The translations under genes were made by a program, and so were the position numbers. The notes beneath the pieces are model-generated. The model was not told the origin of the DNA, did not search any database, and saw nothing but the letters and a program-made list of their open reading frames with translations. From the NCBI GenBank assembly GCA_009779115.1, contig WREX01000001.1, positions 10,878 through 74,877 on the forward strand: DNA of 64,000 nt, read 5' to 3'. Below, piece after piece: positions 1 to 64,000 of the stretch (within the stretch, counting starts at the first letter, position 1; every line of letters begins with the position of its first letter). Origin of the DNA: Propionibacteriaceae bacterium (GTDB taxonomy: Bacteria > Actinomycetota > Actinomycetes > Propionibacteriales > Propionibacteriaceae).

Positions 1-264
1 GACTCGCAGGCGACCGCGGATCGACGACGCCGTGACCGCTTCGAAGGTCTCGGCGCAATCCCCGCCCTGGAGGACGAAGGCTTTTCCCTCAGCCGCATCG
101 GCGATCGCCGCCTTCAGCGCATCGCACTCACCAGCGAAAACCAACGGCGGCAGACTGTGGAGTTGGTTCAAGACCTTGTCAATCAGCACAGGATCGTCGT
201 ACTCCGGCTGCTGCGGAGGGTGCAGGGCATGCAGGACATCAAGAGGAGGTACGCCATCGGTCAC
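1..264 (-). CDS. aroG: 3-deoxy-7-phosphoheptulonate (DAHP) synthase, class II, N-terminal fragment (gene runs off the window edge)
   Basis: Manual minus-strand translation from GTG at 264 gives VTDGVPPLDVLHALHPPQQPEYDDPVLIDKVLNQLHSLPPLVFAGECDALKAAIADAAEGKAFVLQGGDCAETFEAV. PPLVFAGE and FVLQGGDCAE match class II DAHP synthase N-terminal signatures. An in-frame stop at 274-276 bounds the start. The gene is absent from the ORF track because it is truncated. Confidence 0.75.
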   Translation of the reverse strand, partial: MTDGVPPLDVLHALHPPQQPEYDDPVLIDKVLNQLHSLPPLVFAGECDALKAAIADAAEGKAFVLQGGDCAETFEAVTASSIRGRLRV

Positions 265-309
265 CTGACCAGACTAGCGATCAAGCCGGTGACGAGGCTC
301 AATTCTCGG

Positions 310-1011
310 TCAGTGGCCAGGGCCTGTTCCCTTGGGATTGTACGAATACTCGTCCACCATTTCCTGCCCGGTGATCTGTTGGATGTGCTGCATGACCTCG
401 TCGGTGGCCTGGCGCAGCACCGTGTGCGATTCGGTGTGGTTGGCGGCGTCGAGGAATTGTCTGCGCATCTCCTGAGGGAAACGAAACGGTTCACCGACGC
501 GCAGTTCCGGACGGTACAGCCACGGGAAGGGTAGCCACTTGCGGGTGAAACGAGTCCTGAAACAGCCGACCGGGATCACCGGCGCGTCAGCGGTGAGGGC
601 CAGGCGGGCCACCCCGGTGCGACCTTTGTACATCCGCCCATCCGGAGATCGATGGCCCTCGGGGTGGATGGCCACGAAGCCGCCATCGGCCAAGACCTTG
701 TAGACCGACCCCATGGCGTCGGCCGCAGCGGTCCCGCCTGAACGGTCCATGGGGACCTGGTGCATGCGCCTCAAGAACCAGGCCAGGATGCGGCGGAAGA
801 AGGTGTCTGTGCGGAAGAGTTCCTGCTTCGCGGGGAAAGTGATCTGAGGGGGAACAAGCGCCACCAACAAGAAGCTCTCCCCCGTGCCCAGATGGTTGGT
901 GGCGAAAATGGCTGGCCCCGTCTGGGGGATGTTCTCTCTGCCCTTGAGGACGGGCCAGAACAAGAGAAAGCAGACAGGTGTCAAGAGGACCTTGACCGTC
1001 GAATAGAACAT
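310..1011 (-). CDS. 1-acyl-sn-glycerol-3-phosphate (lysophospholipid) acyltransferase, PlsC family
   Basis: ORF 310..1083 contains the acyltransferase blocks FATNHLGTGESF (NHxxxxE/D variant) and VAIHPEGHRSPDGRM. The likely start is M25 (MFYSTVKV) at 1011, preceded by GGAAGAGGAAAG. An alternative start lies at 1083. Confidence 0.8.
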   Translation of the reverse strand: MFYSTVKVLLTPVCFLLFWPVLKGRENIPQTGPAIFATNHLGTGESFLLVALVPPQITFPAKQELFRTDTFFRRILAWFLRRMHQVPMDRSGGTAAADAMGSVYKVLADGGFVAIHPEGHRSPDGRMYKGRTGVARLALTADAPVIPVGCFRTRFTRKWLPFPWLYRPELRVGEPFRFPQEMRRQFLDAANHTESHTVLRQATDEVMQHIQQITGQEMVDEYSYNPKGTGPGH

Positions 1012-1216
1012 GGTGTGCTTTCCTCTTCCTGGGATGACCTCCACCAACCATAGCCCGAATCCACCGATCCATGCGTACTGCACCTACGAGAGGGGACATG
1101 TTGGTTTGTCTCACACTCGTTGGATGGGAGGCTGAGGTCGTACTGGCCGGGCTGGCTTCGACCTCCGCCTGAGATAGTCATAAAAACTGATTCCACACCC
1201 ATCAGGGACCCGGTGG

Positions 1217-1612
1217 ATGATCTATCATCAAGGTATGCGTGATGAGGATGAGACCTTCGCCGATATCGTCAAACAGGAGTTCGACGAGAAGTGGACTCCT
1301 CCCGCGTCGGCTCCGTCGCCGCCCGTCACCCACGATCCAGGGCCGCTTCCTGACTTTCACCTCAATTTGTACGACGATGACGCGAGTTACCAGGATGTGC
1401 CAGCAACGGTGTGGAGGCTATCCGTCCCTGTACGGTGGGGGTTGGGGTTGATCGGCGCAGGATTGCTGATCGCCATCGCAAAGATGACTCCCCTGCCCTT
1501 GCCCGGCTGGATTGGGTGGTTGGCAGTCGCGTGTTTCGTGGCGGGAGTGATCGTCACGTTGTGGCACGTGACCCATACACAAGGGCCGCGTGACGAAGAA
1601 GGAACGGTCTGA
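1217..1612 (+). CDS. hypothetical membrane protein (acidic/Pro-rich N-terminus, two C-terminal TM helices)
   Basis: 131-aa ORF with hydrophobic segments WGLGLIGAGLLIAIA and WIGWLAVACFVAGVIVTLW. I recognise no family. The start could be the internal M at 1235. Confidence 0.5.
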   Translation: MIYHQGMRDEDETFADIVKQEFDEKWTPPASAPSPPVTHDPGPLPDFHLNLYDDDASYQDVPATVWRLSVPVRWGLGLIGAGLLIAIAKMTPLPLPGWIGWLAVACFVAGVIVTLWHVTHTQGPRDEEGTV

Positions 1613-1634
1613 CCCGGATTCAGGAATAACCGCT

Positions 1635-2642
1635 CTACAGGAGACGGCGGGCGCCAACGAAGGGCATGCCGTTGTCCATGGAGGTGTAGACGACTCCGAC
1701 TCGTTCATTGCGGGCGTCGACCAGCATGCCGCCGCCTACATAGATCCCGACGTGTCCAGGGCCTGAATAGAAGAAGACAAGGTCACCAGGCTGCAAGTCT
1801 GCCTTGGCCACAGGAACGCCCACGTGGAACTGAGCACCGGCGCTGTGCGCGAGCTTGATGCCGACTGTTGCGAATGCTTGCATCGTAAAGCCGGAACAGT
1901 CGTAGGAATTCGGACCGGCGCCACCATAGACGTACGGCAGACCGACCCGGGCCATCGCCCAATCGACGATTGCTTGGGCCTCGGCCCCATTCTGAACTGG
2001 CGGTGGTGGTGTGTACGCTTTCGTGGCCGGAGCACCGGAAGCAGCGTTGGACGAGGCGATGGCCGCCTGTTGCTGCGCGCTCAACCGGTTGACGACCTGC
2101 TGGGCAGCGGCGACATTCTGGCTGGCCTGGTTCTTCAGATCCTGCTGTTTCTGTTGATCTGCCTGGATCGCAGTGACGGTGGCCTGCTGCTCTGTCTGCA
2201 AACTGACCAAGGTGGCTTGGCTCATTTGGTAGTTCTGGAGGATAGCCGTCGTGGCGTCGGCCACCATGGAGGACATGACGAGTTTGTTGAGTGCGTCATC
2301 TTGGTTGGACGCTGTGAACAGGGCCAGGGTCGACGAGATTCCACGATCCTGGAATTGTTGCAACGACACGACGGCCACCTGTTGGCGCAGTGCTTCCACC
2401 TGTTTCTGCTGGGCGGCGATGTCACTCTGGGTCTGTTGCAGCTTGGTTTGAGCCGCGTCGAGACTGGCTTGAACCTGGTTGTATTGTTCGTCAGCCTGGC
2501 TGGCTTCCCCTTGAAGTTCGGAAAGCCTGGCCTTGGCGTCGCTCAACGCATCACCGTGAGCCAGTGGCTGCCCCAGCCACGCGAGGCTCGCTGTCAGGAG
2601 TACTGACACTAATGCAATCCCCGGGCGCTTCCAGTGTGCCAT
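1635..2642 (-). CDS. secreted NlpC/P60 peptidoglycan endopeptidase with long N-terminal coiled coil (RipA-like)
   Basis: Signal peptide MAHWKRPGIALVSVLLTASLAWLGQPLAHG, followed by about 170 aa of Gln/Ala-rich heptad-like sequence. The C-terminal NlpC/P60 core is YVYGGAGPNSYDCSGFT ... GHVGIYVG. Confidence 0.9.
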   Translation of the reverse strand: MAHWKRPGIALVSVLLTASLAWLGQPLAHGDALSDAKARLSELQGEASQADEQYNQVQASLDAAQTKLQQTQSDIAAQQKQVEALRQQVAVVSLQQFQDRGISSTLALFTASNQDDALNKLVMSSMVADATTAILQNYQMSQATLVSLQTEQQATVTAIQADQQKQQDLKNQASQNVAAAQQVVNRLSAQQQAAIASSNAASGAPATKAYTPPPPVQNGAEAQAIVDWAMARVGLPYVYGGAGPNSYDCSGFTMQAFATVGIKLAHSAGAQFHVGVPVAKADLQPGDLVFFYSGPGHVGIYVGGGMLVDARNERVGVVYTSMDNGMPFVGARRLL

Positions 2643-2668
2643 TCACTACCTCCACTATTCCTGAGGAA

Positions 2669-2698
2669 ATTCTAAGGGATCCTCAGCACCTGGTCCAA
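2669..2698 (-). promoter_or_regulatory. candidate promoter of the NlpC/P60 gene (-35 TTGGAC, 18-nt spacer, -10 TAGAAT)
   Basis: The minus strand reads TTGGACcaggtgctgaggatccctTAGAAT about 30 nt upstream of the GGAGG RBS. The core ATCCCTTAGAAT..TCAGGAA.AGTGG recurs upstream of the neighbouring M23 gene. Confidence 0.45.
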
Positions 2699-2806
2699 TT
2701 GATCCGTCTGGAACCCCCCCTGCCGATCAACTTTACCACTGCTTTTCACACGCTGGCAGTCAGTCAGGACTACCAATCCCAGGTATTGTTGCTGTGGCAA
2801 GCACCG

Positions 2807-3913
2807 TCATCCCAGGTAATTAGCAGGATCCTCAATTTGTCCGTCGGACCAGACCATGTAATGCAAATGGCAACCGGTGGACTCCCCTGTCGTACCGACG
2901 AGAGCCACTGCTTGCCCTTGGACGACTGACGTGCCAGGTTGGGCGATTCCGCCCGAGAGATGGTTGAAACTCGTGACGATGTGATGACCGTCGATGATGC
3001 CATTATCGATGACAAGACGATTGCCATAGGCTCCGGCCCAGTAGTAATCCATGACGAACCCATTTCCCGGAGCCACGATCTGTGTGCCACAGGATGCGGC
3101 CATATCCAGACCGTCGTGGAAGGAATAGGCGCCGGTGATGGGATGAATCCTCATACCGAAGGGGGAAGTGATCTTGTACGAGAGCAAGGGAGCCTTGAGG
3201 GCAGGGGAAGGATCAGGGACCTTCAATGTCGGGTCGGCCACACCCGCACCCACGGCGTCCACACCCGCCAGGCTATTGTTCACAGCGGCGGCCACGGCGA
3301 TCATCGAGTTCAGCAACAACGAAGTCTGGGCGATCTTGGCCGTAGTCTGCTGATTCAGGGAATCGATGCTGGCCGTCTCGTCGGCGATGGCGGTGATCGT
3401 AGCCTGCTCGGTGTTCTGGAGGTCCTCCAGCGTCGCCTGCTCGAGTTGGTACGTGGAGAACAATGTGTTGGTCGTGTCTGAGACCTGCTGCATCGCCTGC
3501 ATGTAGCTGAGGAGATTGTCCGAGGTGGAACTCGCCAGGATCATCGCCGTCGTGTTGAGACCTCGGTCTTGGAACTGCTGCAACGCGATCTGGCCGAGTT
3601 GGGTCTTCAGCAGTGACATTTGCTGTTTCTGAGCAGCAATCTGTGCCTGTGTGGTCGTCAACTGATTCTGCGAGGCCGTGAGTTTGTCTTGGGTTTGAGC
3701 CTTCTGGATGACAAGATCTTCTTGTTGCTGTTGCAAATCGTCCAGTTGGGCACGGACATCCACGATTGAGGTGTCACCAGTCGAAGTGGCGCTCGGGCTG
3801 GCGGACGCGGGTGTGGGACTAGCCCCAGCTTGGGCAGGCGACAAGGCTAGAGATAAACCTATGATGGTGCACAGCACCAGTACGGCGCGATTCCACCTTG
3901 GCCTCATGACCAT
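2807..3913 (-). CDS. secreted M23 family metallopeptidase with long N-terminal coiled coil
   Basis: Signal peptide MVMRPRWNRAVLVLCTIIGLSLALSPAQA, then a Gln-rich coiled-coil region. M23 motifs are HDGLDMAA and GESTGCHLHY. Confidence 0.9.
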   Translation of the reverse strand: MVMRPRWNRAVLVLCTIIGLSLALSPAQAGASPTPASASPSATSTGDTSIVDVRAQLDDLQQQQEDLVIQKAQTQDKLTASQNQLTTTQAQIAAQKQQMSLLKTQLGQIALQQFQDRGLNTTAMILASSTSDNLLSYMQAMQQVSDTTNTLFSTYQLEQATLEDLQNTEQATITAIADETASIDSLNQQTTAKIAQTSLLLNSMIAVAAAVNNSLAGVDAVGAGVADPTLKVPDPSPALKAPLLSYKITSPFGMRIHPITGAYSFHDGLDMAASCGTQIVAPGNGFVMDYYWAGAYGNRLVIDNGIIDGHHIVTSFNHLSGGIAQPGTSVVQGQAVALVGTTGESTGCHLHYMVWSDGQIEDPANYLG

Positions 3914-3940
3914 CCTTCCACCGCCCCACTTTCTGAAAAG

Positions 3941-3970
3941 ACTCTAAGAGATATTCAGAAAATATGTCAA
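3941..3970 (-). promoter_or_regulatory. candidate promoter of the M23 peptidase gene (-35 TTGACA, 18-nt spacer, -10 TAGAGT)
   Basis: The minus strand reads TTGACAtattttctgaatatctctTAGAGT, followed by about 30 nt including the RBS GGAAGGA and the ATG at 3913. Confidence 0.5.
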
Positions 3971-4088
3971 CCCTGCTCGCTCTTGGGCCTTGTCCAGAAT
4001 ACCGTGATCACTAAAACTGAGCAATAAGCTCAAGGAAGCATCAATGGATGCATGATCGTCTGGTCTGAGTGGATGGGCACGGGGAGAT

Positions 4089-5762
4089 TCAGTGCTCGCC
4101 CAGCACCTCGTGAACAGCCTCACTTGCCCACGTGGCCAGTTGTTTCTCCCTGTCAACACGGGTTTGGCGTTCGAGTTGGACGTGGATGAGACGAACTGGC
4201 GGACTGGGTGAAATCATGGCGTTCCGTAATGCTGTCAGGCTGTCCACCGAGGTCACAGTGGCACCGAAGCCCTGCGCCACCTGGGCCAAATCGACATCCA
4301 TGGGGACGCCGAAGAGCCGCTCGAAAAAGTTGGCGAGGTCACCGATTTCTGAACACGGGGCGCCGTATTCCAAGGTCTCGAACAGTGATCCCCCGTGATC
4401 GTCGGCCACCACCACGGTCAGATCGATGGGGGTTTCCAAGTGGGGTTTGGCCAAGGAAGTGATGTCGTACAGCGCTGTCAGGTCGCCGACCAGTGCTGTG
4501 ACAGGACGGGACAGGCCCAGTGCCACTCCGAAGGCGGTGGCGATTGTTCCGTCGATGCCAGCCAGGCCGCGATTGGCGTAGACATGGGGCGGGTGGGGAC
4601 TGATGGGGGCCAGATCGGCATCCCGGATCGGGTTGGAGGAACCCAAGACCACGGCGTCGGTGTGCGACAGGGCTGTCAGCACCGTTGCGGCAACAGCCTC
4701 ACCGGACCAGTGGGAGCCGGCATCCATCCGGGCTCTGAGGCTGCGATCGGCGGTTGTCCACCCCTGCATCCACGCGGAGTCACCCGTGCCAAAAGCCACG
4801 GCGGGCACGACGCGGGAGACGGCCCAGCCGGGATCAGGCCACTCCCCCGACGCGTCCACTGCGATGATCTCGATGTCGCGACGGCTCAGCAAGGCCGTGA
4901 CCGGACGGGACAGAGTCGGGTGGCCGGTCACGATGACGCGTGTGATCGAGGGAGAAAAACTGGGCAGCAGGTGTCGGTACGCCGAGATGGCGGCTGGGCC
5001 GCTGCGGGCATTGGACGAGGGTTCTGCCAGCAGGGGAATCTGGGCTCGGCCAGCTTCGGCGGCCCACCATTGTCCCTCGTCAGGCGGCATATCTCCTGCC
5101 ACGATGACTGTGCCTGTGCCCGGGTTGATGCTCACTGGTTCTGCGCTGCGACAGTGGTCGACATGGAACGAGATCCTGGCCGGGAGCACGGCCGGTGTTC
5201 CTACGAGGGGCTCGGCCAATTCGACATTGATCTGGACGGGACCGGGTCTGAGCGTGATGCGTCCCTCAGCCGTGACGACGGCGCGGCGTACTGCTGCCCT
5301 CCAGGCGTGAGGGGTCTCGTCTGAGGCCTGAATCCGGGCCACCTGGAGGGGCATGGTGCCGAAGATGCCGAGTTGATCGGTTGTCTGATTGGCGGAGGTT
5401 GCGACCAGGTTGGACGGGCGATCGGCGGTCAGGGCGATCAGGGGCACGTGGGCGTGGCGGGATTCAGCCAGTGAGGGGGCGAGGTTGGCGACAGCGGTGC
5501 CCGATGTGGTGATGATGGGGACGGCACGCCTGGTCGCTTTGGCGATCCCCAGGGCGAAGTACCCGGCTCCGCGCTCGTCCAGGCGGATATGGAGGCGGAT
5601 CCGGCCTTCGGTTTCGAGACGGGCAGCCGCGTAAGCCAGCGGTGCGCTGCGCGACCCGGGGCAGCACACGACATCGGTGACGCCCAGCGCGGCCAGCTCA
5701 TCGAGGATGACCGCTCCGGCCAGAGGAGAAGGAGATGATGTGGGGCCGACGATCTCATCCAT
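4089..5762 (-). CDS. menD: 2-succinyl-5-enolpyruvyl-6-hydroxy-3-cyclohexene-1-carboxylate synthase (ThDP-dependent)
   Basis: The N-terminus AGAVILDELAALGVTDVVCCPGSRSAPL and the ThDP motif GDLTALYD are typical of MenD. The gene sits in an operon with menC/A/E. The start is set at ATG 5762 because AGGAGG lies 6 nt upstream. The ORF track extends to 5822. Confidence 0.9.
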   Translation of the reverse strand: MDEIVGPTSSPSPLAGAVILDELAALGVTDVVCCPGSRSAPLAYAAARLETEGRIRLHIRLDERGAGYFALGIAKATRRAVPIITTSGTAVANLAPSLAESRHAHVPLIALTADRPSNLVATSANQTTDQLGIFGTMPLQVARIQASDETPHAWRAAVRRAVVTAEGRITLRPGPVQINVELAEPLVGTPAVLPARISFHVDHCRSAEPVSINPGTGTVIVAGDMPPDEGQWWAAEAGRAQIPLLAEPSSNARSGPAAISAYRHLLPSFSPSITRVIVTGHPTLSRPVTALLSRRDIEIIAVDASGEWPDPGWAVSRVVPAVAFGTGDSAWMQGWTTADRSLRARMDAGSHWSGEAVAATVLTALSHTDAVVLGSSNPIRDADLAPISPHPPHVYANRGLAGIDGTIATAFGVALGLSRPVTALVGDLTALYDITSLAKPHLETPIDLTVVVADDHGGSLFETLEYGAPCSEIGDLANFFERLFGVPMDVDLAQVAQGFGATVTSVDSLTALRNAMISPSPPVRLIHVQLERQTRVDREKQLATWASEAVHEVLGEH

Positions 5763-6708
5763 GGGCATCCTCCTGCTGGCACTGAGCCAGTCTGTCCTGC
5801 CACCAGCGGGTGGTCTGGGCATCGGCCTGGACCGCAGTGAGCCGGTCGGGGTCGATGTGGACGTCGCGTACTTCGATCCAACCGTCGTGGGCGAGAAGGG
5901 GATCCGTCACGACATCGGTGCTCAACAGTGGCCCGGTGTTCAGCCCGCAGGCGTACGGCAACTCGGGTAGGGCCGCCGCGAGGGCGATTCCGGCGCGTAG
6001 GCCAACCGAGGTCTCGACGGCCGAAGAGACCACCACGTCGATGCCGAGGTCTTCGGCCAGATTCAGGCAGGCTCGTACTCCTGCCAGGGGTTGTACTTTG
6101 AGAATCGCAACGTCGGCGCCGTGCAGTCGGACGACTCGACGGGGATCTCCGGTTTTGCGGATCGACTCGTCGGCGGCGATCCTGACCGGGAAGTCCGGCT
6201 TGAGGCGCAGAGCCGCCAACTCCTCCACCGAAGCGCAGGGCTGTTCGGCGTACTCAAGATCGAAGCGGGACAACTGCCTGAGCGCCTTGTTGGCCTGGTC
6301 GACTTCCCAGCCTCCGTTGGCGTCGACTCGGAGTTTGCCGTTGTGGCCTAGGGCGTCGCGTACGGCTTCGACCCGGGCTAGGTCGTCGGCGAGGGTTTGG
6401 CCGGGTTCGGCCACCTTGACCTTGGCGGTCTGGCAACCAGACTGGCTGGTCAAGCGATGAGCGGTCGTCGGATCGATCGCTGGAATGGTCGCATTGACGG
6501 GTACACGGTCGCGCACAGGTTGCGGGAAACCATGGTTGGCGGCTTCCATGGTGGCGCGCCACCAGAGCGCCGCCTCGGCTGGGGCGTACTCCAGGAAAGG
6601 GCTCCACTCGGCCCAGCCCGCCTCGCCGCGTACTAGCATTCCCTGCCGGACAGTGATCCCCCGGAAGCGGACAGGCATCGGGATGGAAAAGACATGTGTG
6701 TCAGGCAT
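5755..6708 (-). CDS. menC: o-succinylbenzoate synthase (enolase superfamily)
   Basis: 317 aa. Contains FSIPMPVRFRGITVRQGMLVRG, KVKV and RVDANGGW enolase-superfamily blocks. Flanked by menD and menA with overlaps. Confidence 0.85.
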   Translation of the reverse strand: MPDTHVFSIPMPVRFRGITVRQGMLVRGEAGWAEWSPFLEYAPAEAALWWRATMEAANHGFPQPVRDRVPVNATIPAIDPTTAHRLTSQSGCQTAKVKVAEPGQTLADDLARVEAVRDALGHNGKLRVDANGGWEVDQANKALRQLSRFDLEYAEQPCASVEELAALRLKPDFPVRIAADESIRKTGDPRRVVRLHGADVAILKVQPLAGVRACLNLAEDLGIDVVVSSAVETSVGLRAGIALAAALPELPYACGLNTGPLLSTDVVTDPLLAHDGWIEVRDVHIDPDRLTAVQADAQTTRWWQDRLAQCQQEDAHG

Positions 6709-7750
6709 TCCACCATCCGATCCCGAGACCGACGCCCAGGAGCAGGGCGGTGATCAGTTCTGACACACCCGTCATTTTAAGAACGTGGATCAACTCCCGG
6801 CCGGTCGCTCCTGCGATCACCCGGCCCAAAGGACGCACGATCACCATCAGACCAAGGAGGCTGAGGAGGGCGAACCACGTTGTCAGCGCAGAGATGACAA
6901 TCAGACCGAGGGCTGCTGCGATGATCAGGCAGACGTAGAGTACGCGGGTACGGCGGTCGCCTAGGCGTACTGGCAATGTTATCTTCCCAGCGTGGTGGTC
7001 CGAGTCGAGGTCACGCAAGTTGTTGGCCACGAGGATGGCCATCGCCAGGCAACCCATGACGACTCCGGTCAGGAGGGCGGGAGCCCAGGCGATGTCGCGG
7101 GCGCATGGCGGACAGCCGGTCTGACCGACACAATCGACGCAGGTCCAGGGGGCTTGGACGAAGGTTGTTCCGACAGCGGCGACCAGGCCGAAGAAGATGA
7201 AGACGAAGACCTCCCCGAATCCGGCGTAGCCGTAGGGGCGCTTTCCGCCGGTGTAGTACCAGGCGGCCAGGACGCAGGCGGCGCCAATGAGGACCAGGAC
7301 GATGGGCACGAGGACTTGGCCGGCGACAGTGCCTGGATGGGAGAACAGAGTTTTCCATGTCGATCCAGAGAACAGGTCCGTGGCATGTGCGACCAGGACG
7401 AGTCCGACCAGGCAGGCGATCCCGAAGGAGATCCAAGCGGCCCGCTTGACGACGGGCGGGGCCACCAGACCGGATCCGACCAGGCGCATCGGGCCCACCC
7501 GGTGGGCGTCGGTTCCGCGGATTCCGTCGGAGTAGTCGTTGGAAAAGTTCGATCCGATCTGCATGCCCAGAGCCACCAGCAGGCACAGGATGGGGGTGAT
7601 CAGCGTCCAAGCAGAGAAGTGGTCGCCGAAGGGAGGGTCGGTACGGGTCATCGTGAACCAGGCGACCCCCGTACCGGCGAAAACTGGCGATGTCGAAGCG
7701 GGAAGGGTCCTGACTCGGGCTCCCTCCAACCACTCATGCACGGTCGCCAT
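6701..7750 (-). CDS. menA: 1,4-dihydroxy-2-naphthoate polyprenyltransferase (UbiA family)
   Basis: Polytopic membrane protein. It has the UbiA-type motif NDYSDGIRGTD and a second Asp-rich block NNLRDLDSD. It overlaps menC and menE. Confidence 0.85.
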   Translation of the reverse strand: MATVHEWLEGARVRTLPASTSPVFAGTGVAWFTMTRTDPPFGDHFSAWTLITPILCLLVALGMQIGSNFSNDYSDGIRGTDAHRVGPMRLVGSGLVAPPVVKRAAWISFGIACLVGLVLVAHATDLFSGSTWKTLFSHPGTVAGQVLVPIVLVLIGAACVLAAWYYTGGKRPYGYAGFGEVFVFIFFGLVAAVGTTFVQAPWTCVDCVGQTGCPPCARDIAWAPALLTGVVMGCLAMAILVANNLRDLDSDHHAGKITLPVRLGDRRTRVLYVCLIIAAALGLIVISALTTWFALLSLLGLMVIVRPLGRVIAGATGRELIHVLKMTGVSELITALLLGVGLGIGWWNA

Positions 7751-9029
7751 TGTCGGTCCACCTCCTGGTCAGCGCTGCACGGTCAATCTTGCCAGAGGAT
7801 GTCAGGGGTAGGGTCTCGACCCGCACGATCCCCCTCGGACAGGCTGCTGATCCGACCAGCGGGAACAATACCTCGCGGATCGTGGCCAAAGTTGGGCCGG
7901 TGGAGGCGACGAGCACAGTCGATCCCCAGACCGGGTCGGGCACGGCGAAACAGGCGACGGCATGCGGGTAGAGGCGGTCCAGGAGTCGCTGGAGGTGGGC
8001 CAGGTCGACGTTGACACCTCCGGATTGTACGACCTCGTCCACACGGCCCAGGACGGTCAGGCGGCCATGGGTGAACCGGCCGCGGTCTGATGTTAGGAAA
8101 GAGTCATTGTGGCGTACTTGGGCAGTGGCGGCGGGGTTGCCCAGGTAGCCGTCGAACAGGGTTGGGGTGGTCAGGACGATCCTTCCGCCGAAGGAGTCGG
8201 TTGAGGGGGTGGTCTGTTGCGTCAGTGGGGAGGCGGCGGGTCTGGTCGGCTGGGCGGGGTCAGCCCGAATCGGTGGTTCCGACTTCGTTGTGGGGGCGGA
8301 GAGGACGGGAGTACGGGGGTCACCATCGGCTGTTGTCGCGGCATCCAGGGCCATGTCGAGGATCTGGACTGAGACGGGGTCCAGGGGGACATCGTCGTAG
8401 ACGACGCCGCCGCAGGTTTCGCTCATGCCGTAGGTAGTGACGATCTTCACTCCGGCTTGTTCAGCCCTGTTGCGCAGGTCTGGGTCGAGGGCCATACCGC
8501 CGATCAGGACAGCTTGATAGCCGGTCAGAATCGGCAAGAGGGTTCGGTCGGTCAGGCAGCGGTGGAGTTGGGCGGGGACGAGAGAGAGGTACGCGCGGGA
8601 AGTGGGTCGCGGGAGGTCTTCCAGGTGGGGGGACACGTCGTGGTGGGGCAGGCCGGCGACCATCGCCCGTACTCGGGTCATCAGACCAGCGACGTACCAG
8701 CTCGGCAGGGGGTTCGCCCAGGCGCCGGGGCCGCCGAGTCTGGTATGGGTCGCCTCGGTTGCGGCGACCATGGCGCGGCGGGAGAGCATCACGGTTTTGG
8801 CAGTTCCTGTGGACCCGGAGGTCGCGACCAGGGCGCCTGTGAAGTCTTCAGGGAGGGCCGACTCGTTGATCTGGGCGAGCGGGTGAGCGGGGTCTTGAAG
8901 TGCGATGACCGTGTTCGCGCCATCGAGCATATGCCCGATTTCTTGGTTGGCCGTGTCAGGGGTGGCCAGTCGCAGTCGAGAACTCACCAGATCATTATCC
9001 CCGATCAGTCGTGAGATGGGTTGGGACAA
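7734..9029 (-). CDS. menE: o-succinylbenzoate-CoA ligase (adenylate-forming enzyme)
   Basis: AMP-binding motifs TSGSTGTAKTV and YGMSETCG, plus a C-terminal SSGKIDR. The operon context supports the call. The TTG start at 9029 is uncertain. Confidence 0.8.
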   Translation of the reverse strand: MSQPISRLIGDNDLVSSRLRLATPDTANQEIGHMLDGANTVIALQDPAHPLAQINESALPEDFTGALVATSGSTGTAKTVMLSRRAMVAATEATHTRLGGPGAWANPLPSWYVAGLMTRVRAMVAGLPHHDVSPHLEDLPRPTSRAYLSLVPAQLHRCLTDRTLLPILTGYQAVLIGGMALDPDLRNRAEQAGVKIVTTYGMSETCGGVVYDDVPLDPVSVQILDMALDAATTADGDPRTPVLSAPTTKSEPPIRADPAQPTRPAASPLTQQTTPSTDSFGGRIVLTTPTLFDGYLGNPAATAQVRHNDSFLTSDRGRFTHGRLTVLGRVDEVVQSGGVNVDLAHLQRLLDRLYPHAVACFAVPDPVWGSTVLVASTGPTLATIREVLFPLVGSAACPRGIVRVETLPLTSSGKIDRAALTRRWTDNGDRA

Positions 9030-9375
9030 GGGACACCGCAGCCTGTGATGGATGGACGCGGGACATTTCTGAGATCATCTATTAATTGATATCTCTACGG
9101 TCGTGTACCCGTACATTTTCCGTTGATTGGTCGATGGGCGGATGGGATGTCTGGAGACGCGGGCCGGTGCTCCCGTCGTACTGGGGCATATCGGCAAATC
9201 AGAAGCGCATCAGGAGGGCGGAGGTATGGCTGGGTTGCGGGCTCAGCTGAGAAATCAGATAGAAATTTTCCTGATGACATGGAGGTTTATCCCTATAGCA
9301 AGGAGCCGGTGTGTGTTGTTATCGTCATCACTACACATGGCATACAGCCTGCTTATTGATCTAAGGAGATTCCCC

Positions 9376-9672
9376 ATGGCAAATGTGAATGTAACCTACG
9401 AAGAGATGACCGCAGCGGCTAACCGGCTGATGACTGGTGAACAAGATATCACTACACAGCTCAACGAGTTGAAGTCGTACATTGGGAACCTGGTCTCGAG
9501 CGGATTCGTGACCGATCAGGCATCGGTCAAGTTCAACGAGACGTACACCAACTTCACCACGAGTGCCACCCAGACCATCGGCGCTCTCGACGGACTGGCC
9601 CAGTACCTCACGCAGGCTGCCCAGGCCATGCAAGAAACTGACTCGCAACTGGCAGCCGGTCTCGGGCAATGA
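9376..9672 (+). CDS. esxA: WXG100/EsxA-like small helical-hairpin protein (type VII secretion substrate/component)
   Basis: 98 aa starting at ATG 9376, 7 nt after AAGGAG. The N-terminus reads MANVNVTYEEMTAAANRL. The C-terminal tail AQAMQETDSQLAAGLGQ parallels the S. aureus EsxA tail. The gene lies in an operon with an FtsK/SpoIIIE ATPase. The central W-x-G is replaced by SGF. Confidence 0.8.
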   Translation: MANVNVTYEEMTAAANRLMTGEQDITTQLNELKSYIGNLVSSGFVTDQASVKFNETYTNFTTSATQTIGALDGLAQYLTQAAQAMQETDSQLAAGLGQ

Positions 9673-10268
9673 CAACCATCACCGGACTGAATGGTGCCAC
9701 GGGTGCGGAGTGGTACTCCTGGCCCGTCGGCACCCCAGTCGGGGCCCTGGACGAGGTCGCCCGCCGCTTCACCGACGACACAGGACTGTGTGAAAACGCT
9801 TCCGCGTCGATCACGGCCCTAGACCACAGACTGTCCCAGATGGGGGCGGCCATGGGCGGGGTGTGGGCCCCGCCCCAGATGGCGGGGCTGATCACAGCCC
9901 AGTGGTGGGCAGGCATCCTTGTTTCTCCCGACGACAGTCAATTTCGCTCTGCCCGTCGCTATGAACGCATCGTGTCAGGACGGGATTTCGACGGGGTCGT
10001 CACGGTGTACGACCAGGACCTTCAGTCATTGTACGTTGATGACATGGAGGCGATCCTCACCATTGAGACTCGCGGCTCGGGCGATGAGACCCAACCTTAC
10101 ATTTTCGCTCGGGCTGTTTATTTCCCTTTGTGGACGACGGCTCGACCCATTCTTGAAGCCGCTTGCCCCGTCTTCACCCAGGTGGCAGAGTTCGCCGCCG
10201 AAATCACGGCGATTGCCAGCTCCCTCCACATCCTCACCTCCAACACCGAGACAAGGACTGCATCATGA
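9669..10268 (+). CDS. hypothetical protein, T7SS-locus associated (no recognisable family)
   Basis: 199 aa. Its ATG overlaps the esxA-like stop (ATGA), so translational coupling is likely. No TM helix seen. Confidence 0.6.
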   Translation: MTTITGLNGATGAEWYSWPVGTPVGALDEVARRFTDDTGLCENASASITALDHRLSQMGAAMGGVWAPPQMAGLITAQWWAGILVSPDDSQFRSARRYERIVSGRDFDGVVTVYDQDLQSLYVDDMEAILTIETRGSGDETQPYIFARAVYFPLWTTARPILEAACPVFTQVAEFAAEITAIASSLHILTSNTETRTAS

Positions 10269-11146
10269 CCCGCAGATTCTCCTTCGTCCTGCCCGATCGG
10301 TGGTGGCGCATACCGCTCATCAATAAACAGGCGCGAACAGCTAACATTGACCATGTCGTCGATAGTCAGTTCCCCAACATCGATGAGGCCGCCGCCCTCA
10401 GGCACGACATCAAGACTGAACTCCAGAAGGTGGCTGACCAAGCAGTCCGGGCTGGGGGAATTGTCATGGCCATCTACCTCCAGCACATCGAGGAAGTGCC
10501 AATCACAGCGACCATGACCTGCTACGACATTTCCGGGAAGCTCGCGCTGCCCGAGCAGATCGACCCGGCGAAGCTTCTTGCCATGTATGTGGGAGACAAG
10601 GAACTGGAGGACAGTCTGCCGGATCTAGAGGAGATGCTGTTCCCTGATCGTATTCGTACTGAATCAGATGAGGCGCCGGATTCGGCAGAGGAGACAGGCG
10701 GTACTTCCGCATCGGGAGATCGGACAGGCGAAACCCCTCCAGCGGAGGACCAGCAAAGCTACATCACCGAAGCTGGACCCCAGGAAGCTGACACCCCGAG
10801 CCTGGCAGCGCAGACACCTCCCCAAGGCGGTGACCACACCGACGAATCGGAGGAACCCCGGCCAGTATGGACGAAGGTCACTTCCTTCAATGTGCTCGCG
10901 TACCGGCAGGAGAAAATCACCCCGGGGACGGACTATTTCGGACCCGGCGCTCCGCTGATCCCCCAGCTGCAGGTCACCTACGCACAAATTGTCAAGAACT
11001 TTGGGCTCGTGCAGACAGTCTTCTCGACACCGGTGATCCCGGCAAGGGATGCCTGGGTGCCCATGTTCGACGCGATGATCGCCGCATTCCGGACCGGTGC
11101 GCCCGATGCGGACACCACAGAAACAACCGATTCCAAGGAGGTGTGA
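10265..11146 (+). CDS. hypothetical acidic protein with disordered central insert, T7SS-locus associated
   Basis: Start taken at ATG 10265, which overlaps the upstream stop (ATGA). 293 aa beginning MTRRFSFVLPDRWWRIPL. A central stretch of about 80 aa is rich in E/D/P/T. Confidence 0.6.
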   Translation: MTRRFSFVLPDRWWRIPLINKQARTANIDHVVDSQFPNIDEAAALRHDIKTELQKVADQAVRAGGIVMAIYLQHIEEVPITATMTCYDISGKLALPEQIDPAKLLAMYVGDKELEDSLPDLEEMLFPDRIRTESDEAPDSAEETGGTSASGDRTGETPPAEDQQSYITEAGPQEADTPSLAAQTPPQGGDHTDESEEPRPVWTKVTSFNVLAYRQEKITPGTDYFGPGAPLIPQLQVTYAQIVKNFGLVQTVFSTPVIPARDAWVPMFDAMIAAFRTGAPDADTTETTDSKEV

Positions 11147-11147
11147 C

Positions 11148-12146
11148 ATGCAGTATCCCCAACTACGTATCGACGCTGAGATATTGTTCAATGCAGGAAA
11201 CTCATTGAAAAGTGTTTCGGCTGATTTCGGCGAAGCCGGCCAACAGGCCAAGGATGTCGCAGGGCTAGTTGGGCATGAATCGGTGGCACATGCGATCCGA
11301 CAGTTCGCCGACACCTGGGATGACCGCAGGGCAAACATGAAGAAAGCCATCGATTCCCTCGCCGATGCCACAACCCAGATCGGCCAGGCCGTTGTGGACC
11401 TTGATCATCAACTCGGTGATTGTCTGGAGCCTCCTGGCACGGGAGTCCCCGGGCAAATCCCCAAGGAGCCGTATCCAGGACCCAACCCTCCGCCTGGTGG
11501 TCCGTACCCGCCTGGTGGTCCGTACCCGCCTGCTGGACCGTACCCGCCTGCTGGACCGTACCCGCCAGCTGGACCGTACCCGCCTGCTGGACCGTACCCA
11601 CCTGGTGGACCGTACCCACCCAGCGGACCCAACCCGCCTGCTGGACCGTACCCGCCTGCTGGACCGTACCCACCTGGTGGACCGTACCCGCCTGGTGGAC
11701 CGTACCCGCCGGCTGGACCGTACCCGCCTGGTGGACCGTACCCACCCAGCGGACCCAACCCGCCGGCTGGACCGTACCCGCCTGCTGGACCGTACCCACC
11801 CAGCGGACCCAACCCGCCTGCTGGACCGTACCCACCTGCTGGACCGTACCCGCCTGCTGGACCGTACCCGCCAGCTGGACCGTACCCGCCAGCTGGACCG
11901 TACCCGCCAGCTGGACCGTACCCGCCAGCTGGACCGTACCCGCCAGCTGGACCGTACCCACCTGCTGGACCGTACCCACCCAGCGGACCCAACCCGCCAG
12001 TAGGACCATACCCACCTGCCCCCGGACCTGGACCTACTCCTTCTCCGCTGCCCTCTCCACACCCGAACCCACCGGCACCGCACCCGAACCCGTATCCGCA
12101 TCCGTACCCAACGCCTCCACCGGACTCGACTAGACCACCCAGGTGA
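11148..12146 (+). CDS. helical N-terminal domain protein with a roughly 230-aa proline-rich tail, about 175 aa of it (GPYPPA)n hexapeptide repeats
   Basis: ATG 11148 lies 8 nt after AAGGAGG and 1 nt after the upstream stop. The N-terminal 100 aa (LRIDAEILFNAGNSLKSVSADF...WDDRRANMKKAIDSLADATTQIG) look like small helical T7SS-associated proteins. About 29 hexapeptide repeats follow, then a PxP-rich end. Confidence 0.7.
   Translation: MQYPQLRIDAEILFNAGNSLKSVSADFGEAGQQAKDVAGLVGHESVAHAIRQFADTWDDRRANMKKAIDSLADATTQIGQAVVDLDHQLGDCLEPPGTGVPGQIPKEPYPGPNPPPGGPYPPGGPYPPAGPYPPAGPYPPAGPYPPAGPYPPGGPYPPSGPNPPAGPYPPAGPYPPGGPYPPGGPYPPAGPYPPGGPYPPSGPNPPAGPYPPAGPYPPSGPNPPAGPYPPAGPYPPAGPYPPAGPYPPAGPYPPAGPYPPAGPYPPAGPYPPAGPYPPSGPNPPVGPYPPAPGPGPTPSPLPSPHPNPPAPHPNPYPHPYPTPPPDSTRPPR
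11478..12020 (+). repeat. 18-bp tandem repeat array (about 29-30 units), consensus GGACCGTACCCGCCTGCT, encoding GPYPP[AGS]
   Basis: Direct reading shows units in the pattern G A A A A G S/N-A A G G A G S/N-A A S/N-A A(x8) S/N-V A. The variant pair GPYPPS-GPNPPA recurs 4 times. All six frames are open across the array. Confidence 0.95.
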
Positions 12147-12186
12147 GAGCCGACGGTGATGACGGGAATGAGAATCAGGCATCACT

Positions 12187-12229
12187 CGGTGGTGTGTGGC
12201 GACGCACTGCTCATCGCCACACACCACTG
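12187..12229 (+). terminator. strong stem-loop (14-bp perfect stem, 11-nt loop) downstream of the repeat-protein gene
   Basis: GTGGTGTGTGGCGA (12189-12202) pairs perfectly with TCGCCACACACCAC (12214-12227). It lies about 43 nt after the TGA at 12146. No U-tract follows, so it may be a terminator, an attenuator or an mRNA-processing or stabilising element. Confidence 0.5.
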
Positions 12230-12328
12230 TGAATACCAAAATCCGACACGTGGATGGCAGCCGGGCAACCCGACAAACCATCCATCCGACAATCAACGAC
12301 CACTGCGAAACAGTGAAAGAAGCCGATC

Positions 12329-13720
12329 ATGACACACAGAACCAATTGGAAAGTCTTGCGTACAACCGACCCCATGCCCGGAGATGTTCCCGGCATCCGT
12401 GACGCCGCTGATCACTATCAACAGATCACCACAGCCCTGACGACGACCCGTGATGATCTGGACACTGTGATGACTCGCGGATACAGCACAGACATGATCT
12501 CGGAGGCGGTGGACGCGATTCGTCAAACGGCCCAGAAGGTCAGAGACGCGGTGGATCAAGTTAGTGGACGCTACTGTGTTGTAGCGGGAGAATTGCACAG
12601 TTTCGCTACTTCCTTGGATGCGACCCAAACCCAGGCTGACTGGGCCGAAGGAGACGCTCAAGCCGCTACTCAGGCAGTCAAAGAGGCCCAGCAGAATGAG
12701 GCTATCTACAACGACCAGATCAACAAGCTCAAACTACAGATCAAGACCCAACAGCACGATGACCCGACGCAGTCCGACCCCACTACTCTTCAGCGGCTCC
12801 AGGATAAATTGGCTCAAGCTCAGCGACAACTCAGAGAGGTCGTACACGACATTTCTGATGCCCAAGGACGCATCGAAACAGCCTCCAACGACCTAGATAC
12901 CGCACTCGCAACATGGAACACGGCTGCAGAGCAAGTATCCGACACAATCCTGAGTCAACTCCAGTGCGACGGCCTGAATGACACCTGGTGGCTGAACTGG
13001 GGCCAAGACCTCTTCGGGTGGGCAATAGACCTCGCTGATTGGTTTGTCGACTCCATGGCCGAAATCTTGGATGGGATCTCCAAGATGATCGAAGGCTTGA
13101 TGGGCATGCTGGATGCGCTGGAAACGGGAGACCGGGATAAGTTCACGGATGCTTTCTTGGGCATGATGGACGGGTTGTCACTCTTGGCTGGCGCCCTTTC
13201 TAGCCTCCTGGGTGCCATAGCAACTGTTCTGAGTTTTATCCCGGGTTTGCAGGAGGCCGCTTTAGGCTTTAGCCTGGCGTCGGTCATCGTAGCAGGGGTC
13301 CAAGTCCTGGCCGACGTCGTCCTCGCCGCCAATCACAGGAAATCGTGGTCGACTGTGGGAGAGGAAGCGGTTTTAGCATTGGCGGGTGCTGCCCTGCGCG
13401 GACTCTCAGGACCGACCTTCGAAGGTGCCCTGCGTTCGGTTCTCCCCGCAAACGTGGTCAAGACCTTGTTTGCAGATGATACATTTGGCGCTGTCCTGGA
13501 CACATTTGGTACTGGCCTCACGGAATATCAGATTATCAACAATCAAGAATTGAACTACTCCATGCCGTCATTGAACCCCTCCTACGACTGGAGCAATATG
13601 CCTGAAAGTGAACAAGTGGGCATGGCCACCATGTTTGTCGCCGACGCCTATGTGCAATCGGAGGCGACTAGCTGGCGTAACTGGGGCAACACACTCGACA
13701 ACATCAAGAATGACTTCTAA
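12329..13720 (+). CDS. putative T7SS-secreted protein: N-terminal helical targeting domain plus C-terminal small-xxx-small membrane hairpin
   Basis: 463 aa. The N-terminus TTDPMPGDVPGIRDAADHYQQI resembles the actinobacterial putative T7SS secretion-signal domain. Residues 100-215 are coiled-coil-like. Residues 281-335, GLSLLAGALSSLLGAIATVLSFIPGLQEAALGFSLASVIVAGVQVLADVVLAA, form a glycine-zipper-like hydrophobic hairpin. Confidence 0.6.
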   Translation: MTHRTNWKVLRTTDPMPGDVPGIRDAADHYQQITTALTTTRDDLDTVMTRGYSTDMISEAVDAIRQTAQKVRDAVDQVSGRYCVVAGELHSFATSLDATQTQADWAEGDAQAATQAVKEAQQNEAIYNDQINKLKLQIKTQQHDDPTQSDPTTLQRLQDKLAQAQRQLREVVHDISDAQGRIETASNDLDTALATWNTAAEQVSDTILSQLQCDGLNDTWWLNWGQDLFGWAIDLADWFVDSMAEILDGISKMIEGLMGMLDALETGDRDKFTDAFLGMMDGLSLLAGALSSLLGAIATVLSFIPGLQEAALGFSLASVIVAGVQVLADVVLAANHRKSWSTVGEEAVLALAGAALRGLSGPTFEGALRSVLPANVVKTLFADDTFGAVLDTFGTGLTEYQIINNQELNYSMPSLNPSYDWSNMPESEQVGMATMFVADAYVQSEATSWRNWGNTLDNIKNDF

Positions 13721-13738
13721 CACCGTGGGGAGTGTCCA

Positions 13739-16700
13739 GTGAAGATTCGGCTCACTCTTGCGACGGATGCGGGGCCGCGTGACATTACGGTGACTGCGGA
13801 TGCCACGGCCACCATCGGGGATGTTGCCTCCACTATCCGGCGCAGTCTCGCTTTTCAGGCGGGGCTGGCGCCGGGGGGTAACCCGGGGCCTCGGATGACT
13901 CTTCAGACGCTGTCGGCCACGGGGTTGGTCGAGCGGACGCTCTTGTCGCAGTCCAGTTTGTCGGACGCTGGTCTGTTGTCGGGGGCGACGATCCAGTTGG
14001 TGGTCTTAGACGCCATGCCCTCCCGGATTGACGACCATGCTGGTGCGGCGGCGTACCTGCATATCCTGTCGGGGCCGCAGACGGGACAGGCACTGCCGCT
14101 GCGCTCAGGACCCAACACCATCGGGCGCAGTCCGGGGGCCGACATCACCATCGACGATCCGTTCGTGTCCAGCATCCATGCCCGGATTGTCGTTTCGGAC
14201 CACATCGAGATCATCGACATGAACTCTGCCAATGGGATCGCCGTGGGGTCGGGTCTCGTGGAGCGGTCCAACCTCGAAGCCCATGACACAGTCACCCTGG
14301 GCGACACGAGCTTCCGGGTGGAACGCAACCCATCCGCGGGAGCTTCCTCGTCATGGACGACTTCGATCGAATTCAACCGTTCGCCTCAGATCTGGCCGGC
14401 TTACGCTGGTCGGACCTTCAAGCTTCCCCAGCCTGCCGGACCCACCAAGCCCGGGAAATTCCCCCTGGTCGCCATGGTTGCCCCGCTGATCATGGGAAGC
14501 GTGATGTACCTGTTCACTCACAACATCATGAGCGTCATTTTCGTGGCTCTCAGTCCGCTCATCGCGATCGGGACATGGCTGGACCGCCGGGTCACCGACC
14601 GCCGGGAGAAGAAACAACAGACCCAGCGGTTCCGGGATGAGATCGAGACCGCGTCAACTCAGATCCATCAGGCCCTGGCTGAAGAACAACAGGCCCGTTG
14701 TCAGGAAATCCCTTCCCTGCAAACCTTAGTTGCTTCGGTCTCACAACTGGCCCCCACCCTGTGGCACCGCCGTCCCGATCAGGAGAATTTCCTGACACTC
14801 ATGACCGGGTACGGCACTGCCGCCTCTCGATCAACCGTCGACTTGCCGCAACGTGGCGAAGGCTCCTCACAACTGTGGCAACTCGCCACCGACCTCCAGG
14901 CCCACTCTCAAACAGTCGACAACGTCCCCATCCTCGTACCACTGCGCACAACCGGAAACCTGGGGATCGCAGGGACTCCGGCCTGGCTCGACTCCGTGGC
15001 CTGCGCCATCGTCGCCCAACTGGCCTGTCTGCATTCTCCCGCTGAAGTCGTCATCACTGGAATCGCTTCCGTGGCCTCCTGCCGGCGGTGGAACTGGTTG
15101 ATGTGGCTGCCTCACGTCGGATCGACCCACTCGCCGATCGAAGGGCCCCACCTCGCCACCTCCCCCGCCGAAGTCTCCTCCCTGGTCTCCCGGCTGGAGG
15201 AGTTGTCCGCCAAACGCCGCGAACTGCGACGCGACGCCGCGACGGCGTTGCCAGCCGTCGTCCTCGTGGTGGAGAACGACGCCCCCATCGAGCGGGGGCG
15301 TCTGGTGTCTTTGGCAGAGAACGGCCCTGACACCGGGATACACCTGATCTGGATGACCCCCGAACAGCACGACCTGCCAGCAGCCTGCCATGCGTTCTTC
15401 GTGGAAAACCACAGTGAGCACACCATGCACATCGGTTTTACCCAGGACAACACCTGGACCCAGATCACCTCCTGCGAGACTCTGACACCGGCCGACGCCT
15501 TGGTTGTGGCCCGCAGGATGTCCCCGATCCACGACGCCGGGGCACCGATGATCGACCAGTCCGATCTGCCGCGCGCCATCTCGTACCTCGCCCTGGCAGG
15601 CCCTGAACTCGCGGATGACCCGTCCTTCACTGTGACCCGGTGGAGAGAGAACGGTTCCATCCTCGGCCCGGGGGAACTCCCGCCTTCCTCGGGGAGCAAC
15701 CTGCGGGGCCTGATCGGGCAAGGCGCCCACGGGGAGTTCGTCCTCGACCTGCGTATCCACGGGCCACACGCCCTGGTCGGTGGCACGACCGGCGCGGGCA
15801 AGTCGGAATTCCTCCAGGCCTGGGTCCTGGGGATGGCCGCCGCCAACAGCCCCAAACGAATCACCTTCTTGTTCGTCGATTACAAGGGCGGGGCGGCCTT
15901 CGCGGACTGCATCAAGCTGCCGCATTGCGTGGGTCTGGTCACCGACCTCAGCGCCCATCTGGTTCGCCGGGCTCTGACTTCACTGAAAGCCGAGTTGCGA
16001 TACAGGGAGCACTTGCTGAACGAGAAGAAAGCCAAAGACCTCGTCTCGCTGGAAGCCACCGGCGATCCGGATTGCCCACCCTCGCTCATCATCATCGTGG
16101 ACGAGTTCGCCGCGCTGGCCAAGGAGATCCCCGAGTTCGTCGACGGTGTCGTCGATGTCGCCCAGAGGGGGCGGTCGCTGGGCATGCACCTGATCATGGC
16201 CACACAGCGCCCGGCCGGGGTCATCCGGGACAACTTGCGTGCCAACACCAATTTGAGGATCGCCTTGCGCATGGCGGATGAGACCGATTCCACAGATGTC
16301 ATCGGTACTCCGCTGGCCTCCAGCTTCGACTCGCGTACCCCTGGCCGGGGAGCAGTACGAACAGGCCCGGGCCGTATCGCACTGTTCCAGTCCGGCTATG
16401 CGGGTGGCCAGACGACCAGCGAACCGGAACCGGCACGCATCGACGTGGAGACTCTGTGTTTCGGGGCCGGGGCGCCATGGGAGATCCCGAGCGACCGAGC
16501 ACCAAAACCTCAGCAATCGGGCACCAAGGACATCAGCCGGATCGTCTCCAGTATCTGCCAGGCCGCTGCGATCACCGCCATACCCGAGCCACGTAAACCC
16601 TGGTTGCCCGACCTCGACTCGGCCTATGACCTCGCGACTCTGTTCGCGGCCAGCACCCAGCGAGCGCGCGATACCTCGGTCACGGCTCTCGCTCTGGGGG

Positions 16701-18160
16701 TCATGGACGATCCGGCCAACCAGGCGCAACATCCCGTCTTCTGGAATCCCGATGAGGGCAATCTGGCCATTTATGGGGCTTCGGGCTCGGGAAAGTCCTC
16801 CACCTTGCGGACGATCGCGGTGTCAGCCAGCGTGTTGGCCCAGGTCGCGCGGGTGGATGTTTATGGCTTTGACGCCGGTTCGTCGGGTCTGGCCATGCTG
16901 GAACCGCTTCCTCATGTCGGCGCCATCATCGGAGCTGACGACCACGAGCGGGTCAACCGCCTGCTGCGCCGGTTGATCCAGACCCTCGACGAACGCGCGG
17001 ACAAGTTCGCTGCCGTTCGAGCAGGCAGTCTGGCCGACTACCGGCGCATCAGCGGTGACCAGACCACCGCCAGGATCCTCCTGCTGATCGACGGATTCGC
17101 CGCGTTCAGGGACATGTACGAGAACACCGTCGGAACGGCCCAACCGTACTCGATGCTAGCCAGGGTCTTGTCGGAAGGGCGTTCGGTGGGAATCCACGTG
17201 GCCCTGACCGCTGAAAGACCGAACGCCATCAACACCGCCCTGGCCGCCAGCATCCAGAAGAGACTGGTCCTCAAGCAGGCGGAGGAAGCGACGTACGTGC
17301 TGCTGAACATCGCCAAGGACATCCTCGACCCATCCAGTCCCCCCGGACGCGGGGTGTTCGCCGAAGACACCAACGAGATCCAGATAGCGGTCCTCAACGC
17401 GACGTCCGACACCGAGAAGCAAGCGGCGTCGATCGACTCGCTGGCCAAGTCGATGACACAGGTCGGCATCGTGGCGGCGCCGGGAGTGGAACGGTTGCCG
17501 AGCCTGATTCCGATCGGCCAGGTCCCGACATCTGTGGGCGGGCAACCAGTGTTGGGGGTCCGGGAAGACACGTTGGAACCGATCGGTTTCAGGGCCGAGG
17601 GAACCTTCGTCGTCGCGGGCATGCCAGGTACAGGGCGCACCACTGCCCTGCGCTATTTGTGCCATGCCCTGCACCGTTGGGATCCGCGGGTCCCCAAGTA
17701 CTACATCGGTCCGAGCCGGTCCGCCCTCCACGCCGAGACCATCTGGGCGGATCACGCGAGAACCGAGGAGGAGATCGCGGAGTTGTGCACCGACATTCTT
17801 CCTTCCCTGGAACGTCCAGCAGCGGGCATACCTGGTGCGGTGCTCGTCTTGGAGGCCTTGACCGAATTCATTGGATCCTCGGTGGAGAATCCCATCGTCG
17901 GTCTCATCCGGGCGGCCCGCCGCAATGGGCATCTGGTCATCGGCGAAACCGAGACTGCTGGTTGGGGATCGGCGTGGCCACTGATCTCTGAGATCAGAAA
18001 CGGACGCCGGGGCATCGTGCTTCAGCCCGACCAGGCGGACGGTGACGGGCTGTTCCGGGTGGCTTTCCCTCGCGTCAAGCGGGCCGACTTCCCCGTGGGA
18101 CGCGGAATCAGCGTGGATGCAGGCAAGTCATGTACGGTCCAGATTCCGCTGCCGGACTGA
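13739..18160 (+). CDS. essC: EssC/YukB-like type VII secretion ATPase: Ubl(beta-grasp)-FHA-2TM-3x FtsK/SpoIIIE
   Basis: GTG start 13739, 8 nt after GGGGAG. Residues 1-90 end in the YukD/EccD-like signature LSDAGLLSGATIQLVV. FHA spans residues 105-195. TM helices are FPLVAMVAPLIMGSVMYLF and IMSVIFVALSPLIAIGTWL. There are three P-loops: GTTGAGKSE, GASGSGKSS and GMPGTGRTT. Confidence 0.9.
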   Translation: MKIRLTLATDAGPRDITVTADATATIGDVASTIRRSLAFQAGLAPGGNPGPRMTLQTLSATGLVERTLLSQSSLSDAGLLSGATIQLVVLDAMPSRIDDHAGAAAYLHILSGPQTGQALPLRSGPNTIGRSPGADITIDDPFVSSIHARIVVSDHIEIIDMNSANGIAVGSGLVERSNLEAHDTVTLGDTSFRVERNPSAGASSSWTTSIEFNRSPQIWPAYAGRTFKLPQPAGPTKPGKFPLVAMVAPLIMGSVMYLFTHNIMSVIFVALSPLIAIGTWLDRRVTDRREKKQQTQRFRDEIETASTQIHQALAEEQQARCQEIPSLQTLVASVSQLAPTLWHRRPDQENFLTLMTGYGTAASRSTVDLPQRGEGSSQLWQLATDLQAHSQTVDNVPILVPLRTTGNLGIAGTPAWLDSVACAIVAQLACLHSPAEVVITGIASVASCRRWNWLMWLPHVGSTHSPIEGPHLATSPAEVSSLVSRLEELSAKRRELRRDAATALPAVVLVVENDAPIERGRLVSLAENGPDTGIHLIWMTPEQHDLPAACHAFFVENHSEHTMHIGFTQDNTWTQITSCETLTPADALVVARRMSPIHDAGAPMIDQSDLPRAISYLALAGPELADDPSFTVTRWRENGSILGPGELPPSSGSNLRGLIGQGAHGEFVLDLRIHGPHALVGGTTGAGKSEFLQAWVLGMAAANSPKRITFLFVDYKGGAAFADCIKLPHCVGLVTDLSAHLVRRALTSLKAELRYREHLLNEKKAKDLVSLEATGDPDCPPSLIIIVDEFAALAKEIPEFVDGVVDVAQRGRSLGMHLIMATQRPAGVIRDNLRANTNLRIALRMADETDSTDVIGTPLASSFDSRTPGRGAVRTGPGRIALFQSGYAGGQTTSEPEPARIDVETLCFGAGAPWEIPSDRAPKPQQSGTKDISRIVSSICQAAAITAIPEPRKPWLPDLDSAYDLATLFAASTQRARDTSVTALALGVMDDPANQAQHPVFWNPDEGNLAIYGASGSGKSSTLRTIAVSASVLAQVARVDVYGFDAGSSGLAMLEPLPHVGAIIGADDHERVNRLLRRLIQTLDERADKFAAVRAGSLADYRRISGDQTTARILLLIDGFAAFRDMYENTVGTAQPYSMLARVLSEGRSVGIHVALTAERPNAINTALAASIQKRLVLKQAEEATYVLLNIAKDILDPSSPPGRGVFAEDTNEIQIAVLNATSDTEKQAASIDSLAKSMTQVGIVAAPGVERLPSLIPIGQVPTSVGGQPVLGVREDTLEPIGFRAEGTFVVAGMPGTGRTTALRYLCHALHRWDPRVPKYYIGPSRSALHAETIWADHARTEEEIAELCTDILPSLERPAAGIPGAVLVLEALTEFIGSSVENPIVGLIRAARRNGHLVIGETETAGWGSAWPLISEIRNGRRGIVLQPDQADGDGLFRVAFPRVKRADFPVGRGISVDAGKSCTVQIPLPD
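14051..14324 (+). other. FHA domain of the EssC-like ATPase, with a canonical phosphothreonine-contact set
   Basis: YLHILSGPQTGQALPLRSGPNTIGRSPGADITIDDPFVSSIHARIVV...NSANGIAV...TLGDTSFRV. The G-R, S-x-x-H and N-G positions are all retained. Confidence 0.8.
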
Positions 18161-18316
18161 GGAGACCTGGCGCCAGCCAGCCGTCACCGGGACTCAGGGT
18201 ACGTCCAAGGGGCACTTCGCCAGAACCTAGAGCCAGGGCATCTTCGTAGTGACGCATCCGTTCAGGCCACGCCCCGCGTACTGCTTGTCACGGCGGAAAT
18301 CGGTACTCGTCGTTGG

Positions 18317-19036
18317 TTACTCGTCGTCATCGTGAACGGCGCCAGGGTCGTCCAGCAGGGTGAGGTCTTCCGCGGTCACGAAACCGGTCGACACCGCCCA
18401 CTCGACCAGGCGCGAGCGGCGGCCCGAGGCGTGTTGGCGCACCCCTCCGCGCATCCCGTCCACACCGAGGTTGTCCAATTTCATACAGATATTGTCGATT
18501 TTCTTTTCGTAGCGTTTGACGGACCAGCCGATCCGGTCGGCGGCGTCGGCATTCGAGGGGACATGGATCATCCCGAAGCCTTCACGCCTGAGCGCGGGCT
18601 CAGCCAGGGCCACGACTGCCAGCCGCTGGGCCATGGTCCAGCCCACACCGTCGATCGTGGTCCCCGATTCCGCCGTGGCAGTCCCTATCCCCTCCTGCCA
18701 CAAGGGGATTTCATTCACCAGATGGATTTGGTACGTGCATGGACCGGCGGTGAACACCACGTCGACAGAACCGAACACCAGGGGCAGCCGGGTGGAGGGG
18801 CCCAGCCATGCCTGCAGGCTCGTCTTGCGGTCATAGACGGTGGCCGCCGTCGTGCCGCCGATGTTGACCAGCCACCACAGGTCGTACTCGTACACCAACC
18901 GCAGGAAACGACGATGCAGGTACGGGTTGGCGTCGAGAACCATGTCTGCCTCGCGGCCGATGTCGAACACCTGGCCCGGGCTCACCACGTGCGTCCGTCC
19001 CTCGAACTCGATACGAACAGTCGACTCCTCTGCCAT
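18317..19036 (-). CDS. FHA-like N-terminal domain / C-terminal helix-turn-helix putative regulator
   Basis: Start at ATG 19036 after GGGGAGGA (ORF track extends to 19276). The N-terminus reads VRIEFEGRTHVVSPGQVFDIGREADMVL...LHRRFLRL...NIGG. The C-terminus ADRIGWSVKRYEKKIDNICMKLDNLG...RRSRLVEWAVSTGFVTAEDL resembles a LuxR/GerE-type HTH. Confidence 0.6.
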   Translation of the reverse strand: MAEESTVRIEFEGRTHVVSPGQVFDIGREADMVLDANPYLHRRFLRLVYEYDLWWLVNIGGTTAATVYDRKTSLQAWLGPSTRLPLVFGSVDVVFTAGPCTYQIHLVNEIPLWQEGIGTATAESGTTIDGVGWTMAQRLAVVALAEPALRREGFGMIHVPSNADAADRIGWSVKRYEKKIDNICMKLDNLGVDGMRGGVRQHASGRRSRLVEWAVSTGFVTAEDLTLLDDPGAVHDDDE

Positions 19037-19061
19037 GCGTCCTCCCCTTCGTGTATGGATA

Positions 19062-20762
19062 TCAGGCGACAGCACAACGCCTCGTTGTGTCCGATGGTAC
19101 CCCGTGACGGACGACTTGCACGTCAAGACAAACGTAACTGTCCTGCTCAGGCCAAGCCACCGTGACCGTCGTCTGATCCGTGATTTTAGCGGTGACATCG
19201 GTCGACCCGTCGACGGTGTAACGGTATTGATCACCCTCCTGGGGGTCCGGATTGACCCAGGTGAAGACTGCATCACCCGAAGAATCGTGGGTGCCGGTCA
19301 GATCGGTGACTGCTTGGGGGATGGTGGAATTCACGATGGGATTGTGGGGTGTGGCGGAGGTGGTGGTGGCATCGGGAGGAGGGGGCACGTCAGGAGCGCC
19401 GTGGAGAACCACGACGACCACGGTCACGGCAACAGCGATGATGACGACCGCGAGGGCGACCACACCCCATCGGCGTTTCCCGGGTGACTTAGGCGACCGT
19501 GGCTGAGCAGTCACCGATTCCGCAGGCTCAGGGTGGTCCAGAGTCACCGGGCGTACTTGGGTGGGATCGAGCAACCCGCCGAAGTCCACAGCGGTCGTCG
19601 GATAGGCCGGGTGGGCCATCTTGGAAGTGTTTTTCCTGCCAGGAACCTCGGAAATGGGCAATGAGCCCATACTTGCTAGTGGCAGGTCCTTGACTGGGGC
19701 ATGAGCCACGTCGGTGGCCTGTGCCACCCCCGGGAGGTGGGCCGGGTCGGGTTCCAAGGTGGGATCGATGGTCTGCTCAATGTGGGGGTCGATCACAGTC
19801 AATGGGCGCAGACTCGTCCCCGCTGTCTCGTCATCGCCGATCCGGTCATCGCCGTCAGAATCCTCCAGGATGTCCATCTGGGTCGCCGGCAGGTGGAGTT
19901 CGGCTTCGACCTCGCGCAGGGCCATGCCGAAGGCCTTCATGGAGGGATACCGGGCCTGCGGCGACTTGGCCATGGCAGTGGACAAGACCTGATCCAAGGA
20001 GGCGGGAGCGTCAACCCGGCCGAGCGGGCGGTAGGGAGCATTGCGGATCCTGTCGATCATCACATGTTGCCGATTGTCTCCACCGGGAATCTCGAAGGGG
20101 GGCCTGCCCGTCAGCAAAGCGTACATGGTGGCTGCCAGGCTCCAGATGTCCGATTGGCGGGTCGGACGAGGATTCTTGTCGAAGGACTCGGGCGGGCTCC
20201 ACGGGATCGACATCCCCTGCGCGCCTCCCCTGGAAGCCTCGACATCCGTCATGGCGATACCGAAGTCGCCGAGGACCGGGCGGGAGAAGCGGTCCATCAG
20301 AATATTGGCTGGCTTGACATCCCGGTGCAAAATCCCTTGTGAATCAGTCCCCAGGCCCGGACTCGTGTAGCGATGGGCCGACTCCAAGGCTCCAGCCAAC
20401 TGGATGCCTATCTTGAGGACATTGGCCAAGGACCACCCAGTCTTGCGCAGTCCCTGGGACAGGGCGGCACCCGGGTAGTACTCCATCACCAAGTACGGGC
20501 GCCCGTCCATCGCGACCCCGGAGGAAAAGACTGTCACGATGTTCTGGTGTCCGGACAACCCGGCCATGGCGTCGGCCTCTTTGTTGAGCCGGGCGGCTGC
20601 TTGGCTTCCCGCCATGTCGGCGTGCAAGACCTTCACGGCGACCTGGCGGTGCGGAGTGTCTTGGGAATACAAGTACACGTCGGCGAACCCACCGTGTCCG
20701 AGATCGCGCAGGTAGGAGAAACCGGGAATCTGCGGTGGGGCCTCACGCCGGGTCGAACTCAT
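19062..20762 (-). CDS. Hanks-type Ser/Thr protein kinase, single TM, FN3-like extracellular domain
   Basis: Kinase motifs are LGHGGFADVY, VAVKVL, HRDVKPANIL, DFGIA, SPPE and DIWSLA. A Pro-rich linker follows, then the TM helix WGVVALAVVIIAVAVTVVVVVL. The ectodomain is about 110 aa (AVTDLTGT..AVFTWVNPDP..GDQYRY). Confidence 0.92.
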   Translation of the reverse strand: MSSTRREAPPQIPGFSYLRDLGHGGFADVYLYSQDTPHRQVAVKVLHADMAGSQAAARLNKEADAMAGLSGHQNIVTVFSSGVAMDGRPYLVMEYYPGAALSQGLRKTGWSLANVLKIGIQLAGALESAHRYTSPGLGTDSQGILHRDVKPANILMDRFSRPVLGDFGIAMTDVEASRGGAQGMSIPWSPPESFDKNPRPTRQSDIWSLAATMYALLTGRPPFEIPGGDNRQHVMIDRIRNAPYRPLGRVDAPASLDQVLSTAMAKSPQARYPSMKAFGMALREVEAELHLPATQMDILEDSDGDDRIGDDETAGTSLRPLTVIDPHIEQTIDPTLEPDPAHLPGVAQATDVAHAPVKDLPLASMGSLPISEVPGRKNTSKMAHPAYPTTAVDFGGLLDPTQVRPVTLDHPEPAESVTAQPRSPKSPGKRRWGVVALAVVIIAVAVTVVVVVLHGAPDVPPPPDATTTSATPHNPIVNSTIPQAVTDLTGTHDSSGDAVFTWVNPDPQEGDQYRYTVDGSTDVTAKITDQTTVTVAWPEQDSYVCLDVQVVRHGVPSDTTRRCAVA

Positions 20763-22282
20763 GCCAACTCCTCGATCGTGACCATCAGGTCGTGGCTGAG
20801 GAAGTAGACGTCCTTTTCTTGGGCGATCTCCTGCTGCCCGTCAGTCAGACGGCGGTCGGGTTGCCCGACCCGGCGCAGAATGGTCCCGTTGCGGCCCAGA
20901 CTGGTCACCAGGACACTCCAATCCTCCAGGTCGACCCTCAGGTGGGTCGCCGACACATGGGGATCCTCGACGGTGATCAGGTTGGGGATGTCCAGGTTGG
21001 AGAACCGGGTCGCTTCGGGGCGGCGGCCGATGACGAAGGGATGGTCGATGGGCCTCACATCTCCCCCCGGCAGTTTCAGCCTTCCCAGGATCGGTCGCGG
21101 CACTTGAGTGGCATCGACATCCAGCGGGGAGTCACAGAACCGGCAGGTGACTCGCCGGGTCGAGTTGGCGCTGTGACACCGTGGGCAGATCCGCGCCGAG
21201 ACCATGGGGCCCGCCGGGGACGGAACTGGGCTGGCGGCCACCTGGTCGCCGACCCAGGTGTGGGTGGTCATTCCGTCGTGATCAGTGGAGGGACCTTCGC
21301 CAAAACCCGGTGCCGACATCACCGTCATGCCATCGTGGTCATCCTCGTCCTCGTACGGTTGGTTCGTCCTCGCCAGCCCTGGGTCGTACGCCGGTCCGCC
21401 AGGTGGCGGGGACATGGTCAGTTGAGTCTCGGCGGCGCTTTGAACAGGAGCAGTGGAAGCGGGATTCCCCAGGTCAGGATTCCCAGGGTCGAGATTCTCC
21501 GCTGCCTGATTCGCTGCTGCTGGGCCCTCGAAGAAGGACCGGTACAACGTGGTGTAGTGCAGGTCTTGCTCGTCACGGGATTGGACAGGGGCAGGTGGGG
21601 TACCCGACGGCGGAGTCACTGGTTCACCCTGCGGCGAGCCTGGGTGGGGAGGAGCAGCGGGACCATGGGCCGGGGGCGGGACAGCCGGTACTGGCGACAC
21701 CGGGGCCGCATGACCGGCTGGATTGGACTGCTCACCCTGGGCAGCGACCGCCGCAGGTGAAGGGGTGTCTGGCACATTGAGGGCCGCCAGTCCAGTGCCT
21801 GGGGTACTGGTCACAACACTGTGGACAGGGGCGGAGTCTGACCAGTCCCCTCCCCCCGGGAGCATGTCGATGCAAGAGACTGGCACGATGCCGTCGTTGA
21901 GCACCCAGGAGGGCAGGCCGCCGTCTTCGTCGGCAGCCACACTGAGCTGACTGGGGGCAAGAATCCTGTCTTCTTTCCAGGTCAGGACGTCAGCGCCGCT
22001 GATCAATACTGGTCCCCCAGTGGTCATCGCGCGTACTGACAATGGACCGCGTACTGCGATGTGGATGCCGCCGGATTCGGGCACGGCGATGGCGAAGGCG
22101 GGCAAGGCCGTCAGGTCCGCCGCCGCGTCGCCGACCATCCGCTGGAGGAGCTGGGCGAAACCGCTTCCACTGCGCAGGGCTGCCCATACCGACGTCACCT
22201 TCTCGCCGGTTGAGTCCGGTGCGAGGATGACACAGCCAGATCCCGACACCAGGCCGTACCATTGTCCCGTCGCGTACCTCAT
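20759..22282 (-). CDS. FHA domain protein with zinc ribbon and long Pro-rich linker
   Basis: Start at ATG 22282 overlaps the PP2C stop (ATGA); the ORF track extends to 22534. Zinc ribbon: CPRCHSANSTRRVTCRFC. C-terminal FHA: VIGRRPEA...SATHLRV...GRNGTIL. Confidence 0.8.
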   Translation of the reverse strand: MRYATGQWYGLVSGSGCVILAPDSTGEKVTSVWAALRSGSGFAQLLQRMVGDAAADLTALPAFAIAVPESGGIHIAVRGPLSVRAMTTGGPVLISGADVLTWKEDRILAPSQLSVAADEDGGLPSWVLNDGIVPVSCIDMLPGGGDWSDSAPVHSVVTSTPGTGLAALNVPDTPSPAAVAAQGEQSNPAGHAAPVSPVPAVPPPAHGPAAPPHPGSPQGEPVTPPSGTPPAPVQSRDEQDLHYTTLYRSFFEGPAAANQAAENLDPGNPDLGNPASTAPVQSAAETQLTMSPPPGGPAYDPGLARTNQPYEDEDDHDGMTVMSAPGFGEGPSTDHDGMTTHTWVGDQVAASPVPSPAGPMVSARICPRCHSANSTRRVTCRFCDSPLDVDATQVPRPILGRLKLPGGDVRPIDHPFVIGRRPEATRFSNLDIPNLITVEDPHVSATHLRVDLEDWSVLVTSLGRNGTILRRVGQPDRRLTDGQQEIAQEKDVYFLSHDLMVTIEELA

Positions 22283-23091
22283 GATTGGTCTTTCTCGCCG
22301 GACTGGCCGCCGTCTGCCAGGCCCATCGTGTCGTCGACAGTGGCCCCGCCCGGATCGCCCGCGAAATCCTCCACGTCCACGATAACGACCGACACGTTGT
22401 CGCGCCCGCCCGCGGCCAGGGCGGCGCTGACCAGTTGGGTGACAACCTCGTGGGCCGGGAGCGGTTGGGTGACGATGCGGGCGATCTCGGTCTCGGTCAG
22501 CTCTGTGGTCAGCCCGTCCGAACAGATCATCCACCGCCCAGGACCCATGACCGGAATGAGCCAGTAGTCGGGCCGCTCGACGGTGCGCGCTCCGAGGACC
22601 CGCGTGATGACATTGCGCCGGGAGTACGTCCGGGCTGAAACGGCGTCCAAACGTCCCGCCTCGATCATCTCCTGGGCTTCGGAGTGGTCCACGGACACCT
22701 GGTTGACCGTGTCACCGACGACACGGTAGGTGCGCGAATCCCCCAGATTGATCACCAGCCAGTACGGCCAGCCGTCTTGTCGCACCAGCACGATGCCGCT
22801 GACCGTCGTACCGGCCGCCCTCCACGTGTGCGAAGCCTCCAACGAGTCGATGCTCCAGCGGGCCCGGGTGAGGGCGTCACGGACATCTTCGACGCTGGGG
22901 TCGGCGCCCAGTTTGCTCATCTCATCGATCACGATGGCACTGGCACGGTCACCGGCGTCGTGGCCGCCCATGCCGTCGGCCACGATGAACACAGGGCGTT
23001 CGGCCAAGACGGCGTCCTCGTTGAAGGCACGGCGGTGGCCGATGTCGGTCGCGGAGGCGACACTGAGTTTCACATCATCCAGGACAGTCAT
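22279..23091 (-). CDS. PP2C-family Ser/Thr protein phosphatase
   Basis: ATDIGHRRAFNEDA, VADGMGGHDAG, a GDSR block and a C-terminal DNVSVV. These match PPM/PP2C motifs. Confidence 0.92.
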   Translation of the reverse strand: MTVLDDVKLSVASATDIGHRRAFNEDAVLAERPVFIVADGMGGHDAGDRASAIVIDEMSKLGADPSVEDVRDALTRARWSIDSLEASHTWRAAGTTVSGIVLVRQDGWPYWLVINLGDSRTYRVVGDTVNQVSVDHSEAQEMIEAGRLDAVSARTYSRRNVITRVLGARTVERPDYWLIPVMGPGRWMICSDGLTTELTETEIARIVTQPLPAHEVVTQLVSAALAAGGRDNVSVVIVDVEDFAGDPGGATVDDTMGLADGGQSGEKDQS

Positions 23092-23804
23092 GACTCTCGG
23101 GCCCTCTCAACATGGAATCGTCTGCGTCCCAGGATCAGGGTGTCACCGATCGACAGTCGGACCGGTTCTCCGGGAACCAGGTGGAGGGGCAGGCTCCCCA
23201 TCCGTACAAGATCCGTACCATTGGTGGATCCTCGGTCCTTGAGCCATAACCCCTGGTCATCAAGGCCATACTCGGCGTGGGTCTTCGACAAGGACCGCTC
23301 CGGGTCGTCCACTGCCGTACACACCACGGACGGGTCTGGCGACTCCGGGTTGCGTCCGACCAGGCCGTGGCTGCTCACGTGGATGCGTTGGCCGGTGTCG
23401 AACACCAAATCGATGCTGAGGCTGTCCACGGCAGGGGTGGCCATCGGGGGCCCCGCCACGGCTGGCCGGTCCATCACTGGTCCCGGACGAGGCCCGGTCC
23501 ATCCGCCCGGGGCCAAGACCGTGGAGGCCACGGCGGCCACCGCCGCAGTGGGAGGTGGGCAGACAGCGGTCAGCTGAGTTTGTCCTGTGCGCACGGCAGG
23601 CTCGGGTCGCGGTGTCGACGCCGGTTGAGCCGCCTGGGAAGGGTTGCCATCAGCCTGCCCGTGGTCGAAGAACTCCGGGGTCCTGGTCCCCGGGACATCC
23701 CAGATCAGGAAACCAGCTGGATTCGAGGGGACGGACCGCCCGCAAGCAGGGCAGGCGACGGCTGACTCGGGGATCTGAGCCCCACACTGAGGACATGATC
23801 GCAT
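23088..23804 (-). CDS. FHA domain protein with N-terminal zinc ribbon
   Basis: Start at ATG 23804, 2 nt below the upstream stop; the ORF track extends to 23942. Zinc ribbon: CPQCGAQIPESAVACPACG. A Pro-rich linker follows. FHA: LVGRNPES...SKTHAEY...STNGTDL. Confidence 0.8.
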   Translation of the reverse strand: MRSCPQCGAQIPESAVACPACGRSVPSNPAGFLIWDVPGTRTPEFFDHGQADGNPSQAAQPASTPRPEPAVRTGQTQLTAVCPPPTAAVAAVASTVLAPGGWTGPRPGPVMDRPAVAGPPMATPAVDSLSIDLVFDTGQRIHVSSHGLVGRNPESPDPSVVCTAVDDPERSLSKTHAEYGLDDQGLWLKDRGSTNGTDLVRMGSLPLHLVPGEPVRLSIGDTLILGRRRFHVERARES

Positions 23805-23806
23805 TC

Positions 23807-26101
23807 CTACGGCCCTCCCGGGATCGTGACGGTCGGTTTGGCGTGCCGACGCAAGGATGTCACTGCGATCCTGGCCCGGAATCGCCGCCACCAGGATCGT
23901 GTGTGCCCGAGGTCCGCGGCCGCCAAGACAGCCTGCTGCCACAGAGCATCGGCCTGGGCTGGAGTCGGGGGCGAGGCGCTGAACGTGCCAAGATCGGCTG
24001 CATCGGCCAGCGCATTCATCGTACCCAGAGCAAAAACGCTGGACACGATCGTGGCCGCTTGTCGCCGAGTGGCGGAAGCCGGGATCACAGTGCCGAGGTC
24101 CGCCGCCCGGTCGAGGATCTCCTGCCAGGCGAAGGCCATTCTCCAGGGCAAGCGTGCGTCGGTTCTGCGCCGAGTTCTGCGGGCTGACTTCCAGACGATG
24201 ATGACCACCATCGGCCCCACAATCACGATGAGAGGCACGGCGCCCATCCCGACCAAGGCCAGTACAGTACGCCAGGCGATCGAGTGGTGCTGTTCCTTGT
24301 TTTGGTCCTTGTTCTGCGAGTCAGGATCGGCTTGCAGAGACTGGTCGTCGTGCGAGGTCGTCGATGGCGGAGGCTGGAGGATCTGCGGTTTGGGCTTGGC
24401 TTTCGACTGATTCAACTGTTGCTGGGGTTGTTGGTTCTTGTCGGGTGTGGGGAAAAAGGCGTACCAGCCGACTCCGTCGAAGGGAACCTCCACCCAGGCA
24501 TGGGCATCCGACCCCTTGACCGACCAGGTTGTGCCGTCGAGCGTGGAATCGGCATCGGTTCTGAATCCCATGACCACACGGGCCGGGATCCCGATCTTCA
24601 TCAGCATCAGGGCAGCAGCAACGGCGTATTGCTCATCGTCGCCAACCATCCTGGAGGGATCGGCCAAGAGCTTGTCGATCCGGTACGACGAATGCCCGGG
24701 CAGGGAAGGATCCTCGGATTCCAGGCCGTGGGAGAAGTACCCGGTCGTCCGCAGCGTGCCGACGATGTCATTGACCTGGTCCAGGGCCGAGGTGTCCTCG
24801 CCTGTCCACTGGACCGCCAGCGCCCCGACAGAATCGGGAACCCATTGCGGGGCTGGCAAGGTCACTCGGGCGACAGGTGTTGCCGCAGTGGGAGTCGCCG
24901 TGGGGATCAGAGACTGGACCGTGTACGACGTCCCCGCCGACAGCCCCGTCGGGTCGATCAGGCAGTCCGACTGCGGGTTGTAATACAGCGATGAAGACAG
25001 ATCCTCGGCTTGAGGTCCTGTGAAGGTGAGGCTCCGGTTCTGGCTGAGCGACGGAACCCACACTCCCGAGTAGTCATCGTCCGTGACCGTGACCGTCACC
25101 GGCTGCCCGGGGGAGGGTGCGGGTGAATCGCCCAGATCCGGTCCGACCCGGTCGTAGCGGGAGGCTCCGGTCGCCTCGCCAACGTTGTAGACCATGCCAT
25201 CGTAGGTGTCCATCACGGCCAGGCGCAGCAAGTCATCCTGGCTCCATCCATCCACAGTGAACAAGACATCGTCCTTCTGCGTGTCGACCAGGTTCCGGAA
25301 GGAGATCAAGGGGCTGGCGAAAGCCGTCAGGTCCAGAGGCGGGACAACATGCTTGCGCAAGACATCCCGGTCGATTCCCGTGCAGAGCGCCGGTCCCGCC
25401 ACACCGGCCACCAGAGTGGCCACGCCGAACAGGACCCCAGCCTTGGCCAGCCAGGCTCCCCCGGCCAGGGACGATGGGCGGCGAGTTGCGGACATGGCGC
25501 CGGTGGCCTGGTGGTTACGCCAGACAATCCAGCAGACGCTGACCAGCGACAGGACCACCGACTGGACGGTGGGGAAGAAAGCGTTCGACGTACCCAACAG
25601 GATCACCAGCGCGGTCAGGGCCGCCACCGGGATCAGCGCGACTCCGGGGTGGCGAGCCCGCCAGGCTGCTGAGAACGCGGCCACCGAGGCCACCAGTGTG
25701 AGGATGAAGGGCACGAGCATGAAGGGATAGAAGCTGGCTACCGGAGTTGTGGCGGTGACGAACTGCCGCCACACCGACACTGAGGAGAAAACCAGCGTCT
25801 TCAGACACGCGAGGTTGGGAGCCAGCTGGGCGATTCCCCGGCTCCACAGAGCGGCAGCCGTGCCAAAGACGAAGTACGACACCACTGTCGCCACGGCCAT
25901 CGTGAAGGTCGACCACCGTCGCCAGGCCCCCAGCCAGGCGGCCCCAGCTCCGACGAGGATGCCGAAGACCACTGGCCGGATGAAGCCCGGCCCACCGAAC
26001 ACTGGCCAGAACCCCGCCAGCCCCGCCGCCAGCAAGACCATCACCGCAACGGCGTCGACCGCTGCCGGCCATGTCAGGGTTCGGGGCTTCACTGCTGGCA
26101 T
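23807..26101 (-). CDS. transglutaminase-like domain polytopic membrane protein (TgpA-like)
   Basis: Six or more N-terminal TM helices. The TGase core reads GDDEQYAVAAALMLMKIGIPARVVMGF...DAHAWVEV...FFPTPD, followed by a C-terminal TM and tail. The position normally holding the catalytic Cys is Asp. Confidence 0.8.
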   Translation of the reverse strand: MPAVKPRTLTWPAAVDAVAVMVLLAAGLAGFWPVFGGPGFIRPVVFGILVGAGAAWLGAWRRWSTFTMAVATVVSYFVFGTAAALWSRGIAQLAPNLACLKTLVFSSVSVWRQFVTATTPVASFYPFMLVPFILTLVASVAAFSAAWRARHPGVALIPVAALTALVILLGTSNAFFPTVQSVVLSLVSVCWIVWRNHQATGAMSATRRPSSLAGGAWLAKAGVLFGVATLVAGVAGPALCTGIDRDVLRKHVVPPLDLTAFASPLISFRNLVDTQKDDVLFTVDGWSQDDLLRLAVMDTYDGMVYNVGEATGASRYDRVGPDLGDSPAPSPGQPVTVTVTDDDYSGVWVPSLSQNRSLTFTGPQAEDLSSSLYYNPQSDCLIDPTGLSAGTSYTVQSLIPTATPTAATPVARVTLPAPQWVPDSVGALAVQWTGEDTSALDQVNDIVGTLRTTGYFSHGLESEDPSLPGHSSYRIDKLLADPSRMVGDDEQYAVAAALMLMKIGIPARVVMGFRTDADSTLDGTTWSVKGSDAHAWVEVPFDGVGWYAFFPTPDKNQQPQQQLNQSKAKPKPQILQPPPSTTSHDDQSLQADPDSQNKDQNKEQHHSIAWRTVLALVGMGAVPLIVIVGPMVVIIVWKSARRTRRRTDARLPWRMAFAWQEILDRAADLGTVIPASATRRQAATIVSSVFALGTMNALADAADLGTFSASPPTPAQADALWQQAVLAAADLGHTRSWWRRFRARIAVTSLRRHAKPTVTIPGGP

Positions 26102-27486
26102 CAGACCTCCAGGGACCGCATCATCCGTGGCAGCTGGTTCAAGCTGCCCAGAGTTAACACCGCAGAGTCGCCCAAGCTGCTGCGGCCCATGGGAACGGCG
26201 ATCTCACACCGCAGAACGACGGTCAGCACATCGACACCGAACCGCGAGCAGGCGGCGTGCAACCGGCCCGGTTCGACCTGTGTTCCCGTGATCACCATGG
26301 CCGCCGACGCGTCTGGAGAGGCGTTCGCGGCTTCGAGTGCAACCGCTTCCACCGGCGGGATCCGGTCAGCCAACTCCAACCGTGAGAAACCATCCAGCAT
26401 GATCATCCCGGTGACGGTGTTCAGAAAGCCTCCCGGAACGGCAATGGTCAGGTCCTTCTCCTGAAGGATCGCCTGCTGGCCCAGGGACGCGGCGACGGAC
26501 ACGGCCAACTCGAAATCCGCCGCGCTCGCATAATCCGATGAACAACCGGACAAGCAGACGACCAGGTGGGAACGACGGGTTTCCTCGAACTGGCGCACGA
26601 CCAGCCTGCCCGTGCGGGCGGAGGTCTTCCAGTGGACGTGTCTCAGGTCGTCGCCCACCACGTAATCTCGCAGCGCGTGGAAGGCGATGTCCGAAGAGGA
26701 CAAGGTGTCGGTCGGCCGGCCCTCCAAATCCCTCAGGAACCCAGCCGACGAGTCCGCCAAGGAGACGGTCCTCGGGTGGATGAACAACTCCTGGACCTCA
26801 GTCCACTTCTGCTCCCGCCTCAACAGCCCCAGCCCGTCGCCGCGCGAGGATCGTACTGGCCCGAGAGGGACGACCGCCCGCTGGCTGGTGTCCACCCCGA
26901 AGGACTCGTAGAAAGAATCGTGGCCGGTCAGGTGGCCGACATCGAAGACCCGTGTGGCCTGACCGATGGGTACGAGGAAAACCGAGGGGCGCAAGCGTCT
27001 GGCCGATGTGTTGCGCACCGTGAGCCCGCCGTGGGCGTCGTCGCCCACCCGGACCCTCAACCGGGTCATGTCGACCTGGACCGAATACGAGACCCTGCCG
27101 AGGACGAAGTAGACCGAACCCACCACCAGGACGAGCAAGAACAAGCCAATGACCAAGAATTCATGCCAGTGCAGCCAGTCCCCCACCGCCAGGGCTGCCA
27201 CGACCACCGCGATCACCACCCAGCCGATGGGCTGGATGATCCCCAGAATGGGCCGGGCCTCCTCGACCGCCGGGCGGAGGTACCGGCCCACAGTCTGTGC
27301 GCCACGGCGTACTGGAGACCAGAGGTGTGGCGCTTGGTCCAGCACCGGTCGACGATCTAACGCCAGTCTGGAGGGCGCCCTCGACCAGGGCGCTGCATCG
27401 CTGGCGTGGGCAGCCTTCACCCGGCCGGCCGGTCGCGGCGACCGGCCCCGGCCCGGCACTGCCCTGGTGGGAACGGGAGGAGTCAT
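26101..27486 (-). CDS. DUF58 (vWA-like) domain protein, MoxR partner
   Basis: Two TM helices near the N-terminus. The DUF58 hallmark ALRDYVVGDDLRHVHWKTSARTGRLVVRQFE is present. A 4-nt overlap with MoxR and a 1-nt overlap with the TGase gene. Confidence 0.85.
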   Translation of the reverse strand: MTPPVPTRAVPGRGRSPRPAGRVKAAHASDAAPWSRAPSRLALDRRPVLDQAPHLWSPVRRGAQTVGRYLRPAVEEARPILGIIQPIGWVVIAVVVAALAVGDWLHWHEFLVIGLFLLVLVVGSVYFVLGRVSYSVQVDMTRLRVRVGDDAHGGLTVRNTSARRLRPSVFLVPIGQATRVFDVGHLTGHDSFYESFGVDTSQRAVVPLGPVRSSRGDGLGLLRREQKWTEVQELFIHPRTVSLADSSAGFLRDLEGRPTDTLSSSDIAFHALRDYVVGDDLRHVHWKTSARTGRLVVRQFEETRRSHLVVCLSGCSSDYASAADFELAVSVAASLGQQAILQEKDLTIAVPGGFLNTVTGMIMLDGFSRLELADRIPPVEAVALEAANASPDASAAMVITGTQVEPGRLHAACSRFGVDVLTVVLRCEIAVPMGRSSLGDSAVLTLGSLNQLPRMMRSLEV

Positions 27487-28454
27487 GGGGTGATCCCGGT
27501 GGTGGGAACGGGCACTTCGGCGAGGACCCGGTCGATGACCAAAGCGGCAGTGACACCGGCGAATTCAGCCTCGGGGTCGAGGATGAGCCGGTGGTCCCAC
27601 ACCTGATGCGCGAGGTCTTTCACATCGTCGCAGGTGACATAAGGCCGCCCTTGGGAGGCCGCCCACACTTTCGCCGTCCTGGTCATGGCCAGAGCCCCTC
27701 GTACTGAGACTGCGATGCGGGTCTGCTCACTCGCGCGGGTCTGCTGGGCCACCGTCGCGATATAGGTCAGTACGGCATCCGCGACGTGCACTGTTGTGGC
27801 GAGATCGGCCATTTCCGCCACTTTGTCGGCGGGGATGACCGGGGAGACCAGAGAGGAACGGTTCTTCACCGCCGCTCCCGACAGGATTTCGACGGTATGG
27901 GCCATGTCCGGGTAGCCGATGGAGGTCTTCATCAAGAAACGGTCTAACTGCGCTTCGGGGAGGCGGTAAGTCCCGGCTTGCTCGATCGGGTTCTGGGTCG
28001 CGATGACCATGAAAGGGCGGCCCACCTTCCGCGTCACGCCATCGACGGTGACCTGGCCCTCCTCCATGACTTCCAGAAGAGCCGACTGGGTCTTGGGCGA
28101 CGCGCGGTTGATCTCATCGGCCAGCAGAATGTGGGTGAACACCGGCCCGGGCAGGAATTCGAAGTCGCCTTTGCGCTGGTCGAAGACTGTCACGCCTGTG
28201 ACATCGGTCGGCAACAGGTCGGGGGTGAATTGGATACGCTTGCTCGTCCCAGCGACGGTGGCCGCCAGCGCCCGGGCCAATTGAGTCTTGCCGGTGCCCG
28301 GGGCATCCTCCAGGAGGATGTGGCCCTCGGCCAGCAGGGCGGTGACCGCGTAGCGTACTTCGCGGTCCTTGCCCAACACGGCCTTGCCAACGTTGGCGAC
28401 GATTTGGGTGACAGCCTGGGCGAACCACTGGGCTTCATCGGGAGTCATGGTCAT
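27483..28454 (-). CDS. MoxR-family AAA+ ATPase
   Basis: Walker A: LLEDAPGTGKTQLA. Walker B: ILLADEINRASPKTQSALLEVMEE. The overall size of 323 aa fits the family. Confidence 0.95.
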   Translation of the reverse strand: MTMTPDEAQWFAQAVTQIVANVGKAVLGKDREVRYAVTALLAEGHILLEDAPGTGKTQLARALAATVAGTSKRIQFTPDLLPTDVTGVTVFDQRKGDFEFLPGPVFTHILLADEINRASPKTQSALLEVMEEGQVTVDGVTRKVGRPFMVIATQNPIEQAGTYRLPEAQLDRFLMKTSIGYPDMAHTVEILSGAAVKNRSSLVSPVIPADKVAEMADLATTVHVADAVLTYIATVAQQTRASEQTRIAVSVRGALAMTRTAKVWAASQGRPYVTCDDVKDLAHQVWDHRLILDPEAEFAGVTAALVIDRVLAEVPVPTTGITP

Positions 28455-28510
28455 GGGTCACGATGTCCTTTCCGGGAGATATCGGCGAGGAGTCGCCAGG
28501 GTTGCCGTTG

Positions 28511-31500
28511 TCATGCGGGTGTACAATCGACAATTTTTGATGAACCTGAATCGCCATGGGCGAACCAGAAGTAGACGGCATGGGTCTGCAAGTTCACGCC
28601 AGCCTTCCATCCTCCCACCATGAAGGTTCCTGAACCGGGATGGACGAAGCACCCGGGGGGCTGGCCGTTGTTCGACCCGCACCCCGAATCGGTGTACTTC
28701 CACCACTGGGTGGCATCCGCCGGCATGTTGGAGAACGTGATGGACACCGATGTGGGCCCGGAGACGTGATACGTACAACTGGGAGGCGCCGGGCAGGCGG
28801 CCGCAGTCGCGCTCGCAGTGGCCACCGAACTGGTCTGCCCTTGGGCGTCGACCGCCCGTACCTGGACGGTGTGGCTCTGCTCACAGGTGCTGCCCACCGA
28901 CTGGGAGCCGTTCGTCGCCCCCACGGATGTCCATCCACCGGAATCGATGTTCACCTCCAGGTTGGAGATCGCCCTCCCGTTCTCCGCCGGCATAGTCCAC
29001 GACACGCTCACTGCATCACCGTTCTGGGATGCGTTGGCGCCAGGCTGATTGGGCGGGCCGTACGGGCGGCAATTCTGGACACTGGTCTTCGGACCATCCT
29101 GGCTGACGGATTGAACAGTGGTTTCAGCCCACACCTGGATGGTGTACCCGGTGTTGCTGTTCGGCAGGGCCGCCGTCCCAGACGTCGACGCACCGAAGGA
29201 GCCCGAGGCACCGTTCGAGGCCTGCCAGCGGTACGACACCTCGGAGGCCTTGGCGCCATTGAGCGGGGCCGCCGTGAAGGACAGCGCACAACTGCCGTTT
29301 TGGTCCGAACTGGTCAGGCCCGACACCGCTCCGGGCGGTACGATCGACCGGAACCCGGCAGACGGGGTCGAGGCCGTCCCTGTCCCAGCCTTGTTGGTCG
29401 CGGAGACAGTGAAGGTGTATTCGTTCTGGCTGGTCGACAAGGTCGTCGTTTGGCAAACCTGGGTCCCGGTGGCAGAGACGGTGTACACATTGCCCGTTGA
29501 CGATGTCAGTGTGTACGTCGAGATCGCTGCCCCGTTATCCGAGGGAGCGTTCCAGCACACCTGTGCCCGGCCCTCATTGCCGACCGGGTCGAGCCGGGTC
29601 CACGTCGGCGCGGACGGAGCGGCAGGCGGACCAGCCGGGGTTTGTTCCATAGAGTACGCCGACCACTGACTGGGATCAGTACACACATCCGGGGCTGAGT
29701 TGACCGCACAGACCTGCACCTTGTAGGCCGTGCCATTTTTCAGCCCGGTCCAGGTGTAGCTGAGCCCCGTCACCCCCGTGACGACCTGCTGGCCGGACGG
29801 CGGCGCCGGAGAAATACGCAGATTGTACGAAGTGATCGGCGACCCGCGACTGGTGCCTGCCGGCCAGGTCACCCTCACGGACTGGTCACCCCAGTTGATC
29901 CCCGGAGTCGGCATGGGGTCGGGGACGGCATCCGGACGTACCTCCTGAGACGCCAGGGAGGGATCGGACACGCCCACCTCGTTCGTCGCCGTGACAGTGA
30001 AGGTATAGGTCGTGTTGTTCGTCAAGCCGTCGAGGACGCAGGTCGTCCCTGGGCACTGTTTGGTGTACCCCGGAACCCCTGTCACCGTGTAGCCGGTGAT
30101 GGCCGCGCCATGGTTATCCGGCGGTGTCCACTTCAACGTGGCCTGCTGATCGCCGATCTGGACCACGCTGACACCGCTGGGCGCGGCGGGGCGTCCTCGC
30201 ACCGTCAGATAAATGCGGCCCTGAGCCTGGCGATCCGGATCCCCGGTCTGGTCCTGGATCGTGTACCGGACCACCATCTGTCCCAGGAAAACATCGGCTG
30301 GAGTCACCAAGACGCCATTGCCGTCGCAGCCCGTGCTGACTGTGCCTTGTCCAGATTCGACGACTGCGCCGACAACACTGAGGTTCGTACCGGGGAAAGG
30401 ATTCACGTCGTTCGCCGTCACCGGCACGCAGGTCGCCACCCCCTGGCTGGCTTTCGGGACCTGGTCGTCAACGGCCACGGGCAGCGGCTTGGTGGTCCCG
30501 ACGACGGTCACAGAAATCTGAGCCTGAGTGGTCGACCGGCCATCGGTGACCTCGACTGTCACCGTGGCTTTCGTCGCCTTGGCCACCGTGATATCGGCGG
30601 CGACAGTCAGTGTCCCACCGCTGATCGCGCTGGTCATCCCCTTGACATTGACCGGCTGGGCCACGGTGAACGACAGGTGACTGGTCGGGTCGGCGCCCTT
30701 CACCAGGGGAGCCAGAGCGACCGGCGCCGACTGTCCCGCTTCGACCGTGACCGAGGCGTTGCCCATCGCAATCACGGGCTGGGGATGGACCTGGTCCGAG
30801 GGCAGAACCGTGACGGGAATCGTGATCATCGTCGTCAGCCCGGTGTCGTCCTCCAGGCTGGTCCCATCGGTCACCTCGACCAGAATGGCCGCGGGACCCG
30901 TGTAATCGGCAGGGGCGTGGAAGGTGACTTGAGTCGAGGAGGGCGCTTCAGCCGACCCGTTCCAGGCCGAGACCTTGTCAGCCTGGGTCACCTTGGGAGT
31001 ACGCCCGGAGCGCACGACGACGTAGTCCGACAAGGACACTGTCACAGACTCACCCTGTTTGACCTGAAGCGGATTGGCGGACGCGTTGAACTGGGGTGGA
31101 ATCGTGTCCACTCCCGGGACGGTGATGAATCCGTGGCCGACCAGGCCATCCGGATCGGTCAGTGAGTAGTCGATGATCTGCAGTTGAGTCGTGATCGGCA
31201 CCGTGACCAGGCCATCGTTGACACTGACAGACGGATCGGCCACCGTGACGTAATCCTGGCTCACGTCACCGTCGGGATCGCGGTCGTTGTCCCGTACTGA
31301 CACGTCCACCGATGTGTGGGTGAGAGCATCAGTCAACGAGACCGTGTCGTCGCCGAGAATCGGGGCTTTCAAGCTGACATCCGGGCTGACCGTCACCGTG
31401 ATGATGCCCGTACTCTGCAAGCCGACGCCGTTGGTGATCGCGTAGGTCCCCCAGTACGACCCGGACTGCCCGGGAGCGGTGATGAGCACATCGTTGCCCT

Positions 31501-34500
31501 GAGTCGTGGCGGTGAAACTGTCGGAGGCTGCCGAGCCGGCCACCAGCGAACAGCATGAGTTGCCATTCGGGTCGACGTCATTGTCGGTTACCGGCACGAT
31601 GACCTGACGCCCCGGCCTGGTCTCCACCGTGTCCGTGACAGCGATGGGGGGTTCGTTCTGGTCACTGGCCGGAGCGATGCCGATCAGGACTTGGCCTGTG
31701 GCTTCCAGCCCCTTGCGGTCGCGGACGACGTAGGTGAAGGAGTCGGCGCCGGTCGTGGTGTCCCCCGGGGAGTAGACGAACCCGGTCGAACTGACGGCGG
31801 TGATCAGCCCCTGGGAAGGAGCCGAGCCTATGCCCACCAGGGAGACGAAGTCACCGTTGGGATCGATGCCGTCGAGCGGAATGGTGACGGCCACCTCACG
31901 TCCGGCCAGTGTGCGTACCTCCACCTGTTTGGGCTTGGGAGCGTCGTTTCCGGTGTCGTCAGAGACGACGTGGATCGTCAGCCGGCCCGTGTCGGGTTCG
32001 GCCGACCCGGTCTGGTTCGCGACCTGGTACAAAGCGGTGTAGGTTCCCGGAGTCTGACGGGCATGGACCCGCACCACGTTGCCGGACGCGAACACCAGGG
32101 CTTCGGTGTCGGGATTGGGAGTCTGGGAAAGATCGGGCAGCAACTTCAGCGGAATCCCATTGGGCTGAGAGTCATTGGCCAGGACGTCGACGGTGGCGAT
32201 GTCGCCCACCCGGACCGTCACCTGGTCGTCTGCGGCCACTGGCGACATGATGCGGTCGGGAGCCGGTATGGGGACCACGGTGACGCGACTGGTGGCGTAC
32301 CCCTTTCCATTGGAGATCGTGTAGTCGAAGCTGACCGGCGAGGTGAAATCCTTCTGGGGGGTGATCTTCACTCGGTCATAATCGATGACCGACACCACGA
32401 ACGGCAGGTCGGCGGTCGCGTCCACCGAGGTCACGACCAAGGGATATCCCATGGGGTTGACGTCATTGTCCAAGACATTGACATAGGTCTCCTGTCCGGC
32501 GGAGACCAGAACCGTGTCCGGAACGGCCACTGGAAGCGCGTCCTGGTCGGGTGCGGGCAGGACGAGAAGGCGAATCCAGCTCTCCTGATTGGTCGAGGGC
32601 CCGTCGGTGACGGTGTACGTCAAGTACACCGACCCCGCTTCGTCACAGACCGCCGTGATGGTTCCCGCGACAGTGTCGGCCGCCACCGAACACCTCGGGT
32701 CCGAACTGACACTGGTCAACTGCAGGGCATCACCGTCCGGATCGGTGTCATTGTCCAACGGATGGATGACGATCTGGGAGCCCACCGTGCCGGAAACTAG
32801 ATCGGGGGTCGGATCGGGAGGCCGGTTCCCCGGCGGCAGGACGTTCACCGTGACCTCGCCATCCGCGACCGTACGTCCATCGGAGACCTGGATGTGAATC
32901 GTTTTCACACCCGTGGAAATCCCGCCGTCCTGAAAAGCCAAAGAGCCGTCTTCCAGGGCCTGGACCGAGTCCTCGGGCGGGCAGGTGGCCCCGACGAGGA
33001 AGATGGTGTCACCGTCTGGGTCACGCCAGTTGGACAAGACGTTGTACGACACCGTGTGGCCACTGGTCACGGTCAACGACGTAGCCCGGATCGGGGCCGG
33101 CGGGTCGTTGACAGCATCGGGATGAACATCCACCTCGACATGGGCGTCCGACGTGCCACCGCGGCCATCCGAGACCTGATAGGTGAAACCGAGTGTTCCC
33201 GACGCAGTGGGAGGAAGGGTCATCTGAAAGACGGATTGGGAATAGACCAAGGATAATTGCGTGCCCGCGGGGGCGTCGCCGACCAGGGAGGCCGTCAACA
33301 GGTCGCCATCCTCGTCGGTGTCGTTCTCCACCACGGGCAAGAGCACAGACGACCCCGGGCGGGCGCCGAACTGGTCGTCCACAGCCTGGGGAGGATGGTT
33401 CTCCGCACTGCGGTCAGGCTTGACAGATTCGTCGATCTCTTCCTTGGCCTGGGTGTCCTGGTCGCCCTTGTCCGCATCCATCATGGAATTCCAGTTGTCC
33501 ACTTTGACCACTCGGTCGGCCACAGACCACACCGCGCCCGAGGTGAGTTCGTTCAGGACGATGTGCCCCCAATTGACGCGAAACCTGAGGTCGCTGGTGG
33601 CGGAGATCGGGCCGATGGTGGTGGTCAGATCATTGCTGTCGCCAGGGCAATCGCGTAGGAAGGCACCGGTGGCAGACCAGACGGCGTACGTGCACCCGTC
33701 GAGTTGGACCGGTGGATTGGCCACCTGGACTCCCCCGGCGTCATCAGCCTGGGTGACACTGGCCTGGCTGCCGTTCAGGGGTTGGGAGACCAGTGCGGTC
33801 GGTGTCTGGTACACCACCGAACTCGCCGCCGCCGAGACCATCTGGAGCGAGACCGAGGTCGCGTCGACTGCCGCTTCATTGGCTTGTACACCCACTGTCT
33901 TCCCGCTGGCCAGGTGGAGCGTGGAATCCTGCTGGCTGAGCAGTACTGGTTGGGCGCCGACCACCGTCATGGCATAGGTTCCATCGGCCAGCAGGCCATT
34001 CATGGCCTGGTCCGTCACGACGGGGTTGGACCCGTCTGAGTCCACGCGTACTGTCTTTTCCACTCCGGCTCCAGGATCGACGACGTATGCCGTCCCGTCC
34101 TGGCCCACGGCCATCACCGCGTTCTTGGGCAGGTCGGTGAGAATGGCTGGCGTGGCTGGCGATTCGGGATCGAAACCTTGGACCATGGCCGCTGGCAGGA
34201 GCCAGAATGAGCCTTTGCCCGGAATCAATATCCCGACCATCCCACCACCCAGTTCGACATCAGTCCCCCCGCCCAGCATCATGGTGTGTCCCAGCGTCAG
34301 GTTCGCCGGGTTGAGCGGAGCGACGGAGCCGTCGTCCCGGTCGACGACAAAAACAGTCGCGCCTTCTTGGAGGACATCGAAATGAGACATGTCTGTGACA
34401 TACGCGATGGAGTCGAGTTGTTGGGCAGCATAGTTGAAACGGCCCACGGCTTGGAGTTGTTGGCTTGTCACCCACACTCCGGAATCGTTCAGATTCACCT

Positions 34501-34612
34501 GCGCGACCGGGAATCCCTGGCCGGCGATGGCCATCGCTGTGAAGCCAGTCGCCAGGACGACGACGGATCCCACAGAAAGGATTTTTCTCCACCAACGAGA
34601 TAGCATCCCCAT
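28511..34612 (-). CDS. giant N-terminally anchored surface protein: putative beta-propeller, about 9 cadherin-like/Ig-like repeats, about 5-6 FN3 domains
   Basis: 2033 aa. TM anchor: ILSVGSVVVLATGFTAMAIAG. Repeated Ca-binding-type motifs include NDTDEDGD, DPDGD, DNDTDPDGD, DNDVDPNG and DNDRDPDGD. FN3 signatures include PSGVSVVQIGDQQATLKWTPP. No LPXTG motif. Confidence 0.85.
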   Translation of the reverse strand: MGMLSRWWRKILSVGSVVVLATGFTAMAIAGQGFPVAQVNLNDSGVWVTSQQLQAVGRFNYAAQQLDSIAYVTDMSHFDVLQEGATVFVVDRDDGSVAPLNPANLTLGHTMMLGGGTDVELGGGMVGILIPGKGSFWLLPAAMVQGFDPESPATPAILTDLPKNAVMAVGQDGTAYVVDPGAGVEKTVRVDSDGSNPVVTDQAMNGLLADGTYAMTVVGAQPVLLSQQDSTLHLASGKTVGVQANEAAVDATSVSLQMVSAAASSVVYQTPTALVSQPLNGSQASVTQADDAGGVQVANPPVQLDGCTYAVWSATGAFLRDCPGDSNDLTTTIGPISATSDLRFRVNWGHIVLNELTSGAVWSVADRVVKVDNWNSMMDADKGDQDTQAKEEIDESVKPDRSAENHPPQAVDDQFGARPGSSVLLPVVENDTDEDGDLLTASLVGDAPAGTQLSLVYSQSVFQMTLPPTASGTLGFTYQVSDGRGGTSDAHVEVDVHPDAVNDPPAPIRATSLTVTSGHTVSYNVLSNWRDPDGDTIFLVGATCPPEDSVQALEDGSLAFQDGGISTGVKTIHIQVSDGRTVADGEVTVNVLPPGNRPPDPTPDLVSGTVGSQIVIHPLDNDTDPDGDALQLTSVSSDPRCSVAADTVAGTITAVCDEAGSVYLTYTVTDGPSTNQESWIRLLVLPAPDQDALPVAVPDTVLVSAGQETYVNVLDNDVNPMGYPLVVTSVDATADLPFVVSVIDYDRVKITPQKDFTSPVSFDYTISNGKGYATSRVTVVPIPAPDRIMSPVAADDQVTVRVGDIATVDVLANDSQPNGIPLKLLPDLSQTPNPDTEALVFASGNVVRVHARQTPGTYTALYQVANQTGSAEPDTGRLTIHVVSDDTGNDAPKPKQVEVRTLAGREVAVTIPLDGIDPNGDFVSLVGIGSAPSQGLITAVSSTGFVYSPGDTTTGADSFTYVVRDRKGLEATGQVLIGIAPASDQNEPPIAVTDTVETRPGRQVIVPVTDNDVDPNGNSCCSLVAGSAASDSFTATTQGNDVLITAPGQSGSYWGTYAITNGVGLQSTGIITVTVSPDVSLKAPILGDDTVSLTDALTHTSVDVSVRDNDRDPDGDVSQDYVTVADPSVSVNDGLVTVPITTQLQIIDYSLTDPDGLVGHGFITVPGVDTIPPQFNASANPLQVKQGESVTVSLSDYVVVRSGRTPKVTQADKVSAWNGSAEAPSSTQVTFHAPADYTGPAAILVEVTDGTSLEDDTGLTTMITIPVTVLPSDQVHPQPVIAMGNASVTVEAGQSAPVALAPLVKGADPTSHLSFTVAQPVNVKGMTSAISGGTLTVAADITVAKATKATVTVEVTDGRSTTQAQISVTVVGTTKPLPVAVDDQVPKASQGVATCVPVTANDVNPFPGTNLSVVGAVVESGQGTVSTGCDGNGVLVTPADVFLGQMVVRYTIQDQTGDPDRQAQGRIYLTVRGRPAAPSGVSVVQIGDQQATLKWTPPDNHGAAITGYTVTGVPGYTKQCPGTTCVLDGLTNNTTYTFTVTATNEVGVSDPSLASQEVRPDAVPDPMPTPGINWGDQSVRVTWPAGTSRGSPITSYNLRISPAPPSGQQVVTGVTGLSYTWTGLKNGTAYKVQVCAVNSAPDVCTDPSQWSAYSMEQTPAGPPAAPSAPTWTRLDPVGNEGRAQVCWNAPSDNGAAISTYTLTSSTGNVYTVSATGTQVCQTTTLSTSQNEYTFTVSATNKAGTGTASTPSAGFRSIVPPGAVSGLTSSDQNGSCALSFTAAPLNGAKASEVSYRWQASNGASGSFGASTSGTAALPNSNTGYTIQVWAETTVQSVSQDGPKTSVQNCRPYGPPNQPGANASQNGDAVSVSWTMPAENGRAISNLEVNIDSGGWTSVGATNGSQSVGSTCEQSHTVQVRAVDAQGQTSSVATASATAAACPAPPSCTYHVSGPTSVSITFSNMPADATQWWKYTDSGCGSNNGQPPGCFVHPGSGTFMVGGWKAGVNLQTHAVYFWFAHGDSGSSKIVDCTPA

Positions 34613-34848
34613 GACATTACCCCTTGTTCCCTGGCCTGCCGCCCTCCAGGTATCGCACGAATCCTAGGCAGACCTCAAGTCTCCAGACACGATGCTAACA
34701 CACCTCACCAATGCTGCTTCCATGGGGATTAATCCCTATCAAGCCCGGATTCACCGATTGCTGGCGTCGCAGCCGGTGCATTCGGGGCCAGCCCGGATCC
34801 ACTGGCAGCAATAACTGTGGAATTGACAGATCACGTAGAATTGCTTTC

Positions 34849-35088
34849 ATGACACGGGGTCTTCCGTTACTGCTCTTCATCGCGTGCACGATCTACACAG
34901 CTGTGCACGTGGTCCAGTCCGACTCCGAGCGAGTACGGGTGTTGCCGAAATTCCTCTGGCTGGTCATCGTCCTCGTCGTGCCTATCTTCGGAATGGTGGC
35001 CTGGTGGATTTTCGGGCGTCCGATCGACACCGGGTCCCTGCCGCCCCAAGCCCCGGATGACGACGCCGACTTCTTACGGCGTCTGTGA
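34849..35088 (+). CDS. small PLD-nuclease-N-terminal (PLDc_N) domain membrane protein
   Basis: 79 aa from ATG 34849: MTRGLPLLLFIACTIYTAVHVV...KFLWLVIVLVVPIFGMVAWWIFGRP. A TAGAAT hexamer ends 7 nt upstream of the ATG, so the mRNA may be leaderless. Confidence 0.65.
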   Translation: MTRGLPLLLFIACTIYTAVHVVQSDSERVRVLPKFLWLVIVLVVPIFGMVAWWIFGRPIDTGSLPPQAPDDDADFLRRL

Positions 35089-35090
35089 CA

Positions 35091-35540
35091 TCAATCGTCG
35101 CGGACCGTCAACGCCCATGAATCCGTGCCGAGCGCATAGGCTCCACGCCAGGGCCCATCCTGAAAGGTCACGCCACCGGGCGCATTGCCCGTGATGGCCC
35201 AGCCCAGACCCGGAAGAGTCTGGGTGAGGTACTCCTGCACGTCAGAAGCCTGGGCCGCTGGTCCGACCACGATCAACAGATTCGGCTGATCAGCGGTGTA
35301 CGTCAGTGTCACTCCTGCCGGGAGCCAGATGTCATTCGCAGGCCCGTTGGCCAATCCGAGTTGGGACAAGGACCGGCCATGGTCAGGCAGGACGACCGGT
35401 GTGCTCGGTGTGGAGCCAGCCTGGCCCGAAGCCTGAGAACATCCCGAAACGCCGCTCGCGAGGGCTCCGACTACCACCCAGGCGAGAATCGTCGTCACGA
35501 CGCCCGGCAGGTGCCGGTGTCGTTCGATGCTCACTGGCAC
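35091..35540 (-). CDS. hypothetical lipoprotein
   Basis: Signal peptide with lipobox ALASGVSGC. 149 aa. No family recognised. Confidence 0.6.
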   Translation of the reverse strand: MPVSIERHRHLPGVVTTILAWVVVGALASGVSGCSQASGQAGSTPSTPVVLPDHGRSLSQLGLANGPANDIWLPAGVTLTYTADQPNLLIVVGPAAQASDVQEYLTQTLPGLGWAITGNAPGGVTFQDGPWRGAYALGTDSWALTVRDD

Positions 35541-35828
35541 TTCTCAGTTCCTTCCCAGCGGACTGCCCGCACCCAGGCGTCTGAGATGATTCGGACACCG
35601 GCCCCGATGAACCAGCCTGACACGACCCACCACGTGAACCAGATTACTCCCGAATCCCATGGCTGCTACGCGACGCCAGCAATCGGTGCATCCGGGAAAC
35701 TCCCGCTCACATCCGTACTGGAGAAGAAGCATTCCCGTCATGGCCGTCCGCTGTGATGGCGACAACAAGGACGAGGGTTCCCACCCCCATCCCCTATACT
35801 CGACTTTCAGAAATCAACAGGAGGTCCC

Positions 35829-36809
35829 ATGACAGTGCTGGGCTTGATGGGCGAACAGGCTCCCCGGATCCGCGCGTCTGATCTGCTGACCGAGGACCAC
35901 CCCCATCGTCCGTACCCATCGGTGACACCAGTACGAAACTCCGCCTGGGTGCGGGGAGGGCTCTTCATCCTGGTCTACATTGTCGGCGTCCTGCTGTACT
36001 ACTCCATCAGTTTCGCCGTCACACCCGACACCCCGATGGCGAACTCCACGCCACAGATGATGGAACTGTTCGGCGCCCTGCTCGCCTACCTGGTGCTCGT
36101 CATGCTCACCGAACGGCGCGTTTGGCCCCATGAACTTCAGCCACGCCGAGCCCTCGGGGCCCTCAAGGGCATGCTCCTGGGCCTCATCCTGGTAGCGGTG
36201 TGCGTCGGCGTTCTGGCCCTGATCGGCACCTACCGGATCACGGGCTTCAATCTGTCGTACGCGCCATGGTCTGACCTACTGACGATGGGAGTCGTGGCCG
36301 GCGTGGCCGAAGAAATCTTGTTCCGCGGCATCCTTTTCCGCCTCGTCGAGGAAGGATTGGGCACCTGGGGAGCGGTGCTCGTCTCCGGGCTGTTCTTCGG
36401 CCTGATGCACTGGTCCAATCCCGACGGATCCTTGTGGGGCGGCATCGCCATCGCCATTGAAGCGGGGATCCTCTTCGCCGCCGTTTACACGCTGACCCGG
36501 TCCCTGTGGTGGACCATAGGGCTGCACTTCGCCTGGAATATCACCGAGGGTCCGATCTTCGGATCGCGCGTGTCAGGCAGCGGGGCACAGAACAGTTGGC
36601 TGACCAGCACCTGGTCGGGCCCCGACATCCTCTCCGGCGGCTCATTCGGCCTGGAGGGGTCGATTGTTCCCGTGGTCCTGCTCGGAGCGCTCGGCATCTT
36701 GCTGCTTGTCCACGCGCAGCGCAAGGGGCTGGTGGTACTTCCCTTGTGGGTCAGGAAACGGACCCTCACCCACGCGCCAGCAGATCCAACCCCCGGTCCT
36801 GCCAGGTGA
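35829..36809 (+). CDS. CPBP (CAAX) family intramembrane glutamic endopeptidase
   Basis: Motifs EEILFRGILF, FGLMHW and HFAWN within a polytopic membrane protein. Confidence 0.85.
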   Translation: MTVLGLMGEQAPRIRASDLLTEDHPHRPYPSVTPVRNSAWVRGGLFILVYIVGVLLYYSISFAVTPDTPMANSTPQMMELFGALLAYLVLVMLTERRVWPHELQPRRALGALKGMLLGLILVAVCVGVLALIGTYRITGFNLSYAPWSDLLTMGVVAGVAEEILFRGILFRLVEEGLGTWGAVLVSGLFFGLMHWSNPDGSLWGGIAIAIEAGILFAAVYTLTRSLWWTIGLHFAWNITEGPIFGSRVSGSGAQNSWLTSTWSGPDILSGGSFGLEGSIVPVVLLGALGILLLVHAQRKGLVVLPLWVRKRTLTHAPADPTPGPAR

Positions 36810-37248
36810 TCGCCCGCCTCACACCGGCTCGGGCACAGGTCCCGCAGTAGACCGGTCCCGACGGCCGGCGGTGGCGCAAGACCTCATGCCCCGCCACGCA
36901 CACCCCGCGCCACCGGGCCGACAGTCTGGCCTCAGGCACGTCGATGGTACGGCCACCGTCGTACCCCAAGGCGCGCGCTTGCTTCTTCCACACCCGTGAG
37001 TGTCCCGCTTGAGGTCCCACCAGCCCATGGGCGATCTCATGGAGGATCACCTGCTCGACCTCGTCGTCGGCCAGGTAGGCCACCAAGTAGCGCGAGCAGG
37101 TGATCGTCTGGTCGGCATAGTGGCAGCATCCCAAGCGAGTACGAGCATGGTCGAGTCCAAAGGACCACGACCCGCCGAGATGATGCTTCACCAGATCCGT
37201 ACCAAGAACTAAGGTTTGTTTCGCTGTCGCCACGGCGCCACTCGTCAC
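36766..37248 (-). CDS. SprT-like zinc metalloprotease domain protein
   Basis: HExxH motif [11 protein letters not shown], then [14 protein letters not shown], and a C-terminal Cys cluster CVAGH...CGTC. Confidence 0.75.
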
Positions 37249-37706
37249 GCGCGGTGCTGCGCGTCACCGGGCTGGTCGCCCACAGTGGCTGCCACGTGGG
37301 CCAGCGCATAGTCGTACCCGGCCAGGCCGAGCCCCGCGATGACGCCGGTGGCCACGCCCGATATCACGGAATGATGCCGGAACTCCTCGCGCGCATGAAT
37401 GTTGGAAATGTGCACTTCGACAAGGAACGGAACCTCACGAGCCGCGTCAGCCAGGGCGTACGAGTAGTGCGACCACGCCCCCGGGTTGATCACCACCGGT
37501 GTGCCACGGTCGGCCGCCTCGTGGAGCCAGGAGATCATCTCCTGTTCCGAATCTGTCTGGCGTACATCGACTGTCAAGCCGAGACCGGAACCCGTGCCCA
37601 CCAGGTGTTCCGCCAACTGGGCATAGGTCACCAAGCCGTAGACGCCTGGGTCGCGGACGCCCAAACGCCCCAGATTGACCCCGTTCAGAACCACAACCTG
37701 TTTCAT
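37245..37706 (-). CDS. aroQ: type II 3-dehydroquinate dehydratase
   Basis: [33 protein letters not shown] and [18 protein letters not shown] are AroQ hallmarks. Confidence 0.95.
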
Positions 37707-37742
37707 GACGACTCCTTTTCACTGCCACAAAGCCGGCAGGCT

Positions 37743-38729
37743 CTATTCTCTCACCGTGGCCAGATCCAGGTACGCGGCCGCGAACAGCCCCTGATGCAAC
37801 AAACTGGCGTACCGTTCGACTGGGTTACCGTCCATGCACCGGATCGTCTCCACCCGGACATCCCGGCTCTCCGCCAGCCGGGCCAGGTCCACGCCATAGG
37901 GGACATACTCCTCGTCGTCGAGGATGAGCAGGCAGAACCGGGTGACATCCGGCCCCCCTTCGACCGGATCCGCGAACAGGTCACGAGGCTCGGACTTCAG
38001 GAGCAGAGGGGCCAGAGCATGCTCGTCTGCTGCCAGAACAGGCAGTCCGGTGACGTCACGCAAGGCCTCGGCCACACGCCGCGAAGCCCTCGCCGCCAGG
38101 ACCGATCCTCCCCACAGTAGTGGCACGACATCGGCCAGCGCACAGGCCAGGTTCTTGGCCGGATTGACCTCCAGCCCGTGGCGTGGCCCACAGGTCTCGG
38201 CCACCGCGTCCAGGGCCGCTGCCGTGTCCTCCAGGTCCAGTCCGGGGCCCAAGTCCAGCAAGTCCAGGACTTTCAGAGCAAGCAACGCCGACACGAATGG
38301 ATCGTCCTGATGAGTCGGCAACATTTCCATCGACACCGACTCGTCCAGGATCGGGCACCCTTGTGGGGCGACGACGAGCAGCCAGCAACCTCGTTTGTGA
38401 GCCTCCACGCAGGCCGGCAACAGACGTGCGTCGGCTCCGGCCAGGACGATCACCAGGTCGAGAGGCCCGGCCCACGGTGGCAGCACCGTCATCGGCCACG
38501 CAACACACGGAACCGGACAGGACGGCTCGACCACAGCCCTGATCAAGCGTGCCTCCGCCCCGATGGCCACCACCGACCGGGGGCGAACCCCCCCCAGATG
38601 AGAGGCGATGTCCAACAGTTCGTCGGTGTGCTCCAGCCTGATCCGGGCACCGGTCAGAGCCAGGGCGCGAACCCGCTCCCCCTTGGCCAGCAAGGCCACG
38701 GGATCATCCAACAATGAATCGTCGAACAT
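37743..38729 (-). CDS. SIS-domain protein (PGI/PMI C-terminal-like), conserved neighbour of manB in actinobacteria
   Basis: 328 aa. The position relative to Trm112 and phosphomannomutase matches the conserved actinobacterial arrangement. Motif-level evidence is weak. Confidence 0.5.
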   Translation of the reverse strand: MFDDSLLDDPVALLAKGERVRALALTGARIRLEHTDELLDIASHLGGVRPRSVVAIGAEARLIRAVVEPSCPVPCVAWPMTVLPPWAGPLDLVIVLAGADARLLPACVEAHKRGCWLLVVAPQGCPILDESVSMEMLPTHQDDPFVSALLALKVLDLLDLGPGLDLEDTAAALDAVAETCGPRHGLEVNPAKNLACALADVVPLLWGGSVLAARASRRVAEALRDVTGLPVLAADEHALAPLLLKSEPRDLFADPVEGGPDVTRFCLLILDDEEYVPYGVDLARLAESRDVRVETIRCMDGNPVERYASLLHQGLFAAAYLDLATVRE

Positions 38730-38741
38730 GGCCGTGCCAGA

Positions 38742-38942
38742 TCAGGACCGCCTGGGAGGCAGTCGCGTGTCACGGGCTTCTTCGACGAGCATGACCGGAA
38801 TCCCGCCGCGAATGGGGTACGCCAATCCGCACGACACGGAATTGCATACCAGTTCCTTGGCGTCATAGTCCACGCTCAGATTCGAGTGGCAGATCGGACA
38901 AGCCAGGATCTCCAACAGGGTCGAGTCCAATTCCAAGGCCAT
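38742..38942 (-). CDS. Trm112-family small zinc-ribbon protein
   Basis: 66 aa from ATG 38942: [14 protein letters not shown]...[28 protein letters not shown] 1-nt overlap with the manB stop. The ORF track extends to 39065. Confidence 0.8.
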
Positions 38943-40294
38943 CAGTTCTCCTTCACCAGATCCAGCACACGATCGCGCAGCCGGGCCATCAGATCCGGGT
39001 CGCGGGCTTCCACATTCAGTCGCAGCAGGGGTTCGGTGTTCGACCCCCGCAAGGATATCCACCACTGGTCGCCCAGGATCTTCACCCCGTCACCCCACTC
39101 CAGCCTGGCATCCTTGCCCATAGCCTCGGCGACGAGAGTCATCGACGCCTGCTGGTCGCGTACGTGGGAATTGATCTCGCCGGACGAGGTGTACCGGGTG
39201 TACTGGCGCACCAAAGACGACAAGGGCTGGTCGGACTTCCCCAGGGCCGACAAGACATGCAGAGCCGCCAGGATGCCCGTGTCCGCCCCGAAAAAGTCAC
39301 GGAAATAGTAATGGGCCGAATGTTCGCCGCCGAAAATGGCGTTGTGTTCAGCCATCAGTGCCTTCATGTACGTGTGCCCCACGCGCGAGGTGACCACCTG
39401 ACCCCCGTGCTCGGCGACGATCTCAGGCACCGCCGAAGAGGTGATGGTGTTGATGACGATCGTCCCACCGGGCTCAAGGCCCAGCTCGTCGACCGCGATC
39501 AAGGCGGTGATGGCCGACGGGGTGACGACCTCGCCCTGCTCGTCGATCATGAAAGCCCTGTCCGCGTCCCCGTCGAAGACGAACCCGATGTCAGCCCGAT
39601 GAGCCCTGACGGCGTTTTGCGCGTCGACTAGGTTCTCCGGTTCCAACGGATTGGGCTGATGGTTGGGGAATCTGCCATCGAGGTCCAGATAGAGGCCGAC
39701 AAGGTCGACATCCAGATGGGACAGCACAGCCGGAGCCGTCTGTCCACCCATGCCGTTACCCGCGTCGACGACAACCTTCAGATGCCTCATGCCCTCCAAG
39801 TCGACCAGTTCCACAAGGAACCTGACGTACTGGTCCAACGTGTCCCGATGCTCAACCGTGCCCGGATGCGGAGCCTGGACAGGCTGGCGGACACCGCTGT
39901 CAATGTCCACAGCCAGGCCGGCCAAGGTGGCCAGGAAGTCGGGTGTCACCGGTTTGGCCGCCGCTTCGCAGAATTTCATCCCGTTGTACGCGCTGGGGTT
40001 GTGACTCGATGTGATCTGCACCCCCGGACGATCAAGCGAACCGGAGGCGAACCACAAACCGTCGGTCGAGGCCAGTCCGATATCCACCACGCCGATCCCG
40101 CCCTGGGTCACCCCACGTACAAATGCCGCTTGAATTTCCGGACCGGTGATCCGCATGTCCCGACTGACAACGATCTTTCGTTCTGGCTGCAGCATGGCGT
40201 ACGCACATCCGATGGCCCACGCCCCCTCAGCATCCCAATCCTGGCCGACAATGCCGCGTATATCGTTGGCTTTGAAGATGTCGGGTTGTAGCAC
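38942..40294 (-). CDS. manB: phosphomannomutase/phosphoglucomutase
   Basis: FKANDIRG. Active-site loop: [14 protein letters not shown]. Mg site: FDGDADR. Sugar-binding: GGEHSAHY. Confidence 0.92.
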
Positions 40295-40368
40295 GATGCT
40301 ATTTTAGCCTGATCACTTGTCCACCTCAGCGAATTTCAGCGTGAAGTTGACACCATCCACATCCTTAT

Positions 40369-40383
40369 TGATAATGATTCTCA
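40369..40383 (+). promoter_or_regulatory. candidate Zur box overlapping a -10 element (GATAAT) of a possibly leaderless znuA
   Basis: TGATAAT-G-ATTCTCA is a 7-1-7 inverted repeat (6 of 7 pairs) resembling the actinobacterial Zur consensus TGAAAATnATTTTCA. GATAAT at 40370-40375 ends 7 nt before ATG 40383. The zur gene is in the same operon. Confidence 0.55.
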
Positions 40384-41282
40384 TGAAACTTCGCATCCTG
40401 ACCGTCGTCGCGATTGTGCCCTTGCTGCTGGCGGGATGCCAGGCAGCCCCCCCGGCCTCACCCCACACATTGTCCGTCGTCGTGGGACTGTATCCGTACG
40501 CCTATTTGGTCCAGACCATCGGGGGAAACGCGGTCACCGTGACCGACCTGACCCAGCCGGGCGCGGAGCCCCACGACCTTGAATTGACCGCCCAGCAGGT
40601 CGCCACCATCGCCAAGTCGGACCTGACAATCTACGAAGCCGGGCTGCAACCGGCCGTCGACGCCGCAGTCCAGCAGGGCAAGCCGGCCAACACGATCGAC
40701 ACGACCACCGTGGTGCCGCTGGAAGACCACGGGACTGGGATCGACGACGTGGGCTCGGGCAACCTCGATCCCCACATCTGGCTCGACCCGACCAAGATGA
40801 TCACCGTGGCCCAGGCCATCGCCCAGAAGCTGATCCAGATCGACCCGGCCAACCAGCCGACGTACACCCAAGGCCTTGTCACGCTGACCTTCACCCTGAC
40901 CGGGATCGACTCCCAGTACACAACAGGCCTAGCCTCTTGCCAGCGCACTGATTTTCTCACCACCCACGCGGCCTTCGGCTACATGGCCGAGCGCTACAAC
41001 CTGACGCAGATTTCCATCGAAGGTCTGTCACCCGACGCCGAGCCCAGTCCCGACCGAATCGCCGACATCCATCAGATCGTCCAGGACAAGGGCCTGACCA
41101 CTGTCTTCTTCGAACCTCTGACTTCACCCTCGCTAGCCCAGACCATCGCCAGTGACCTTGGTTTGGCCACCGACCAACTCGACCCCATCGAAGGACTGAC
41201 GAGCCAATCGCGGGGCAGCGACTACGCCCAAATCATGGCCTCCAACCTGACGGCCCTGCGCCAAGCGAATGGATGCGCATGA
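40383..41282 (+). CDS. znuA: metal (zinc) ABC transporter substrate-binding lipoprotein
   Basis: MKLRILTVVAIVPLLLAGC lipobox. Cluster-9 SBP features GAEPHDLELT and DPHIWLDP. Alternative starts lie at 40374 and 40317. Confidence 0.85.
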   Translation: MKLRILTVVAIVPLLLAGCQAAPPASPHTLSVVVGLYPYAYLVQTIGGNAVTVTDLTQPGAEPHDLELTAQQVATIAKSDLTIYEAGLQPAVDAAVQQGKPANTIDTTTVVPLEDHGTGIDDVGSGNLDPHIWLDPTKMITVAQAIAQKLIQIDPANQPTYTQGLVTLTFTLTGIDSQYTTGLASCQRTDFLTTHAAFGYMAERYNLTQISIEGLSPDAEPSPDRIADIHQIVQDKGLTTVFFEPLTSPSLAQTIASDLGLATDQLDPIEGLTSQSRGSDYAQIMASNLTALRQANGCA

Positions 41283-42019
41283 ACCTCATCGAGGTGAATG
41301 CCCTCAGCCTGAGCCTGGGCGGGCTGCCCATCCTGAAGGACATCAGCTTCACCGTCGCTCAAGGCCAGACGGTCGGCCTGCTGGGAGCCAACGGGTCGGG
41401 GAAATCCACTCTGGTCAAGGCGATCCTCGGGCTGTACCGCCGCCAACTCGGCACCGTGGTTCTGCTGGGCCAGCCCTTGGAGAAGTTCTCCGCGTGGGAC
41501 AAGATCGGGTACGTCCCGCAGCGCGCCTCGGTGTCCCTGCACTCCACCACAGTCTCCGAGGTCGTCGCATCGGGCACCCTGGCCAAACGGGCCGTGGGCT
41601 GGGTCGGGTCACGACAGAAAGCGGCTGTCATGGAGGCCCTCAGCCTGGTCGGGCTCGCCGATCAGGCACACGAACTGTATCTCCACTTGTCCGGAGGCCA
41701 ACAGCAGCGTGTTTTGATCGCCCGCGGGATCGTCAATCATCCGCAGTTGATCATCATGGACGAGCCCTTCGCCGGTGTCGACATCGCCAACCAGGGCGAG
41801 ATCGCGGCCACCCTGACCCGATCCGAGGCCACCTTGCTGGTCGTCCTCCACGAAACCGAGGCGCTATCCTCCAGCATCGACCGTTGCCTGGTCCTGCGCG
41901 AAGGCCGCCTGGTCCACGACGGTCCCCTGACACCGCCAGCTGCGCACGACCCCCACGAGACGCCCGCCCCCCAGTACACCCATCTCCTGACGGGAATGGA
42001 GCCGCAATGGACCTCCTAG
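41273..42019 (+). CDS. znuC: metal ABC transporter ATP-binding protein
   Basis: Walker A: GANGSGKST. Signature: LSGGQQQR. Walker B: IIMDEP. Confidence 0.92.
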   Translation: MRMNLIEVNALSLSLGGLPILKDISFTVAQGQTVGLLGANGSGKSTLVKAILGLYRRQLGTVVLLGQPLEKFSAWDKIGYVPQRASVSLHSTTVSEVVASGTLAKRAVGWVGSRQKAAVMEALSLVGLADQAHELYLHLSGGQQQRVLIARGIVNHPQLIIMDEPFAGVDIANQGEIAATLTRSEATLLVVLHETEALSSSIDRCLVLREGRLVHDGPLTPPAAHDPHETPAPQYTHLLTGMEPQWTS

Positions 42020-42990
42020 CCTTCGCCTTCATCCAGCGTGCTCTCCTGGCCTCCGCCCTGGTCGGGTTGTCGGCACCCACCATCGGGACGTACATCGTCC
42101 AACGCCGATTGTCCCTGCTGGGGGATGGCTTAGGACACGTCGCCATCGCCGGTGTCGGCTTGGCCCTCATGACAGGCACGGCTCCCCTGCCGTGGGCGGT
42201 GGCCATCTGTATGGTGGGAGCGATCCTGATCGAAGCCCTGCGCCAATCCGGGCGGGCCACCGGGGATGTCGGCCTGGCCGTCCTTTTCTATGGCGGCCTG
42301 GCGGCAGGGGTCCTGATGGCCTCCGTGGCCGGTCAGGGCGCAGGAGGTTTGTCCAGCTACCTGTTCGGTTCACTCAACACGATTTCACCCTCGGACCTGT
42401 GGGTTGTGGGCGGGTTGACGATCCTGATCCTGGTGGTTGCCCTGGGCCTGTCCCCGCAGTTGTTCGCCCTCAGCGCCGACGAGGACTTCGCCAAGACTCT
42501 GGGCTTGCCAGTACGGGTGTACAACTACGTCATCGTCGTTCTCGCGGCCATCACCGTGACCACGGCCATGAGAACAGTGGGACTGTTGCTGGTGAGCGCG
42601 CTGATGGTCATCCCGGTCGCCGCCGCGCAGAACATCTTCCGTGGTTTCTGGCGCGGCATGTGGGGGGCGATGGGCATCGGCCTGATCGCTTCTCTCGGCG
42701 GATACCTCGCGTCCATCTACGCCAATCTGGCCCCCGGCGCCATGATCGTGTTGATCACCATCGCCTTCTTCATCGTCTCCTGGCCGCTGGCCGGCCTGCT
42801 GCACCGCCACTGGCACCGCAACCAGGATGCCACCGATCCCCTGCCCGCCGTCCACGAACCGGTCGCGGAACACGTCCATGTCCACGGCCCGGGCTGCGGA
42901 CACGACATGGTCCGCCACGGCGACCACATCGATTACATCCACTCCGGCGAACTGCACTCCCCCCATCAGGACCACTATGACCAGCACTGA
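42007..42990 (+). CDS. znuB: metal ABC transporter permease with His-rich C-terminal tail
   Basis: Starts at ATG 42007 (MDLLAFAFIQRALLAS). Polytopic, ABC-3 family-like. The last 60 aa or so carry about 14 His residues (HRHWHRN...HVHVHGPGCGHDMVRHGDHIDYIHSGELHSPHQDHYDQH). Confidence 0.85.
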   Translation: MDLLAFAFIQRALLASALVGLSAPTIGTYIVQRRLSLLGDGLGHVAIAGVGLALMTGTAPLPWAVAICMVGAILIEALRQSGRATGDVGLAVLFYGGLAAGVLMASVAGQGAGGLSSYLFGSLNTISPSDLWVVGGLTILILVVALGLSPQLFALSADEDFAKTLGLPVRVYNYVIVVLAAITVTTAMRTVGLLLVSALMVIPVAAAQNIFRGFWRGMWGAMGIGLIASLGGYLASIYANLAPGAMIVLITIAFFIVSWPLAGLLHRHWHRNQDATDPLPAVHEPVAEHVHVHGPGCGHDMVRHGDHIDYIHSGELHSPHQDHYDQH

Positions 42991-43459
42991 CCCGCCCCTG
43001 GCCAAGACCCCGACTGATGACCGGGAAGACACCGGCCTCACCAAGGCTGCCGCTGATCAGCCCCGCCGTACTCGCCAAAGAACGCTGATCTGGGACTACC
43101 TGTGCACCCGATCCGAATTCCTCACCGCCCAACAGATTCACGACCATTTGCGGACCAGAGGAACACCGGTGAGCCTGCCCACGGTCTACCGAACCCTGAC
43201 CGCCATGGCCGAAACCGGTGATCTCGACGTCCTCACCACCGACGGACAATCCGCCTACCGGCGCTGCTCCTCCCATCATCACCACCACCTCGTCTGCCGT
43301 GACTGCGGCCAGACGATCGAAGTGACCGGCACCGTGGTCGAACAGTGGGCCGAATCCGTCGCCCACCAGTACGGATTCGCGGAGATCACCCACATCACCG
43401 AATTCTCCGGGATCTGCCCAGACTGCCAGGAGTCACACCCCCACATCACCGATCTGTGA
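42977..43459 (+). CDS. zur: Fur-family zinc uptake regulator
   Basis: ATG 42977 overlaps the znuB end by 14 nt. Winged-helix region: LTAQQIHDHLRTRGTPVSLPTVYRTL. Metal sites: HHHHHLVCRDCG and CPDC. Confidence 0.85.
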   Translation: MTSTDPPLAKTPTDDREDTGLTKAAADQPRRTRQRTLIWDYLCTRSEFLTAQQIHDHLRTRGTPVSLPTVYRTLTAMAETGDLDVLTTDGQSAYRRCSSHHHHHLVCRDCGQTIEVTGTVVEQWAESVAHQYGFAEITHITEFSGICPDCQESHPHITDL

Positions 43460-43550
43460 GAGCGATATCTCAACGACCGCGAACATGTAAAGTGTGCAGT
43501 ATTCACCCGTCATGATTCATGGCGTGTCGGAACCGGAAAGGGACGTCATC

Positions 43551-44720
43551 ATGGATGCTCCGCTAGACAGGTTAGGCAATAAGCGTTTCGTACTCCCCAT
43601 CGTTGGCATCATCGGTGTGTTCTGCGTCTTGGCCCTGGTCTTGTACCCCATGCTGCACGCGGCGCCGAAGGACGTGCCCTTCGCCATCGTGAACCTGGAT
43701 GAGGGGGTGCCGACTCGCGAGGGCATGTCCGGTGTTGGCGACTCAGTGGTGTCGGCCATGACATCCACGCCGTCCCCGATCGCGTGGACCCAGGTGGACG
43801 ACCAGGCTGCCCTTGACCAGGCAATGGACAATAATGACTACTACGGTGCGATCATCCTCCCAGCCACCTTGACCCAGGATCAGCTCGCCGCGTCCAGTGG
43901 TGGCGCCCCGGCACCCCACATCCAGCTGATCATCAACCAGGGCAAGAATGCCACCCTGGCATCGGCTATGCAGTCCAGCCTGACTGCGGCTCTCCAGCAG
44001 AAGGGGCTGACCGTCGACGTCACGGTCATCCATGCTGTAGACATCGGCGGCGGGGCCCTGGGTTCGCTGCTTCTGATCCTCCCTGCGTTGATCATGATGC
44101 CGGTGGTCTCCATCATGATCTTCTTCATCCTGCGCCCGCCTAGAGGGGCTCCACGCCAAGTACGTGCCATCACCTACATCAAGCAACTAGTCTCGACCGT
44201 TGTCATGTCGGCCCTGGTGGCCGGGGCGGTGATCCTCATGGCAACGTGGGTCGGCAGTCTGACCATCTCCGCCGGCACGCTCTTCCTCTTCCTCTGGTTG
44301 GCCGCTTTCTGCGTCATGACCTTGTTCCTGGGCGCCTTGGACATCGCGGCACCGCTGGGCGGATTGGTGATCTTCGTCATCTTCGCCTGCGGTCTGTCCT
44401 CAGCCGTCCTCGCCCCCGAGATGCTGCCCTCGTTCTGGCGGACCTGGTTCTACCCTTGGGTACCCCAGCACTTCATCGGCGGCGGCGTCTCCTCGATCGT
44501 CTCCATGGGCGACGGCATGTGGAATGGTTCCAGCGGTCCGCTGGCGATCACCGCCGGTGTCGGGATCGTCCTCATGCTCGTGGCGGTCGCGATCGGTTCT
44601 AGAGGACGCAAACCCCAGCTGACTCCCCCGCCCGACGAGAAACCCGATGCTTCCGACACCAGCGATGCGCCAAACCAGGCGGAAAAGCCCGACCAGGATC
44701 CAGAAACCACCAACAAGTAA
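43551..44720 (+). CDS. YhgE/Pip-like (ABC-2-type) polytopic membrane protein
   Basis: An N-terminal TM helix, then a roughly 150-aa extracytoplasmic loop beginning VPFAIVNLDEG, then 5 C-terminal TM helices. The start may be 43494 or 43551. Confidence 0.5.
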   Translation: MDAPLDRLGNKRFVLPIVGIIGVFCVLALVLYPMLHAAPKDVPFAIVNLDEGVPTREGMSGVGDSVVSAMTSTPSPIAWTQVDDQAALDQAMDNNDYYGAIILPATLTQDQLAASSGGAPAPHIQLIINQGKNATLASAMQSSLTAALQQKGLTVDVTVIHAVDIGGGALGSLLLILPALIMMPVVSIMIFFILRPPRGAPRQVRAITYIKQLVSTVVMSALVAGAVILMATWVGSLTISAGTLFLFLWLAAFCVMTLFLGALDIAAPLGGLVIFVIFACGLSSAVLAPEMLPSFWRTWFYPWVPQHFIGGGVSSIVSMGDGMWNGSSGPLAITAGVGIVLMLVAVAIGSRGRKPQLTPPPDEKPDASDTSDAPNQAEKPDQDPETTNK

Positions 44721-44729
44721 CCGGACCTG

Positions 44730-45554
44730 TTACCGCCCGGTCAGCCACCCTCGGGGGGCCCAGCCTGAGGGCATCAATTCCCCAATGTGTTCGGGCAGGA
44801 ATTCGGCCATCCGATCCGGTGTGTACGGCCCCATGTGACGAGTCGACACGTACGCCTGCATCCCCGCCGCCAGCAGTCCAGCCATCTCCGCTCCCACACC
44901 CTGGGCAAGCAGGGTTCCCGCCATCCCGGCGAGGACATCGCCGGAACCCGCGCGGGCCGTCCACGATGTTCCCTCCTGGGGCTGGGTCACTTTGCCGGCG
45001 GGCGTCGCCACGTACTGGATGTGTCCCTTGAGCAACACGGTGGTCTGGAATTGCCGGGCAGCCTGAAGCGCGTGCTCGACGGGTTCAGCCTCGACGCCAG
45101 ACCGCTCCACGTCGAGCAGACGTGCCAACTCCCCCGCGTGCGGCGTCAGGAGTGATCCGGTCGGACAACCATCCTTGGCGAATTCCAAGGCTCCGGCATC
45201 GACAACGACCGGCACGTCATCCTTGGTCACTTGGGCCCATCGCTGCTGATTCCCGGCCAGATCCTGCTCATCCCAGCCGCTGCCTGCCACCCAGGCGCCG
45301 ACCCGTCCAGCCCCGAAAGTCACGCTGGGAACACGGGTCAGAATCGCCGCATGGGCAGCGTCTGCCCCGCAATAGCGCACGAAACCCGCGCCAGAGTTCA
45401 CGGCCCCCAAGACTGTCAGCAGGCCGGCCCCCGGGAAGCGCTGGGAGCCTGTCATGAGTCCCACCACACCACGGGCGTACTTGTCGGCGTCACGTTCGAA
45501 TCGGGGCCAACTCCCGGCCAGTCCCACGAAGCTGAAGAGTGATATCGGGGCCAT
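44730..45554 (-). CDS. nnrD: ADP-dependent NAD(P)H-hydrate dehydratase (YjeF C-terminal family)
   Basis: DKYARGVVGLMTGS, VVDAGAL, LTPHAGELARL and GSGDVLAGM are ribokinase-like YjeF_C motifs. Confidence 0.85.
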   Translation of the reverse strand: MAPISLFSFVGLAGSWPRFERDADKYARGVVGLMTGSQRFPGAGLLTVLGAVNSGAGFVRYCGADAAHAAILTRVPSVTFGAGRVGAWVAGSGWDEQDLAGNQQRWAQVTKDDVPVVVDAGALEFAKDGCPTGSLLTPHAGELARLLDVERSGVEAEPVEHALQAARQFQTTVLLKGHIQYVATPAGKVTQPQEGTSWTARAGSGDVLAGMAGTLLAQGVGAEMAGLLAAGMQAYVSTRHMGPYTPDRMAEFLPEHIGELMPSGWAPRGWLTGR

Positions 45555-45563
45555 CGCGCGCGC

Positions 45564-47408
45564 TCACTCCACGGTCACAGATTTGGCCAGGTTCCTGGGT
45601 TGGTCGACGTCGTACCCCTTGAGGGTGGCGATTTCACAGGAGAAGACCTGCAGGGGCAGGACGGCCAGGACCGGTTGGAACAAGGTGGGAACCACCGGCA
45701 ATGGGAGGAAGGTGTCGGCGAACTCTTCCGCCAGGTCATCTCCCCGCTCGGCCAGCACGATGGTCCGGGCGCCGCGCGCTCGTACTTCTTGGATATTGGA
45801 CACCATTTTGTCGTGGAGTTGGTCCCGGCCCTGGGGAGGGACGACGACGAACACCGGAAGCCCTTCCTCAATGAGGGCGATCGGGCCATGCTTGAGTTCT
45901 CCGGCTGCGAAACCCTCGGCGTGCAGGTAGGAGATCTCCTTCAGTTTCAGCGCCCCTTCCAAGGCCACCGGGAAGCCGACATGGCGGCCGAGGAACAAGA
46001 CAGTATGTTCCGACAGCATGTCGCGGGCCAGGGCCAGCGTCGCCTCCAGGTCGTGCAGGACCTCGTCCATCTTCGCTGGAAGGGCTTCCAATTCGCGTAC
46101 CTGGGCGACGATCTCATCGCCGAACTTGGTCCCCTTGACTTGGGCCAGGTACAAACCCAGCAGGTAGCAGGCGATGAGTTGGGTCGTGAACCCCTTGGTC
46201 GAAGCCACACCGATTTCGGGCCCCGCGTGGGTGTAGATCACGGCGTCGGACTCGCGCGGAATGGTGGCGCCGTTGGTGTTGCAGATACTGACCACCTTGG
46301 CGTGCTGTTCACGGGCGTGGCGGATCGCCATCAAGGTGTCGGCGGTCTCTCCCGACTGGGAGATCGTCACCACCATCGTGGTCCGCGTGATGATCGGGTC
46401 GCGGTAGCGGAACTCGGATGCGATCTCGACTTCCACGGGAATGCGTGTCCAGTGCTCAATGGCGTACTTGGCGATCAATCCGGCATGATAGGCGGTCCCA
46501 CAAGCGACGACGATGATCTTGTCGACGCTGCGCAACTGGGCGGTGTCGATGCGCATCTCGTCCAGGGTCAACTGCCCATCGGCGTTGATCCGTCCGAGCA
46601 GAGTGTCCGCGACAGCTTTGGGTTGCTCGAAGATCTCTTTGCGCATGAACCAGTCGTAGCCCCCTTTTTCGGCGGCGGAGAGATCCCAGTCGATATGGTA
46701 CGGCCGGGTGACGGCGGGCGTGCCGTCGAAACTGGTCACGGTGACACTGCTCGGCGTCAGTTCGACGATCTGATCCTGGCCCAACTCGATGGCCTCACGG
46801 GTGTACTCGATGAAACTGGCCACATCGGAGGCGAGGAAGTTCTCACCCTGCCCCACGCCGACCACCAGGGGCGAACTGCGCCGGGCCGCGACCACCGTGT
46901 CAGGGCTGTCGGTGTCGACGGCCACCAGCGTAAAGGCCCCTTCGAGCCGCCCCACCGTGGCCCGCATGGCGTCCAGCAGCGACTGGCCCGAGGCCACTTC
47001 GCGCTCCAGCAGGACAGCGACCACTTCGGTGTCGGTGTCCGAGGTGAAGGTGGCGGCTTGCTTGGCTAATTCAGCCTTCAGGGTGGCGAAGTTCTCGATG
47101 ATCCCGTTGTGGACCAGGGCCACCCGACCGGTTTGGCCGAGGTGCGGATGGGCGTTCTGATCGGTCGGGCCGCCGTGCGTCGCCCAGCGAGTGTGCCCGA
47201 TGCCCTGATGAGAACTGGCCATGGGATGAGCCTGGAGTTCCTTCTCCAAGTTGACCAATTTGCCAGACTTCTTGCGTACGTCAATCCCTTGGCTAGTCAC
47301 CAGGGCGATCCCCGCCGAGTCGTACCCCCGATATTCCATCCGTTTCAAGCCTGAGATGATGACCGTCTGGGCGTCACGTTCCCCGACGTATCCGATGATT
47401 CCACACAT
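45564..47408 (-). CDS. glmS: glutamine--fructose-6-phosphate aminotransferase (isomerising)
   Basis: Start MCGIIGYVG at 47408 (N-terminal nucleophile Cys). Two SIS domains. The C-terminus reads PRNLAKSVTVE. Confidence 0.97.
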   Translation of the reverse strand: MCGIIGYVGERDAQTVIISGLKRMEYRGYDSAGIALVTSQGIDVRKKSGKLVNLEKELQAHPMASSHQGIGHTRWATHGGPTDQNAHPHLGQTGRVALVHNGIIENFATLKAELAKQAATFTSDTDTEVVAVLLEREVASGQSLLDAMRATVGRLEGAFTLVAVDTDSPDTVVAARRSSPLVVGVGQGENFLASDVASFIEYTREAIELGQDQIVELTPSSVTVTSFDGTPAVTRPYHIDWDLSAAEKGGYDWFMRKEIFEQPKAVADTLLGRINADGQLTLDEMRIDTAQLRSVDKIIVVACGTAYHAGLIAKYAIEHWTRIPVEVEIASEFRYRDPIITRTTMVVTISQSGETADTLMAIRHAREQHAKVVSICNTNGATIPRESDAVIYTHAGPEIGVASTKGFTTQLIACYLLGLYLAQVKGTKFGDEIVAQVRELEALPAKMDEVLHDLEATLALARDMLSEHTVLFLGRHVGFPVALEGALKLKEISYLHAEGFAAGELKHGPIALIEEGLPVFVVVPPQGRDQLHDKMVSNIQEVRARGARTIVLAERGDDLAEEFADTFLPLPVVPTLFQPVLAVLPLQVFSCEIATLKGYDVDQPRNLAKSVTVE

Positions 47409-47550
47409 AAACATCACTGTACCCGAGGATCCCGGTGTCACTGGGGATGGCACGACGCCACAAGACATGTGACTGGGATCCAGGTTCGTCGCCACCCGCG
47501 TCACGCGTCACCAGAGCAGGCCATCGGGCTCCAATGTGACAGAATGAGGC

Positions 47551-48507
47551 GTGAGGACTGCCATGTTGGACACGAAATCTGCACCCACCGGAGCCTACTT
47601 GACCCTGACGCGGGACCACTGGGCGAATCTGGCACGCGAGCGCAACCTGAGCCTGACAGCCCAGACTCTGGCCGGACTGTTGGCCATCGGAGATCCTTTG
47701 AATATCGATGGTGTACGGCAGGTCTACCTCCCGCTGACCGAACTCATCAATGTCTATATAGACAATACGTCTTCACTATCCGCCCAGTCGAACGCCTATC
47801 TTGCTCTGGACGAACTCCCCACTCCCTTCATCATTGGCATCGGTGGTTCGGTGGCTGTCGGCAAGTCCACCACGGCCCGCCTGCTCCGCGAATTGCTGAG
47901 CGTCAACCGGCGCGTCGATCTGGTGACCACAGACGGTTTCCTCTACCCCAACTCGGTTCTGGAGGCCAAAGGCCTGATGGAGCACAAGGGGTTCCCGGAG
48001 TCCTATGACCAAGCCGCGTTGACCCAATTCGTCATCGACGTGAAATCCGGGAAGCCCGAAGTGGAGTCGCCGGTGTACTCCCACATCATCTACGACATCG
48101 TCCCCGACCAGACAGTGACCGTACGCCACCCCGATGTCTTGATCATCGAGGGCCTCAACGTCCTGCAGCCTCCCCGCACCCGCATCAGCGGCGAGATGGG
48201 CCCTGCGGTGTCGGACTTCTTCGACTTCTCCGTCTACGTCGACGCCCCCGAACAAGCCATCAAACAATGGTTCCTCGACCGCTTCAAGAAACTGCGCCTC
48301 ACGGCTTTCACCGACCCACAATCGTACTTCCGCCAATTCGCCCATGTCCGAGACGACGAGGCCCTCGTCCTGGCCAGCGAAATCTGGGACACCACCAACG
48401 GCCCGAACCTGCGCCAGAACATCCAGCCCACCCGCGACCGCGCCACCGTCGTCATCGGCAAAGGACCCGACCACGACATTGAGTGGATTCGGATCCGAAA
48501 AATCTGA
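47551..48507 (+). CDS. coaA: type I pantothenate kinase
   Basis: P-loop IIGIGGSVAVGKSTTAR, plus FPESYD and IIEGLNVLQ blocks. Confidence 0.93.
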   Translation: MRTAMLDTKSAPTGAYLTLTRDHWANLARERNLSLTAQTLAGLLAIGDPLNIDGVRQVYLPLTELINVYIDNTSSLSAQSNAYLALDELPTPFIIGIGGSVAVGKSTTARLLRELLSVNRRVDLVTTDGFLYPNSVLEAKGLMEHKGFPESYDQAALTQFVIDVKSGKPEVESPVYSHIIYDIVPDQTVTVRHPDVLIIEGLNVLQPPRTRISGEMGPAVSDFFDFSVYVDAPEQAIKQWFLDRFKKLRLTAFTDPQSYFRQFAHVRDDEALVLASEIWDTTNGPNLRQNIQPTRDRATVVIGKGPDHDIEWIRIRKI

Positions 48508-48594
48508 CCATCAGGGCCGTACAACCTGCAATGTACACAATGTGAGACGGTCGAAACTGAGATAGCGCTTCATTTCAAGATATAATGTTTATCC

Positions 48595-49359
48595 ATGAAA
48601 AAGTCTCCGACCCACACTCACCGCCACATCCAAACAATCGCCTGGACATCGGCGCTTCTCCTGGCCGCCGTTCTCACGGTTGCGGGATGCTCCTCGACTC
48701 CAACCACTGACACGGGAATCGGCACGTCAAGCCCGGAATCGACACCATCCGGTCACGAATCGGCAACGGCCACACCCAGTCAGGATGCCCTGGTGTCCAC
48801 ACCTGGTCCGTCAGCCGCCACTGCTGATTTCGAGGCTGACTGCCAGACGAAGATTGGGGCCGACGCACATGCCACGGGGACTGTGACGATCGACCACAAG
48901 GCCTGGGGGAAGATAACGATCGTATCCTGCGGTCCGACGGATGTCGTGCCCAGCAGCGCTGAAGGCGTCCTCGCCGTGGACTCGTCCGGAATCGTCACCT
49001 GGAACTCCGGTGTGCCCGCTGACGTCAGCAGCCAACAGTTCTCCCTGGCCCACCCCGCCACGGACGCGAGTGGAAACGTGTTCATCACGTACAACCCGGG
49101 CCGCTACGAAGGAGTCATGATCCTCCACCCGAGTGACACTGGGATCGACATCCTCGCCGGCAGCTACTACGAAAACCACGACCCAGCGGCTACAAGCTCA
49201 TATCCCAATGACTTCTACGACTCACAATTGATCGGTCCGGGCTCCGACGGCCTCTACCAGATCGCCAAGTCTGTCAACAACTGCGATCCCGACTGCGCGA
49301 GTGGACAAACCACCACGCAGGTGTACACCTGGGACCGCCAGTCGTACGTGACGAAGTGA
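48595..49359 (+). CDS. hypothetical lipoprotein
   Basis: Signal peptide with lipobox LTVAGCSS. A Ser/Thr/Pro-rich linker follows. No family recognised. Confidence 0.6.
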   Translation: MKKSPTHTHRHIQTIAWTSALLLAAVLTVAGCSSTPTTDTGIGTSSPESTPSGHESATATPSQDALVSTPGPSAATADFEADCQTKIGADAHATGTVTIDHKAWGKITIVSCGPTDVVPSSAEGVLAVDSSGIVTWNSGVPADVSSQQFSLAHPATDASGNVFITYNPGRYEGVMILHPSDTGIDILAGSYYENHDPAATSSYPNDFYDSQLIGPGSDGLYQIAKSVNNCDPDCASGQTTTQVYTWDRQSYVTK

Positions 49360-49517
49360 TCAACACTCGCACCGTGGTGACGATGCCCTCGTGGGTGTCC
49401 GACATGAGCTCAGGACTGCCCCTGCATAAAGTGCTACCCTAGACTGACTCTGGAACCCTTGCCACCGGTGATCAACGGTGGCCCACGTGTCATCCACAGG
49501 GGAAGAGAGGACCACAG

Positions 49518-51485
49518 ATGGCCAGTACCGATATCACTGCGCCACTGAATCCTTGGCGGCAGCGCCTACACTCGTGGTTCACCGCACACCCGGCAACCTT
49601 GTGGATCACAGTGCCCATCGTCATCTACCTGGTGTTCGTGTGTCTCGGGGTGACACAATCCTCCATCGGCATCGACCTGTTGAGGCAAGACCCTTCAGCA
49701 CCGATGGGTTTCCAGATCGGAGTGGCGCGTCCCATCCGAAGTGACGAATTCCTGACCGGAACCCCGACGGCCCTGGGCATCGCTGAAACCGGGCAAACCA
49801 CTGACCTCAACCCCCTCACCAGTGGCGCCGGGGTGCTTTCTGGCTACCCGACTGATCCGATCTCATCGATCGTTCTGTTCGACCGGTCTCTGCTCCGGCT
49901 GGGAACCATCCTTCCTGTGGCAAGTGTGTTCTCGGCCTATTGGTGGTTGCCCACTCTGCTTCTGACGTTGGCCCTGCCTGCGCTGTTCAGGTTCTTGACT
50001 GGCAATCGTTGGTTGGGACTGTTCGCAGCCGTGCTCATGTTCGCCAATCCGTCCAACGTGTGGTGGAGTTTCTTGCCGACCAACATCCTTGGGTACGCAG
50101 TGGCTGGTTGCTTCTGCCTGGTTGCTGCCACTCAGGCGTGGCGACGGCGGGCATATCTGAGGTCAGTCTTGCTCATGGTCCCCACGTCAGTGCTCTTGGC
50201 ACACACCGTTTTCCAGTATCAGCCGTATGCCATCGTCATGGTTCCCGGAGTCCTGCTGCCCACCGTTGTGGCCTTGTGGGCGAAGACGAAGACTCGCGTG
50301 TCAAGCCTGATCGCTGTCGGAATCGCTGGGATCCTCACGCTCGCCTGGGTCGGTGTCGTCCTCATCCAGGCACATTCTGAGCTTTCAGCGCTCACGGACA
50401 CCGTGTATCCGGGGTCACGACGATCCACCGGGTTCCCGTCATCTCCAGGATCGCTCTTCGGCGCACCGGCGCTGTTCGATCTCGGACATGCCTCAGTGGT
50501 CGGAAGCAATCAGTCCGAAATAACGTCGGGCTACAACATCTTCATTGTTCTCGCCCTGGTGCTCGCCCTGTCGGGGCTGCGCTTCACCAGCAGACGACTC
50601 GCGTGGGCCTGGCGGGCAGGCGTTGGGGTGTGTGGCGTCTGGCTGGCGTGGTGCATGGTGTTCACCGGGAACTGGAGTGCACGGTTGCCGCTGTTCAACC
50701 TCGTACCACCGGCGAGAGCACGACAATCAGTGGGTGAAGTGATCGCGTTCCTGCTGTGCCTGACACTCGCCGCCGCGCCCAAGAAGGGCAAGCCAAGAAT
50801 CGTTTTGATGGGCACCCTCATCGCAGCAGGGATCACCGCCTGGGCTGCTTCCGATCTCAGTGCCGGGATCATCCCATCACTGAGCTTTCGTGACATCGCC
50901 GTGGCCACCGTCGGCGTCGGCGTCGTCAGTGCGCTACTGCTGTGGCGGCCACGACTGTGGGTCGGTTATGGGCTGACAGTCCTCCTCAGCGCTGCGACGG
51001 TGATCACTGTCAACCCGATCCTGTTCGGTTTGGGTGATCTGTACACATCAAGCACCGCTGTGTACTTTCGGGATGCAGGCCTTCAAGCGCGACAAACAGG
51101 CCAGCTGTGGGCAACCGATGACACGGGACTGATCGCAGTGATGGCAGCCTCAGGTGTGCCAACCATCAACAGCCGAATCCTCTCCGGGCCGAACCACGCT
51201 GCCTGGAGCCGTCTGGACCCCAATCCGCAGGACAGCGACCTGTGGAACCGCGGTGGTGGTACTCACATCTGGATTCAGTGGGACGACGCCGCCACTGATG
51301 TCTCACTGTCCAATCCTTCGCCTGACGTCATCATCATCGACTCATCGCCATGCGTTCTGGCTGCCAGGATACCGAACCTTGAGATGATAACATCGCACCA
51401 ACCTCTCGACGCCTCATGCCTCACTCCAGCCGGTTCGGTCGAATGGGGTGGCCAAACCAACTACGTGTATTCGGTCAACCAGTGA
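49518..51485 (+). CDS. large polytopic membrane protein, possible GT-C-type glycosyltransferase or polymerase of the adjacent glycan cluster
   Basis: 655 aa with 12 or more predicted TM segments and a soluble C-terminal domain of about 120 aa. Function is inferred only from topology and neighbourhood. Confidence 0.4.
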   Translation: MASTDITAPLNPWRQRLHSWFTAHPATLWITVPIVIYLVFVCLGVTQSSIGIDLLRQDPSAPMGFQIGVARPIRSDEFLTGTPTALGIAETGQTTDLNPLTSGAGVLSGYPTDPISSIVLFDRSLLRLGTILPVASVFSAYWWLPTLLLTLALPALFRFLTGNRWLGLFAAVLMFANPSNVWWSFLPTNILGYAVAGCFCLVAATQAWRRRAYLRSVLLMVPTSVLLAHTVFQYQPYAIVMVPGVLLPTVVALWAKTKTRVSSLIAVGIAGILTLAWVGVVLIQAHSELSALTDTVYPGSRRSTGFPSSPGSLFGAPALFDLGHASVVGSNQSEITSGYNIFIVLALVLALSGLRFTSRRLAWAWRAGVGVCGVWLAWCMVFTGNWSARLPLFNLVPPARARQSVGEVIAFLLCLTLAAAPKKGKPRIVLMGTLIAAGITAWAASDLSAGIIPSLSFRDIAVATVGVGVVSALLLWRPRLWVGYGLTVLLSAATVITVNPILFGLGDLYTSSTAVYFRDAGLQARQTGQLWATDDTGLIAVMAASGVPTINSRILSGPNHAAWSRLDPNPQDSDLWNRGGGTHIWIQWDDAATDVSLSNPSPDVIIIDSSPCVLAARIPNLEMITSHQPLDASCLTPAGSVEWGGQTNYVYSVNQ

Positions 51486-51663
51486 CAACACGACACCCGT
51501 GACACCAGTCAGTCTGAGATACCACAATCAGCTAGCTGCCTCAACGAATCACACGTAGTTGGTCTGGGTTCCAATGGCCTGGATCACAGCGACCGGCCAG
51601 TCGTACGAAACGACATGACCGAGTTCTGTCCTCGGGGCCACGCACCCGTACTGACAAGCAATG

Positions 51664-52851
51664 CTAGTGACCCTCGTCACCCTTCACCACCGACACGATG
51701 GTGCTGACGACCTGACGAGGGGTGTAGGTGTCGAGACAGTGCTGCCGGGCTTGTCGCCCCATCTCCACCCCCGCTGAATCATAGTTGTCAATCAACCACG
51801 TCAATGCGCCCAGCCAGTCGTAGTCGTCGCAAATCAGGCCGTTGACTCCCGAGGTGATCGCCGCCGACATGGTGTACGTGGCCGACGCGATCGTGGGCAC
51901 GCTCACCGCCCCGGCATCGAAATACTTCAACTCGGATTTGCAGTTGTTGAACCGGGTCAATTCCAAGGGCGACAAGCTGATTTCCGTCTGGGCGATGAGC
52001 CTCTGCAGTTCCAGATAATGCACCAGGGGCAATCGCTCGACTCTGTCCTCCATGCCTGCCAGGTCAGTGTCCTCCAGGTCGAGGTGCCCGACGATCCTCA
52101 GATCGACATCCGAACGCTCCCACAGGAGTTGGCGCAAGGCTCCCGCCACCAACCCGAAATCCCTGACATGGCTGGGACTGCCCGAGAAATAGCCCACGGC
52201 GATTCGCCCGTTACGCCGGTTGCCCGCCTGGTCACGCGCCTGGGCGAGTTCACTGGAGTACGCCACCTGGTCATCCCCCATGAAGTTGGGGATCACGGAA
52301 ATGGGCAGGTTCGTGACTTGCCGGGCCTGTTCGGCCATGTAGTCGTTGGTCACGATCAGTCCCTCACACATCTCCATGACCAGCTTCAAACGCCCCGCCC
52401 ATCCGAACCAGGTGTTCCAGACAGACTCCATGTCCCCGTCCCTGACTTGGCCCTGGGCCGAGACGATACTGGGGATCTCCCGGTAATCGAAGACATAATC
52501 GTCACAGTCGAACAGAACGCGAGCACCCCATCGTCGAGCGATCTGGATGAATCGTGCGACCTTGCCCGTATAGGCGGCACGGCAAATCACCACCGTGTCA
52601 GCGGCTTTGGCGACGACTTCGAGGTGCTGGTCGTCATCCTTATTACTGAACCAGGACGCGCTCATGGCGTCAACGTACGCATTGATCGCGCAGGCGGTAT
52701 TGAAGCATCGATACCGGAAAGTACTGGTGTCGGGGGTCGGATAGAAGTACGCGACCTTGACGTCACCGTCTTGGAGCATCCTCAAGCGGGTGCTGATGGG
52801 GAGATCCCATGGGAATGAATGTTTCCTCTGGGCTGAGGCGAACTCAAACAC
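51664..52851 (-). CDS. glycosyltransferase (GT-B fold, GT1/GT4-like)
   Basis: C-terminal GT-B nucleotide-sugar block NNCKSELKYFDAGAVSVPTIAS...NGLIC. The start is uncertain: GTG 52851 overlaps the upstream stop, and ATG 52779 is an alternative. Confidence 0.6.
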   Translation of the reverse strand: MFEFASAQRKHSFPWDLPISTRLRMLQDGDVKVAYFYPTPDTSTFRYRCFNTACAINAYVDAMSASWFSNKDDDQHLEVVAKAADTVVICRAAYTGKVARFIQIARRWGARVLFDCDDYVFDYREIPSIVSAQGQVRDGDMESVWNTWFGWAGRLKLVMEMCEGLIVTNDYMAEQARQVTNLPISVIPNFMGDDQVAYSSELAQARDQAGNRRNGRIAVGYFSGSPSHVRDFGLVAGALRQLLWERSDVDLRIVGHLDLEDTDLAGMEDRVERLPLVHYLELQRLIAQTEISLSPLELTRFNNCKSELKYFDAGAVSVPTIASATYTMSAAITSGVNGLICDDYDWLGALTWLIDNYDSAGVEMGRQARQHCLDTYTPRQVVSTIVSVVKGDEGH

Positions 52852-54640
52852 CAGCCATCCGCCTCTCGGCCCACGCCACGGCATCCGCCATCGTGTCCTC
52901 CCAGGCCTGGAAGAACGGCGAGGACGGGAGCGTGAAGGGTTCATCCTCCACCTGGGCGAGCCGTTGTATCGCCGCTGCGATGCCATCGATCATCGACTCG
53001 ACGCTCGGCTCAGTCTCCACGATCCGGTCCATCTGACCTGCCAAGGAGGGTTTCCCCGGCCACCGGTTCACGACGGTCACCGCCCCGCTGGCGATCGCGG
53101 CCAGACACCCGTCGCTGTCTTGGAGGGCGGCTGAGGGAGCCAGGACGATATCCACGTCAGCGAGGAGTTCCGCACACTGCCCCCAGGGCAGGTCCTCGAC
53201 CAGCAGGGGTGACGTACCATCGATGAATGTGACCGACGGAGCCCCAGAACCAATGATCATCACGTCGAACGACTCGGTGTCGACGATGCCACGTTCGATG
53301 GCACCATTGAGCGCAGCCAATCCATGGCTGAACAAGCTGGCCGGACTACTCGGAGAAGCCCACAACGCAATGGTCATTTTCGTGGTGCGGGTCCTGGTGG
53401 ACAAGCGACGCCCAGGCTTGGCGAAGCAGGCGTACGACGCCGTGAGCGGGAATCCGGTCGTCGTGAGCGCATCCAGACCAGTGTCCACCAGCCCATCCCG
53501 CAAGGCGGGTGTGTTGACGAGGATGGACAACTGCGCAGTGTTCATCGCGTCGGATGCTTCCAGCCACTCGTCACCCACCGGATATCGAGATCGCTCATCG
53601 TCGTGGAGGACACAGACGATCCTCTCACTAGGGACGACGGTTTGTGTCGCCAGCGTCGTCCACACCGATGTGGTGACATAGATGTCAGAATCACTGGTGG
53701 CGATAGAGTCCTGGCCCACGCCCTCATAAGGGGCGTACGCCAATTCAATCTGGTCTGGCAGGTCGATCTGAGCCGACTCCATGGCCTGGTACACGGCAGA
53801 GGGCACAGGTCTCACGGCACGGGTGATGAGTCTGAGTGTCCGACCAGTCTGGGCGGCCCACAGACAGGCGAAGACGATCGCGCTGGTGACGCCCGCAGTC
53901 ATGGCTCTGGGCTGAATCGATCCCAGAACAACCGTGATCCGCCTGGCCGGCTCACCACGTCGCAAGGGCAGCGGCGAACGCCAACGGCCAAGGTGGCTGA
54001 GCACCTGCGAGGCCCCGGGAGCGCCCGGATCCCACACGAGACCATGCGGAACAGGCGTGCGACCTTCCTCGAATCCCTCGGCGAGATAGTGGGTCAGCGG
54101 TTCTACCTGGCTCTTCGCCACATCAGGGTTGTCGCTCAGATACCAGGCGACGTCGAACAGACCCGACGGATTCGAGCCCGCCTTCCATCCCTGGGTCAAG
54201 TAATGAATATAGGGATTGACCCGCTGCTGTCTCAGTCTGGGATGGCGCTTCAGATACCATTCGCTGTCGAAACCCCGGGGCAAGGGGTTCATCGACTCAA
54301 AAGCGCCAATGAGCAAAAAGTGCTTGACACTGGGCATATCCATCGAGGCGACCCGTCGGCAGTAATACGCTGGGTCGAACAGAACCGACGGCTGCCGCTC
54401 CTCTTTGGCCCCAAAGTGGAGATAGTGCTGGTAGGGATCGATACCGGCCTCAACCACATCAGGATTATGTTTCACATAGTAGTCCAAGTCAAACAACACA
54501 TGTAAATCTGCCTGCCACGTCTCGGCACTGTGCTGGATGACACGCCGGGTGAGTCGTGGGTACGACCGACCGGCCAACCGTCGTGCTACTGACAACACAG
54601 TGCTCACGCGCCTATTCACCACAACCCACAGTGTATCCAT
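52844..54640 (-). CDS. putative glycosyltransferase with four N-terminal ~35-aa FDxxxY...P..HY repeats
   Basis: 598 aa. Repeats span residues 49-196. The C-terminal 400 aa are Rossmann-like (ITVVLGSIQPRAMTAGV...), reminiscent of WsaF-type rhamnosyltransferases. The assignment is tentative. Confidence 0.45.
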   Translation of the reverse strand: MDTLWVVVNRRVSTVLSVARRLAGRSYPRLTRRVIQHSAETWQADLHVLFDLDYYVKHNPDVVEAGIDPYQHYLHFGAKEERQPSVLFDPAYYCRRVASMDMPSVKHFLLIGAFESMNPLPRGFDSEWYLKRHPRLRQQRVNPYIHYLTQGWKAGSNPSGLFDVAWYLSDNPDVAKSQVEPLTHYLAEGFEEGRTPVPHGLVWDPGAPGASQVLSHLGRWRSPLPLRRGEPARRITVVLGSIQPRAMTAGVTSAIVFACLWAAQTGRTLRLITRAVRPVPSAVYQAMESAQIDLPDQIELAYAPYEGVGQDSIATSDSDIYVTTSVWTTLATQTVVPSERIVCVLHDDERSRYPVGDEWLEASDAMNTAQLSILVNTPALRDGLVDTGLDALTTTGFPLTASYACFAKPGRRLSTRTRTTKMTIALWASPSSPASLFSHGLAALNGAIERGIVDTESFDVMIIGSGAPSVTFIDGTSPLLVEDLPWGQCAELLADVDIVLAPSAALQDSDGCLAAIASGAVTVVNRWPGKPSLAGQMDRIVETEPSVESMIDGIAAAIQRLAQVEDEPFTLPSSPFFQAWEDTMADAVAWAERRMAGV

Positions 54641-54717
54641 AATTGCCGGTCAGCAAACGGCATGCACACTCAGGTTGTCCCCGATTGCGTCCCTGACCGG
54701 GATGATACGATGACCGA

Positions 54718-55746
54718 GTGAAAATCCACGTCCTCAACCATCACTTCTGGCCAGACGGGTCACCGGCGGCAGTGCTCGAAGAAGAGCTGGCGGACAGCCT
54801 GCGCGAGATGGGGTATGAGACCGTTCTGGTGGCTGGTTCCGGGTCGTTCCACGAGACCACTCGTCCGGCGCCGAAGTCTCCCATCATCCGGCTCCGGTCG
54901 AAAGAACGGGGCAAGCGCAACTCACAAGTCGCCATTTTGTACGACTATTGGCGTTTCTGGAAAGCTGCCAAAGCGTACATCAAAGCCCGGGTCTGCTCAG
55001 GGGACGCACTTCTGGCGACCTCCTCGCCATTCCTCAATATCTTCCTCATCGGCGTTGTCCGCCGGCACGCCCCGGGGGCGGTCGCCATCTGTCATCTGCA
55101 TGACTATCTGCCCAGCAACCTGCGGTCCTTGAGTATCGTTCATCGTCTGGCCGCGCCGTTCCTCAAGGTGGTGACCGACCACTTCCTCACCCGCTGGGAT
55201 CTCGTCTTGTCCTGCGCGGGCAACATTGCGTACAAGAAATCGAATTGTGTGGTCGCCCGCTTCTGGCCCACGATCCAAGGCCCCCTCCCCACCGATGTGC
55301 CACGAACCCGGCGGGCGCTGTATGCCGGCAATCTGGGGATCGCGCACGATGTCGACGCGCTGTTCCGGCAGATGGAGCGTCTCCACGACGACGGGTGGGG
55401 CATCGACTTCTACGGGGACGGCCCGATGATGGACAAGCTGCCAGCCTTCGTCGACAAACATCCCTTTGTCTCCGGTGACGACTACGTGAAACTACTGTGT
55501 TCTCATCCCATCCACTTCGTCACCGGTGTCGGGCGAGACGGCACCGGCGCCTTCCCGTCGAAAACCTACAATTCCTTGTACGTGGGAGCCCAGGTGGTGC
55601 CCTGTGGATTCCGCCCCGAAATGCTCGCAGAGCTGGAACGCCTGCGCAAGATTCCTGACTTGGCCGACAACCGGCGTTACGCCGCAGCGGTCGTGGACCG
55701 GTTTCTGAAAAGAACCGTGGCCTCAGGGCACCAGTCATGGTCGTGA
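54718..55746 (+). CDS. glycosyltransferase family 4-like (GT-B)
   Basis: GTG start. The N-terminus MKIHVLNHHFWPDGSPAA is typical of GT4_N. The C-terminal part reads YAGNLGIAHD...FPSKTYNSLYVG. Confidence 0.7.
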   Translation: MKIHVLNHHFWPDGSPAAVLEEELADSLREMGYETVLVAGSGSFHETTRPAPKSPIIRLRSKERGKRNSQVAILYDYWRFWKAAKAYIKARVCSGDALLATSSPFLNIFLIGVVRRHAPGAVAICHLHDYLPSNLRSLSIVHRLAAPFLKVVTDHFLTRWDLVLSCAGNIAYKKSNCVVARFWPTIQGPLPTDVPRTRRALYAGNLGIAHDVDALFRQMERLHDDGWGIDFYGDGPMMDKLPAFVDKHPFVSGDDYVKLLCSHPIHFVTGVGRDGTGAFPSKTYNSLYVGAQVVPCGFRPEMLAELERLRKIPDLADNRRYAAAVVDRFLKRTVASGHQSWS

Positions 55747-55786
55747 GCACACTCCTGGACGCCTGAACTGCACCCGAGATCCGAGA

Positions 55787-56155
55787 TCACTCGGCTGAGG
55801 AACCATCGTCTGGCTTGGCCTCAAGGGTCTCCACAGACTGTCTGAGGATCGCGGATTCCTCTGCCAAACGCCGAACGCGGCTTTCGAGCCGCGACACCTC
55901 CAGCGACAAGTGAATACAAACACCCAATAACAGTATTAGTGCCAACGCGAACAGGAGGTTGGACGCGACCTGGACGCCCACCAATGCGGCCAGATGTGCC
56001 AACAGGGCCGGATACGCGGCCAACACGATGACAACCACGCCGACGCCCAGCCACAAGATGGCGTACTTTTCGGCTATCCGGCGCGATCGCAGCAGGACGA
56101 ACATCACCGCCACAATGACCAGGGCGAGAACCAAGAAGAGAATCGTTGTACGCAC
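55787..56155 (-). CDS. DUF2304-family small membrane protein
   Basis: 122 aa with 3 TM helices and a C-terminal amphipathic helix (LEVSRLESRVRRLAEE). It lies immediately downstream of a GT2 gene, as is typical for DUF2304. Confidence 0.65.
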   Translation of the reverse strand: MRTTILFLVLALVIVAVMFVLLRSRRIAEKYAILWLGVGVVVIVLAAYPALLAHLAALVGVQVASNLLFALALILLLGVCIHLSLEVSRLESRVRRLAEESAILRQSVETLEAKPDDGSSAE

Positions 56156-56159
56156 GGCT

Positions 56160-56897
56160 TTATTCCTTCACGGCGATCTTCGGTCGCGTCACGGCGATCA
56201 GCAATGCCAACAGACTGCGGCCCAGATACACCGCCGACTTCACCGGGGAGGTCGACGGTTGTCCCGCTTGTCTCTGCCTCATCTCAACTGGGATCTGAGT
56301 CACGGTCAGCCCGGACCGCAGTGCCATGACCAGTGAATCAACGGTGTCGGCGAGGTACTCCACCGGGAAGTGGACTCTGTACTGCTGGATGGCTCGTCGG
56401 TTACCTGCCCTAAATCCGCTTGTCACATCGGTCAAACGAGTACGTGCGATGCGGGAGACGGTGCCGGCGAGCAAGCCCATCATCAACCGCCGCGAGAATC
56501 CTGCGGAGTACGATCCGGTTCCGGCGAACCTCGCGCCGATGGCGATGTCCGCGTGGCTGAGCGCTTCCAGGATCCGGGGAATGTCTTTCGGATCGTGTTG
56601 TCCATCCGCATCGAACTGGAGAACCTGGTCATATCCGTTGCGATGCGCATACTCGAAACCTGTCCGCAAAGCCCCGCCCACACCGAGATTGAACGGCAAG
56701 GACACCACGGTGGCTCCAGCACGACGCGCGATGGCAGCGGTGTCATCGCGAGAACCGTCATCCACCACCAGTACGTCGATGTCTGGCTGGTGGCTGTGCA
56801 ATTCGTCCAGTGTCTCCCCAATCACGGCTGCTTCATTCCACGCGGGAACGATGATCAACGTTCGCGGAGGTTTCTCGCAGTCAGCCATAGGCAACAC
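56160..56897 (-). CDS. GT2 polyprenyl-phosphate sugar synthase-type glycosyltransferase
   Basis: LIIVPAWNEAAVIGETLDEL, VLVVDDGSRDDT and QFDADGQHDP motifs. 245 aa. Confidence 0.88.
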   Translation of the reverse strand: MLPMADCEKPPRTLIIVPAWNEAAVIGETLDELHSHQPDIDVLVVDDGSRDDTAAIARRAGATVVSLPFNLGVGGALRTGFEYAHRNGYDQVLQFDADGQHDPKDIPRILEALSHADIAIGARFAGTGSYSAGFSRRLMMGLLAGTVSRIARTRLTDVTSGFRAGNRRAIQQYRVHFPVEYLADTVDSLVMALRSGLTVTQIPVEMRQRQAGQPSTSPVKSAVYLGRSLLALLIAVTRPKIAVKE

Positions 56898-56924
56898 CCT
56901 ACCTCACCGGTTCTTCACACAGTG

Positions 56925-58202
56925 TCACTGGGAAACAGCGTCGTGATGGATCGCGTTGCCCCGACCCCTGACCAGCCCCACGATATGGACGACAGCCCCG
57001 CACGATGAGCCCGTGATGAGAGCCACGATCACCGCCACGGTCAGAGGCGCCGGAATCCACAGCATCCCCACGGTCACCACAATCGCAACGATCCATCCGA
57101 TCATGTACACCGTGTGCCGACTGTTCGCCAACACCAATGTTCCGGTCAAGACGACCAGGGTCAAGAAGACCGACGCCAAGGTCAGGCAGCCGACCACCAC
57201 AAAGCCGAGATGGTATTCCGAACGCAACAAACCCAGCAATGGCGGCCCGACGAGGCCGATGGCCACCGACACCACAACTCCCAGACCCAGAACAGCCACG
57301 ACGATCCGGCCAATGGCGCGAGCGCTTCCACCGCTGTTCACGAAGTGAGCGACGATCATGGACTGGAAGGCATTGAGCGGCATCATCAGAGGCGCCCGTG
57401 TCATGGAGATGGCGAAAAGCAGGCCCGCGGCACTTTGGAGCCGGGTGTACCCGACCACCAGTCCCAGGACTGTGGGGAAGCCGACGACGAGCGCCGTGTT
57501 GGCCGCGTTGGCGACGATGGCCTGCCCCACCTGGCCCACGTACTGGCGCATCCCAGCATCACCCCTGGCGCCCAAGACCGAGCGATAGCCCTTGGATGTC
57601 ATGACCACCACGATCCAGGTCAACGCTGCCAGTCCAGCCGCCGCCTTGACCCACAACAGACCCGGCAGCGCCAGGACGGCAGCGATGACCATCACCGCCC
57701 GGACCAGGGGGTCGGCGACCATGAGCAGTGCCGCACGCACCCAGTCGCCCCTGCCCCCCAAGACCCCCACAGCCGACGAGAATCCCGCGAAGGCGATCGC
57801 GGCCGCACAGATGATCGCTGAGGTGGCCAGCCAGTTGTACCCGAACACCCTGGGAGCCCACAACAGCGATGACAAGAAGATGATCATGACCACCCCGACC
57901 GACATGACCAGCCCGGCTGGCACGACGCGTACCTTGTCTTGCTCTGTGAACGCCACAAGGGAGTTCTCATCACGCAGATGCACTGTCCGCACTGAGCGTA
58001 CTGTCTCGAACTGAATCCCTCCGCCCACGGACCCGAAGACCCAGAAAAGCAACGACCAGAAAACCATGAACTCCGCATTGAGTTGGGGAGAGAGAACTTT
58101 GGCCATCACGACCATGAGGACGAGCCCAGCCACCCCGGCGATGCCACTGGCCAGACCCACCGACCCCACTCCCTTCAGGGTCTGCTTGGTCTTGGCCCTC
58201 AT
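56925..58202 (-). CDS. polysaccharide flippase-like (Wzx/MOP superfamily) membrane protein
   Basis: 425 aa with about 12 TM helices and no soluble domain. Located inside the glycan cluster. Confidence 0.55.
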   Translation of the reverse strand: MRAKTKQTLKGVGSVGLASGIAGVAGLVLMVVMAKVLSPQLNAEFMVFWSLLFWVFGSVGGGIQFETVRSVRTVHLRDENSLVAFTEQDKVRVVPAGLVMSVGVVMIIFLSSLLWAPRVFGYNWLATSAIICAAAIAFAGFSSAVGVLGGRGDWVRAALLMVADPLVRAVMVIAAVLALPGLLWVKAAAGLAALTWIVVVMTSKGYRSVLGARGDAGMRQYVGQVGQAIVANAANTALVVGFPTVLGLVVGYTRLQSAAGLLFAISMTRAPLMMPLNAFQSMIVAHFVNSGGSARAIGRIVVAVLGLGVVVSVAIGLVGPPLLGLLRSEYHLGFVVVGCLTLASVFLTLVVLTGTLVLANSRHTVYMIGWIVAIVVTVGMLWIPAPLTVAVIVALITGSSCGAVVHIVGLVRGRGNAIHHDAVSQ

Positions 58203-58236
58203 CGTGGTCTGGATCGCTCAGTCGGCATGCACGAAA

Positions 58237-59865
58237 TCATTCGTCGGCCTCTGCAATGGCGTGTACCGCCACACTGACCGGGAGCGGATCAGGGATCTCG
58301 TGGTCTGCGATCACTGCCTGTTGCCGAGGTTCCACGCTCACATCCTGGTTGTTCGGGCCCCTTGACACCACAAACAACACGAGCGCCACCACAGCGAAAC
58401 CCACCGAGCCCAGGATCCAAGTCATCATCGGAGACGGGCCGGCGTGCCACCATTCGGCTTGGTAATTCAGGTTGAAGGTGGTCACATCAACACCGGTGAC
58501 GAACCGACGGATCTGGGTGTGCAATGCCACAGCCTGAGCACCGACCAGAGCAAGGTAGGCCAGCACAGATTGTGTCCGGGACAGGCGAGAAGCACCACCT
58601 CGTCCAGGCCGGTACAAGGCCACAGCCACGATGATGGGCACAAGGGGCATGAGGTAGCGGGGCTGGACCATCTGTCCGACCGGATAAGCGCCTCGTTGGA
58701 GCACATAGAGGGGAAGCCCGATGAAGACCAGCGTCACACCTGCCAAAGTCAGGACCTTACGCCAGTCGTTTCGGCGAAGGCCCCAGAAGACCAGACCCAG
58801 CGACACCAGTAACACTGGAATCCACACAATGGCGGGCATGCCCGTGTCGACCCAGTTCAGACCCATGGATCCACCGGAGTAGCCAATCAGCAAGCTGGGT
58901 ACCTGGAAGAGATTGTTCATCAGAAATTGCAACTGACCGTTGGGGTAGACCGGTTCCAAGTCAGTGGACAAGATGTCCGTCTGGTTGCCTGAGAAAAAGC
59001 CGACCAGCCCGATGGCCATCACGAAACAGGGCACCACGATTTTCCACCACTGCCGACGGATCTGCGGAAAGAACAGGATCGTGGCGCCGACCGCAGCCAC
59101 GGCGAGATAGGCTCCTGCATCAGAGCGTGCCGTCGCACCCATGGCAGCCCCCGCCAAGGCGATCACACCCGACACGATGCCCCGCCACCGGGATTCCGCA
59201 TGGAAGGCTGCGTACATGGCGAACCATGCCACCGCGAGGCCCGTCATCGCCCACCCGCTCGGATTGATCGAACACACAAAATAGATCATGTCGGGGACGA
59301 CGACGGCCAAGGTAGCGTAGGCCATCAGCCGACGACCGGTGCGGGGCAACAAGAATGCCACCACTGCCATCAAGCCGATGGCGAGACCACCATTCACCAG
59401 TCGCATGAGGACCACTGATTTGAACACGTTCTGCCCGATGAACAGATGCATGACGTTGTAGAAACCACCCGGATACATCCCATCGTTGACCCGACTGGTC
59501 CAGACATTGTCATCGGTGAGGCTGCCCTCGCAGGCGGCTGACTGCTCCGGTTGAAAGGCATAGCAGTGTGAGGCATCAATAACCTTGTCGGGAACAGAGA
59601 CCTGCGGCACTCCAGTGGAGGTGTACGTCACAGCACAGGATTTCTCCAAGGGCATGGGGCACCACGCACTGGTCAGGTGAAAATCCTCATCGGGAGAGGC
59701 TCCGGCTGGCGCGGCGACCGCCCAGGCGTACACGGTCGCGCATCCGCCGACAATGGCCAGAACCGCGACCGCCATCACCCACAGGTGGCGACGTACCCAT
59801 CCTGGTTGGCGACTCGTGCCACCTGAATCCTCGACAGCTGTCTGCTCCCCCCCCTGTGTCGTCAT
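58237..59865 (-). CDS. DUF2142-family polytopic membrane protein (putative glycan-modifying or transferase component)
   Basis: Start ATG 59865 overlaps the upstream stop (ATGA); the ORF track extends to 60096. The motif ASPDEDFHL follows the first TM helix. At least 10 TM helices. Confidence 0.65.
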   Translation of the reverse strand: MTTQGGEQTAVEDSGGTSRQPGWVRRHLWVMAVAVLAIVGGCATVYAWAVAAPAGASPDEDFHLTSAWCPMPLEKSCAVTYTSTGVPQVSVPDKVIDASHCYAFQPEQSAACEGSLTDDNVWTSRVNDGMYPGGFYNVMHLFIGQNVFKSVVLMRLVNGGLAIGLMAVVAFLLPRTGRRLMAYATLAVVVPDMIYFVCSINPSGWAMTGLAVAWFAMYAAFHAESRWRGIVSGVIALAGAAMGATARSDAGAYLAVAAVGATILFFPQIRRQWWKIVVPCFVMAIGLVGFFSGNQTDILSTDLEPVYPNGQLQFLMNNLFQVPSLLIGYSGGSMGLNWVDTGMPAIVWIPVLLVSLGLVFWGLRRNDWRKVLTLAGVTLVFIGLPLYVLQRGAYPVGQMVQPRYLMPLVPIIVAVALYRPGRGGASRLSRTQSVLAYLALVGAQAVALHTQIRRFVTGVDVTTFNLNYQAEWWHAGPSPMMTWILGSVGFAVVALVLFVVSRGPNNQDVSVEPRQQAVIADHEIPDPLPVSVAVHAIAEADE

Positions 59866-60857
59866 CCCCGGATACCGTCCTGTCTCATAATCGCCCTCAA
59901 GTAGTCGGCACCCAGACGGGTGCGTTTGCGGATGGCCCGGCGGGATCGCGCGTACACCGGGAGCCGGAAGAACTCGCTGATGTAGGTGCCGAGGACCTGC
60001 CAGGCGCCCGTCCACCCATGATCGTGCCTGACCTGCCTCAGATAGTCCCGGATCCCGGCGACGAAGTCCGGCATGGACTTCACGATCACCGGCCACGGCG
60101 TGTTCTTGTACACCACCGCCAAGTGGTTGCGAGCCGTCATGGTCACCGTGTACATACTGGCCATCTTATTAGCACTGACCGAACCCATGTGATAAGCCAC
60201 GGATGAGGGGACAAAGTACGAGTCGTAGCCCGCCACCAAGGAACGATAGGCGACGTCCACATCCTCGTAGTACATGTAGAAACGCTCGTCGAAGAAGTAG
60301 CAGTCGGGATCGGGTTGGTTCTCGATGTACTCGCGGCTGAACATCGCGGCCGCAGCGTTGACCCCGAAGACTTTTCGGGGAAAGTACGACTCCCGGTCCG
60401 CACGCAGCTTGTAGCCGTACTGAATCCCTTGGAGCCTCTTGGACACATAGATGTGCTGGGAGTCGACCATGTCGTGATCGTAATAATCCACGGTCAAGCC
60501 CTGGACCCCTGCCACCCCTGGCCTGCCCGCGACGAACCCCAAGATGTTCGCCGTCCAGTCCGGGTCCAGGACAGCGTCTGAATTGACCAATGCGACCCAT
60601 CGAACGGGCACGTCCGACAAAGCCTGCCGGATGAGTTCGTTGTTCCCCCGGGCGAATCCCAGGTTTTCCGTCGATTCCACGAGATGGACCTGTGGGTAAC
60701 CTCGGACGATCCCGACCGTGTCATCGGATGACCCGTTGTCGAGGACATAGATCTCTGGGTGAACACCGGTTTGCTCCAACACGGAGTCAAGACATCCGGC
60801 GATGATATCCCTGTTGTTCCAAGTAACAATGATGAATGCTACAGTCTCCTGGTCCAT
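59862..60857 (-). CDS. glycosyltransferase family 2
   Basis: Start MDQETVAFIIVTWNNRD at 60857. YVLDNGSSDDT is present. The ED-type motif YMYYEDVD is present. Confidence 0.88.
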   Translation of the reverse strand: MDQETVAFIIVTWNNRDIIAGCLDSVLEQTGVHPEIYVLDNGSSDDTVGIVRGYPQVHLVESTENLGFARGNNELIRQALSDVPVRWVALVNSDAVLDPDWTANILGFVAGRPGVAGVQGLTVDYYDHDMVDSQHIYVSKRLQGIQYGYKLRADRESYFPRKVFGVNAAAAMFSREYIENQPDPDCYFFDERFYMYYEDVDVAYRSLVAGYDSYFVPSSVAYHMGSVSANKMASMYTVTMTARNHLAVVYKNTPWPVIVKSMPDFVAGIRDYLRQVRHDHGWTGAWQVLGTYISEFFRLPVYARSRRAIRKRTRLGADYLRAIMRQDGIRG

Positions 60858-60858
60858 C

Positions 60859-62466
60859 TCACCTCGTCCCCATGGAATTCCTGAACACGACGGACGCGCC
60901 ACGAGGCATGAGATTGTCGTTCAACCGCTTGTCACGGGCAGGAATCTTAGCTGGCCTGAACCGTACCGGCCCCCACATCACCAGATAGTCCGACCAGTTT
61001 CTGCCATCAACGACCCCGGGAAGGAAAAGCTCCGAGTGGCCACTGGCCCGCGGAAAAGCCACCACGCCCGGGTCGAGGCCATCGACATCACGGACGAGAT
61101 CCGGGGGGCCGGCCAAGGGATAAACCGTGACGTCACCGCCCGGGTAGAGCGGCCGGAGCCTGCCCTGGTCGTCCATCAACCCGGCGTTGACGATCTCATG
61201 GCGCATGTTCCGCATCAGCAACGGCGCGACGGCAGCGGTCTTCGGCAGAGCCAGCACACCGGCCAATTCATCCAGCCAATCAGGGGTTTCAGGAAGGAAC
61301 ATCGACCTGACGACAATCACGACATCAGCCGTGCCGGAGTCACAGTGGGCACGGATGTCGCAAGCCGGTGACAAGGCGATGAAGCTGGGCACAACCCAGG
61401 TCGCAGCGGTGGCGCCACGCAGCAGCTTCTCGAAGTGGCGGTTCGCCCGGTCATCCTCGGACACCATGACGACCACGTCGGCCCGGCACGACCAGCGAGG
61501 CCGGCAGTGGTACCAAAAGGGTCTCTCCGGCAGGACGCCCACCGGGTCATGGGACACACCGATGGCGTCCAGGTAGTCGGTCAACGCCGCCTGACCTGCC
61601 TGAACCGCGTACGTCTTGGTGTCGATCGTGCGCGAGGTGGAGTTCTCCGCCTCTCGCCAGTGGTAGAGGATCTTCGGGATGTGCACGACCTGAATCTGAC
61701 GAGGCAGGGCATGAATCCTCAGCAACAGGTCGTAGTCCTGTGCGCCGTCGCGTTCCGGTCGCAGCCCCCCAACCTCGTGGATCAGAGCCGCCTTGATCAC
61801 CGACAGGTGGTTCGTGTAGTTCATCTCCAGGAACATGTGCGGTGACCACGACGGCTTGAAATGGGGGCGCTTGCGGCGTAGCCCGTCATCGCTGAGAGCA
61901 TCCTCGTCGCTGTACAGAACATCCACGCCCGGATGGTCGGCGATCGCCACAGCCACCTCGTTCAACGCATGGTGCGACAGCGTGTCGTCGTGGTCCGCGA
62001 ACACGATGTACTGTCCGAGGGCATGGCCCAGCGCCTCGTTGGTGTTCGTCGAGATGCCCCGATTCTCGCCCAACCGCACGTACCGGAAGCGTGGGTCGCG
62101 ATGGGACAACTCCTCAATGCGCCAGGATCGATCCTCGTTTGTCGACGCGTCGGCCATGATCACTTCCCAATCGGAGAACGACTGCGACGACAAGCAGTCC
62201 AGCAGCGGCACGAGATAGGCGTCCGCGGTGTTGAAAAAGGGGATGATCACACTGAACAGCGGTTGATCGCAGGTGCTGGGCGTCTGGATCGGCGCATGGA
62301 ACGCGATCGGCTCCACGCGTTTGGTGTAGGTCACGAAAGGGTTGGCCACTAGGCGATCACGGGTGTTGCCCAGCCGCGCCATCACGATGCGAAGAACCTG
62401 GCCGCCGACAGTATGGGCGGGAAATAAGGCTTGGAGTCCTTTCCTCAGCAACCCGAACATCGTCAA
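60859..62466 (-). CDS. glycosyltransferase family 2, two-domain
   Basis: FSVIIPFFNTADAY...IMADASTN...VFADHDD in the N-terminal half. A second Rossmann-like half follows. Confidence 0.8.
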   Translation of the reverse strand: MTMFGLLRKGLQALFPAHTVGGQVLRIVMARLGNTRDRLVANPFVTYTKRVEPIAFHAPIQTPSTCDQPLFSVIIPFFNTADAYLVPLLDCLSSQSFSDWEVIMADASTNEDRSWRIEELSHRDPRFRYVRLGENRGISTNTNEALGHALGQYIVFADHDDTLSHHALNEVAVAIADHPGVDVLYSDEDALSDDGLRRKRPHFKPSWSPHMFLEMNYTNHLSVIKAALIHEVGGLRPERDGAQDYDLLLRIHALPRQIQVVHIPKILYHWREAENSTSRTIDTKTYAVQAGQAALTDYLDAIGVSHDPVGVLPERPFWYHCRPRWSCRADVVVMVSEDDRANRHFEKLLRGATAATWVVPSFIALSPACDIRAHCDSGTADVVIVVRSMFLPETPDWLDELAGVLALPKTAAVAPLLMRNMRHEIVNAGLMDDQGRLRPLYPGGDVTVYPLAGPPDLVRDVDGLDPGVVAFPRASGHSELFLPGVVDGRNWSDYLVMWGPVRFRPAKIPARDKRLNDNLMPRGASVVFRNSMGTR

Positions 62467-62684
62467 CGGCCTTCCTGTGCTTCGCCAATCAGTGAGTCTA
62501 CAGTACGACGTTATGCCCCTCCGCCTGGCTCTTTATCGTCACGAGGACCCTTTTTGTCTTCACCTGATGAAAGCGTCCGCCATCACAGCACAGCATCTAT
62601 ACTCTGTACTGGAGATGGCACCATTGGCTCGTCCGGATGGCGCGGCCCCACGACGAACGTAGAAAGGCGGATCGGACATTGAGC

Positions 62685-63578
62685 ATGGCCAGTGATCGCG
62701 CGGATCGCTTGTCGCAAGAACTCTTACGAGATCTCTTCCCGCGTCAGTCTGTCTTCCCGGCATCCATCGCATCCATCGCAGCGATCTGGCAACGCCGGGA
62801 ACTCCTCGGCCTGTTGGTGCGCCGGGAGATCCGGGCCAAGTACAAAGACTCCACCCTCGGCCTGGTCTGGTCCTTGATCCGCCCCCTAGTCCTGTTGGCG
62901 ATCTATTACGTCGTCATCGGCAAGTTCCTGGGAGCCACCAGGATGATCGCGAACTTTCCCATCCACCTCTATGCCGGACTCACCCTGTGGACCCTGTTTC
63001 AAGAAGCGGTCTTCGCCGGGACCGGGTCCATCCTCTCCAACGCGGCCATCGTCAAGAAGACGGCACTGCCGCGTGAGATCTTCCCACTGACAAGCATCGG
63101 CGCTGCCGGGTTCAATTTCATCATCCAGTTGGTGATCCTCATCGTGGCCGTCGCCTTCACCACGGGGTTCGACTGGTCAATCGGCTTCCTCCACTTCCCC
63201 TTGGCCATCTTGATCATCGTCACCTGGGCGACCGCCTTCGCCCTGCTCCTATCCGCCCTCAACGTCTACATGCGCGATGTCCAGCACCTGGTCGAAGTGG
63301 TTCTGATGATCGGCTTCTACGTGTCGCCAGTCATCTACAGCTGGGGGATGGCCGCTCCGCACCTTTCCGGAGTGTTGCAGGAAATCTACCTGGCCAACCC
63401 CATCACGCTGGCGGTGATGGGCACCCAACGAGTCGTATGGGATCCCACTCCCGCGTACCCGTGGCCCTCTCACTTGGCCTTGCGCATGCTGATCGTCTGG
63501 GTGATCGGGCTGGCTGCCGTTTTCCTGGCCCAACGCCTCTTCAACCGCCTGCAATCCAACTTCGCGCAGGAGATCTGA
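62685..63578 (+). CDS. ABC-2 type polysaccharide/teichoic-acid export permease (Wzm/TagG-like)
   Basis: The conserved N-terminal block LLGLLVRREIRAKYKDSTLGLVWSLIRPL and 6 TM helices. The start may be 62685 or 62637. Confidence 0.88.
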   Translation: MASDRADRLSQELLRDLFPRQSVFPASIASIAAIWQRRELLGLLVRREIRAKYKDSTLGLVWSLIRPLVLLAIYYVVIGKFLGATRMIANFPIHLYAGLTLWTLFQEAVFAGTGSILSNAAIVKKTALPREIFPLTSIGAAGFNFIIQLVILIVAVAFTTGFDWSIGFLHFPLAILIIVTWATAFALLLSALNVYMRDVQHLVEVVLMIGFYVSPVIYSWGMAAPHLSGVLQEIYLANPITLAVMGTQRVVWDPTPAYPWPSHLALRMLIVWVIGLAAVFLAQRLFNRLQSNFAQEI

Positions 63579-64000
63579 ATGAGTGTGGAAGTCGTCCGGG
63601 TCACTGACGTCAATAAGTCGTTCACGATCCAGAAACAGAAATCGCTCAAGGAACGTCTGGTCAACCATCGTGCGGGCAAGCTCCATGAGGAGACGTTCGC
63701 GGCGTTGAAAGACATCTCGCTGACGATCAACCTCGGGGAGTCCGTGGGCTTGATCGGACCCAATGGTTCCGGCAAGTCGACCCTGTTGAAGATCATTGGC
63801 GGCATCCTCTCCCCCGACTCCGGACAGGTGCTGACACGCGGACGTGTCGCAGCCTTGCTGGAACTGGGCGCCGGGTTCCATCCGGACTTGTCGGGCCGGG
63901 AGAACACCTTCCTCAACGCCTCCGTCCTCGGTTTGACCCGCACAGAAACCGAACGCCACTTCGACGAGATCGTCGAGTTCTCAGGCATCGGCGATTTCAT
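63579..64000 (+). CDS. ABC exporter ATP-binding protein (Wzt/TagH-like), 5' fragment
   Basis: Manual translation from ATG 63579, directly after the permease stop: MSVEVVRVTDVNKSFTIQKQKSLKERL...LIGPNGSGKSTLLKIIGGIL...ELGAGFHPDLSGRENTFLN. The window edge truncates it. Confidence 0.9.
   Translation, partial: MSVEVVRVTDVNKSFTIQKQKSLKERLVNHRAGKLHEETFAALKDISLTINLGESVGLIGPNGSGKSTLLKIIGGILSPDSGQVLTRGRVAALLELGAGFHPDLSGRENTFLNASVLGLTRTETERHFDEIVEFSGIGDF

Follow-up and report, generated by a model that had tools for sequence, protein, structure and literature searches.

Two published kinds of actinobacterial locus lie closest to the one described here. T7SSd (TsdA/C/D/H/I), reported in Olsenella and Bifidobacterium by Garrett, Higginson and Palmer in 2024, combines the FHA-bearing TsdC, with conserved GR/SxxH/NG motifs, a kinase with one transmembrane (TM) helix and a giant Ig protein (PMC11217815). 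The Esr pathway, prevalent in Actinomycetales and Propionibacteriales, consists of a surface Ig protein, MoxR, a vWA protein, a transglutaminase, a Ser/Thr kinase (STK), a PP2C phosphatase and FHA, and 40% of 3502 Esr loci adjoin esx genes (PMC13622651). The model organism of Esr-linked Esx is Schaalia odontolytica; Esr2 gates AesA/AesB secretion post-translationally, but not that of EsxA/EsxB, and EsrG(FHA)-EccC fusions were reported in Actinomycetes (Wang et al., bioRxiv, September 2026, PMC13622651).

The locus and its relation to T7SSd and Esr-linked Esx

We examined a window of 64,000 nucleotides from an uncultured Propionibacteriaceae bacterium. On the plus strand, 9376-18160 holds a WXG100 gene, four open reading frames (ORFs) and an ATPase gene, in that order; a minus-strand kinase/MoxR operon is convergent with this set and not co-transcribed with it (Table 1). 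The EsxA-like protein and the ATPase were found where an earlier note on this DNA had placed them, about 4 kb apart; the gap, which contains the four ORFs, is 4.07 kb. The secretion ATPase is accompanied by cargo genes of toxin-like type and by a neighbouring kinase operon with a probable role in sensing threats. Among the ORFs scanned across the window there were no Pfam or NCBIfam matches to EccB, EccD, EccE or mycosin, nor to EssA, EssB/YukC, EsaA or stand-alone YukD, which bears out the note's view that no ESX or T7SSb membrane core is recognisable.

Table 1. Features of the plus-strand secretion genes and the convergent kinase/MoxR operon, in window coordinates.
Feature	Position	Strand	Basis
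EsxA-like WXG100 protein, 98 aa	9376..9672	+	Pfam WXG100, TIGR03930
199-aa conserved soluble protein	9669..10268	+	Neighbour conservation, no family match
293-aa conserved soluble protein	10265..11146	+	13 database homologs
332-aa predicted substrate-type protein	11148..12146	+	Head homologs, CHAP fusion in L006
18-nt tandem repeat, 29.4 copies, encoding PAGPYP repeats	11490..12019	+	TRF score 709, 86% matches
463-aa predicted effector-type protein	12329..13720	+	Weak T7SS_signal, RHS-fused relatives
T7SS ATPase, 1473 aa	13739..18160	+	TIGR03928, FHA, FtsK_SpoIIIE
Predicted ubiquitin-like beta-grasp domain, ATPase residues 1-90	13739..14008	+	AF2 model, Foldseek
Single canonical FHA, ATPase residues 105-197	14051..14329	+	Pfam, Foldseek
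Two TM helices, ATPase residues 241-281	14459..14581	+	Hydropathy peaks 1.98 and 2.15
D1 Walker A to D3 Walker A-like span	15782..17641	+	Motif scan
239-aa protein, start taken at M81 of long ORF	18317..19036	-	Synteny, weak profile matches
Ser/Thr protein kinase, 566 aa	19062..20762	-	Pkinase 9.6e-33; EsrE/TsdD equivalent
EsrG-like output protein, 507 aa from M85	20759..22282	-	FHA 8.8e-4 at residues 417-483
PP2C phosphatase, EsrF equivalent	22279..23091	-	PP2C 8.4e-7; DGMGGH motif
Second zinc-ribbon and FHA protein, EsrG-like	23088..23804	-	Zn_Ribbon_1 7.5e-7; FHA 6.8e-6
Polytopic membrane transglutaminase TgpA, EsrD equivalent	23807..26101	-	TgpA_N 4.4e-19; Transglut_core 6.5e-15
DUF58 (vWA-like) protein	26101..27486	-	DUF58 5e-11; 2 TM helices at 83-129
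MoxR AAA+ ATPase	27483..28454	-	AAA_3 8.3e-62; AAA_lid_2 1.3e-18
2033-aa surface protein, EsrA/TsdI equivalent	28511..34612	-	Big_9, Cadherin_5, fn3

Four independent MAG contigs of Propionibacteriaceae (L001, L003, L006 and L007) have this gene order too, and the arrangement is therefore not due to chance; the same genes occurred rearranged in L002, L004, L005 and L008. The region probably makes up the secretion half of a type VII system of the Esr-linked Esx kind, for which we propose gating by the kinase operon. The architecture had been taken as possibly undescribed; its gene content in fact matches published loci, agreeing with T7SSd (Garrett 2024) and better still with Esr-linked Esx of Actinomycetales/Propionibacteriales (Wang 2026 preprint). 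Two details look new: the ubiquitin-like domain fused into the secretion ATPase, and the position of that ATPase outside the published TsdC/TseC clade in a rough tree.

As in Esr-linked Esx loci, the entire gene complement lies directly beside esx genes, matched by gene content and not by sequence orthology. The FHA module of the ATPase parallels the reported 'EsrG-EccC fusion' (PMC13622651), the substrates have a helical head and a disordered tail, and the taxonomic range covers Propionibacteriales. The window differs in having free EsrG-like proteins in addition to an FHA-bearing ATPase, and one clear WXG100 gene in place of an EsxA/EsxB pair. Its substrate tail is a PAGPYP repeat, whereas that of AesB is Gly-rich and charged, and the word 'ubiquitin' occurs 0 times in the preprint (PMC13622651).

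With T7SSd the window shares an actinobacterial host, a single WXG100 gene and the lack of EccB/D/E/MycP and of EssA/B/EsaA, together with a canonical GR/SxxH/NG FHA domain on the ATPase, a one-TM Ser/Thr kinase and a giant Ig-like protein with a Sec signal. These shared features favour a plain T7SSd sensu Garrett et al., in which the kinase (TsdD) and the giant Ig protein (TsdI) would build an envelope-spanning structural conduit instead of forming a sensing pathway of their own. We consider this unlikely: the ATPase shared about 27% identity with TsdC of O. uli and scored 251-261 bits, compared with 635 bits between TsdC and TseC, and it fell outside the TsdC/TseC pair in a rough neighbour-joining tree, the reference sequences for both scores and tree having been taken from noisy OCR. 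No small one-TM ORF resembling TsdH was found in the window, the giant protein has no C-terminal TM helix, and the ATPase N-terminus is ubiquitin-like, whereas T7SSd is defined without a ubiquitin-like component (PMC11217815). The window also has PP2C and FHA proteins, as the T7SSe of Bacillota does, and its MoxR, DUF58 and transglutaminase genes, located between the kinase and giant-protein genes and unmentioned in PMC11217815, fit the Esr sensing model, which is itself genetically supported.

The secretion ATPase

The ATPase, with more than 350 homologs across Actinomycetes, comprises a ubiquitin-like domain, an FHA domain, two TM helices and three P-loop modules. All the parts named earlier (FHA, TM helices, P-loop modules) were present, but the FHA domain is not at the N-terminus, which is occupied by the ubiquitin-like residues 1-90. 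Similarly, there are three Walker A sites, but only D1 (Walker A GTTGAGKS at 682, Walker B LIIIVDE at 783) has both motifs in canonical form. D2 has Walker A GASGSGKS at 1013 and a Walker B, ILLLIDG, that lacks the glutamate. In D3 (GMPGTGRT at 1294) the Walker lysine is replaced by arginine, and this G-R falls in conserved columns of a 43-sequence alignment. No dedicated membrane component other than the ATPase is recognisable among the window ORFs, and the TM helices of this protein (two; presumably 12 per hexamer) would be the likely channel.

The P-loop modules matched Pfam FtsK_SpoIIIE (1.8e-51), and public annotations name the homologs 'DNA segregation ATPase FtsK/SpoIIIE'. Both points agree with a DNA translocase of the FtsK, TraB or SpoIIIE type under FHA/kinase control, beside which the WXG100 gene would be a coincidence. 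We regard this as extremely improbable. The earlier note had proposed separating a T7SS ATPase from an FtsK-type one, and the scores favoured the former: 553 bits for TIGR03928 EssC (residues 211-1240) against 58 bits for FtsK. Three modules with two TM helices are the typical EssC/EccC layout, at least seven loci link the ATPase to WXG100 and WXG-like toxin genes, and the ubiquitin-like domain is best matched structurally by the EccD of T7SS. Profile evidence thus supports a T7SS-type locus with a WXG100 protein and an EssC-like ATPase.

TIGR03928 was the best NCBIfam match but fell below its cutoff of 778; EccCa (331) and EccCb (342) were likewise below theirs. Judged by these scores, the ATPase is nearer to EssC than to EccC, yet it is not T7SSb. 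The label 'T7SSb-type' given earlier does not hold, in view of this score, of one canonical FHA domain plus a ubiquitin-like domain, and of the missing EssB, EssA and EsaA. The associated premise that FHA is a hallmark of Firmicute systems is outdated: actinobacterial TsdC has FHA domains (PMC11217815), and EsrG-EccC fusions are on record (PMC13622651).

Residues 1-90 are predicted to form a ubiquitin-like domain separate from the FHA domain. The AF2 model (pLDDT 90.3, pTM 0.79) has the fold order beta-beta-alpha-beta-beta-3/10-beta, and its best Foldseek match was an EccD chain of the ESX-5 complex, 7b9f_X (7.2e-5), with the Ubl domains of EccD5 (7b7j, 2e-4) and EccD1 (4kv2, 2.9e-4) and many ubiquitins among further matches. 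The N-terminal profile compared with the PDB matched best a redesigned ubiquitin (E 0.033). The domain was found in every ATPase homolog inspected, down to 30% identity. The FHA domain (Pfam E 4.5e-11, residues 127-188) has an intact pThr-binding triad (G129-R130, S144..H147, N165-G166), invariant or at least 90% conserved across 43 homologs, and Foldseek matched it to the FHA domains of GarA, OdhI and FhaA (E about 3e-9, TMt 0.83-0.90). It is thus predicted to be a canonical phosphothreonine binder.

T7SSb (Ess/Yuk, Bacillota) also couples a ubiquitin-like module functionally to FHA, as YukD stabilises the YukB FHA domains (PMC12637312), and the window offers a parallel by analogy. Further resemblances to T7SSb are an EsxA-like protein of the homodimer type, similar in its C-terminal tail, and polymorphic toxin cargo accompanied by small helical partners. 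In the window ATPase, unlike in T7SSb, this module is in cis, and one pThr-competent FHA domain stands in place of two degenerate ones. T7SSa (ESX, mycobacteria) shares the phylum, the EccD-type structural matches of the ubiquitin-like domain and substrates with WXG100/EspC-like heads and disordered tails; it differs in EccB, EccD, EccE and MycP, which the window lacks, and the window ATPase, below the EccCa/EccCb cutoffs, is one polypeptide with an FHA domain.

Proteins encoded between esxA and the ATPase gene

The EsxA-like protein exceeded the cutoffs for Pfam WXG100 (E 2.8e-17; 63.2 bits, cutoff 27.3) and TIGR03930 (49.3 bits, cutoff 44.85). Its central motif is SGFVT, not WxG, and its C-terminal tail, TDSQLAAGLG, is conserved; homologs occurred in 7 loci at 31-76% identity. 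The start of the 199-aa gene overlaps the esxA stop, which suggests translational coupling, and homologs of the 199-aa protein adjoin esxA in L001, L003, L005, L006 and L007. The 293-aa protein has conserved N- and C-terminal halves flanking an acidic disordered insert; its 13 database homologs are all 'hypothetical' with no Pfam domain, and FWF25_00095 at NCBI, from a Propionibacteriaceae MAG, is identical to it. Neither protein has a TM helix; the 199-aa protein had no Pfam, NCBIfam or PDB-profile match, and the 293-aa protein no Pfam, NCBIfam or PDB match. Both are candidates for an accessory or chaperone role, cytoplasmic in the case of the 199-aa protein.

For the third ORF, ATG 11148 (332 aa) is the most likely start, over GTG 11097. 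The product has a helical WXG100/EspC-like head of about 100 aa with a WDDRR motif, followed by a disordered, Pro/Gly/Tyr-rich tail of about 230 aa built of PAGPYP hexapeptides; AesB shares this layout of helical head and disordered region. The family profile matched ESAT-6 chains 3fav_B and 1wa8_B weakly (E about 0.07), nearly over its full length. The head stands alone (95-126 aa) in L002, L004, L005 and L007 and is fused to CHAP in L006 (CHAP 1.1e-13; EspC 1.1e-3; WXG100 1.3e-3). The 463-aa protein has a helical N-terminal domain of about 240 aa ending in DGLNDTWW..WG, two hydrophobic helices (283-334) and a variable C-terminus. It matched Pfam T7SS_signal weakly (1.3e-4; 22.3 bits, below the cutoff of 27). 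Two RHS toxins, of 1452 aa and 1503 aa, begin with its N-terminal module in L002 and L004 (RHS_repeat 4.9e-58 and 2.5e-75; DUF6531), and a gene of this type adjoins a WXG100-like partner gene in the window, L002, L004 and L005. These data suggest an effector-type protein with a predicted targeting domain at its N-terminus, and the two helices are proposed to be a membrane-active hairpin. With relatives' heads fused to CHAP or RHS toxin domains and with variable C-termini, the 332-aa and 463-aa proteins appear to belong to polymorphic substrate families, as expected of cargo. Third-position GC was 0.63 in the 463-aa gene against about 0.78 in core genes; effector genes are below core genes in this measure.

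The earlier note had looked to these four ORFs for novel membrane partners, which would make the locus a stripped-down T7SSb whose missing core they supply. Consistent with this, none of the four matched a core family and the 463-aa protein has its two hydrophobic helices. Even so, this explanation is very unlikely. Three of the four ORFs have no TM helix and are thus not membrane partners, and two fall in the CHAP/RHS-related substrate families. Both of these are missing from L009-L011, the relatives whose ATPase gene is part of the Esr operon. The ATPase is under the T7SSb equivalog cutoff with an FHA domain of pThr-binding type, and in place of the EssB pseudokinase the window has a predicted active kinase.

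The kinase/MoxR operon and a proposed gate

The abutting operon had been offered as another source of membrane partners; what stood of this is a functional tie to the ATPase, supported by synteny kept down to 43% ATPase identity. In the window, L001, L003 and L007 the two gene sets lie side by side and converge; in the relatives with 43% identity, the kinase/MoxR operon ends with the ATPase gene. L011 carries the genes for MoxR, DUF58, TgpA, FHA, PP2C, STK, the 239-aa protein and the ATPase in co-linear order on a single strand; L009 and L010 (43% identity) have the same order, but PP2C and STK matches were undetectable. In the Actinospica/Catellatospora clade (30% identity) the STK follows the ATPase, and the kinase alone keeps its adjacency.

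The kinase has one TM helix, an ectodomain of about 120 aa and, as read in the sequence, intact VAVK, HRD and DFG motifs. [quoted passage not shown] TgpA has about 7 TM helices. DUF58 proteins usually partner MoxR. The 2033-aa protein begins with a signal peptide or anchor and a domain of about 350 aa, followed by Big_9/cadherin-like and fn3 repeats (Big_9 1.5e-72 in 8 stretches, Cadherin_5 3e-36, fn3 8.4e-29). Hydropathy and sequence reading gave no C-terminal TM helix, and a terminal beta-propeller of the EsrA type was not detected.

Alongside the observed domain content, conserved linkage and substrate-family fusions, we propose a model whose order of events, channel composition and ecological trigger we infer. 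The plus-strand operon would supply a basal WXG100 substrate, two soluble proteins, a repeat-tailed WXG100/EspC-like protein, a helical-headed effector and the ATPase, and the minus-strand operon would be a sensing and phosphorelay module. An extracellular cue, perhaps an epibiont or competitor, would activate the kinase; the ATPase FHA domain would then read phosphothreonines arising either in the linker of the ATPase or in disordered parts of the EsrG-like proteins, and the fused ubiquitin-like domain may hold the FHA domain in position, a task that YukD performs in trans for YukB. The machine would shift from basal EsxA export to effector export, and PP2C would reset the state. In the T6SS, the PpkA-PppA-Fha1 threonine-phosphorylation pathway uses a transmembrane Ser/Thr kinase, a PP2C phosphatase and an FHA reader to gate assembly of an antibacterial machine post-translationally. 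The logic is alike by analogy, but the machine is unrelated, and in the window the FHA reader is built into the ATPase.

The 239-aa protein has a degenerate FHA-like N-terminus and an HTH-like C-terminus. Its best PDB-profile match was Rv1747 FHA-1 (E 0.06), with a weak match to HTH_8 (0.04). Homologs at 43-60% identity occurred in L001, L003 and L007-L011. In L009-L011 the gene immediately precedes that of the ATPase, and all Esr-linked relatives have it beside either the ATPase or the kinase gene, which makes its product a candidate output or regulator.

The plus-strand locus and its ATPase

The earlier note had described a WXG100 gene, four further ORFs and the gene of an FHA-bearing ATPase with two TM helices and three P-loop modules. 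ORF listing and translation recovered all of these elements as six co-directional plus-strand genes at 9376-18160. The WXG100 protein also exceeded the cutoff of TIGR03930 (49.3 bits; cutoff 44.85). Its hairpin lacks W and carries GFVT in place of a literal WxG. An (S/G)GF(V/T)T motif and a C-terminal TDxQLAAGLG tail are kept in the protein and its homologs, and the tail resembles that of Firmicute EsxA. An FxG variant was noted for AesB (Wang 2026, PMC13622651). Two features generic to T7SS are thus present: an EssC/EccC-type ATPase with two TM helices and three P-loop modules, and a WXG100 gene in the same cluster. The closest ATPase relatives (71-77% identity) were found on Propionibacteriaceae MAG contigs, and the window is a clean example from an uncultured member of this family. 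Bifidobacterium had been weighed as the source because of GC content and was rejected in view of the upstream menaquinone operon (menD, menC, menA, menE) and of best matches to Propionibacteriaceae. ATPase homologs also occur in Actinomycetaceae (Buchananella felis, 52% identity). Rfam and tRNA scans showed no non-coding features, and a sigma-70 promoter scan showed no site; terminator-like matches were mostly intragenic.

Positions and sequence features of genes in the window and of the kinases in two related loci
Feature	Position	Strand	Description
Two secreted peptidoglycan hydrolase genes	1635-3943	-	Upstream of the men operon; NlpC/P60 protein and coiled-coil M23 peptidase with signal peptide
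men operon	menD 4089-5822		menD, menC, menA, menE; upstream of the T7SS locus
WXG100 protein, 98 aa	9376-9672	+	PF06013 E 2.8e-17, 63.2 bits (cutoff 27.3)
332-aa protein	11148-12146	+	~100-aa helical head (WDDRR motif) followed by a PAGPYP repeat stretch of ~230 residues
18-nt tandem repeat	11490-12019		29.4 copies, 86% matches; inside the WXG100-like substrate gene, codes for PAGPYP hexapeptides
463-aa protein	12329-13720	+	Long helical head ending DGLNDTWW..WG, then two hydrophobic helices
ATPase, 1473 aa	13739-18160	+
Walker-A-like site of ATPase module D3	17618-17641		GxxGxGRT, Arg for Walker Lys; residues 1294-1301 of the ATPase
239-aa protein	18317-19036	-	Degenerate FHA-like N-terminus (invariant GR, NPYLHR), HTH-like C-terminus
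Convergent operon, gene order		-	2033-aa protein, MoxR, DUF58, TgpA, zinc-ribbon FHA, PP2C, 507-aa, Ser/Thr kinase, 239-aa
MoxR, DUF58, transglutaminase		-	One cluster; AAA_3 8.3e-62; DUF58 5e-11; TgpA_N + Transglut_core
Ser/Thr kinase		-	1 TM helix, active-looking motifs; Pkinase 9.6e-33
PP2C phosphatase		-	8.4e-7
FHA outputs		-	Two zinc-ribbon + FHA proteins; the 507-aa one has an N-terminal domain, disordered region, zinc ribbon and FHA
2033-aa protein		-	Sec signal/anchor, Big_9/cadherin/fn3 repeats; no C-terminal TM helix
Genes just past the giant surface-protein gene	34711-36809		Small PLDc_N membrane protein, lipoprotein-like ORF, Rce1-like CAAX protease
Lipoprotein-like ORF	35091-35540	-	SGC lipobox
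Cell-wall polysaccharide-type cluster	49443-64000		GT2/GT1 glycosyltransferases, WsaF_C, DUF7657/DUF7654, DUF2304, ABC-2 exporter
Ser/Thr kinase of related locus L014	16440-17894		After the ATPase gene; Actinospica/Catellatospora clade
Kinase of related locus L025	14764-16764		C-terminal Ricin-type lectin ectodomain; two-component system nearby

Hydropathy placed the two TM helices of the ATPase at residues 241-281, a motif scan found three Walker-A sites, and Pfam matched FHA (4.5e-11, residues 127-188) and FtsK_SpoIIIE (1.8e-51). Among the P-loop modules, D1 is canonical (GTTGAGKS, LIIIVDE) and D2 has a Walker A and a Walker B without its glutamate; the G-R pair of D3 is among the conserved columns of a 43-homolog alignment. 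As judged from these motifs, ATP is probably hydrolyzed by D1 alone among the three modules.

The best NCBIfam match was TIGR03928, the Firmicute EssC model (553.5 bits, residues 211-1240), which did not reach its cutoff of 778.4. Scores against EccCa (331.3 bits; cutoff 509.15) and EccCb (342.4 bits; cutoff 346.55, borderline) were both under threshold. A DNA translocase was rejected, with 553 bits to the EssC model versus only 58 bits to the FtsK model. The label "T7SSb-type" had been applied to the locus, and this did not hold: the EssC cutoff was missed, the protein has, behind a ubiquitin-like domain, a single pThr-type FHA domain with intact motifs instead of the two motif-lacking FHA domains of T7SSb, and the scanned ORFs of the window gave no Pfam or NCBIfam match named EssA, EssB/YukC, EsaA or stand-alone EsaB/YukD. 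A true T7SSb (Ess/Yuk) was rejected on these grounds. A true T7SSa (ESX) was rejected on the missed EccCa and EccCb cutoffs and on EccB, EccD, EccE and mycosin, which had no Pfam or NCBIfam match among the candidate coding ORFs of the 64-kb window. The scans bear out the earlier statement that no canonical ESX or T7SSb membrane partner is recognizable and, together with the ATPase scores, the view of a divergent T7SS without canonical core. A listing of additional ORFs of at least 35 aa outside the annotated genes in the 9-36 kb region included none plausible as a membrane or YukD-like protein. The only unannotated one with a TM helix was the lipoprotein-like ORF, and a TsdH-type small single-TM protein was not found among them. 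The locus is a compact candidate set for what minimally makes a T7SS channel.

The N-terminus of the ATPase

A homolog search with ATPase residues 1-235 only returned 2 proteins, and the full-length query was needed. AlphaFold2 modelling of residues 1-235 with 42 homologs gave two domains at a mean pLDDT of 86.6. Residues 105-197 form a canonical FHA domain, matched by Foldseek to the FHA domains of GarA, OdhI and FhaA at E ~3e-9. In the 43-sequence alignment, the pThr-binding residues G129-R130, S144, H147 and G166 were invariant and N165 was kept in at least 90%. This GR/SxxH/NG pattern was reported for TsdC and TseC and is absent from T7SSb EssC, with TsbC keeping the three motifs at 0/0/21% (Garrett Table S1, PMC11217815).

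In the model, the secondary structure of residues 2-89 follows the beta-beta-alpha-beta-beta-3/10-beta order of a beta-grasp fold. A separate model of this ubiquitin-like domain reached a pLDDT of 90.3 and a pTM of 0.79. In the PDB, Foldseek matched it best to an ESX-5 pore complex chain (7b9f_X, 7.2e-5) and next to ubiquitins; the ubiquitin-like domains of EccD5 (7b7j) and EccD1 (4kv2), as isolated structures, matched at 2-3e-4. The first Foldseek search, made with the two-domain model, had FHA matches only among the 50 listed. Pfam matches to the ubiquitin-like domains were marginal (YukD 0.13, TGS 0.086, Sde2 ubiquitin 0.023) and the profile search against the PDB gave a redesigned ubiquitin (E 0.033); the domain could not have been identified from sequence alone. 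It was seen in every homolog inspected, including an Actinospica/Catellatospora clade at 30% identity.

In the T7SSd systems (TsdA/C/D/H/I), no ubiquitin-like component could be found (Garrett 2024, PMC11217815), whereas the window ATPase has one fused to it. According to the structure of the B. subtilis core complex, the YukB FHA domains depend on YukD to be held in position (PMC12637312), which makes a ubiquitin-like domain covalently beside an FHA domain plausible in mechanistic terms. No report of a fused ubiquitin-like domain on such an ATPase was found in the literature, and the fusion may be a new detail. With EccD as its best structural match, the modelled domain is a single module that links all three T7SS branches. 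It also offers a testable reason for the absence of a YukD/EsaB-type gene from a locus with T7SSd-like gene content.

Proteins encoded between esxA and the ATPase gene

The four intervening ORFs had been proposed as the missing membrane core. This proposal was not supported: TM prediction found no helix in the 199-aa, 293-aa and 332-aa proteins, and the 332-aa and 463-aa proteins are cargo-like. The head of the 332-aa protein stands alone, at 95-126 aa and with no tail, in four related loci (L002, L004, L005, L007; contigs with ATPase homologs). Where relatives have tails, these differ entirely, being disordered in L001 and a CHAP domain (1.1e-13), a peptidoglycan-hydrolase domain, in L006. 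The L006 head itself matched EspC at 1.1e-3 and WXG100 at 1.3e-3. When the 332-aa family profile was searched against the PDB, the sole biologically coherent matches were ESAT-6 chains (E ~0.07), nearly full length. The number of PAGPYP repeats could be changed by slippage.

The N-terminal module of the 463-aa protein heads RHS toxins of 1452 aa and 1503 aa in L002 and L004 (RHS_repeat 4.9e-58 and 2.5e-75, plus DUF6531). The protein had a weak Pfam T7SS_signal match (1.3e-4, under cutoff), and a profile search with its head gave generic coiled coils only. GC3 was 0.53 in the 332-aa gene and 0.63 in the 463-aa gene, compared with ~0.78 in core genes. Because of the toxin-fused heads and the lower GC3, both proteins are interpreted as polymorphic T7SS cargo and not as machine parts. 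These cargo families, with heads in common with RHS and CHAP toxins, could serve for effector mining in Actinomycetes.

The 199-aa and 293-aa genes are kept beside esxA in five or six loci. Neither product matched anything in Pfam or NCBIfam. Against PDB sequences, the 293-aa profile had no match and the 199-aa profile only two chance matches to spike glycoproteins (E 0.4-0.6). An hhalign comparison of the two gave 0.9% probability, and they are therefore not paralogs. The 293-aa protein has the same sequence as FWF25_00095, which NCBI lists as a hypothetical protein of a Propionibacteriaceae bacterium. A role for the two proteins as chaperone or adaptor is only a guess.

The convergent operon and relation to known systems

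A tightly packed, partly overlapping string of genes converges on the ATPase gene, the two operons abutting at 18160/18317. Its DUF58 protein we take to be vWA-like. The N-terminal ~350 aa of the 2033-aa protein had no Pfam or PDB match, and a beta-propeller was not detectable in the protein by Pfam or PDB sequence search. Linkage was assessed by tblastn of the operon proteins against the 40 related loci. L001, L003 and L007 share the arrangement of the window. In L011 the genes lie on one strand in the order moxR-duf58-tgpA-fha-pp2c-(507-aa gene)-stk-(239-aa gene)-ATPase; L009 and L010 (43% ATPase identity) have the same order, but PP2C and STK matches were not detected. In the 30%-identity clade a kinase gene still follows the ATPase gene, and a scan of ten flanking ORFs in L025 and L014 recognized no WXG100 gene. 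The earlier note had also looked to the kinase/MoxR operon for partners of the T7SS. Conserved linkage does tie this operon to the secretion locus; the accompanying idea, that the four ORFs supply the membrane core, did not stand.

The 239-aa gene adjoins the ATPase or kinase gene in all Esr-linked relatives. The 239-aa protein could link the phosphorelay to transcription, a link listed as unknown in Wang 2026 (PMC13622651).

Two paralogs of the ATPase with both N-terminal domains occur in one Propionibacteriaceae MAG (WRFP01); they share 73% and 43% identity with the ATPase of the window. The first (L002) adjoins menE, with WXG100 and RHS toxin genes downstream, and the second (L009) is the last gene of a MoxR-to-kinase operon. 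The arrangement points to separate "cargo" and "sensor-linked" copies.

Much of this gene content has been published. FHA-ATPase plus kinase systems of actinobacteria without an ESX/Ess core were catalogued in 2024; the T7SSd of Actinomycetota comprises TsdA (WXG100), TsdC (FHA-ATPase with pThr motifs), TsdD (1-TM kinase), TsdH (small 1-TM protein) and TsdI (giant Sec Ig-like protein) (PMC11217815). The window shares most of these features, including the GR/SxxH/NG FHA domain and a 1-TM Ser/Thr kinase. Set beside TsdI, which has a C-terminal TM helix, the 2033-aa protein has the signal or anchor and the Big_9/cadherin/fn3 repeats and no such helix. Esr systems comprise EsrA (surface Ig-repeat protein with beta-propeller), MoxR, vWA, EsrD (transglutaminase), EsrE (kinase), EsrF (PP2C) and EsrG, the output, with an FHA domain and often a zinc finger. 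They are concentrated in Actinomycetales and Propionibacteriales, esx genes adjoin 40% of 3502 Esr loci, and EsrG-EccC fusions exist (PMC13622651). Against this description, the window matches Esr-linked Esx almost gene for gene, sharing the MoxR/DUF58/transglutaminase cluster, kinase, PP2C, FHA outputs, esx adjacency and an FHA domain on the ATPase. Set beside EsrA, a filamentous Sec-signal protein of Ig repeats, the 2033-aa protein has a signal and Ig-like and fn3 repeats, and the propeller was not detected. The locus was thus not an undescribed architecture, as had first been thought possible, and the question it posed is largely answered in the literature already.

To place the ATPase among known subtypes, we used references of ~1100 residues each (EccC, EssC, TscC, TsdC, TseC, TsjC), retyped from noisy OCR of Garrett Fig. 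S2. Against these OCR references the window ATPase scored 251-261 bits with TsdC, 277-288 with TseC, 308 with EssC, 305 with TscC, 320 with TsjC and 181 with EccC. It shared 26.7% identity with O. uli TsdC, while TsdC and TseC scored 635 bits with each other. In an NJ tree of the OCR references, rooted on EccC and without bootstrap, the window clade and the Actinospica/Catellatospora clade formed their own branch, sister to all Bacillota-type representatives plus TsdC and outside TsdC/TseC. These scores and this tree argue against simple TsdC membership, as an indication only. A separate ATPase lineage may be a further new detail.

We tentatively propose, with somewhat more doubt than confidence, that ATPases with fused ubiquitin-like and FHA domains and an EssC-like body (Propionibacteriales, Actinomycetales, Micrococcales, Actinospica/Catellatospora) form their own T7SS lineage outside subtypes a-j. 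The ATPase would be the sole dedicated membrane component, self-sufficient as channel and motor, and the ubiquitin-like factor that T7SSs universally require (YukD/EsaB, or the N-terminal domain of EccD) would have been captured in cis beside the pThr-reading FHA domain. If true, this would be the minimal T7SS. It would also explain how a T7SSd-like actinobacterial system, of a gene content not reported with any ubiquitin-like module, comes to have one.

A working scheme can be set beside the observed domain content, conserved linkage and cargo-family fusions. The MoxR/vWA/transglutaminase/kinase pathway, with which such actinobacterial loci were connected in 2026, senses threat and defends against epibiotic Patescibacteria; FHA-output proteins are phosphorylated on threonine, and Esx-linked Esr2 gates, post-translationally and on genetic evidence, export of the new late substrates AesA and AesB (helical head plus disordered region) and not of EsxA/EsxB (PMC13622651). 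In the window, the giant protein might pass on a surface cue together with MoxR, DUF58 and transglutaminase, and the kinase would respond. The resulting phosphothreonines would be bound by the ATPase FHA domain, held in place by the neighbouring ubiquitin-like domain. Basal EsxA export would then give way to secretion of the 332-aa and 463-aa effectors, and PP2C would reset the state. The channel may be formed by the ATPase TM hairpins, possibly with the kinase TM helix. In ESX-5 hexamer structures, EccC TM helices line the central pore.

CAAX/Abi proteases, of which one is encoded past the giant surface-protein gene, are often immunity proteins. Polysaccharide-type clusters like the one at the end of the window were reported in the Esr regulon (Wang 2026, PMC13622651), and its position near the Esr-like operon may be coincidence.

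Follow-up and report, generated by a model that had tools for sequence, protein, structure and literature searches.

The T7SSs of non-mycobacterial actinobacteria have recently been assigned roles in epibiont defence and interbacterial killing, and, to our knowledge, very few of their substrates are known. T7SS cargo with a helical N-terminal domain and small partner genes is described in Actinomycetota (PMC13444075, PMC13622651), and membrane-active T7SS cargo is described in Bacillota (PMC7456083, PMC10434224, PMC12744356). Among Eat-type proteins (400–1000 aa), 47% have no predicted function (Benedict et al. 2026, PMC13444075). The AesA/AesB class has been reported from Actinomycetales and Propionibacteriales; the Esr cluster of this system comprises kinase, FHA, MoxR and transglutaminase genes, FHA is fused to EccC, and the AesA/AesB-type partner carries a Gly-rich disordered region followed by a charged C-terminus with GYNVP/GYVNP (Wang et al. 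2026 preprint, PMC13622651). The bacillotal EsxX also has soluble cytoplasmic partner proteins (PMC12744356).

The window analysed here, a stretch of 64,000 nucleotides from a termite-gut Propionibacteriaceae MAG (contig WREX01000001.1), contains a T7SS locus on its forward strand. The operon starts with an esxA-like WXG100 gene (9376–9672; PF06013 at 2e-16), followed by genes for two soluble accessory proteins, o199 (9669–10268), which has no family match, and o293 (10265–11146); the esxA-like gene and o199 are syntenic in relatives. Translation and homology identify the next gene (11148–12146) as that of a partner protein with a WXG100/DUF6317-like helper domain and a repeat tail, that is, a Tap/Lap-like domain of about 100 aa, about 29 GPYPP[A/G/S] repeats and a Pro-rich tail. 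A gap of 182 nt, which holds a perfect 14-bp inverted repeat (12189–12227, forward strand; RNA fold of −34 kcal/mol, z = −5.9) with no U-tract found 3′ of it, separates this helper gene from the gene of P0001 (12329–13720 including the stop codon). The EccC/EssC-type ATPase that comes next (13739–18160; PF01580, 1.8e-51; FHA, 4.5e-11; TIGR03928, 9.6e-166) carries a ubiquitin-like and FHA region at its N-terminus; its gene starts with a GTG at 13739, 18 nt after the P0001 stop and preceded by a GGGGAG Shine-Dalgarno sequence. Kinase, PP2C, FHA, TgpA and DUF58 proteins are encoded on the minus strand beyond EccC. By these gene contents, the Esx cluster is joined here to an Esr cluster, with FHA fused to EccC.

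The sequence-only reading had proposed an ORF at 12329–13720, and its translation, orthologues and homologues indicate that this is a real gene encoding 463 aa. We take the ATG at 12329 as the true start because the sequence MTHRTNW is kept even at an identity of only about 30% between homologues. Minus-strand ORFs that overlap or adjoin the gene (12293–12661, 12955–13332 and 11265–12296) were regarded as shadow frames. P0001 can be divided into an N-terminal helical export domain (residues 1–215; 12329–12973), an acidic, Trp-rich amphipathic helical insert (residues 216–280; 12974–13168), two hydrophobic helices (residues 281–335; 13169–13333) and a hypervariable C-terminal tail (residues 336–463; 13334–13720). 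The only sequence runs containing sequence of this locus were DNA runs of termite-gut metagenomes.

The locus resembles several described systems in its plan. As in the Eat/Tap loci, where EatA occurs with TapA1 and TapA2, an elongated helical N-domain, a small upstream helical partner and a variable C-terminal cargo are found together (PMC13444075). However, EatA carries a GH183 arabinanase and is followed by a lipoprotein inhibitor (PMC13444075), whereas P0001 carries a hairpin and a variable tail and is followed directly by EccC; the locus has one helper with a repeat tail of its own instead of TapA1/TapA2. AesA/AesB of Schaalia odontolytica are likewise encoded by two substrate genes that lie side by side in an Esx cluster, to which an Esr cluster is physically joined, and in one AesA/AesB partner, as in that of P0001, a long low-complexity tail extends from a helical N-domain (PMC13622651). 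In contrast to AesA/AesB as described there, the P0001 partner has a Pro/Gly/Tyr-rich GPYPP tail with neither a charged C-terminus nor GYNVP/GYVNP, a motif that was also absent from all 63 loci scanned; no hydrophobic hairpin is described for AesA or AesB in the main text of that source (PMC13622651).

P0001 shares with the T7SSb proteins TspA, TelE and EsxX of Bacillota a helical N-terminal targeting domain, a hydrophobic C-terminal part rich in small residues, small helical partners and a polymorphic C-terminus (PMC7456083, PMC10434224, PMC12744356). It differs from them in phylum and T7SS subtype, in lacking LXG, GxxxGxxxG and an adjacent polytopic immunity gene, and in its conserved element, a hairpin of two helices led in by DxWW. 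The host system itself matches the T7SSd that Garrett et al. (2024, PMC11217815) describe from Olsenella and Bifidobacterium: in the accessible part of that description, both have WXG100 proteins, an FHA-bearing EssC-like ATPase, a Ser/Thr kinase and a giant surface protein, and both are without EccB/EccD or EssA/EssB/EsaA. [quoted passage not shown] A more distant likeness, by analogy only, is to the type III proteins SipB/IpaB and to colicin-type hairpins, in which a long coiled-coil or helical N-terminal part precedes a two-helix hairpin that is kept soluble before insertion; one family member matched Pfam T3SSipB weakly (3.1e-4), at noise level, and the secretion system differs.

The N-terminal domain contains the motif TTDPMPGDVPGIRDAADHY, located at residues 12–30, and shows conserved W7, P15 and G18 (W..L...DP.PGD), R81-Y82, Q100 and E107; it is closed by a DGxNDTWW motif. 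With an alignment of 150 sequences, AF2 predicted long helices over residues 20–334, with a pLDDT above 90 for residues 1–220 and for the helices at 20–49, 59–143 and 151–213, in agreement with the earlier proposal of about 200 helical residues at the N-terminus; with a 2-sequence alignment the pLDDT was 49.6. The proposed resemblance to T7SS signal domains is real: 50 of 96 homologues retrieved with a P0001/P0004 profile matched PF21725 (T7SS_signal) at E ≤ 1e-3 (best 5.8e-12), but P0001 itself does not reach the gathering threshold of 27 bits, whether searched whole (22.3 bits, E = 1.3e-4), as residues 1–250 alone (24.3 bits, E = 3.3e-5) or in the genome search (23.8 bits). WXG100 was found in 9 and EspB_PPE in 4 of the same 96 homologues, and single ones bear RHS, Scabin-like ART or glutamine deamidase domains. 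The top protein Atlas clusters for P0001 were 72–76% PF21725. By transitivity through the profile-detected relatives, the N-domain can be placed in PF21725, and it belongs to a PF21725/WXG100-like export-domain superfamily that is also home to RHS, ADP-ribosyltransferase and deamidase toxins.

Other comparisons of P0001 gave no closer match. PF04740 (LXG) did not match at E ≤ 0.01, and in the feature search of the Atlas no LXG cluster ranked above 49. No Pfam or NCBIfam match to the known T7SS membrane components EccB/EccD/EccE, EssA/EssB/EsaA or TsdH/TsdI was found. Foldseek with the P0001 model returned solved structures only as generic long helical bundles (BAR domains) at E ≥ 0.02, and a profile search of the PDB gave coiled-coil noise (EsxA, E = 0.05; SipB, E = 0.66). 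A literature search on PF21725, “T7SS secretion signal” and DUF6317 found nothing relevant. Rv3446c, an ESX-4 gene adjoining eccC4, was noted as a candidate relative of P0001.

The insert at residues 216–280, which has a net charge of −10, contains 5 Trp and reaches a hydrophobic moment of 0.54, is confined to the P0001 subfamily; across the wider family, whose members share the DxWW motif, a median of only 21 residues separates this motif from the first hydrophobic helix. The sequence-only reading had placed two hydrophobic helices within residues 281–335, and the stretches were located at 285–303 and 312–334, joined by the loop IPGLQEAA, with Asp329 in helix 2 and Ser-Trp340 just past residue 335. 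P305 in the loop is nearly invariant across the family alignment, and the family also conserves the Asp of helix 2 and the Ser-Trp beyond it. The proposed “glycine zipper” was not borne out: Gly, Ala and Ser make up 42% of the hairpin, but small-xxx-small spacing is not enriched over what shuffling these residues gives (p = 0.16). GxxxGxxxG is absent from P0001 and occurs in the hairpin region of only 5 of 136 family members. Kyte-Doolittle means of the two P0001 helices are 2.03 and 2.21, and their apparent insertion free energies are about +0.2 and +3.9 kcal/mol; the hairpin is marginally hydrophobic and therefore could be the buried core of a soluble protein. AF2 gave a pLDDT of 65–80 over residues 281–335.

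The hairpin of the P0001 subfamily is the least hydrophobic within the family. At least one strongly hydrophobic 19-mer was found in 130 of 135 full-length family representatives and at least two in 88; the 5 representatives under the hydrophobicity threshold include 4 of P0001's closest relatives. In most of the family both helices are of full TM grade (Kyte-Doolittle means of 2.5–2.9) with Trp flanks and a short Pro-Gly loop, and distant members have unambiguous TM-grade helices. The predicted two-helix hydrophobic hairpin is, on these sequence comparisons, the conserved hallmark of the family, and it is by this hairpin that P0001 would insert into a membrane. The tail, by comparison, is hypervariable and species-specific as judged by alignment, and family tails cannot be aligned: only 2 of 153 tail pairs were BLAST-significant, the mean identity to the P0001 tail was 17%, and the pLDDT over residues 336–463 was mostly below 50. 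Searched alone in the protein Atlas, the tail gave scores of at most 0.83, which is chance level, and neither fold nor family was recognised.

An exhaustive profile search detected 521 homologues of P0001 at E ≤ 1e-3, and the family is present in 103 of 401 sampled Actinomycetes genomes; we conclude that it is a large, uncharacterised actinobacterial family. A word-indexed search had returned only P0001 itself and one 30%-identical relative, and a search for related loci with a 7-sequence alignment returned only Propionibacteriaceae MAGs and fragments of Plantibacter and Cryobacterium, with no Schaalia. P0001 orthologues hold the same position in six related loci, and most same-genus loci with a member place it directly beside EccC (L001, L011–L014 and L017; in L018 it lies on the other side of EccC), as does L080. 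Identity between orthologues is 27–36% for P0001, compared with 70–77% for EccC and 55–76% for EsxA, and the divergence of P0001 is far above that of every other gene of the locus. The family is multi-copy per genome, with tandem cassettes, and no EccC was found within 7–8 kb in 12 of 20 sampled family loci. Conversely, no family member was found in three genomes of the same genus that are 93–99% complete and contain EccC (G001, G003 and G006), and a second EccC paralogue in the window's own genome is also without a member. In G018, of the same genus, the genes for EccC, EsxA and a helper are followed by one for a 1452-aa RHS protein that begins with a homologous N-domain.

P0001 has the lowest GC content (54.9%, z = −2.9) and the second-lowest GC3 (63.1%, z = −2.0) among the 39 long ORFs of the window. 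The 60-nt spot counts given earlier (53%, 38% and 52%) are exact and the low GC is real, but the figure of about 70% for the next gene was too high: EccC has 64.0%, its 60-nt lines spanning 55% to 75%. The helper gene (11148–12146) is also low in GC3, and the contrast in GC is seen only in high-GC relatives. Since the low GC is common to P0001 and its helper, fast evolution is a likelier cause than recent insertion. Recent horizontal insertion was rejected as the cause on the helper's low GC3, the limitation of the contrast to high-GC relatives and the six syntenic loci; the shared position in these loci also speaks against the separate acquisition of P0001 that had been suggested.

The companions of P0001 recur with the family. 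Helper-type proteins of 94–110 aa precede members in many loci class-wide, and the partner N-domain shares 36.6% identity (E = 1.2e-17) with a 94-aa protein upstream of the distant member P0021; the match of the partner gene to WXG100_2 is weak (0.018). Proteins homologous to o293, of about 200–270 aa, follow family members class-wide, while o199 is 41–54% identical to its counterparts in relatives and weakly similar (E = 0.006) to a 148-aa protein of a distant cassette. An o293-like module is also found beside the RHS-type cargo in G018, where it is fused to an SseB-N domain; o199 was not significantly similar to the part of this protein that holds SseB-N. The presence of the module with RHS-type cargo weakens the proposal that o199 and o293 neutralise the hairpin in the cytoplasm in the manner of ExiAB, and a general role as export chaperone therefore fits better.

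We consider it probable that P0001 is a substrate of the adjacent FHA-bearing EccC and not a fixed part of the machine, because of the RHS sister protein, the tandem copies, the cassettes with no EccC within 7–8 kb, the genomes with the ATPase but no member, and the 27–36% identity. In the mechanism that we propose, the helical domain (residues 1–215) would pair with the WXG100-like N-domain encoded upstream (11148–12146), by analogy with the Lap/LXG, Tap/Eat, PE/PPE and AesA/AesB pairs, and the pair would be handed to EccC for export, with o199 and o293 most likely acting as export chaperones or adaptors. The acidic insert might conceivably shield the hairpin while the protein is soluble. After export, the hairpin, which is flanked by Trp on one side, would insert into the membrane of a neighbour (a competitor or epibiont) or, from outside, into that of the producer itself, and the variable tail would be displayed outside. 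Of the two options raised by the sequence-only reading, membrane-active T7SS cargo is thus the better supported, although not of the glycine-zipper type of TspA, TelE and EsxX; an apparatus pore acquired separately is disfavoured by the multiple copies, the loci with no EccC nearby, the fast evolution and the three member-free genomes.

A membrane toxin that acts on kin normally needs an immunity gene. As had been noted, no polytopic immunity gene adjoins P0001, whose stop (13720) and the start of EccC (13739) have no gene between them; the six syntenic same-genus loci likewise contain no gene for membrane immunity. This absence had been called odd, but it is less so when P0001 is seen as one member of a conserved cassette of helper, hairpin protein and two soluble accessory proteins. 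It does count against a special case of the cargo explanation, in which P0001 would be a membrane-depolarising antibacterial toxin whose hairpins oligomerise into an ion pore lined by the helix-2 Asp, with the tail conferring target specificity. We regard such a toxin as possible but on balance doubtful. The conserved hairpin with an intramembrane acidic residue, a C-terminus hypervariable as in polymorphic toxins and the bona fide toxin domains on sister proteins that share the export domain are in its favour, as are the functional precedents TspA, TelE and EsxX (PMC7456083, PMC10434224, PMC12744356) and the small multi-TM proteins encoded directly after members in a few cassettes elsewhere (the stop of P0021 overlaps the start of a 2-TM protein of 177 aa, and L077 has a 163-aa 4-TM ORF). 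However, GxxxGxxxG, which TelE and EsxX require, is absent, no sequence or Pfam link to the toxin domains of TspA, TelE or EsxX was found, the subfamily hairpin is the least hydrophobic of the family, and a constant hairpin with a variable tail is the reverse of the classical polymorphic toxin, in which a constant trafficking region carries a swapped toxin domain.

A search of 12 genomes of the genus detected no EccB, and no EccD over its cut-off, which would leave the machine without a known membrane partner, and P0001 could be imagined as a structural membrane component of a minimal Esr-linked (T7SSd-type) apparatus, anchored by its hairpin, forming or gating a channel, and docking on the ATPase with its N-domain. 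[quoted passage not shown] Nevertheless, the ATPase also occurs without a family member, and the family is not single copy and does not evolve at the pace of a machine; members also occur in large genomes of the same order that have EccB and EccD (e.g. G026), and a topology with both ends on the side of a cytoplasmic N-domain would leave the variable tail in the cytoplasm, where its rapid change would be hard to explain. We therefore rate a structural role of P0001 in the secretion machine as rather unlikely. Similarly unlikely is that the “hairpin” is the core of a helical bundle and P0001 a soluble secreted co-substrate or scaffold that only carries or presents its repeat-tailed partner. The mutual dependence of AesA and AesB for secretion in an Esr-linked Esx system (PMC13622651) would suit such a role, as would the AF2 model, which packs residues 216–334 as long helices with moderate confidence, and the marginal hydrophobicity of the hairpin in the P0001 subfamily; the helices of most of the family, at full TM grade, argue against it. 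Helices of this grade with Trp flanks and a short Pro-Gly loop are typical of membrane hairpins and not of bundle cores. Least probable, in our estimate, is that the family supplies the membrane element that minimal Esr-linked T7SSs seem to lack: exported by EccC, the Asp-bearing hairpin would insert into the producer's outer leaflet or a target cell membrane as a translocon for the repeat-tailed partner, in analogy to type III translocators, with the tail selecting the target.

On the preferred explanation, that of exported cargo, P0001 is the entry to a large substrate family found in about one quarter of the sampled Actinomycetes genomes, whose conserved payload would be a membrane hairpin and not an enzyme. 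The locus offers testable parts in its helper, its two soluble accessory proteins, the conserved Asp and the conserved Pro. If the hairpin inserts, the family would be an actinobacterial counterpart, differently built, of the depolarising toxins of staphylococci and streptococci, and it might explain how minimal systems without channel proteins of the EccB/EccD type act on membranes.

In the window, P0001 is encoded by an uninterrupted open reading frame (ORF) of 463 codons on the forward strand (12329–13720), in which the peptides quoted by the sequence-only reading were located at residues 12–30, 285–303 and 312–334. The ATG at 12329 is the true start on conservation grounds: MTHRTNW and the W..L...DP.PGD after it are kept in homologues of only ~30% identity; upstream of it lies a weak purine-rich stretch, GAAAGAAG. 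The operon begins with esxA (9376–9672) and continues with the genes for the soluble accessory proteins o199 (9669–10268) and o293 (10265–11146), a repeat protein (11148–12146), P0001 and EccC. The repeat protein, the presumed helper, consists of a WXG100-like N-domain of ~100 aa followed by ~29 GPYPP repeats. The EccC/EssC-type ATPase (13739–18160, forward strand; 1473 aa) has a GTG start 18 nt after the P0001 stop codon and its own GGGGAG ribosome-binding site. Menaquinone genes lie upstream of the operon, and an Esr-type kinase/PP2C/FHA/TgpA/DUF58 cluster lies beyond it on the other strand. The source MAG (2.25 Mb, 65% complete) has Propionibacteriaceae MAGs as its closest named relatives, and DNA of the locus is contained in termite-gut metagenome runs.

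The repeat-protein gene and P0001 are 182 nt apart, and in this gap lies a perfect 14-bp inverted repeat (GTGGTGTGTGGCGA / TCGCCACACACCAC, 12189–12227; RNA fold −34 kcal/mol, z = −5.9) that is not followed by a U-tract; its hairpin may serve in processing, stabilisation or attenuation and so set the ratio of the two partners. The o293 protein has folded N- and C-terminal parts with an acidic insert between them; its relatives in genomes G016 and G018 (cf. L089:4696–6048) have no such insert and are fusions with an SseB-N domain.

The low GC content noted earlier for the P0001 gene was borne out (54.9%, GC3 63.1%; lowest GC among the 39 long ORFs of the window, z = −2.9), and three spot counts were exact, but the value of about 70% assigned to the next gene was too high, EccC being measured at 64.0%. 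The GC3 of P0001 was second-lowest among the same ORFs (z = −2.0), and the upstream partner alone was lower. The GPYPP repeat region (11451–12146) is 70% GC overall with a GC3 of just 51%; Gly and Pro codons raise the overall figure through their first and second positions, so that plain windowed GC masks the lowest-GC3 gene of the window. The GC3 deficit is common to P0001 and the helper gene, is seen again in the other high-GC relative's orthologue (0.71 vs 0.91 in locus L011) and is absent in low-GC relatives. Together with the conserved gene position, this shared pattern disfavours a recent foreign insertion and suggests rapid evolution, a relaxation of codon selection or an exchange of alleles within the lineage.

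The operon gene order recurs in six related loci, where identity to the window proteins is 70–77% for EccC, 55–76% for EsxA, 41–54% for o199 and 37–50% for o293, and just 27–36% for P0001, confined to its first 300–390 residues. An AF2 model of P0001 (150-sequence alignment; overall pLDDT 77) predicted long helices throughout up to residue 334, with pLDDT >90 at residues 1–220, 65–92 at 240–340 and <50 across most of 350–463. Family-conserved residues are W7, P15, G18, R81-Y82 and Q100 (P0001 numbering), and a DGxNDxWW motif is common to the family. In the family hairpin, a short loop in which one Pro (P305) is almost invariant connects two hydrophobic helices; helix 2 usually has an Asp towards its end (D329), and Ser-Trp follows a few residues on. 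Segments of 19 residues averaging ≥1.9 on the Kyte-Doolittle scale occurred at least once in 130 of 135 full-length representatives and at least twice in 88; the first hydrophobic segment begins a median of 21 residues past the DxWW motif. Distant members have transmembrane (TM)-grade helices (means 2.5–2.9). The P0001 subfamily has a weaker hairpin (2.03 and 2.21; apparent insertion energies in P0001 about +0.2 and +3.9 kcal/mol) and an extra, acidic (net charge −10), Trp-rich, amphipathic insert of ~65 residues. The proposed glycine zipper was not found, as the hairpin contains no GxxxGxxxG, and small-xxx-small spacing was no commoner than in same-residue shuffles (p = 0.16). Tails beyond the hairpin (89–191 aa) are effectively unalignable (2 of 153 pairs BLAST-significant), and a search of the protein Atlas gave no resemblance of the P0001 tail to other proteins.

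An exhaustive profile search recovered 521 cluster representatives at E ≤ 1e-3, of which 18 reached E ≤ 1e-30; no publication on this hairpin family turned up in our literature search. PF21725 (T7SS_signal) scored below threshold on P0001 (22.3 bits, cut-off 27) and matched 50 of the 96 representatives examined (best 5.8e-12); among these 96, WXG100 was present in nine, EspB_PPE in four, and RHS, Scabin-like ADP-ribosyltransferase and glutamine-deamidase domains each on single members. The family profile had hits in 103 of the 401 class genomes sampled, frequently several in one genome; this tally counts the unpublished genomes G069 and G075, of which the remaining claims are independent. A class-wide cassette consists of (EccC), esxA, a helper of ~95–110 aa that shares homology (E = 1.2e-17) with the N-domain of the repeat protein in the window, the family member, a ~200-aa protein and an o293-like protein, and is in tandem at three loci (L069, L074, L077). 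The distant member P0021 lies on a metagenome contig, and at its stop codon begins the ORF of a 177-aa protein (L031:2039–2572). This protein has two strong TM helices and is a candidate for membrane immunity or for a partner role; P0001's locus has no counterpart. In L077, L069, L066 and L065, too, family members are followed by multi-TM ORFs.

The Esx toxins described from Actinomycetota (Benedict et al. 2026, PMC13444075) begin with a helical domain, and their genes have Tap partners upstream and immunity downstream. AesA and AesB, substrates of an Esr-linked Esx system in Actinomycetales and Propionibacteriales, are described as depending on each other (Wang et al. 2026, PMC13622651); compared by that published description, their GYNVP/GYVNP motif is missing from P0001's partner. 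The Bacillota proteins TspA, TelE and EsxX are functional analogues. P0001 and its locus were checked for the LXG domain, the glycine zipper and the membrane immunity of these toxins, and none was found.

That P0001 is instead a component of the secretion machine, a membrane part or pore, is a minority possibility. It would fit the genus, in which EccB was found in none of 12 genomes and EccD exceeded its cut-off in none, and a T7SSd core has been described without a polytopic channel protein (PMC11217815); the P0001 gene also abuts EccC and is followed by no immunity gene. However, three same-genus genomes 93–99% complete (G001, G003, G006) have FHA-EccC and yielded no family member by profile search, and a second EccC paralogue, in the source MAG itself, likewise lacks one. 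The family is multi-copy, with EccC within 7–8 kb of eight of 20 sampled loci and not of the other 12, and P0001 is by far the fastest-evolving gene of its locus. In G018, of the same genus, a homologous N-domain (first ~220 residues) heads a 1452-aa RHS protein (L015:8535–12893), whose gene stands behind EccC, esxA, a 127-aa helper and a 436-aa fusion of an SseB N-terminal domain (PF07179) with an o293-like module.

The second paralogue (G000:C4:23436–27878, outside the window) is FHA-type, 45% identical and adjoins a TgpA-like gene; the 20 kb examined there yielded neither esxA nor a gene for a helper or a hairpin-family protein. In G003, the position next to EccC is occupied by ORFs of 218, 627 and 209 aa without a Pfam match (L085:5716–8941, upstream of EccC), which may be a different substrate cassette.

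The RHS protein on the same N-domain, the EccC genomes without a member, the multiple and EccC-distant copies and the fast evolution thus favour cargo. The earlier suggestion of a membrane-depolarising toxin was right in outline, its toxic action being putative: P0001 is most likely a type VII cargo that is exported, inserts into a membrane and pairs with a repeat-tailed helper.

What the first reader, a model, noticed from the sequence alone, without database searches (positions are those of the whole stretch)
13739..14324. EssC-like ATPase carries a fused ubiquitin-like domain plus an FHA domain with intact pThr-binding residues
Seen: residues 1-90 look like a beta-grasp domain ending in LSDAGLLSGATIQLVV. 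This is the same C-terminal signature as YukD and the EccD N-terminal Ubl. Residues 105-195 form an FHA domain retaining G-R (IGRS), S-x-x-H (SSIH) and N-G (ANG). Established: in T7SSb, YukD is a separate protein and EssC has two FHA-like domains. As I recall, those domains are reported to lack a canonical phosphopeptide-binding site. Inference: this protein fuses the Ubl module to the motor and may bind phosphothreonine. That fits the kinase and phosphatase encoded next door.
Basis: partly seen in the sequence, partly recalled or inferred. Interest (0 to 1): 0.65.

Follow-up and report, generated by a model that had tools for sequence, protein, structure and literature searches.

The report
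Secretion ATPase with built-in ubiquitin-like domain
The motor ATPase of this actinobacterial type VII (Esx) secretion system starts with a ubiquitin-fold domain followed by a phosphothreonine-reader (FHA) domain; the FHA and its link to the neighbouring kinase genes are already published, but I found no report of the fused ubiquitin-like domain.

Summary
ORF 13739-18160 (+, 1473 aa) is an EccC/EssC-type T7SS ATPase with two TM helices and three P-loop domains.

- **Residues 1-90:** these fold with high confidence as a beta-grasp. The best structural matches are the EccD ubiquitin-like domains of ESX-3/ESX-5, and ubiquitin.
- **Residues 105-197:** this is a canonical FHA domain (Pfam 47 bits, TM 0.83-0.91 to GarA, FhaA and OdhI). 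G129-R130, S144-x-x-H147 and N165-G166 are all intact.
- **Distribution:** the Ubl-FHA-ATPase layout is conserved in at least 216 50%-identity clusters from Propionibacteriales, Actinomycetales (including Schaalia) and Micrococcales. All three FHA motifs are intact in 93% of them.
- **Neighbourhood:** the adjacent operon (MoxR, DUF58, transglutaminase, FHA proteins, PP2C, kinase) is conserved. It matches the Esr sensing pathway described in a 2026 preprint, which also notes FHA-EccC fusions.
- **Prior work:** a 2024 survey had already noted intact pThr motifs on actinobacterial T7SSd ATPases.
- **What seems unreported:** the cis-fused Ubl. No Pfam model detects it, and this genome's own database gene call cuts it in half.

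This is a new variant of a known kind. Phosphothreonine binding and Ubl docking remain untested.

The parts
13739..18160 (+). EccC/EssC-type T7SS ATPase, 1473 aa: Ubl, FHA, 2 TM helices, DUF region, three P-loop FtsK domains
   Evidence: Pfam FtsK_SpoIIIE 1.8e-51. NCBIfam EssC 553 bits, EccCb 342 bits and EccCa 331 bits, all below their equivalog cutoffs. PDB sequence matches: T. curvata EccC 4nh0 2.6e-69, YukB 9qks 1.5e-58, EccC5 4e-46.
13739..14008 (+). Ubiquitin-like beta-grasp domain (residues 1-90), no C-terminal Gly-Gly
   Evidence: AF2 pLDDT ~90-97 with beta-grasp topology. Foldseek top hits are EccD5/EccD3 Ubl domains and ubiquitin. Conserved family-wide: T19, A30 and G82 are near-invariant.
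14009..14050 (+). Low-confidence, variable linker (residues 91-104)
   Evidence: pLDDT 58-61 in this block. Length varies among homologues.
14051..14329 (+). FHA domain (residues 105-197). Motifs: GR 14123-14128, SxxH 14168-14179, NG 14231-14236
   Evidence: Pfam FHA 47 bits. Foldseek GarA, FhaA and OdhI at E 2e-9, TMt 0.83-0.91, rmsd 1.2-1.6. All three motifs are intact in 177 of 191 family N-termini.
14372..14383 (+). Near-invariant F-N-R-S motif in the linker between the FHA domain and the membrane
   Evidence: F212, N213 and S215 are conserved at 90% or more, and R214 is invariant. It is retained even in the FHA-less variants.
14459..14581 (+). Two transmembrane helices (residues 241-259 and 263-281)
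   Evidence: Hydropathy scan.
15782..17641 (+). Three Walker A motifs: GTTGAGKS 15782-15805, GASGSGKS 16775-16798, GMPGTGRT 17618-17641
   Evidence: Motif search; Pfam P-loop hits.
9376..9672 (+). WXG100/EsxA-like protein (98 aa, counted from the internal Met)
   Evidence: Pfam WXG100 2e-16. Homologues sit next to the ATPase in L001, L002 and L005-L007.
11097..12146 (+). Helical Esx-partner-like N-terminus followed by a (GPYPPA)n repeat tail
   Evidence: N-terminus is homologous to small proteins next to WXG100 in Actinomycetaceae loci. 18-bp repeat, 29 copies.
12329..13720 (+). LXG-like candidate T7SS substrate with two C-terminal hydrophobic helices
   Evidence: Weak T7SS_signal hit, 22.3 bits against a 27-bit cutoff. 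N-terminus is homologous to the N-terminus of a TNT-toxin protein in Buchananella felis. TM scan.
18317..19036 (-). Conserved 239-aa protein of unknown function, last gene of the Esr-like operon
   Evidence: 45% identical homologue lies immediately upstream of the ATPase in Herbiconiux flava. No Pfam hit.
19062..20762 (-). Membrane Ser/Thr protein kinase (one TM helix at residues 428-446, ~120-aa extracytoplasmic tail)
   Evidence: Pkinase 9.6e-33; TM scan.
20759..22282 (-). EsrG-like protein: N-terminal domain, Pro-rich disordered middle, zinc-ribbon-like CxxC pair, C-terminal FHA
   Evidence: FHA 20.1 bits, just under the 20.7 cutoff. Sequence inspected.
22279..23091 (-). PP2C-family phosphatase
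   Evidence: PP2C 8.4e-7, 29.4 bits against a 20.3-bit cutoff.
23088..23804 (-). Zinc-ribbon plus FHA protein
   Evidence: Zn_Ribbon_1 and FHA at 26.9 bits.
23807..28454 (-). TgpA-type transglutaminase, DUF58 protein and MoxR AAA+ ATPase
   Evidence: Pfam hits. Same genes next to the ATPase in Georgenia and Herbiconiux.
28511..34612 (-). 2033-aa Big_9/cadherin-like/fn3 repeat surface protein (EsrA/TsdI-like)
   Evidence: Pfam hits. 35% identical homologue in the Georgenia locus.

Best explanation
This is the motor ATPase of an actinobacterial Esx/T7SS, and its cytoplasmic N-terminus is a two-module adaptor.

Shown:
- Residues 1-90 form a ubiquitin-fold domain.
- Residues 105-197 form an FHA domain with the canonical G-R, S-x-x-H and N-G residues.
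- Two TM helices and three P-loop domains follow.
- The layout is conserved across Propionibacteriales, Actinomycetales and Micrococcales.
- No separate YukD-like gene is present in any of the loci examined.
- The ATPase is genomically tied to a MoxR/DUF58/transglutaminase/FHA/PP2C/kinase (Esr-type) operon.

Inferred:
- The Ubl is the cis-encoded counterpart of free YukD/EsaB (T7SSb) and of the EccD Ubl (T7SSa). It would dock on the ATPase's DUF/stalk region and hold the FHA domain in a fixed orientation, as YukD does for YukB.
- The FHA domain reads a phosphothreonine written by the neighbouring membrane kinase and erased by the PP2C. The target could be the EsrG-like protein, the kinase itself or another partner.
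- Assembly, or substrate choice, of the secretion machine would then be switched post-translationally by the surface-sensing Esr pathway.
For: - Fold and motifs.
- Family conservation: 438 representative clusters match the Ubl profile at E<=1e-3 and 216 at E<=1e-10. The Ubl always starts at residue 1, and nearly all proteins of 140 aa or more continue into an FHA domain.
- FHA motifs: all three are intact in 177 of 191 N-termini.
- Ubl kept without FHA: two full-length variants (P0158, P0253) have the Ubl but no FHA. This suggests the Ubl is the more indispensable module.
- No stand-alone Ubl/YukD ORF in the window or in the six other genomes represented by loci L001-L007.
- No T7SSa or T7SSb membrane components in the window.
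- Conserved synteny with the kinase, PP2C, FHA, MoxR, DUF58 and transglutaminase genes.
- Literature: YukD sits between YukB's FHA domains and its DUF and is needed for assembly; the EccD Ubl binds the same DUF region of EccC (PMC12637312). Esr2 signalling controls secretion of a subset of Esx substrates post-translationally in Schaalia odontolytica, and FHA-EccC fusions are noted (PMC13622651). Schaalia georgiae EccC has the same Ubl-FHA N-terminus.
Against: - No sequence method places the Ubl in the YukD family. The window protein has no Pfam hit, and hhalign against a YukD profile gives P 0.004 and probability 8%.
- YukD itself (2bps) is not among the top 50 Foldseek hits, and TM scores are only 0.45-0.6.
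- In the window protein the residue after the conserved Ser is Ser, where 166 of 191 homologues have K or R. The residue before Asn is Ala, where FhaA has Thr. Phosphate binding could therefore be weaker.
- The locus encodes two other FHA proteins, which may be the true readers of the kinase.
- Ubl-DUF docking was not modelled, and no binding data exist.
Confidence: 0.6

Rival explanations
1. The FHA domain is a phospho-independent scaffold, like the EssC FHA domains that bind the EssB/YukC pseudokinase. On this reading the neighbouring kinase and phosphatase signal only through the separate FHA proteins (EsrG-like), not through the ATPase.
For: - T7SSb FHA domains work without pThr motifs (PMC11217815).
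- The window protein lacks the K/R after Ser144 and the Thr before Asn165.
- Two other FHA proteins are encoded in the operon.
- The preprint's model attributes the output to EsrG2.
- Family members with degenerate or missing FHA domains exist.
Against: - GR, SxxH and NG are all retained in 93% of family members across three orders. That is hard to explain without selection on the phosphate pocket.
- The fold superposes on proven pThr binders at rmsd 1.2-1.6 A.
Confidence: 0.22
2. The N-terminal beta-grasp is an unrelated adaptor, acquired independently, that merely shares the ubiquitin fold. It would not play the YukD/EccD-Ubl role, and might for instance bind the kinase or a substrate.
For: - Sequence similarity to YukD is not significant.
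- The sub-threshold Pfam hits scatter over several beta-grasp families: OTU1_UBXL, TmoB, YukD and Rad60-SLD.
- Foldseek scores for ubiquitin are as good as those for EccD.
Against: - The top Foldseek hit, and 8 of the top 33, are T7SS EccD Ubl domains.
- The hhalign and profile alignments put the C-terminal L-x-[DE]-x-G-[LI]-x-x-G-x-x-[VI] segment in register with YukD and ubiquitin.
- A Ubl is otherwise reported as a near-universal T7SS part, and none is encoded separately here (PMC11217815).
Confidence: 0.13
3. Translation starts at Met53, as in the database gene call, so no complete Ubl is made.
For: The collection's own copy of this protein (P0002, 1421 aa) starts at residue 53.
Against: - Residues 1-52 are conserved in ~110 homologues, most of which start with M[RK][IL]KL.
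- A GGGGAG ribosome-binding site precedes the GTG at 13739.
- A Met53 start would cut the confidently predicted beta-grasp in half.
Confidence: 0.03

Closest known systems
T7SSd ATPase TsdC (Olsenella, Bifidobacterium; Garrett, Higginson & Palmer 2024, PMC11217815)
   Same: [quoted passage not shown]
- The locus has WXG100, a single-TM Ser/Thr kinase and a very large Ig-repeat surface protein.
- There are no T7SSa or T7SSb membrane parts.
   Different: - TsdC is described and modelled with two FHA domains, and T7SSd is reported as the only subtype with no ubiquitin-like component.
- Here the first position is a beta-grasp Ubl, followed by a single FHA domain.
- The locus here also has PP2C, MoxR, DUF58 and a transglutaminase, which are not listed among the five T7SSd core components.
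Esx system linked to the Esr2 pathway of Schaalia odontolytica (Wang et al. 2026 preprint, PMC13622651)
   Same: - Same gene set: giant Ig-repeat sensor, MoxR, vWA/DUF58, transglutaminase, kinase, phosphatase and FHA output protein(s), next to eccC and esxA.
- Same taxonomic range (Actinomycetales, Propionibacteriales).
- The preprint notes FHA (EsrG)-EccC fusions. Schaalia georgiae EccC has the same Ubl-FHA N-terminus.
   Different: - The preprint does not mention a ubiquitin-like domain (0 occurrences of 'ubiquitin' or 'YukD').
- Its model attributes the FHA role to the separate EsrG2.
- The S. odontolytica EccC sequence itself was not available to me.
YukD/EsaB of T7SSb (B. subtilis YukB-YukC-YukD complex, PMC12637312; PDB 2bps, 9qks)
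   Same: - A ubiquitin fold without the Gly-Gly tail.
- Associated with an FHA-bearing T7SS ATPase.
- The C-terminal L-S-D-x-G-[LI]-x-x-G-x-x-[LI] segment aligns in register.
   Different: - YukD is a free 79-aa protein; here the Ubl is covalently N-terminal to the FHA domain.
- Sequence similarity is not significant.
- YukB has two FHA domains without pThr motifs, and its partner is the pseudokinase YukC, which is absent here.
EccD N-terminal Ubl domain of T7SSa (ESX-3/ESX-5 structures 6umm, 7b9f, 7np7)
   Same: - It is the best structural match to the window's residues 1-98.
- It is a Ubl fused in cis to a core T7SS component, and it contacts the EccC DUF.
   Different: - It is fused to the 11-12-TM EccD protein, not to the ATPase.
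- No EccD, EccB, EccE or MycP is encoded in the window.

Membership tests
EccC/EssC T7SS ATPase | Two TM helices, followed by a DUF region and three FtsK/SpoIIIE P-loop domains | tested here: met
   TM helices at residues 241-259 and 263-281. Three Walker A motifs. FtsK_SpoIIIE 1.8e-51. PDB EccC, YukB and EccC5 matches.
EccC/EssC T7SS ATPase | WXG100 gene in the same locus | tested here: met
   WXG100 at 9376-9672, E 2e-16. Also next to the homologues in L001, L002 and L005-L007.
T7SSb EssC equivalog (TIGR03928) / T7SSa EccCa, EccCb equivalogs | Score above the NCBIfam curated cutoff | tested here: not met
   EssC 553.5 against 778.4; EccCb 342.4 against 346.55; EccCa 331.3 against 509.15. The protein is a relative of both types, not an orthologue of either.
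FHA domain (PF00498) | Pfam gathering score and an 11-strand beta-sandwich fold | tested here: met
   43.5-47.1 bits against 20.7. Foldseek TMt 0.83-0.91 to GarA, FhaA and OdhI.
FHA domain (PF00498) | Conserved pThr-pocket residues G-R, S-x-x-H, N-G | tested here: met
   G129-R130, S144...H147 and N165-G166 are aligned with those of Rv0020c. They are invariant or near-invariant in the family. The secondary contacts S145 and A164 differ.
FHA domain (PF00498) | Binds phosphothreonine peptides | not testable with these tools
   Needs ITC or fluorescence polarisation with the purified domain.
YukD/EsaB family (PF08817) | Match to the family HMM or profile | tested here: not met
   No hit for the window protein even at E<=10. 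3 of 55 family N-termini hit YukD below threshold, best E 0.0058. hhalign against a YukD profile gives P 0.004 and probability 8%.
YukD/EsaB family (PF08817) | Ubiquitin-like beta-grasp fold lacking a C-terminal Gly-Gly, in a T7SS locus | tested here: met
   AF2 and Foldseek. The domain ends ...TIQLVVLDAMPS and continues into the FHA domain. T7SS context.
T7SSd (Garrett et al. 2024) | TsdA WXG100, TsdC with a pThr-competent FHA domain, TsdD single-TM kinase, TsdI giant Ig-like protein | tested here: met
   The signal peptide of the giant protein was not examined.
T7SSd (Garrett et al. 2024) | TsdC N-terminus consists of two FHA domains, and the system has no ubiquitin-like component | tested here: not met
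   The first domain here is a beta-grasp, not an FHA domain.
T7SSd (Garrett et al. 2024) | TsdH, a small single-TM protein | tested here: inconclusive
   No obvious candidate. The 239-aa conserved neighbour at 18317-19036 has no predicted TM helix.
Esr threat-sensing pathway (Wang et al. 2026) | MoxR, vWA/DUF58, transglutaminase, Ser/Thr kinase, phosphatase and an FHA output protein in one cluster next to esx genes | tested here: met
   All are found on the minus strand at 18317-28454. Adjacent genes abut or overlap by a few bases, apart from a 25-nt gap before the last gene. The cluster is conserved in Herbiconiux and Georgenia.
Esr threat-sensing pathway (Wang et al. 2026) | EsrA: secreted Ig-repeat filament with a terminal beta-propeller | tested here: inconclusive
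   The 2033-aa protein has Big_9, cadherin-like and fn3 repeats. Pfam reported no beta-propeller, and the structure was not modelled.
T7SSa / T7SSb core machinery | EccB/EccD/EccE/MycP, or EssA/EssB/EsaA, encoded nearby | tested here: not met
   None was found among the ORFs scanned across the 64-kb window. No second Ubl was found in the six-frame search.

The most novel reading that the evidence does not exclude
The Ubl-FHA unit could be a self-contained phospho-switch on the motor. On this reading, binding of a kinase-written phosphothreonine by the FHA domain repositions the covalently attached Ubl on the ATPase's DUF/stalk. That would gate hexamer assembly or the switch from EsxA/B to late (toxin-type) substrates. 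The ATPase's own N-terminus, rather than a separate EsrG protein, would then be the direct output of Esr signalling. It would also mean that every T7SS lineage needs a Ubl-DUF contact and has solved this in three ways: a free protein, fusion to EccD, or fusion to the ATPase.
Probability: 0.3. Interest if true: 0.7.

Novelty: new variant of a known kind. Interest (0 to 1): 0.5.

Why it matters
The ubiquitin-like component is reported as conserved in all but one described T7SS subtype (T7SSd), and its role as an assembly factor was only resolved structurally in 2025. This family shows a third configuration: the Ubl is fused to the motor itself, directly ahead of an FHA domain that looks competent for phosphothreonine. 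It sits in the actinobacterial Esx systems that a 2026 preprint links to a kinase-based threat sensor and to defence against Saccharibacteria.

That gives a concrete, mutable site (residues 1-200) for testing how phosphorylation is coupled to secretion. The same N-terminal layout is present in Schaalia georgiae, in the genus of the strain manipulated genetically in that preprint.

It also exposes an annotation gap. No Pfam model sees this domain, and at least one database gene call truncates it. HMM-based surveys for 'missing' Ubl components would therefore overlook it.

Tried and rejected
- **Word-index search with residues 1-100 alone:** it found one fragment only, so it was useless for a survey. 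I replaced it with a full-length search and an exhaustive profile search.
- **The search for related loci with the Ubl-FHA alignment:** The single-protein scan with P0041 returned only 4 loci, so there is no broad genome census.
- **Sequence-level link to YukD:** Pfam gave nothing for the window protein. hhalign against YukD alone gave E 0.06, and against a shallow YukD profile gave P 0.004. This is inconclusive. The YukD homologue search returned only close Bacillales relatives.
- **Degenerate first FHA, as in EssC/TsdC:** rejected, because of the 15-residue helix and the ubiquitin/EccD Foldseek hits.
- **Short hits as possible stand-alone Ubl proteins:** rejected. Lengths vary continuously, and several end in what look like sequencing-adapter or contig-end read-through tails. 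Most of those of 140 aa or more, and all but five of those of 200 aa or more, run on into the FHA domain.
- **P0164:** a false positive made of Calx-beta repeats. P0154 and P0258 look like frameshifted calls.
- **Source contig of the window:** not on record.
- **Preprint supplements:** not held, so I could not see its list of EsrG/EccC architectures.
- **The 239-aa neighbour:** no Pfam hit.
- **Ubl-FHA or Ubl-DUF contacts:** not assessed.
Full report
**1. The gene**

The finding lies at the start of ORF 13739-18160 (+, 1473 aa). The ORF has a GTG start preceded by GGGGAG six bases upstream. The protein is an EccC/EssC-type type VII secretion ATPase:
- Pfam FtsK_SpoIIIE at 1.8e-51.
- Three Walker A motifs, at residues 682, 1013 and 1294.
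- Two TM helices, at residues 241-281.
- PDB sequence matches to T. curvata EccC (2.6e-69), B. subtilis YukB (1.5e-58) and EccC5.

It scores below the NCBIfam equivalog cutoffs for EssC, EccCa and EccCb alike. It is therefore a relative of both described types and an orthologue of neither.

**2. The FHA domain (residues 105-197)**

- Pfam FHA scores 43.5-47.1 bits against a cutoff of 20.7.
- phmmer against PDB aligns it with CT664, Rv0020c/FhaA, GarA and OdhI. GR, S-x-x-H and N-G are in register.
- The AF2 model (pLDDT 89.8) superposes on the crystal structures of GarA, FhaA, OdhI and DgcB at TM 0.83-0.91 and rmsd 1.2-1.6 A.
- In an alignment of 55 diverse homologues, G129, R130, S144, H147, S163 and G166 are invariant and N165 is conserved at 90% or more.
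- Over 191 N-termini, all three motifs are intact in 177 (93%).
- Two secondary positions differ in the window protein. The residue after Ser144 is Ser, where 166 of 191 homologues have K or R. The residue before Asn165 is Ala, where FhaA has Thr.

**3. The N-terminal domain (residues 1-90)**

Sequence methods see almost nothing:
- No Pfam hit, even at E<=10.
- Scattered sub-threshold hits of family members, all to beta-grasp families: OTU1_UBXL (10 of 55), TmoB, YukD (3 of 55, best 0.0058) and Rad60-SLD.
- A profile hit to a redesigned ubiquitin at E 0.003.
- An insignificant hhalign match to a YukD profile (P 0.004). It covers only the C-terminal half, though in the expected register.

Structure prediction is clear:
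- The topology is strand 2-9, strand 12-19, helix 26-40, strand 53-58, strand 64-68, short helix 74-77, strand 84-89. pLDDT is above 90 for most residues.
- Foldseek against the PDB returns the EccD5 and EccD3 ubiquitin-like domains of mycobacterial ESX-5/ESX-3 as the top hit and as 8 of the top 33. They are interleaved with ubiquitin and other beta-grasp proteins, at E 1e-4 to 8e-4 and probability 1.00.

**4. The true start**

The database copy of this very protein (P0002) starts at Met53. Residues 1-52 are nonetheless conserved in ~110 full-length homologues, most of which begin M[RK][IL]KL. The GTG at 13739 is therefore the real start, and the existing gene call cuts the Ubl in half.

**5. 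How widespread the layout is**

- The full-length search returns 1460-1500-aa FHA+FtsK proteins. They come from Propionibacteriaceae (55-75% identity) and, at 44-52% identity, from Buchananella, Georgenia, Cellulomonas, Cellulosimicrobium, Oerskovia, Herbiconiux, Brachybacterium, Isoptericola and others. Nearly all cover 93-100% of the query; the few shorter alignments are partial or N-terminally truncated calls.
- An exhaustive profile search with the Ubl alone finds 438 representative clusters at E<=1e-3 and 216 at E<=1e-10. The domain begins at residue 1 in nearly all of the 150 hits listed.
- Nearly every hit long enough to tell continues into the FHA domain. The short hits are contig-end fragments.
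- Exceptions are informative. P0158 and P0253 are full-length ATPases with the Ubl but no FHA domain. P0169 and P0236 have degenerate FHA domains.
- Schaalia georgiae, Pauljensenia hongkongensis and Buchananella hordeovulneris carry the same Ubl-FHA N-terminus.

**6. Context**

- Upstream on the plus strand lie a WXG100 gene, a helical partner-like protein with a (GPYPPA)n tail, and an LXG-like candidate substrate.
- Convergent on the minus strand is an operon of nine closely packed genes: giant Big_9/cadherin/fn3 protein, MoxR, DUF58, TgpA transglutaminase, Zn-ribbon-FHA, PP2C, FHA protein, single-TM Ser/Thr kinase, and a conserved 239-aa protein.
- In Herbiconiux flava the last eight of these genes, in the same order, lie directly upstream of the ATPase on the same strand; the locus as fetched starts within MoxR, so the giant protein was not seen. 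In Georgenia wutianyii the giant protein, MoxR, DUF58 and TgpA abut the ATPase.
- No EccB/D/E, MycP, EssA/B or EsaA was found among the ORFs scanned across the 64-kb window. The rest is menaquinone, GlmM/GlmS, ABC transporter and cell-wall glycosyltransferase genes.
- A six-frame search finds no stand-alone YukD-like or Ubl-like ORF in the window or in the six other genomes represented by loci L001-L007.

**7. What is already known**

- Garrett, Higginson and Palmer (2024) defined T7SSd in Actinomycetota: WXG100, an ATPase TsdC, a kinase, a small TM protein and a giant Ig-like protein. They showed that the TsdC FHA keeps GR/SxxH/NG (100/98/90%), whereas EssC does not (0/0/21%). They proposed control by phosphorylation. 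They model TsdC with two FHA domains and state that T7SSd, alone among subtypes, has no ubiquitin-like protein.
- Wang et al. (2026 preprint) showed that the Esx system of Schaalia odontolytica defends against Saccharibacteria. They also showed that a MoxR/vWA/transglutaminase/kinase/phosphatase/FHA 'Esr' pathway is adjacent to esx genes in 40% of 3502 loci, and that Esr2 controls export of a subset of substrates post-translationally. They note that the FHA protein is sometimes fused to EccC. The preprint does not mention a Ubl.
- The 2025 YukB-YukC-YukD structure shows YukD clamped between the FHA domains and the DUF of the ATPase, where it is needed for assembly. The EccD Ubl binds the same DUF surface in T7SSa.
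- Iyer et al. (2006) recorded the actinobacterial YukD-like domain only as a fusion to the 12-TM EccD protein.
- Two further full-text searches found no description of a Ubl fused to the ATPase.

**8. Interpretation**

Shown: this is a conserved Ubl-FHA-TM-DUF-ATPase architecture in Esr-linked actinobacterial Esx systems.

Inferred: the Ubl is the cis-encoded equivalent of YukD and of the EccD Ubl. The FHA domain is the point where kinase/PP2C signalling meets the motor.

Rivals, none of which is excluded outright:
- A phospho-independent FHA scaffold.
- An unrelated beta-grasp adaptor.
- Signalling only through the separate FHA proteins.

**9. Verdict**

The FHA/kinase idea is already published. 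The fused Ubl appears unreported and is invisible to current domain models. This is a new variant of a known kind, of moderate interest, and it can be tested in Schaalia.

Noticed in passing
window 13739-13894: The public collection's copy of this protein (P0002, 1421 aa) starts at Met53. Conservation of residues 1-52 in homologues shows that the GTG at 13739 is the real start, so the existing gene call removes half of the Ubl domain.
   Followed up: yes
window 11097-12146 (+); repeat 11490-12019: This protein has a helical, Esx-partner-like N-terminus (homologous to ~119-aa proteins next to WXG100 in Actinomycetaceae loci). It is followed by ~29 copies of an 18-bp repeat encoding (GPYPPA)n.
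   Followed up: partly
window 12329-13720 (+): A 463-aa LXG-like protein with a weak T7SS_signal hit and two C-terminal hydrophobic helices. Its N-terminus is homologous to the N-terminus of a TNT-toxin protein, followed by Imm61 genes, in Buchananella felis (L001 16363-18419). This suggests a polymorphic Esx toxin with a membrane-active C-terminus here.
   Followed up: partly
window 9376-9672 (+): In the EsxA-like WXG100 protein, the stretch ...LVSSGFVTD... sits where I would expect the W-x-G turn, so there is no Trp. This position was judged by eye and was not aligned. The 2026 preprint mentions non-canonical (FXG) signals in this clade.
   Followed up: no
proteins P0158, P0253, P0169, P0236 (one search hits): Family variants exist. 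Two full-length ATPases have the Ubl joined directly to the NRSPR linker and TM helices, with no FHA domain. Two others have FHA domains that have lost GR and SxxH. The Ubl is retained when the FHA domain is lost.
   Followed up: partly
window 18317-19036 (-): A conserved 239-aa protein ends the kinase operon and faces the 3' end of the ATPase gene. Its homologue sits immediately upstream of the ATPase in Herbiconiux flava. Its N-terminus reads FHA-like (…FDIGREADMVLD…LHRRF…), but no Pfam model matches it.
   Followed up: partly
window 18317-28454 (-): The Esr-like genes are packed as one operon. Several adjacent genes abut or overlap by a few bases (e.g. 20759/20762, 22279/22282, 23088/23091, 26101, 27483/27486).
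   Followed up: partly
window 49518-62466: A block of cell-wall polysaccharide-type genes: DUF7657/DUF7654, GT1, WsaF-like, DUF2142 and GT2. The 2026 preprint reports that such genes are co-induced with Esx in Schaalia. Here I observed only the co-location.
   Followed up: no
window 4089-9029 (-): A run of genes immediately upstream of the Esx locus whose Pfam families (TPP enzyme, enolase-like MR/MLE, UbiA prenyltransferase, AMP-binding enzyme) suggest menaquinone biosynthesis (menD, menC, menA and menE-like). This marks the left edge of the secretion island.
   Followed up: no
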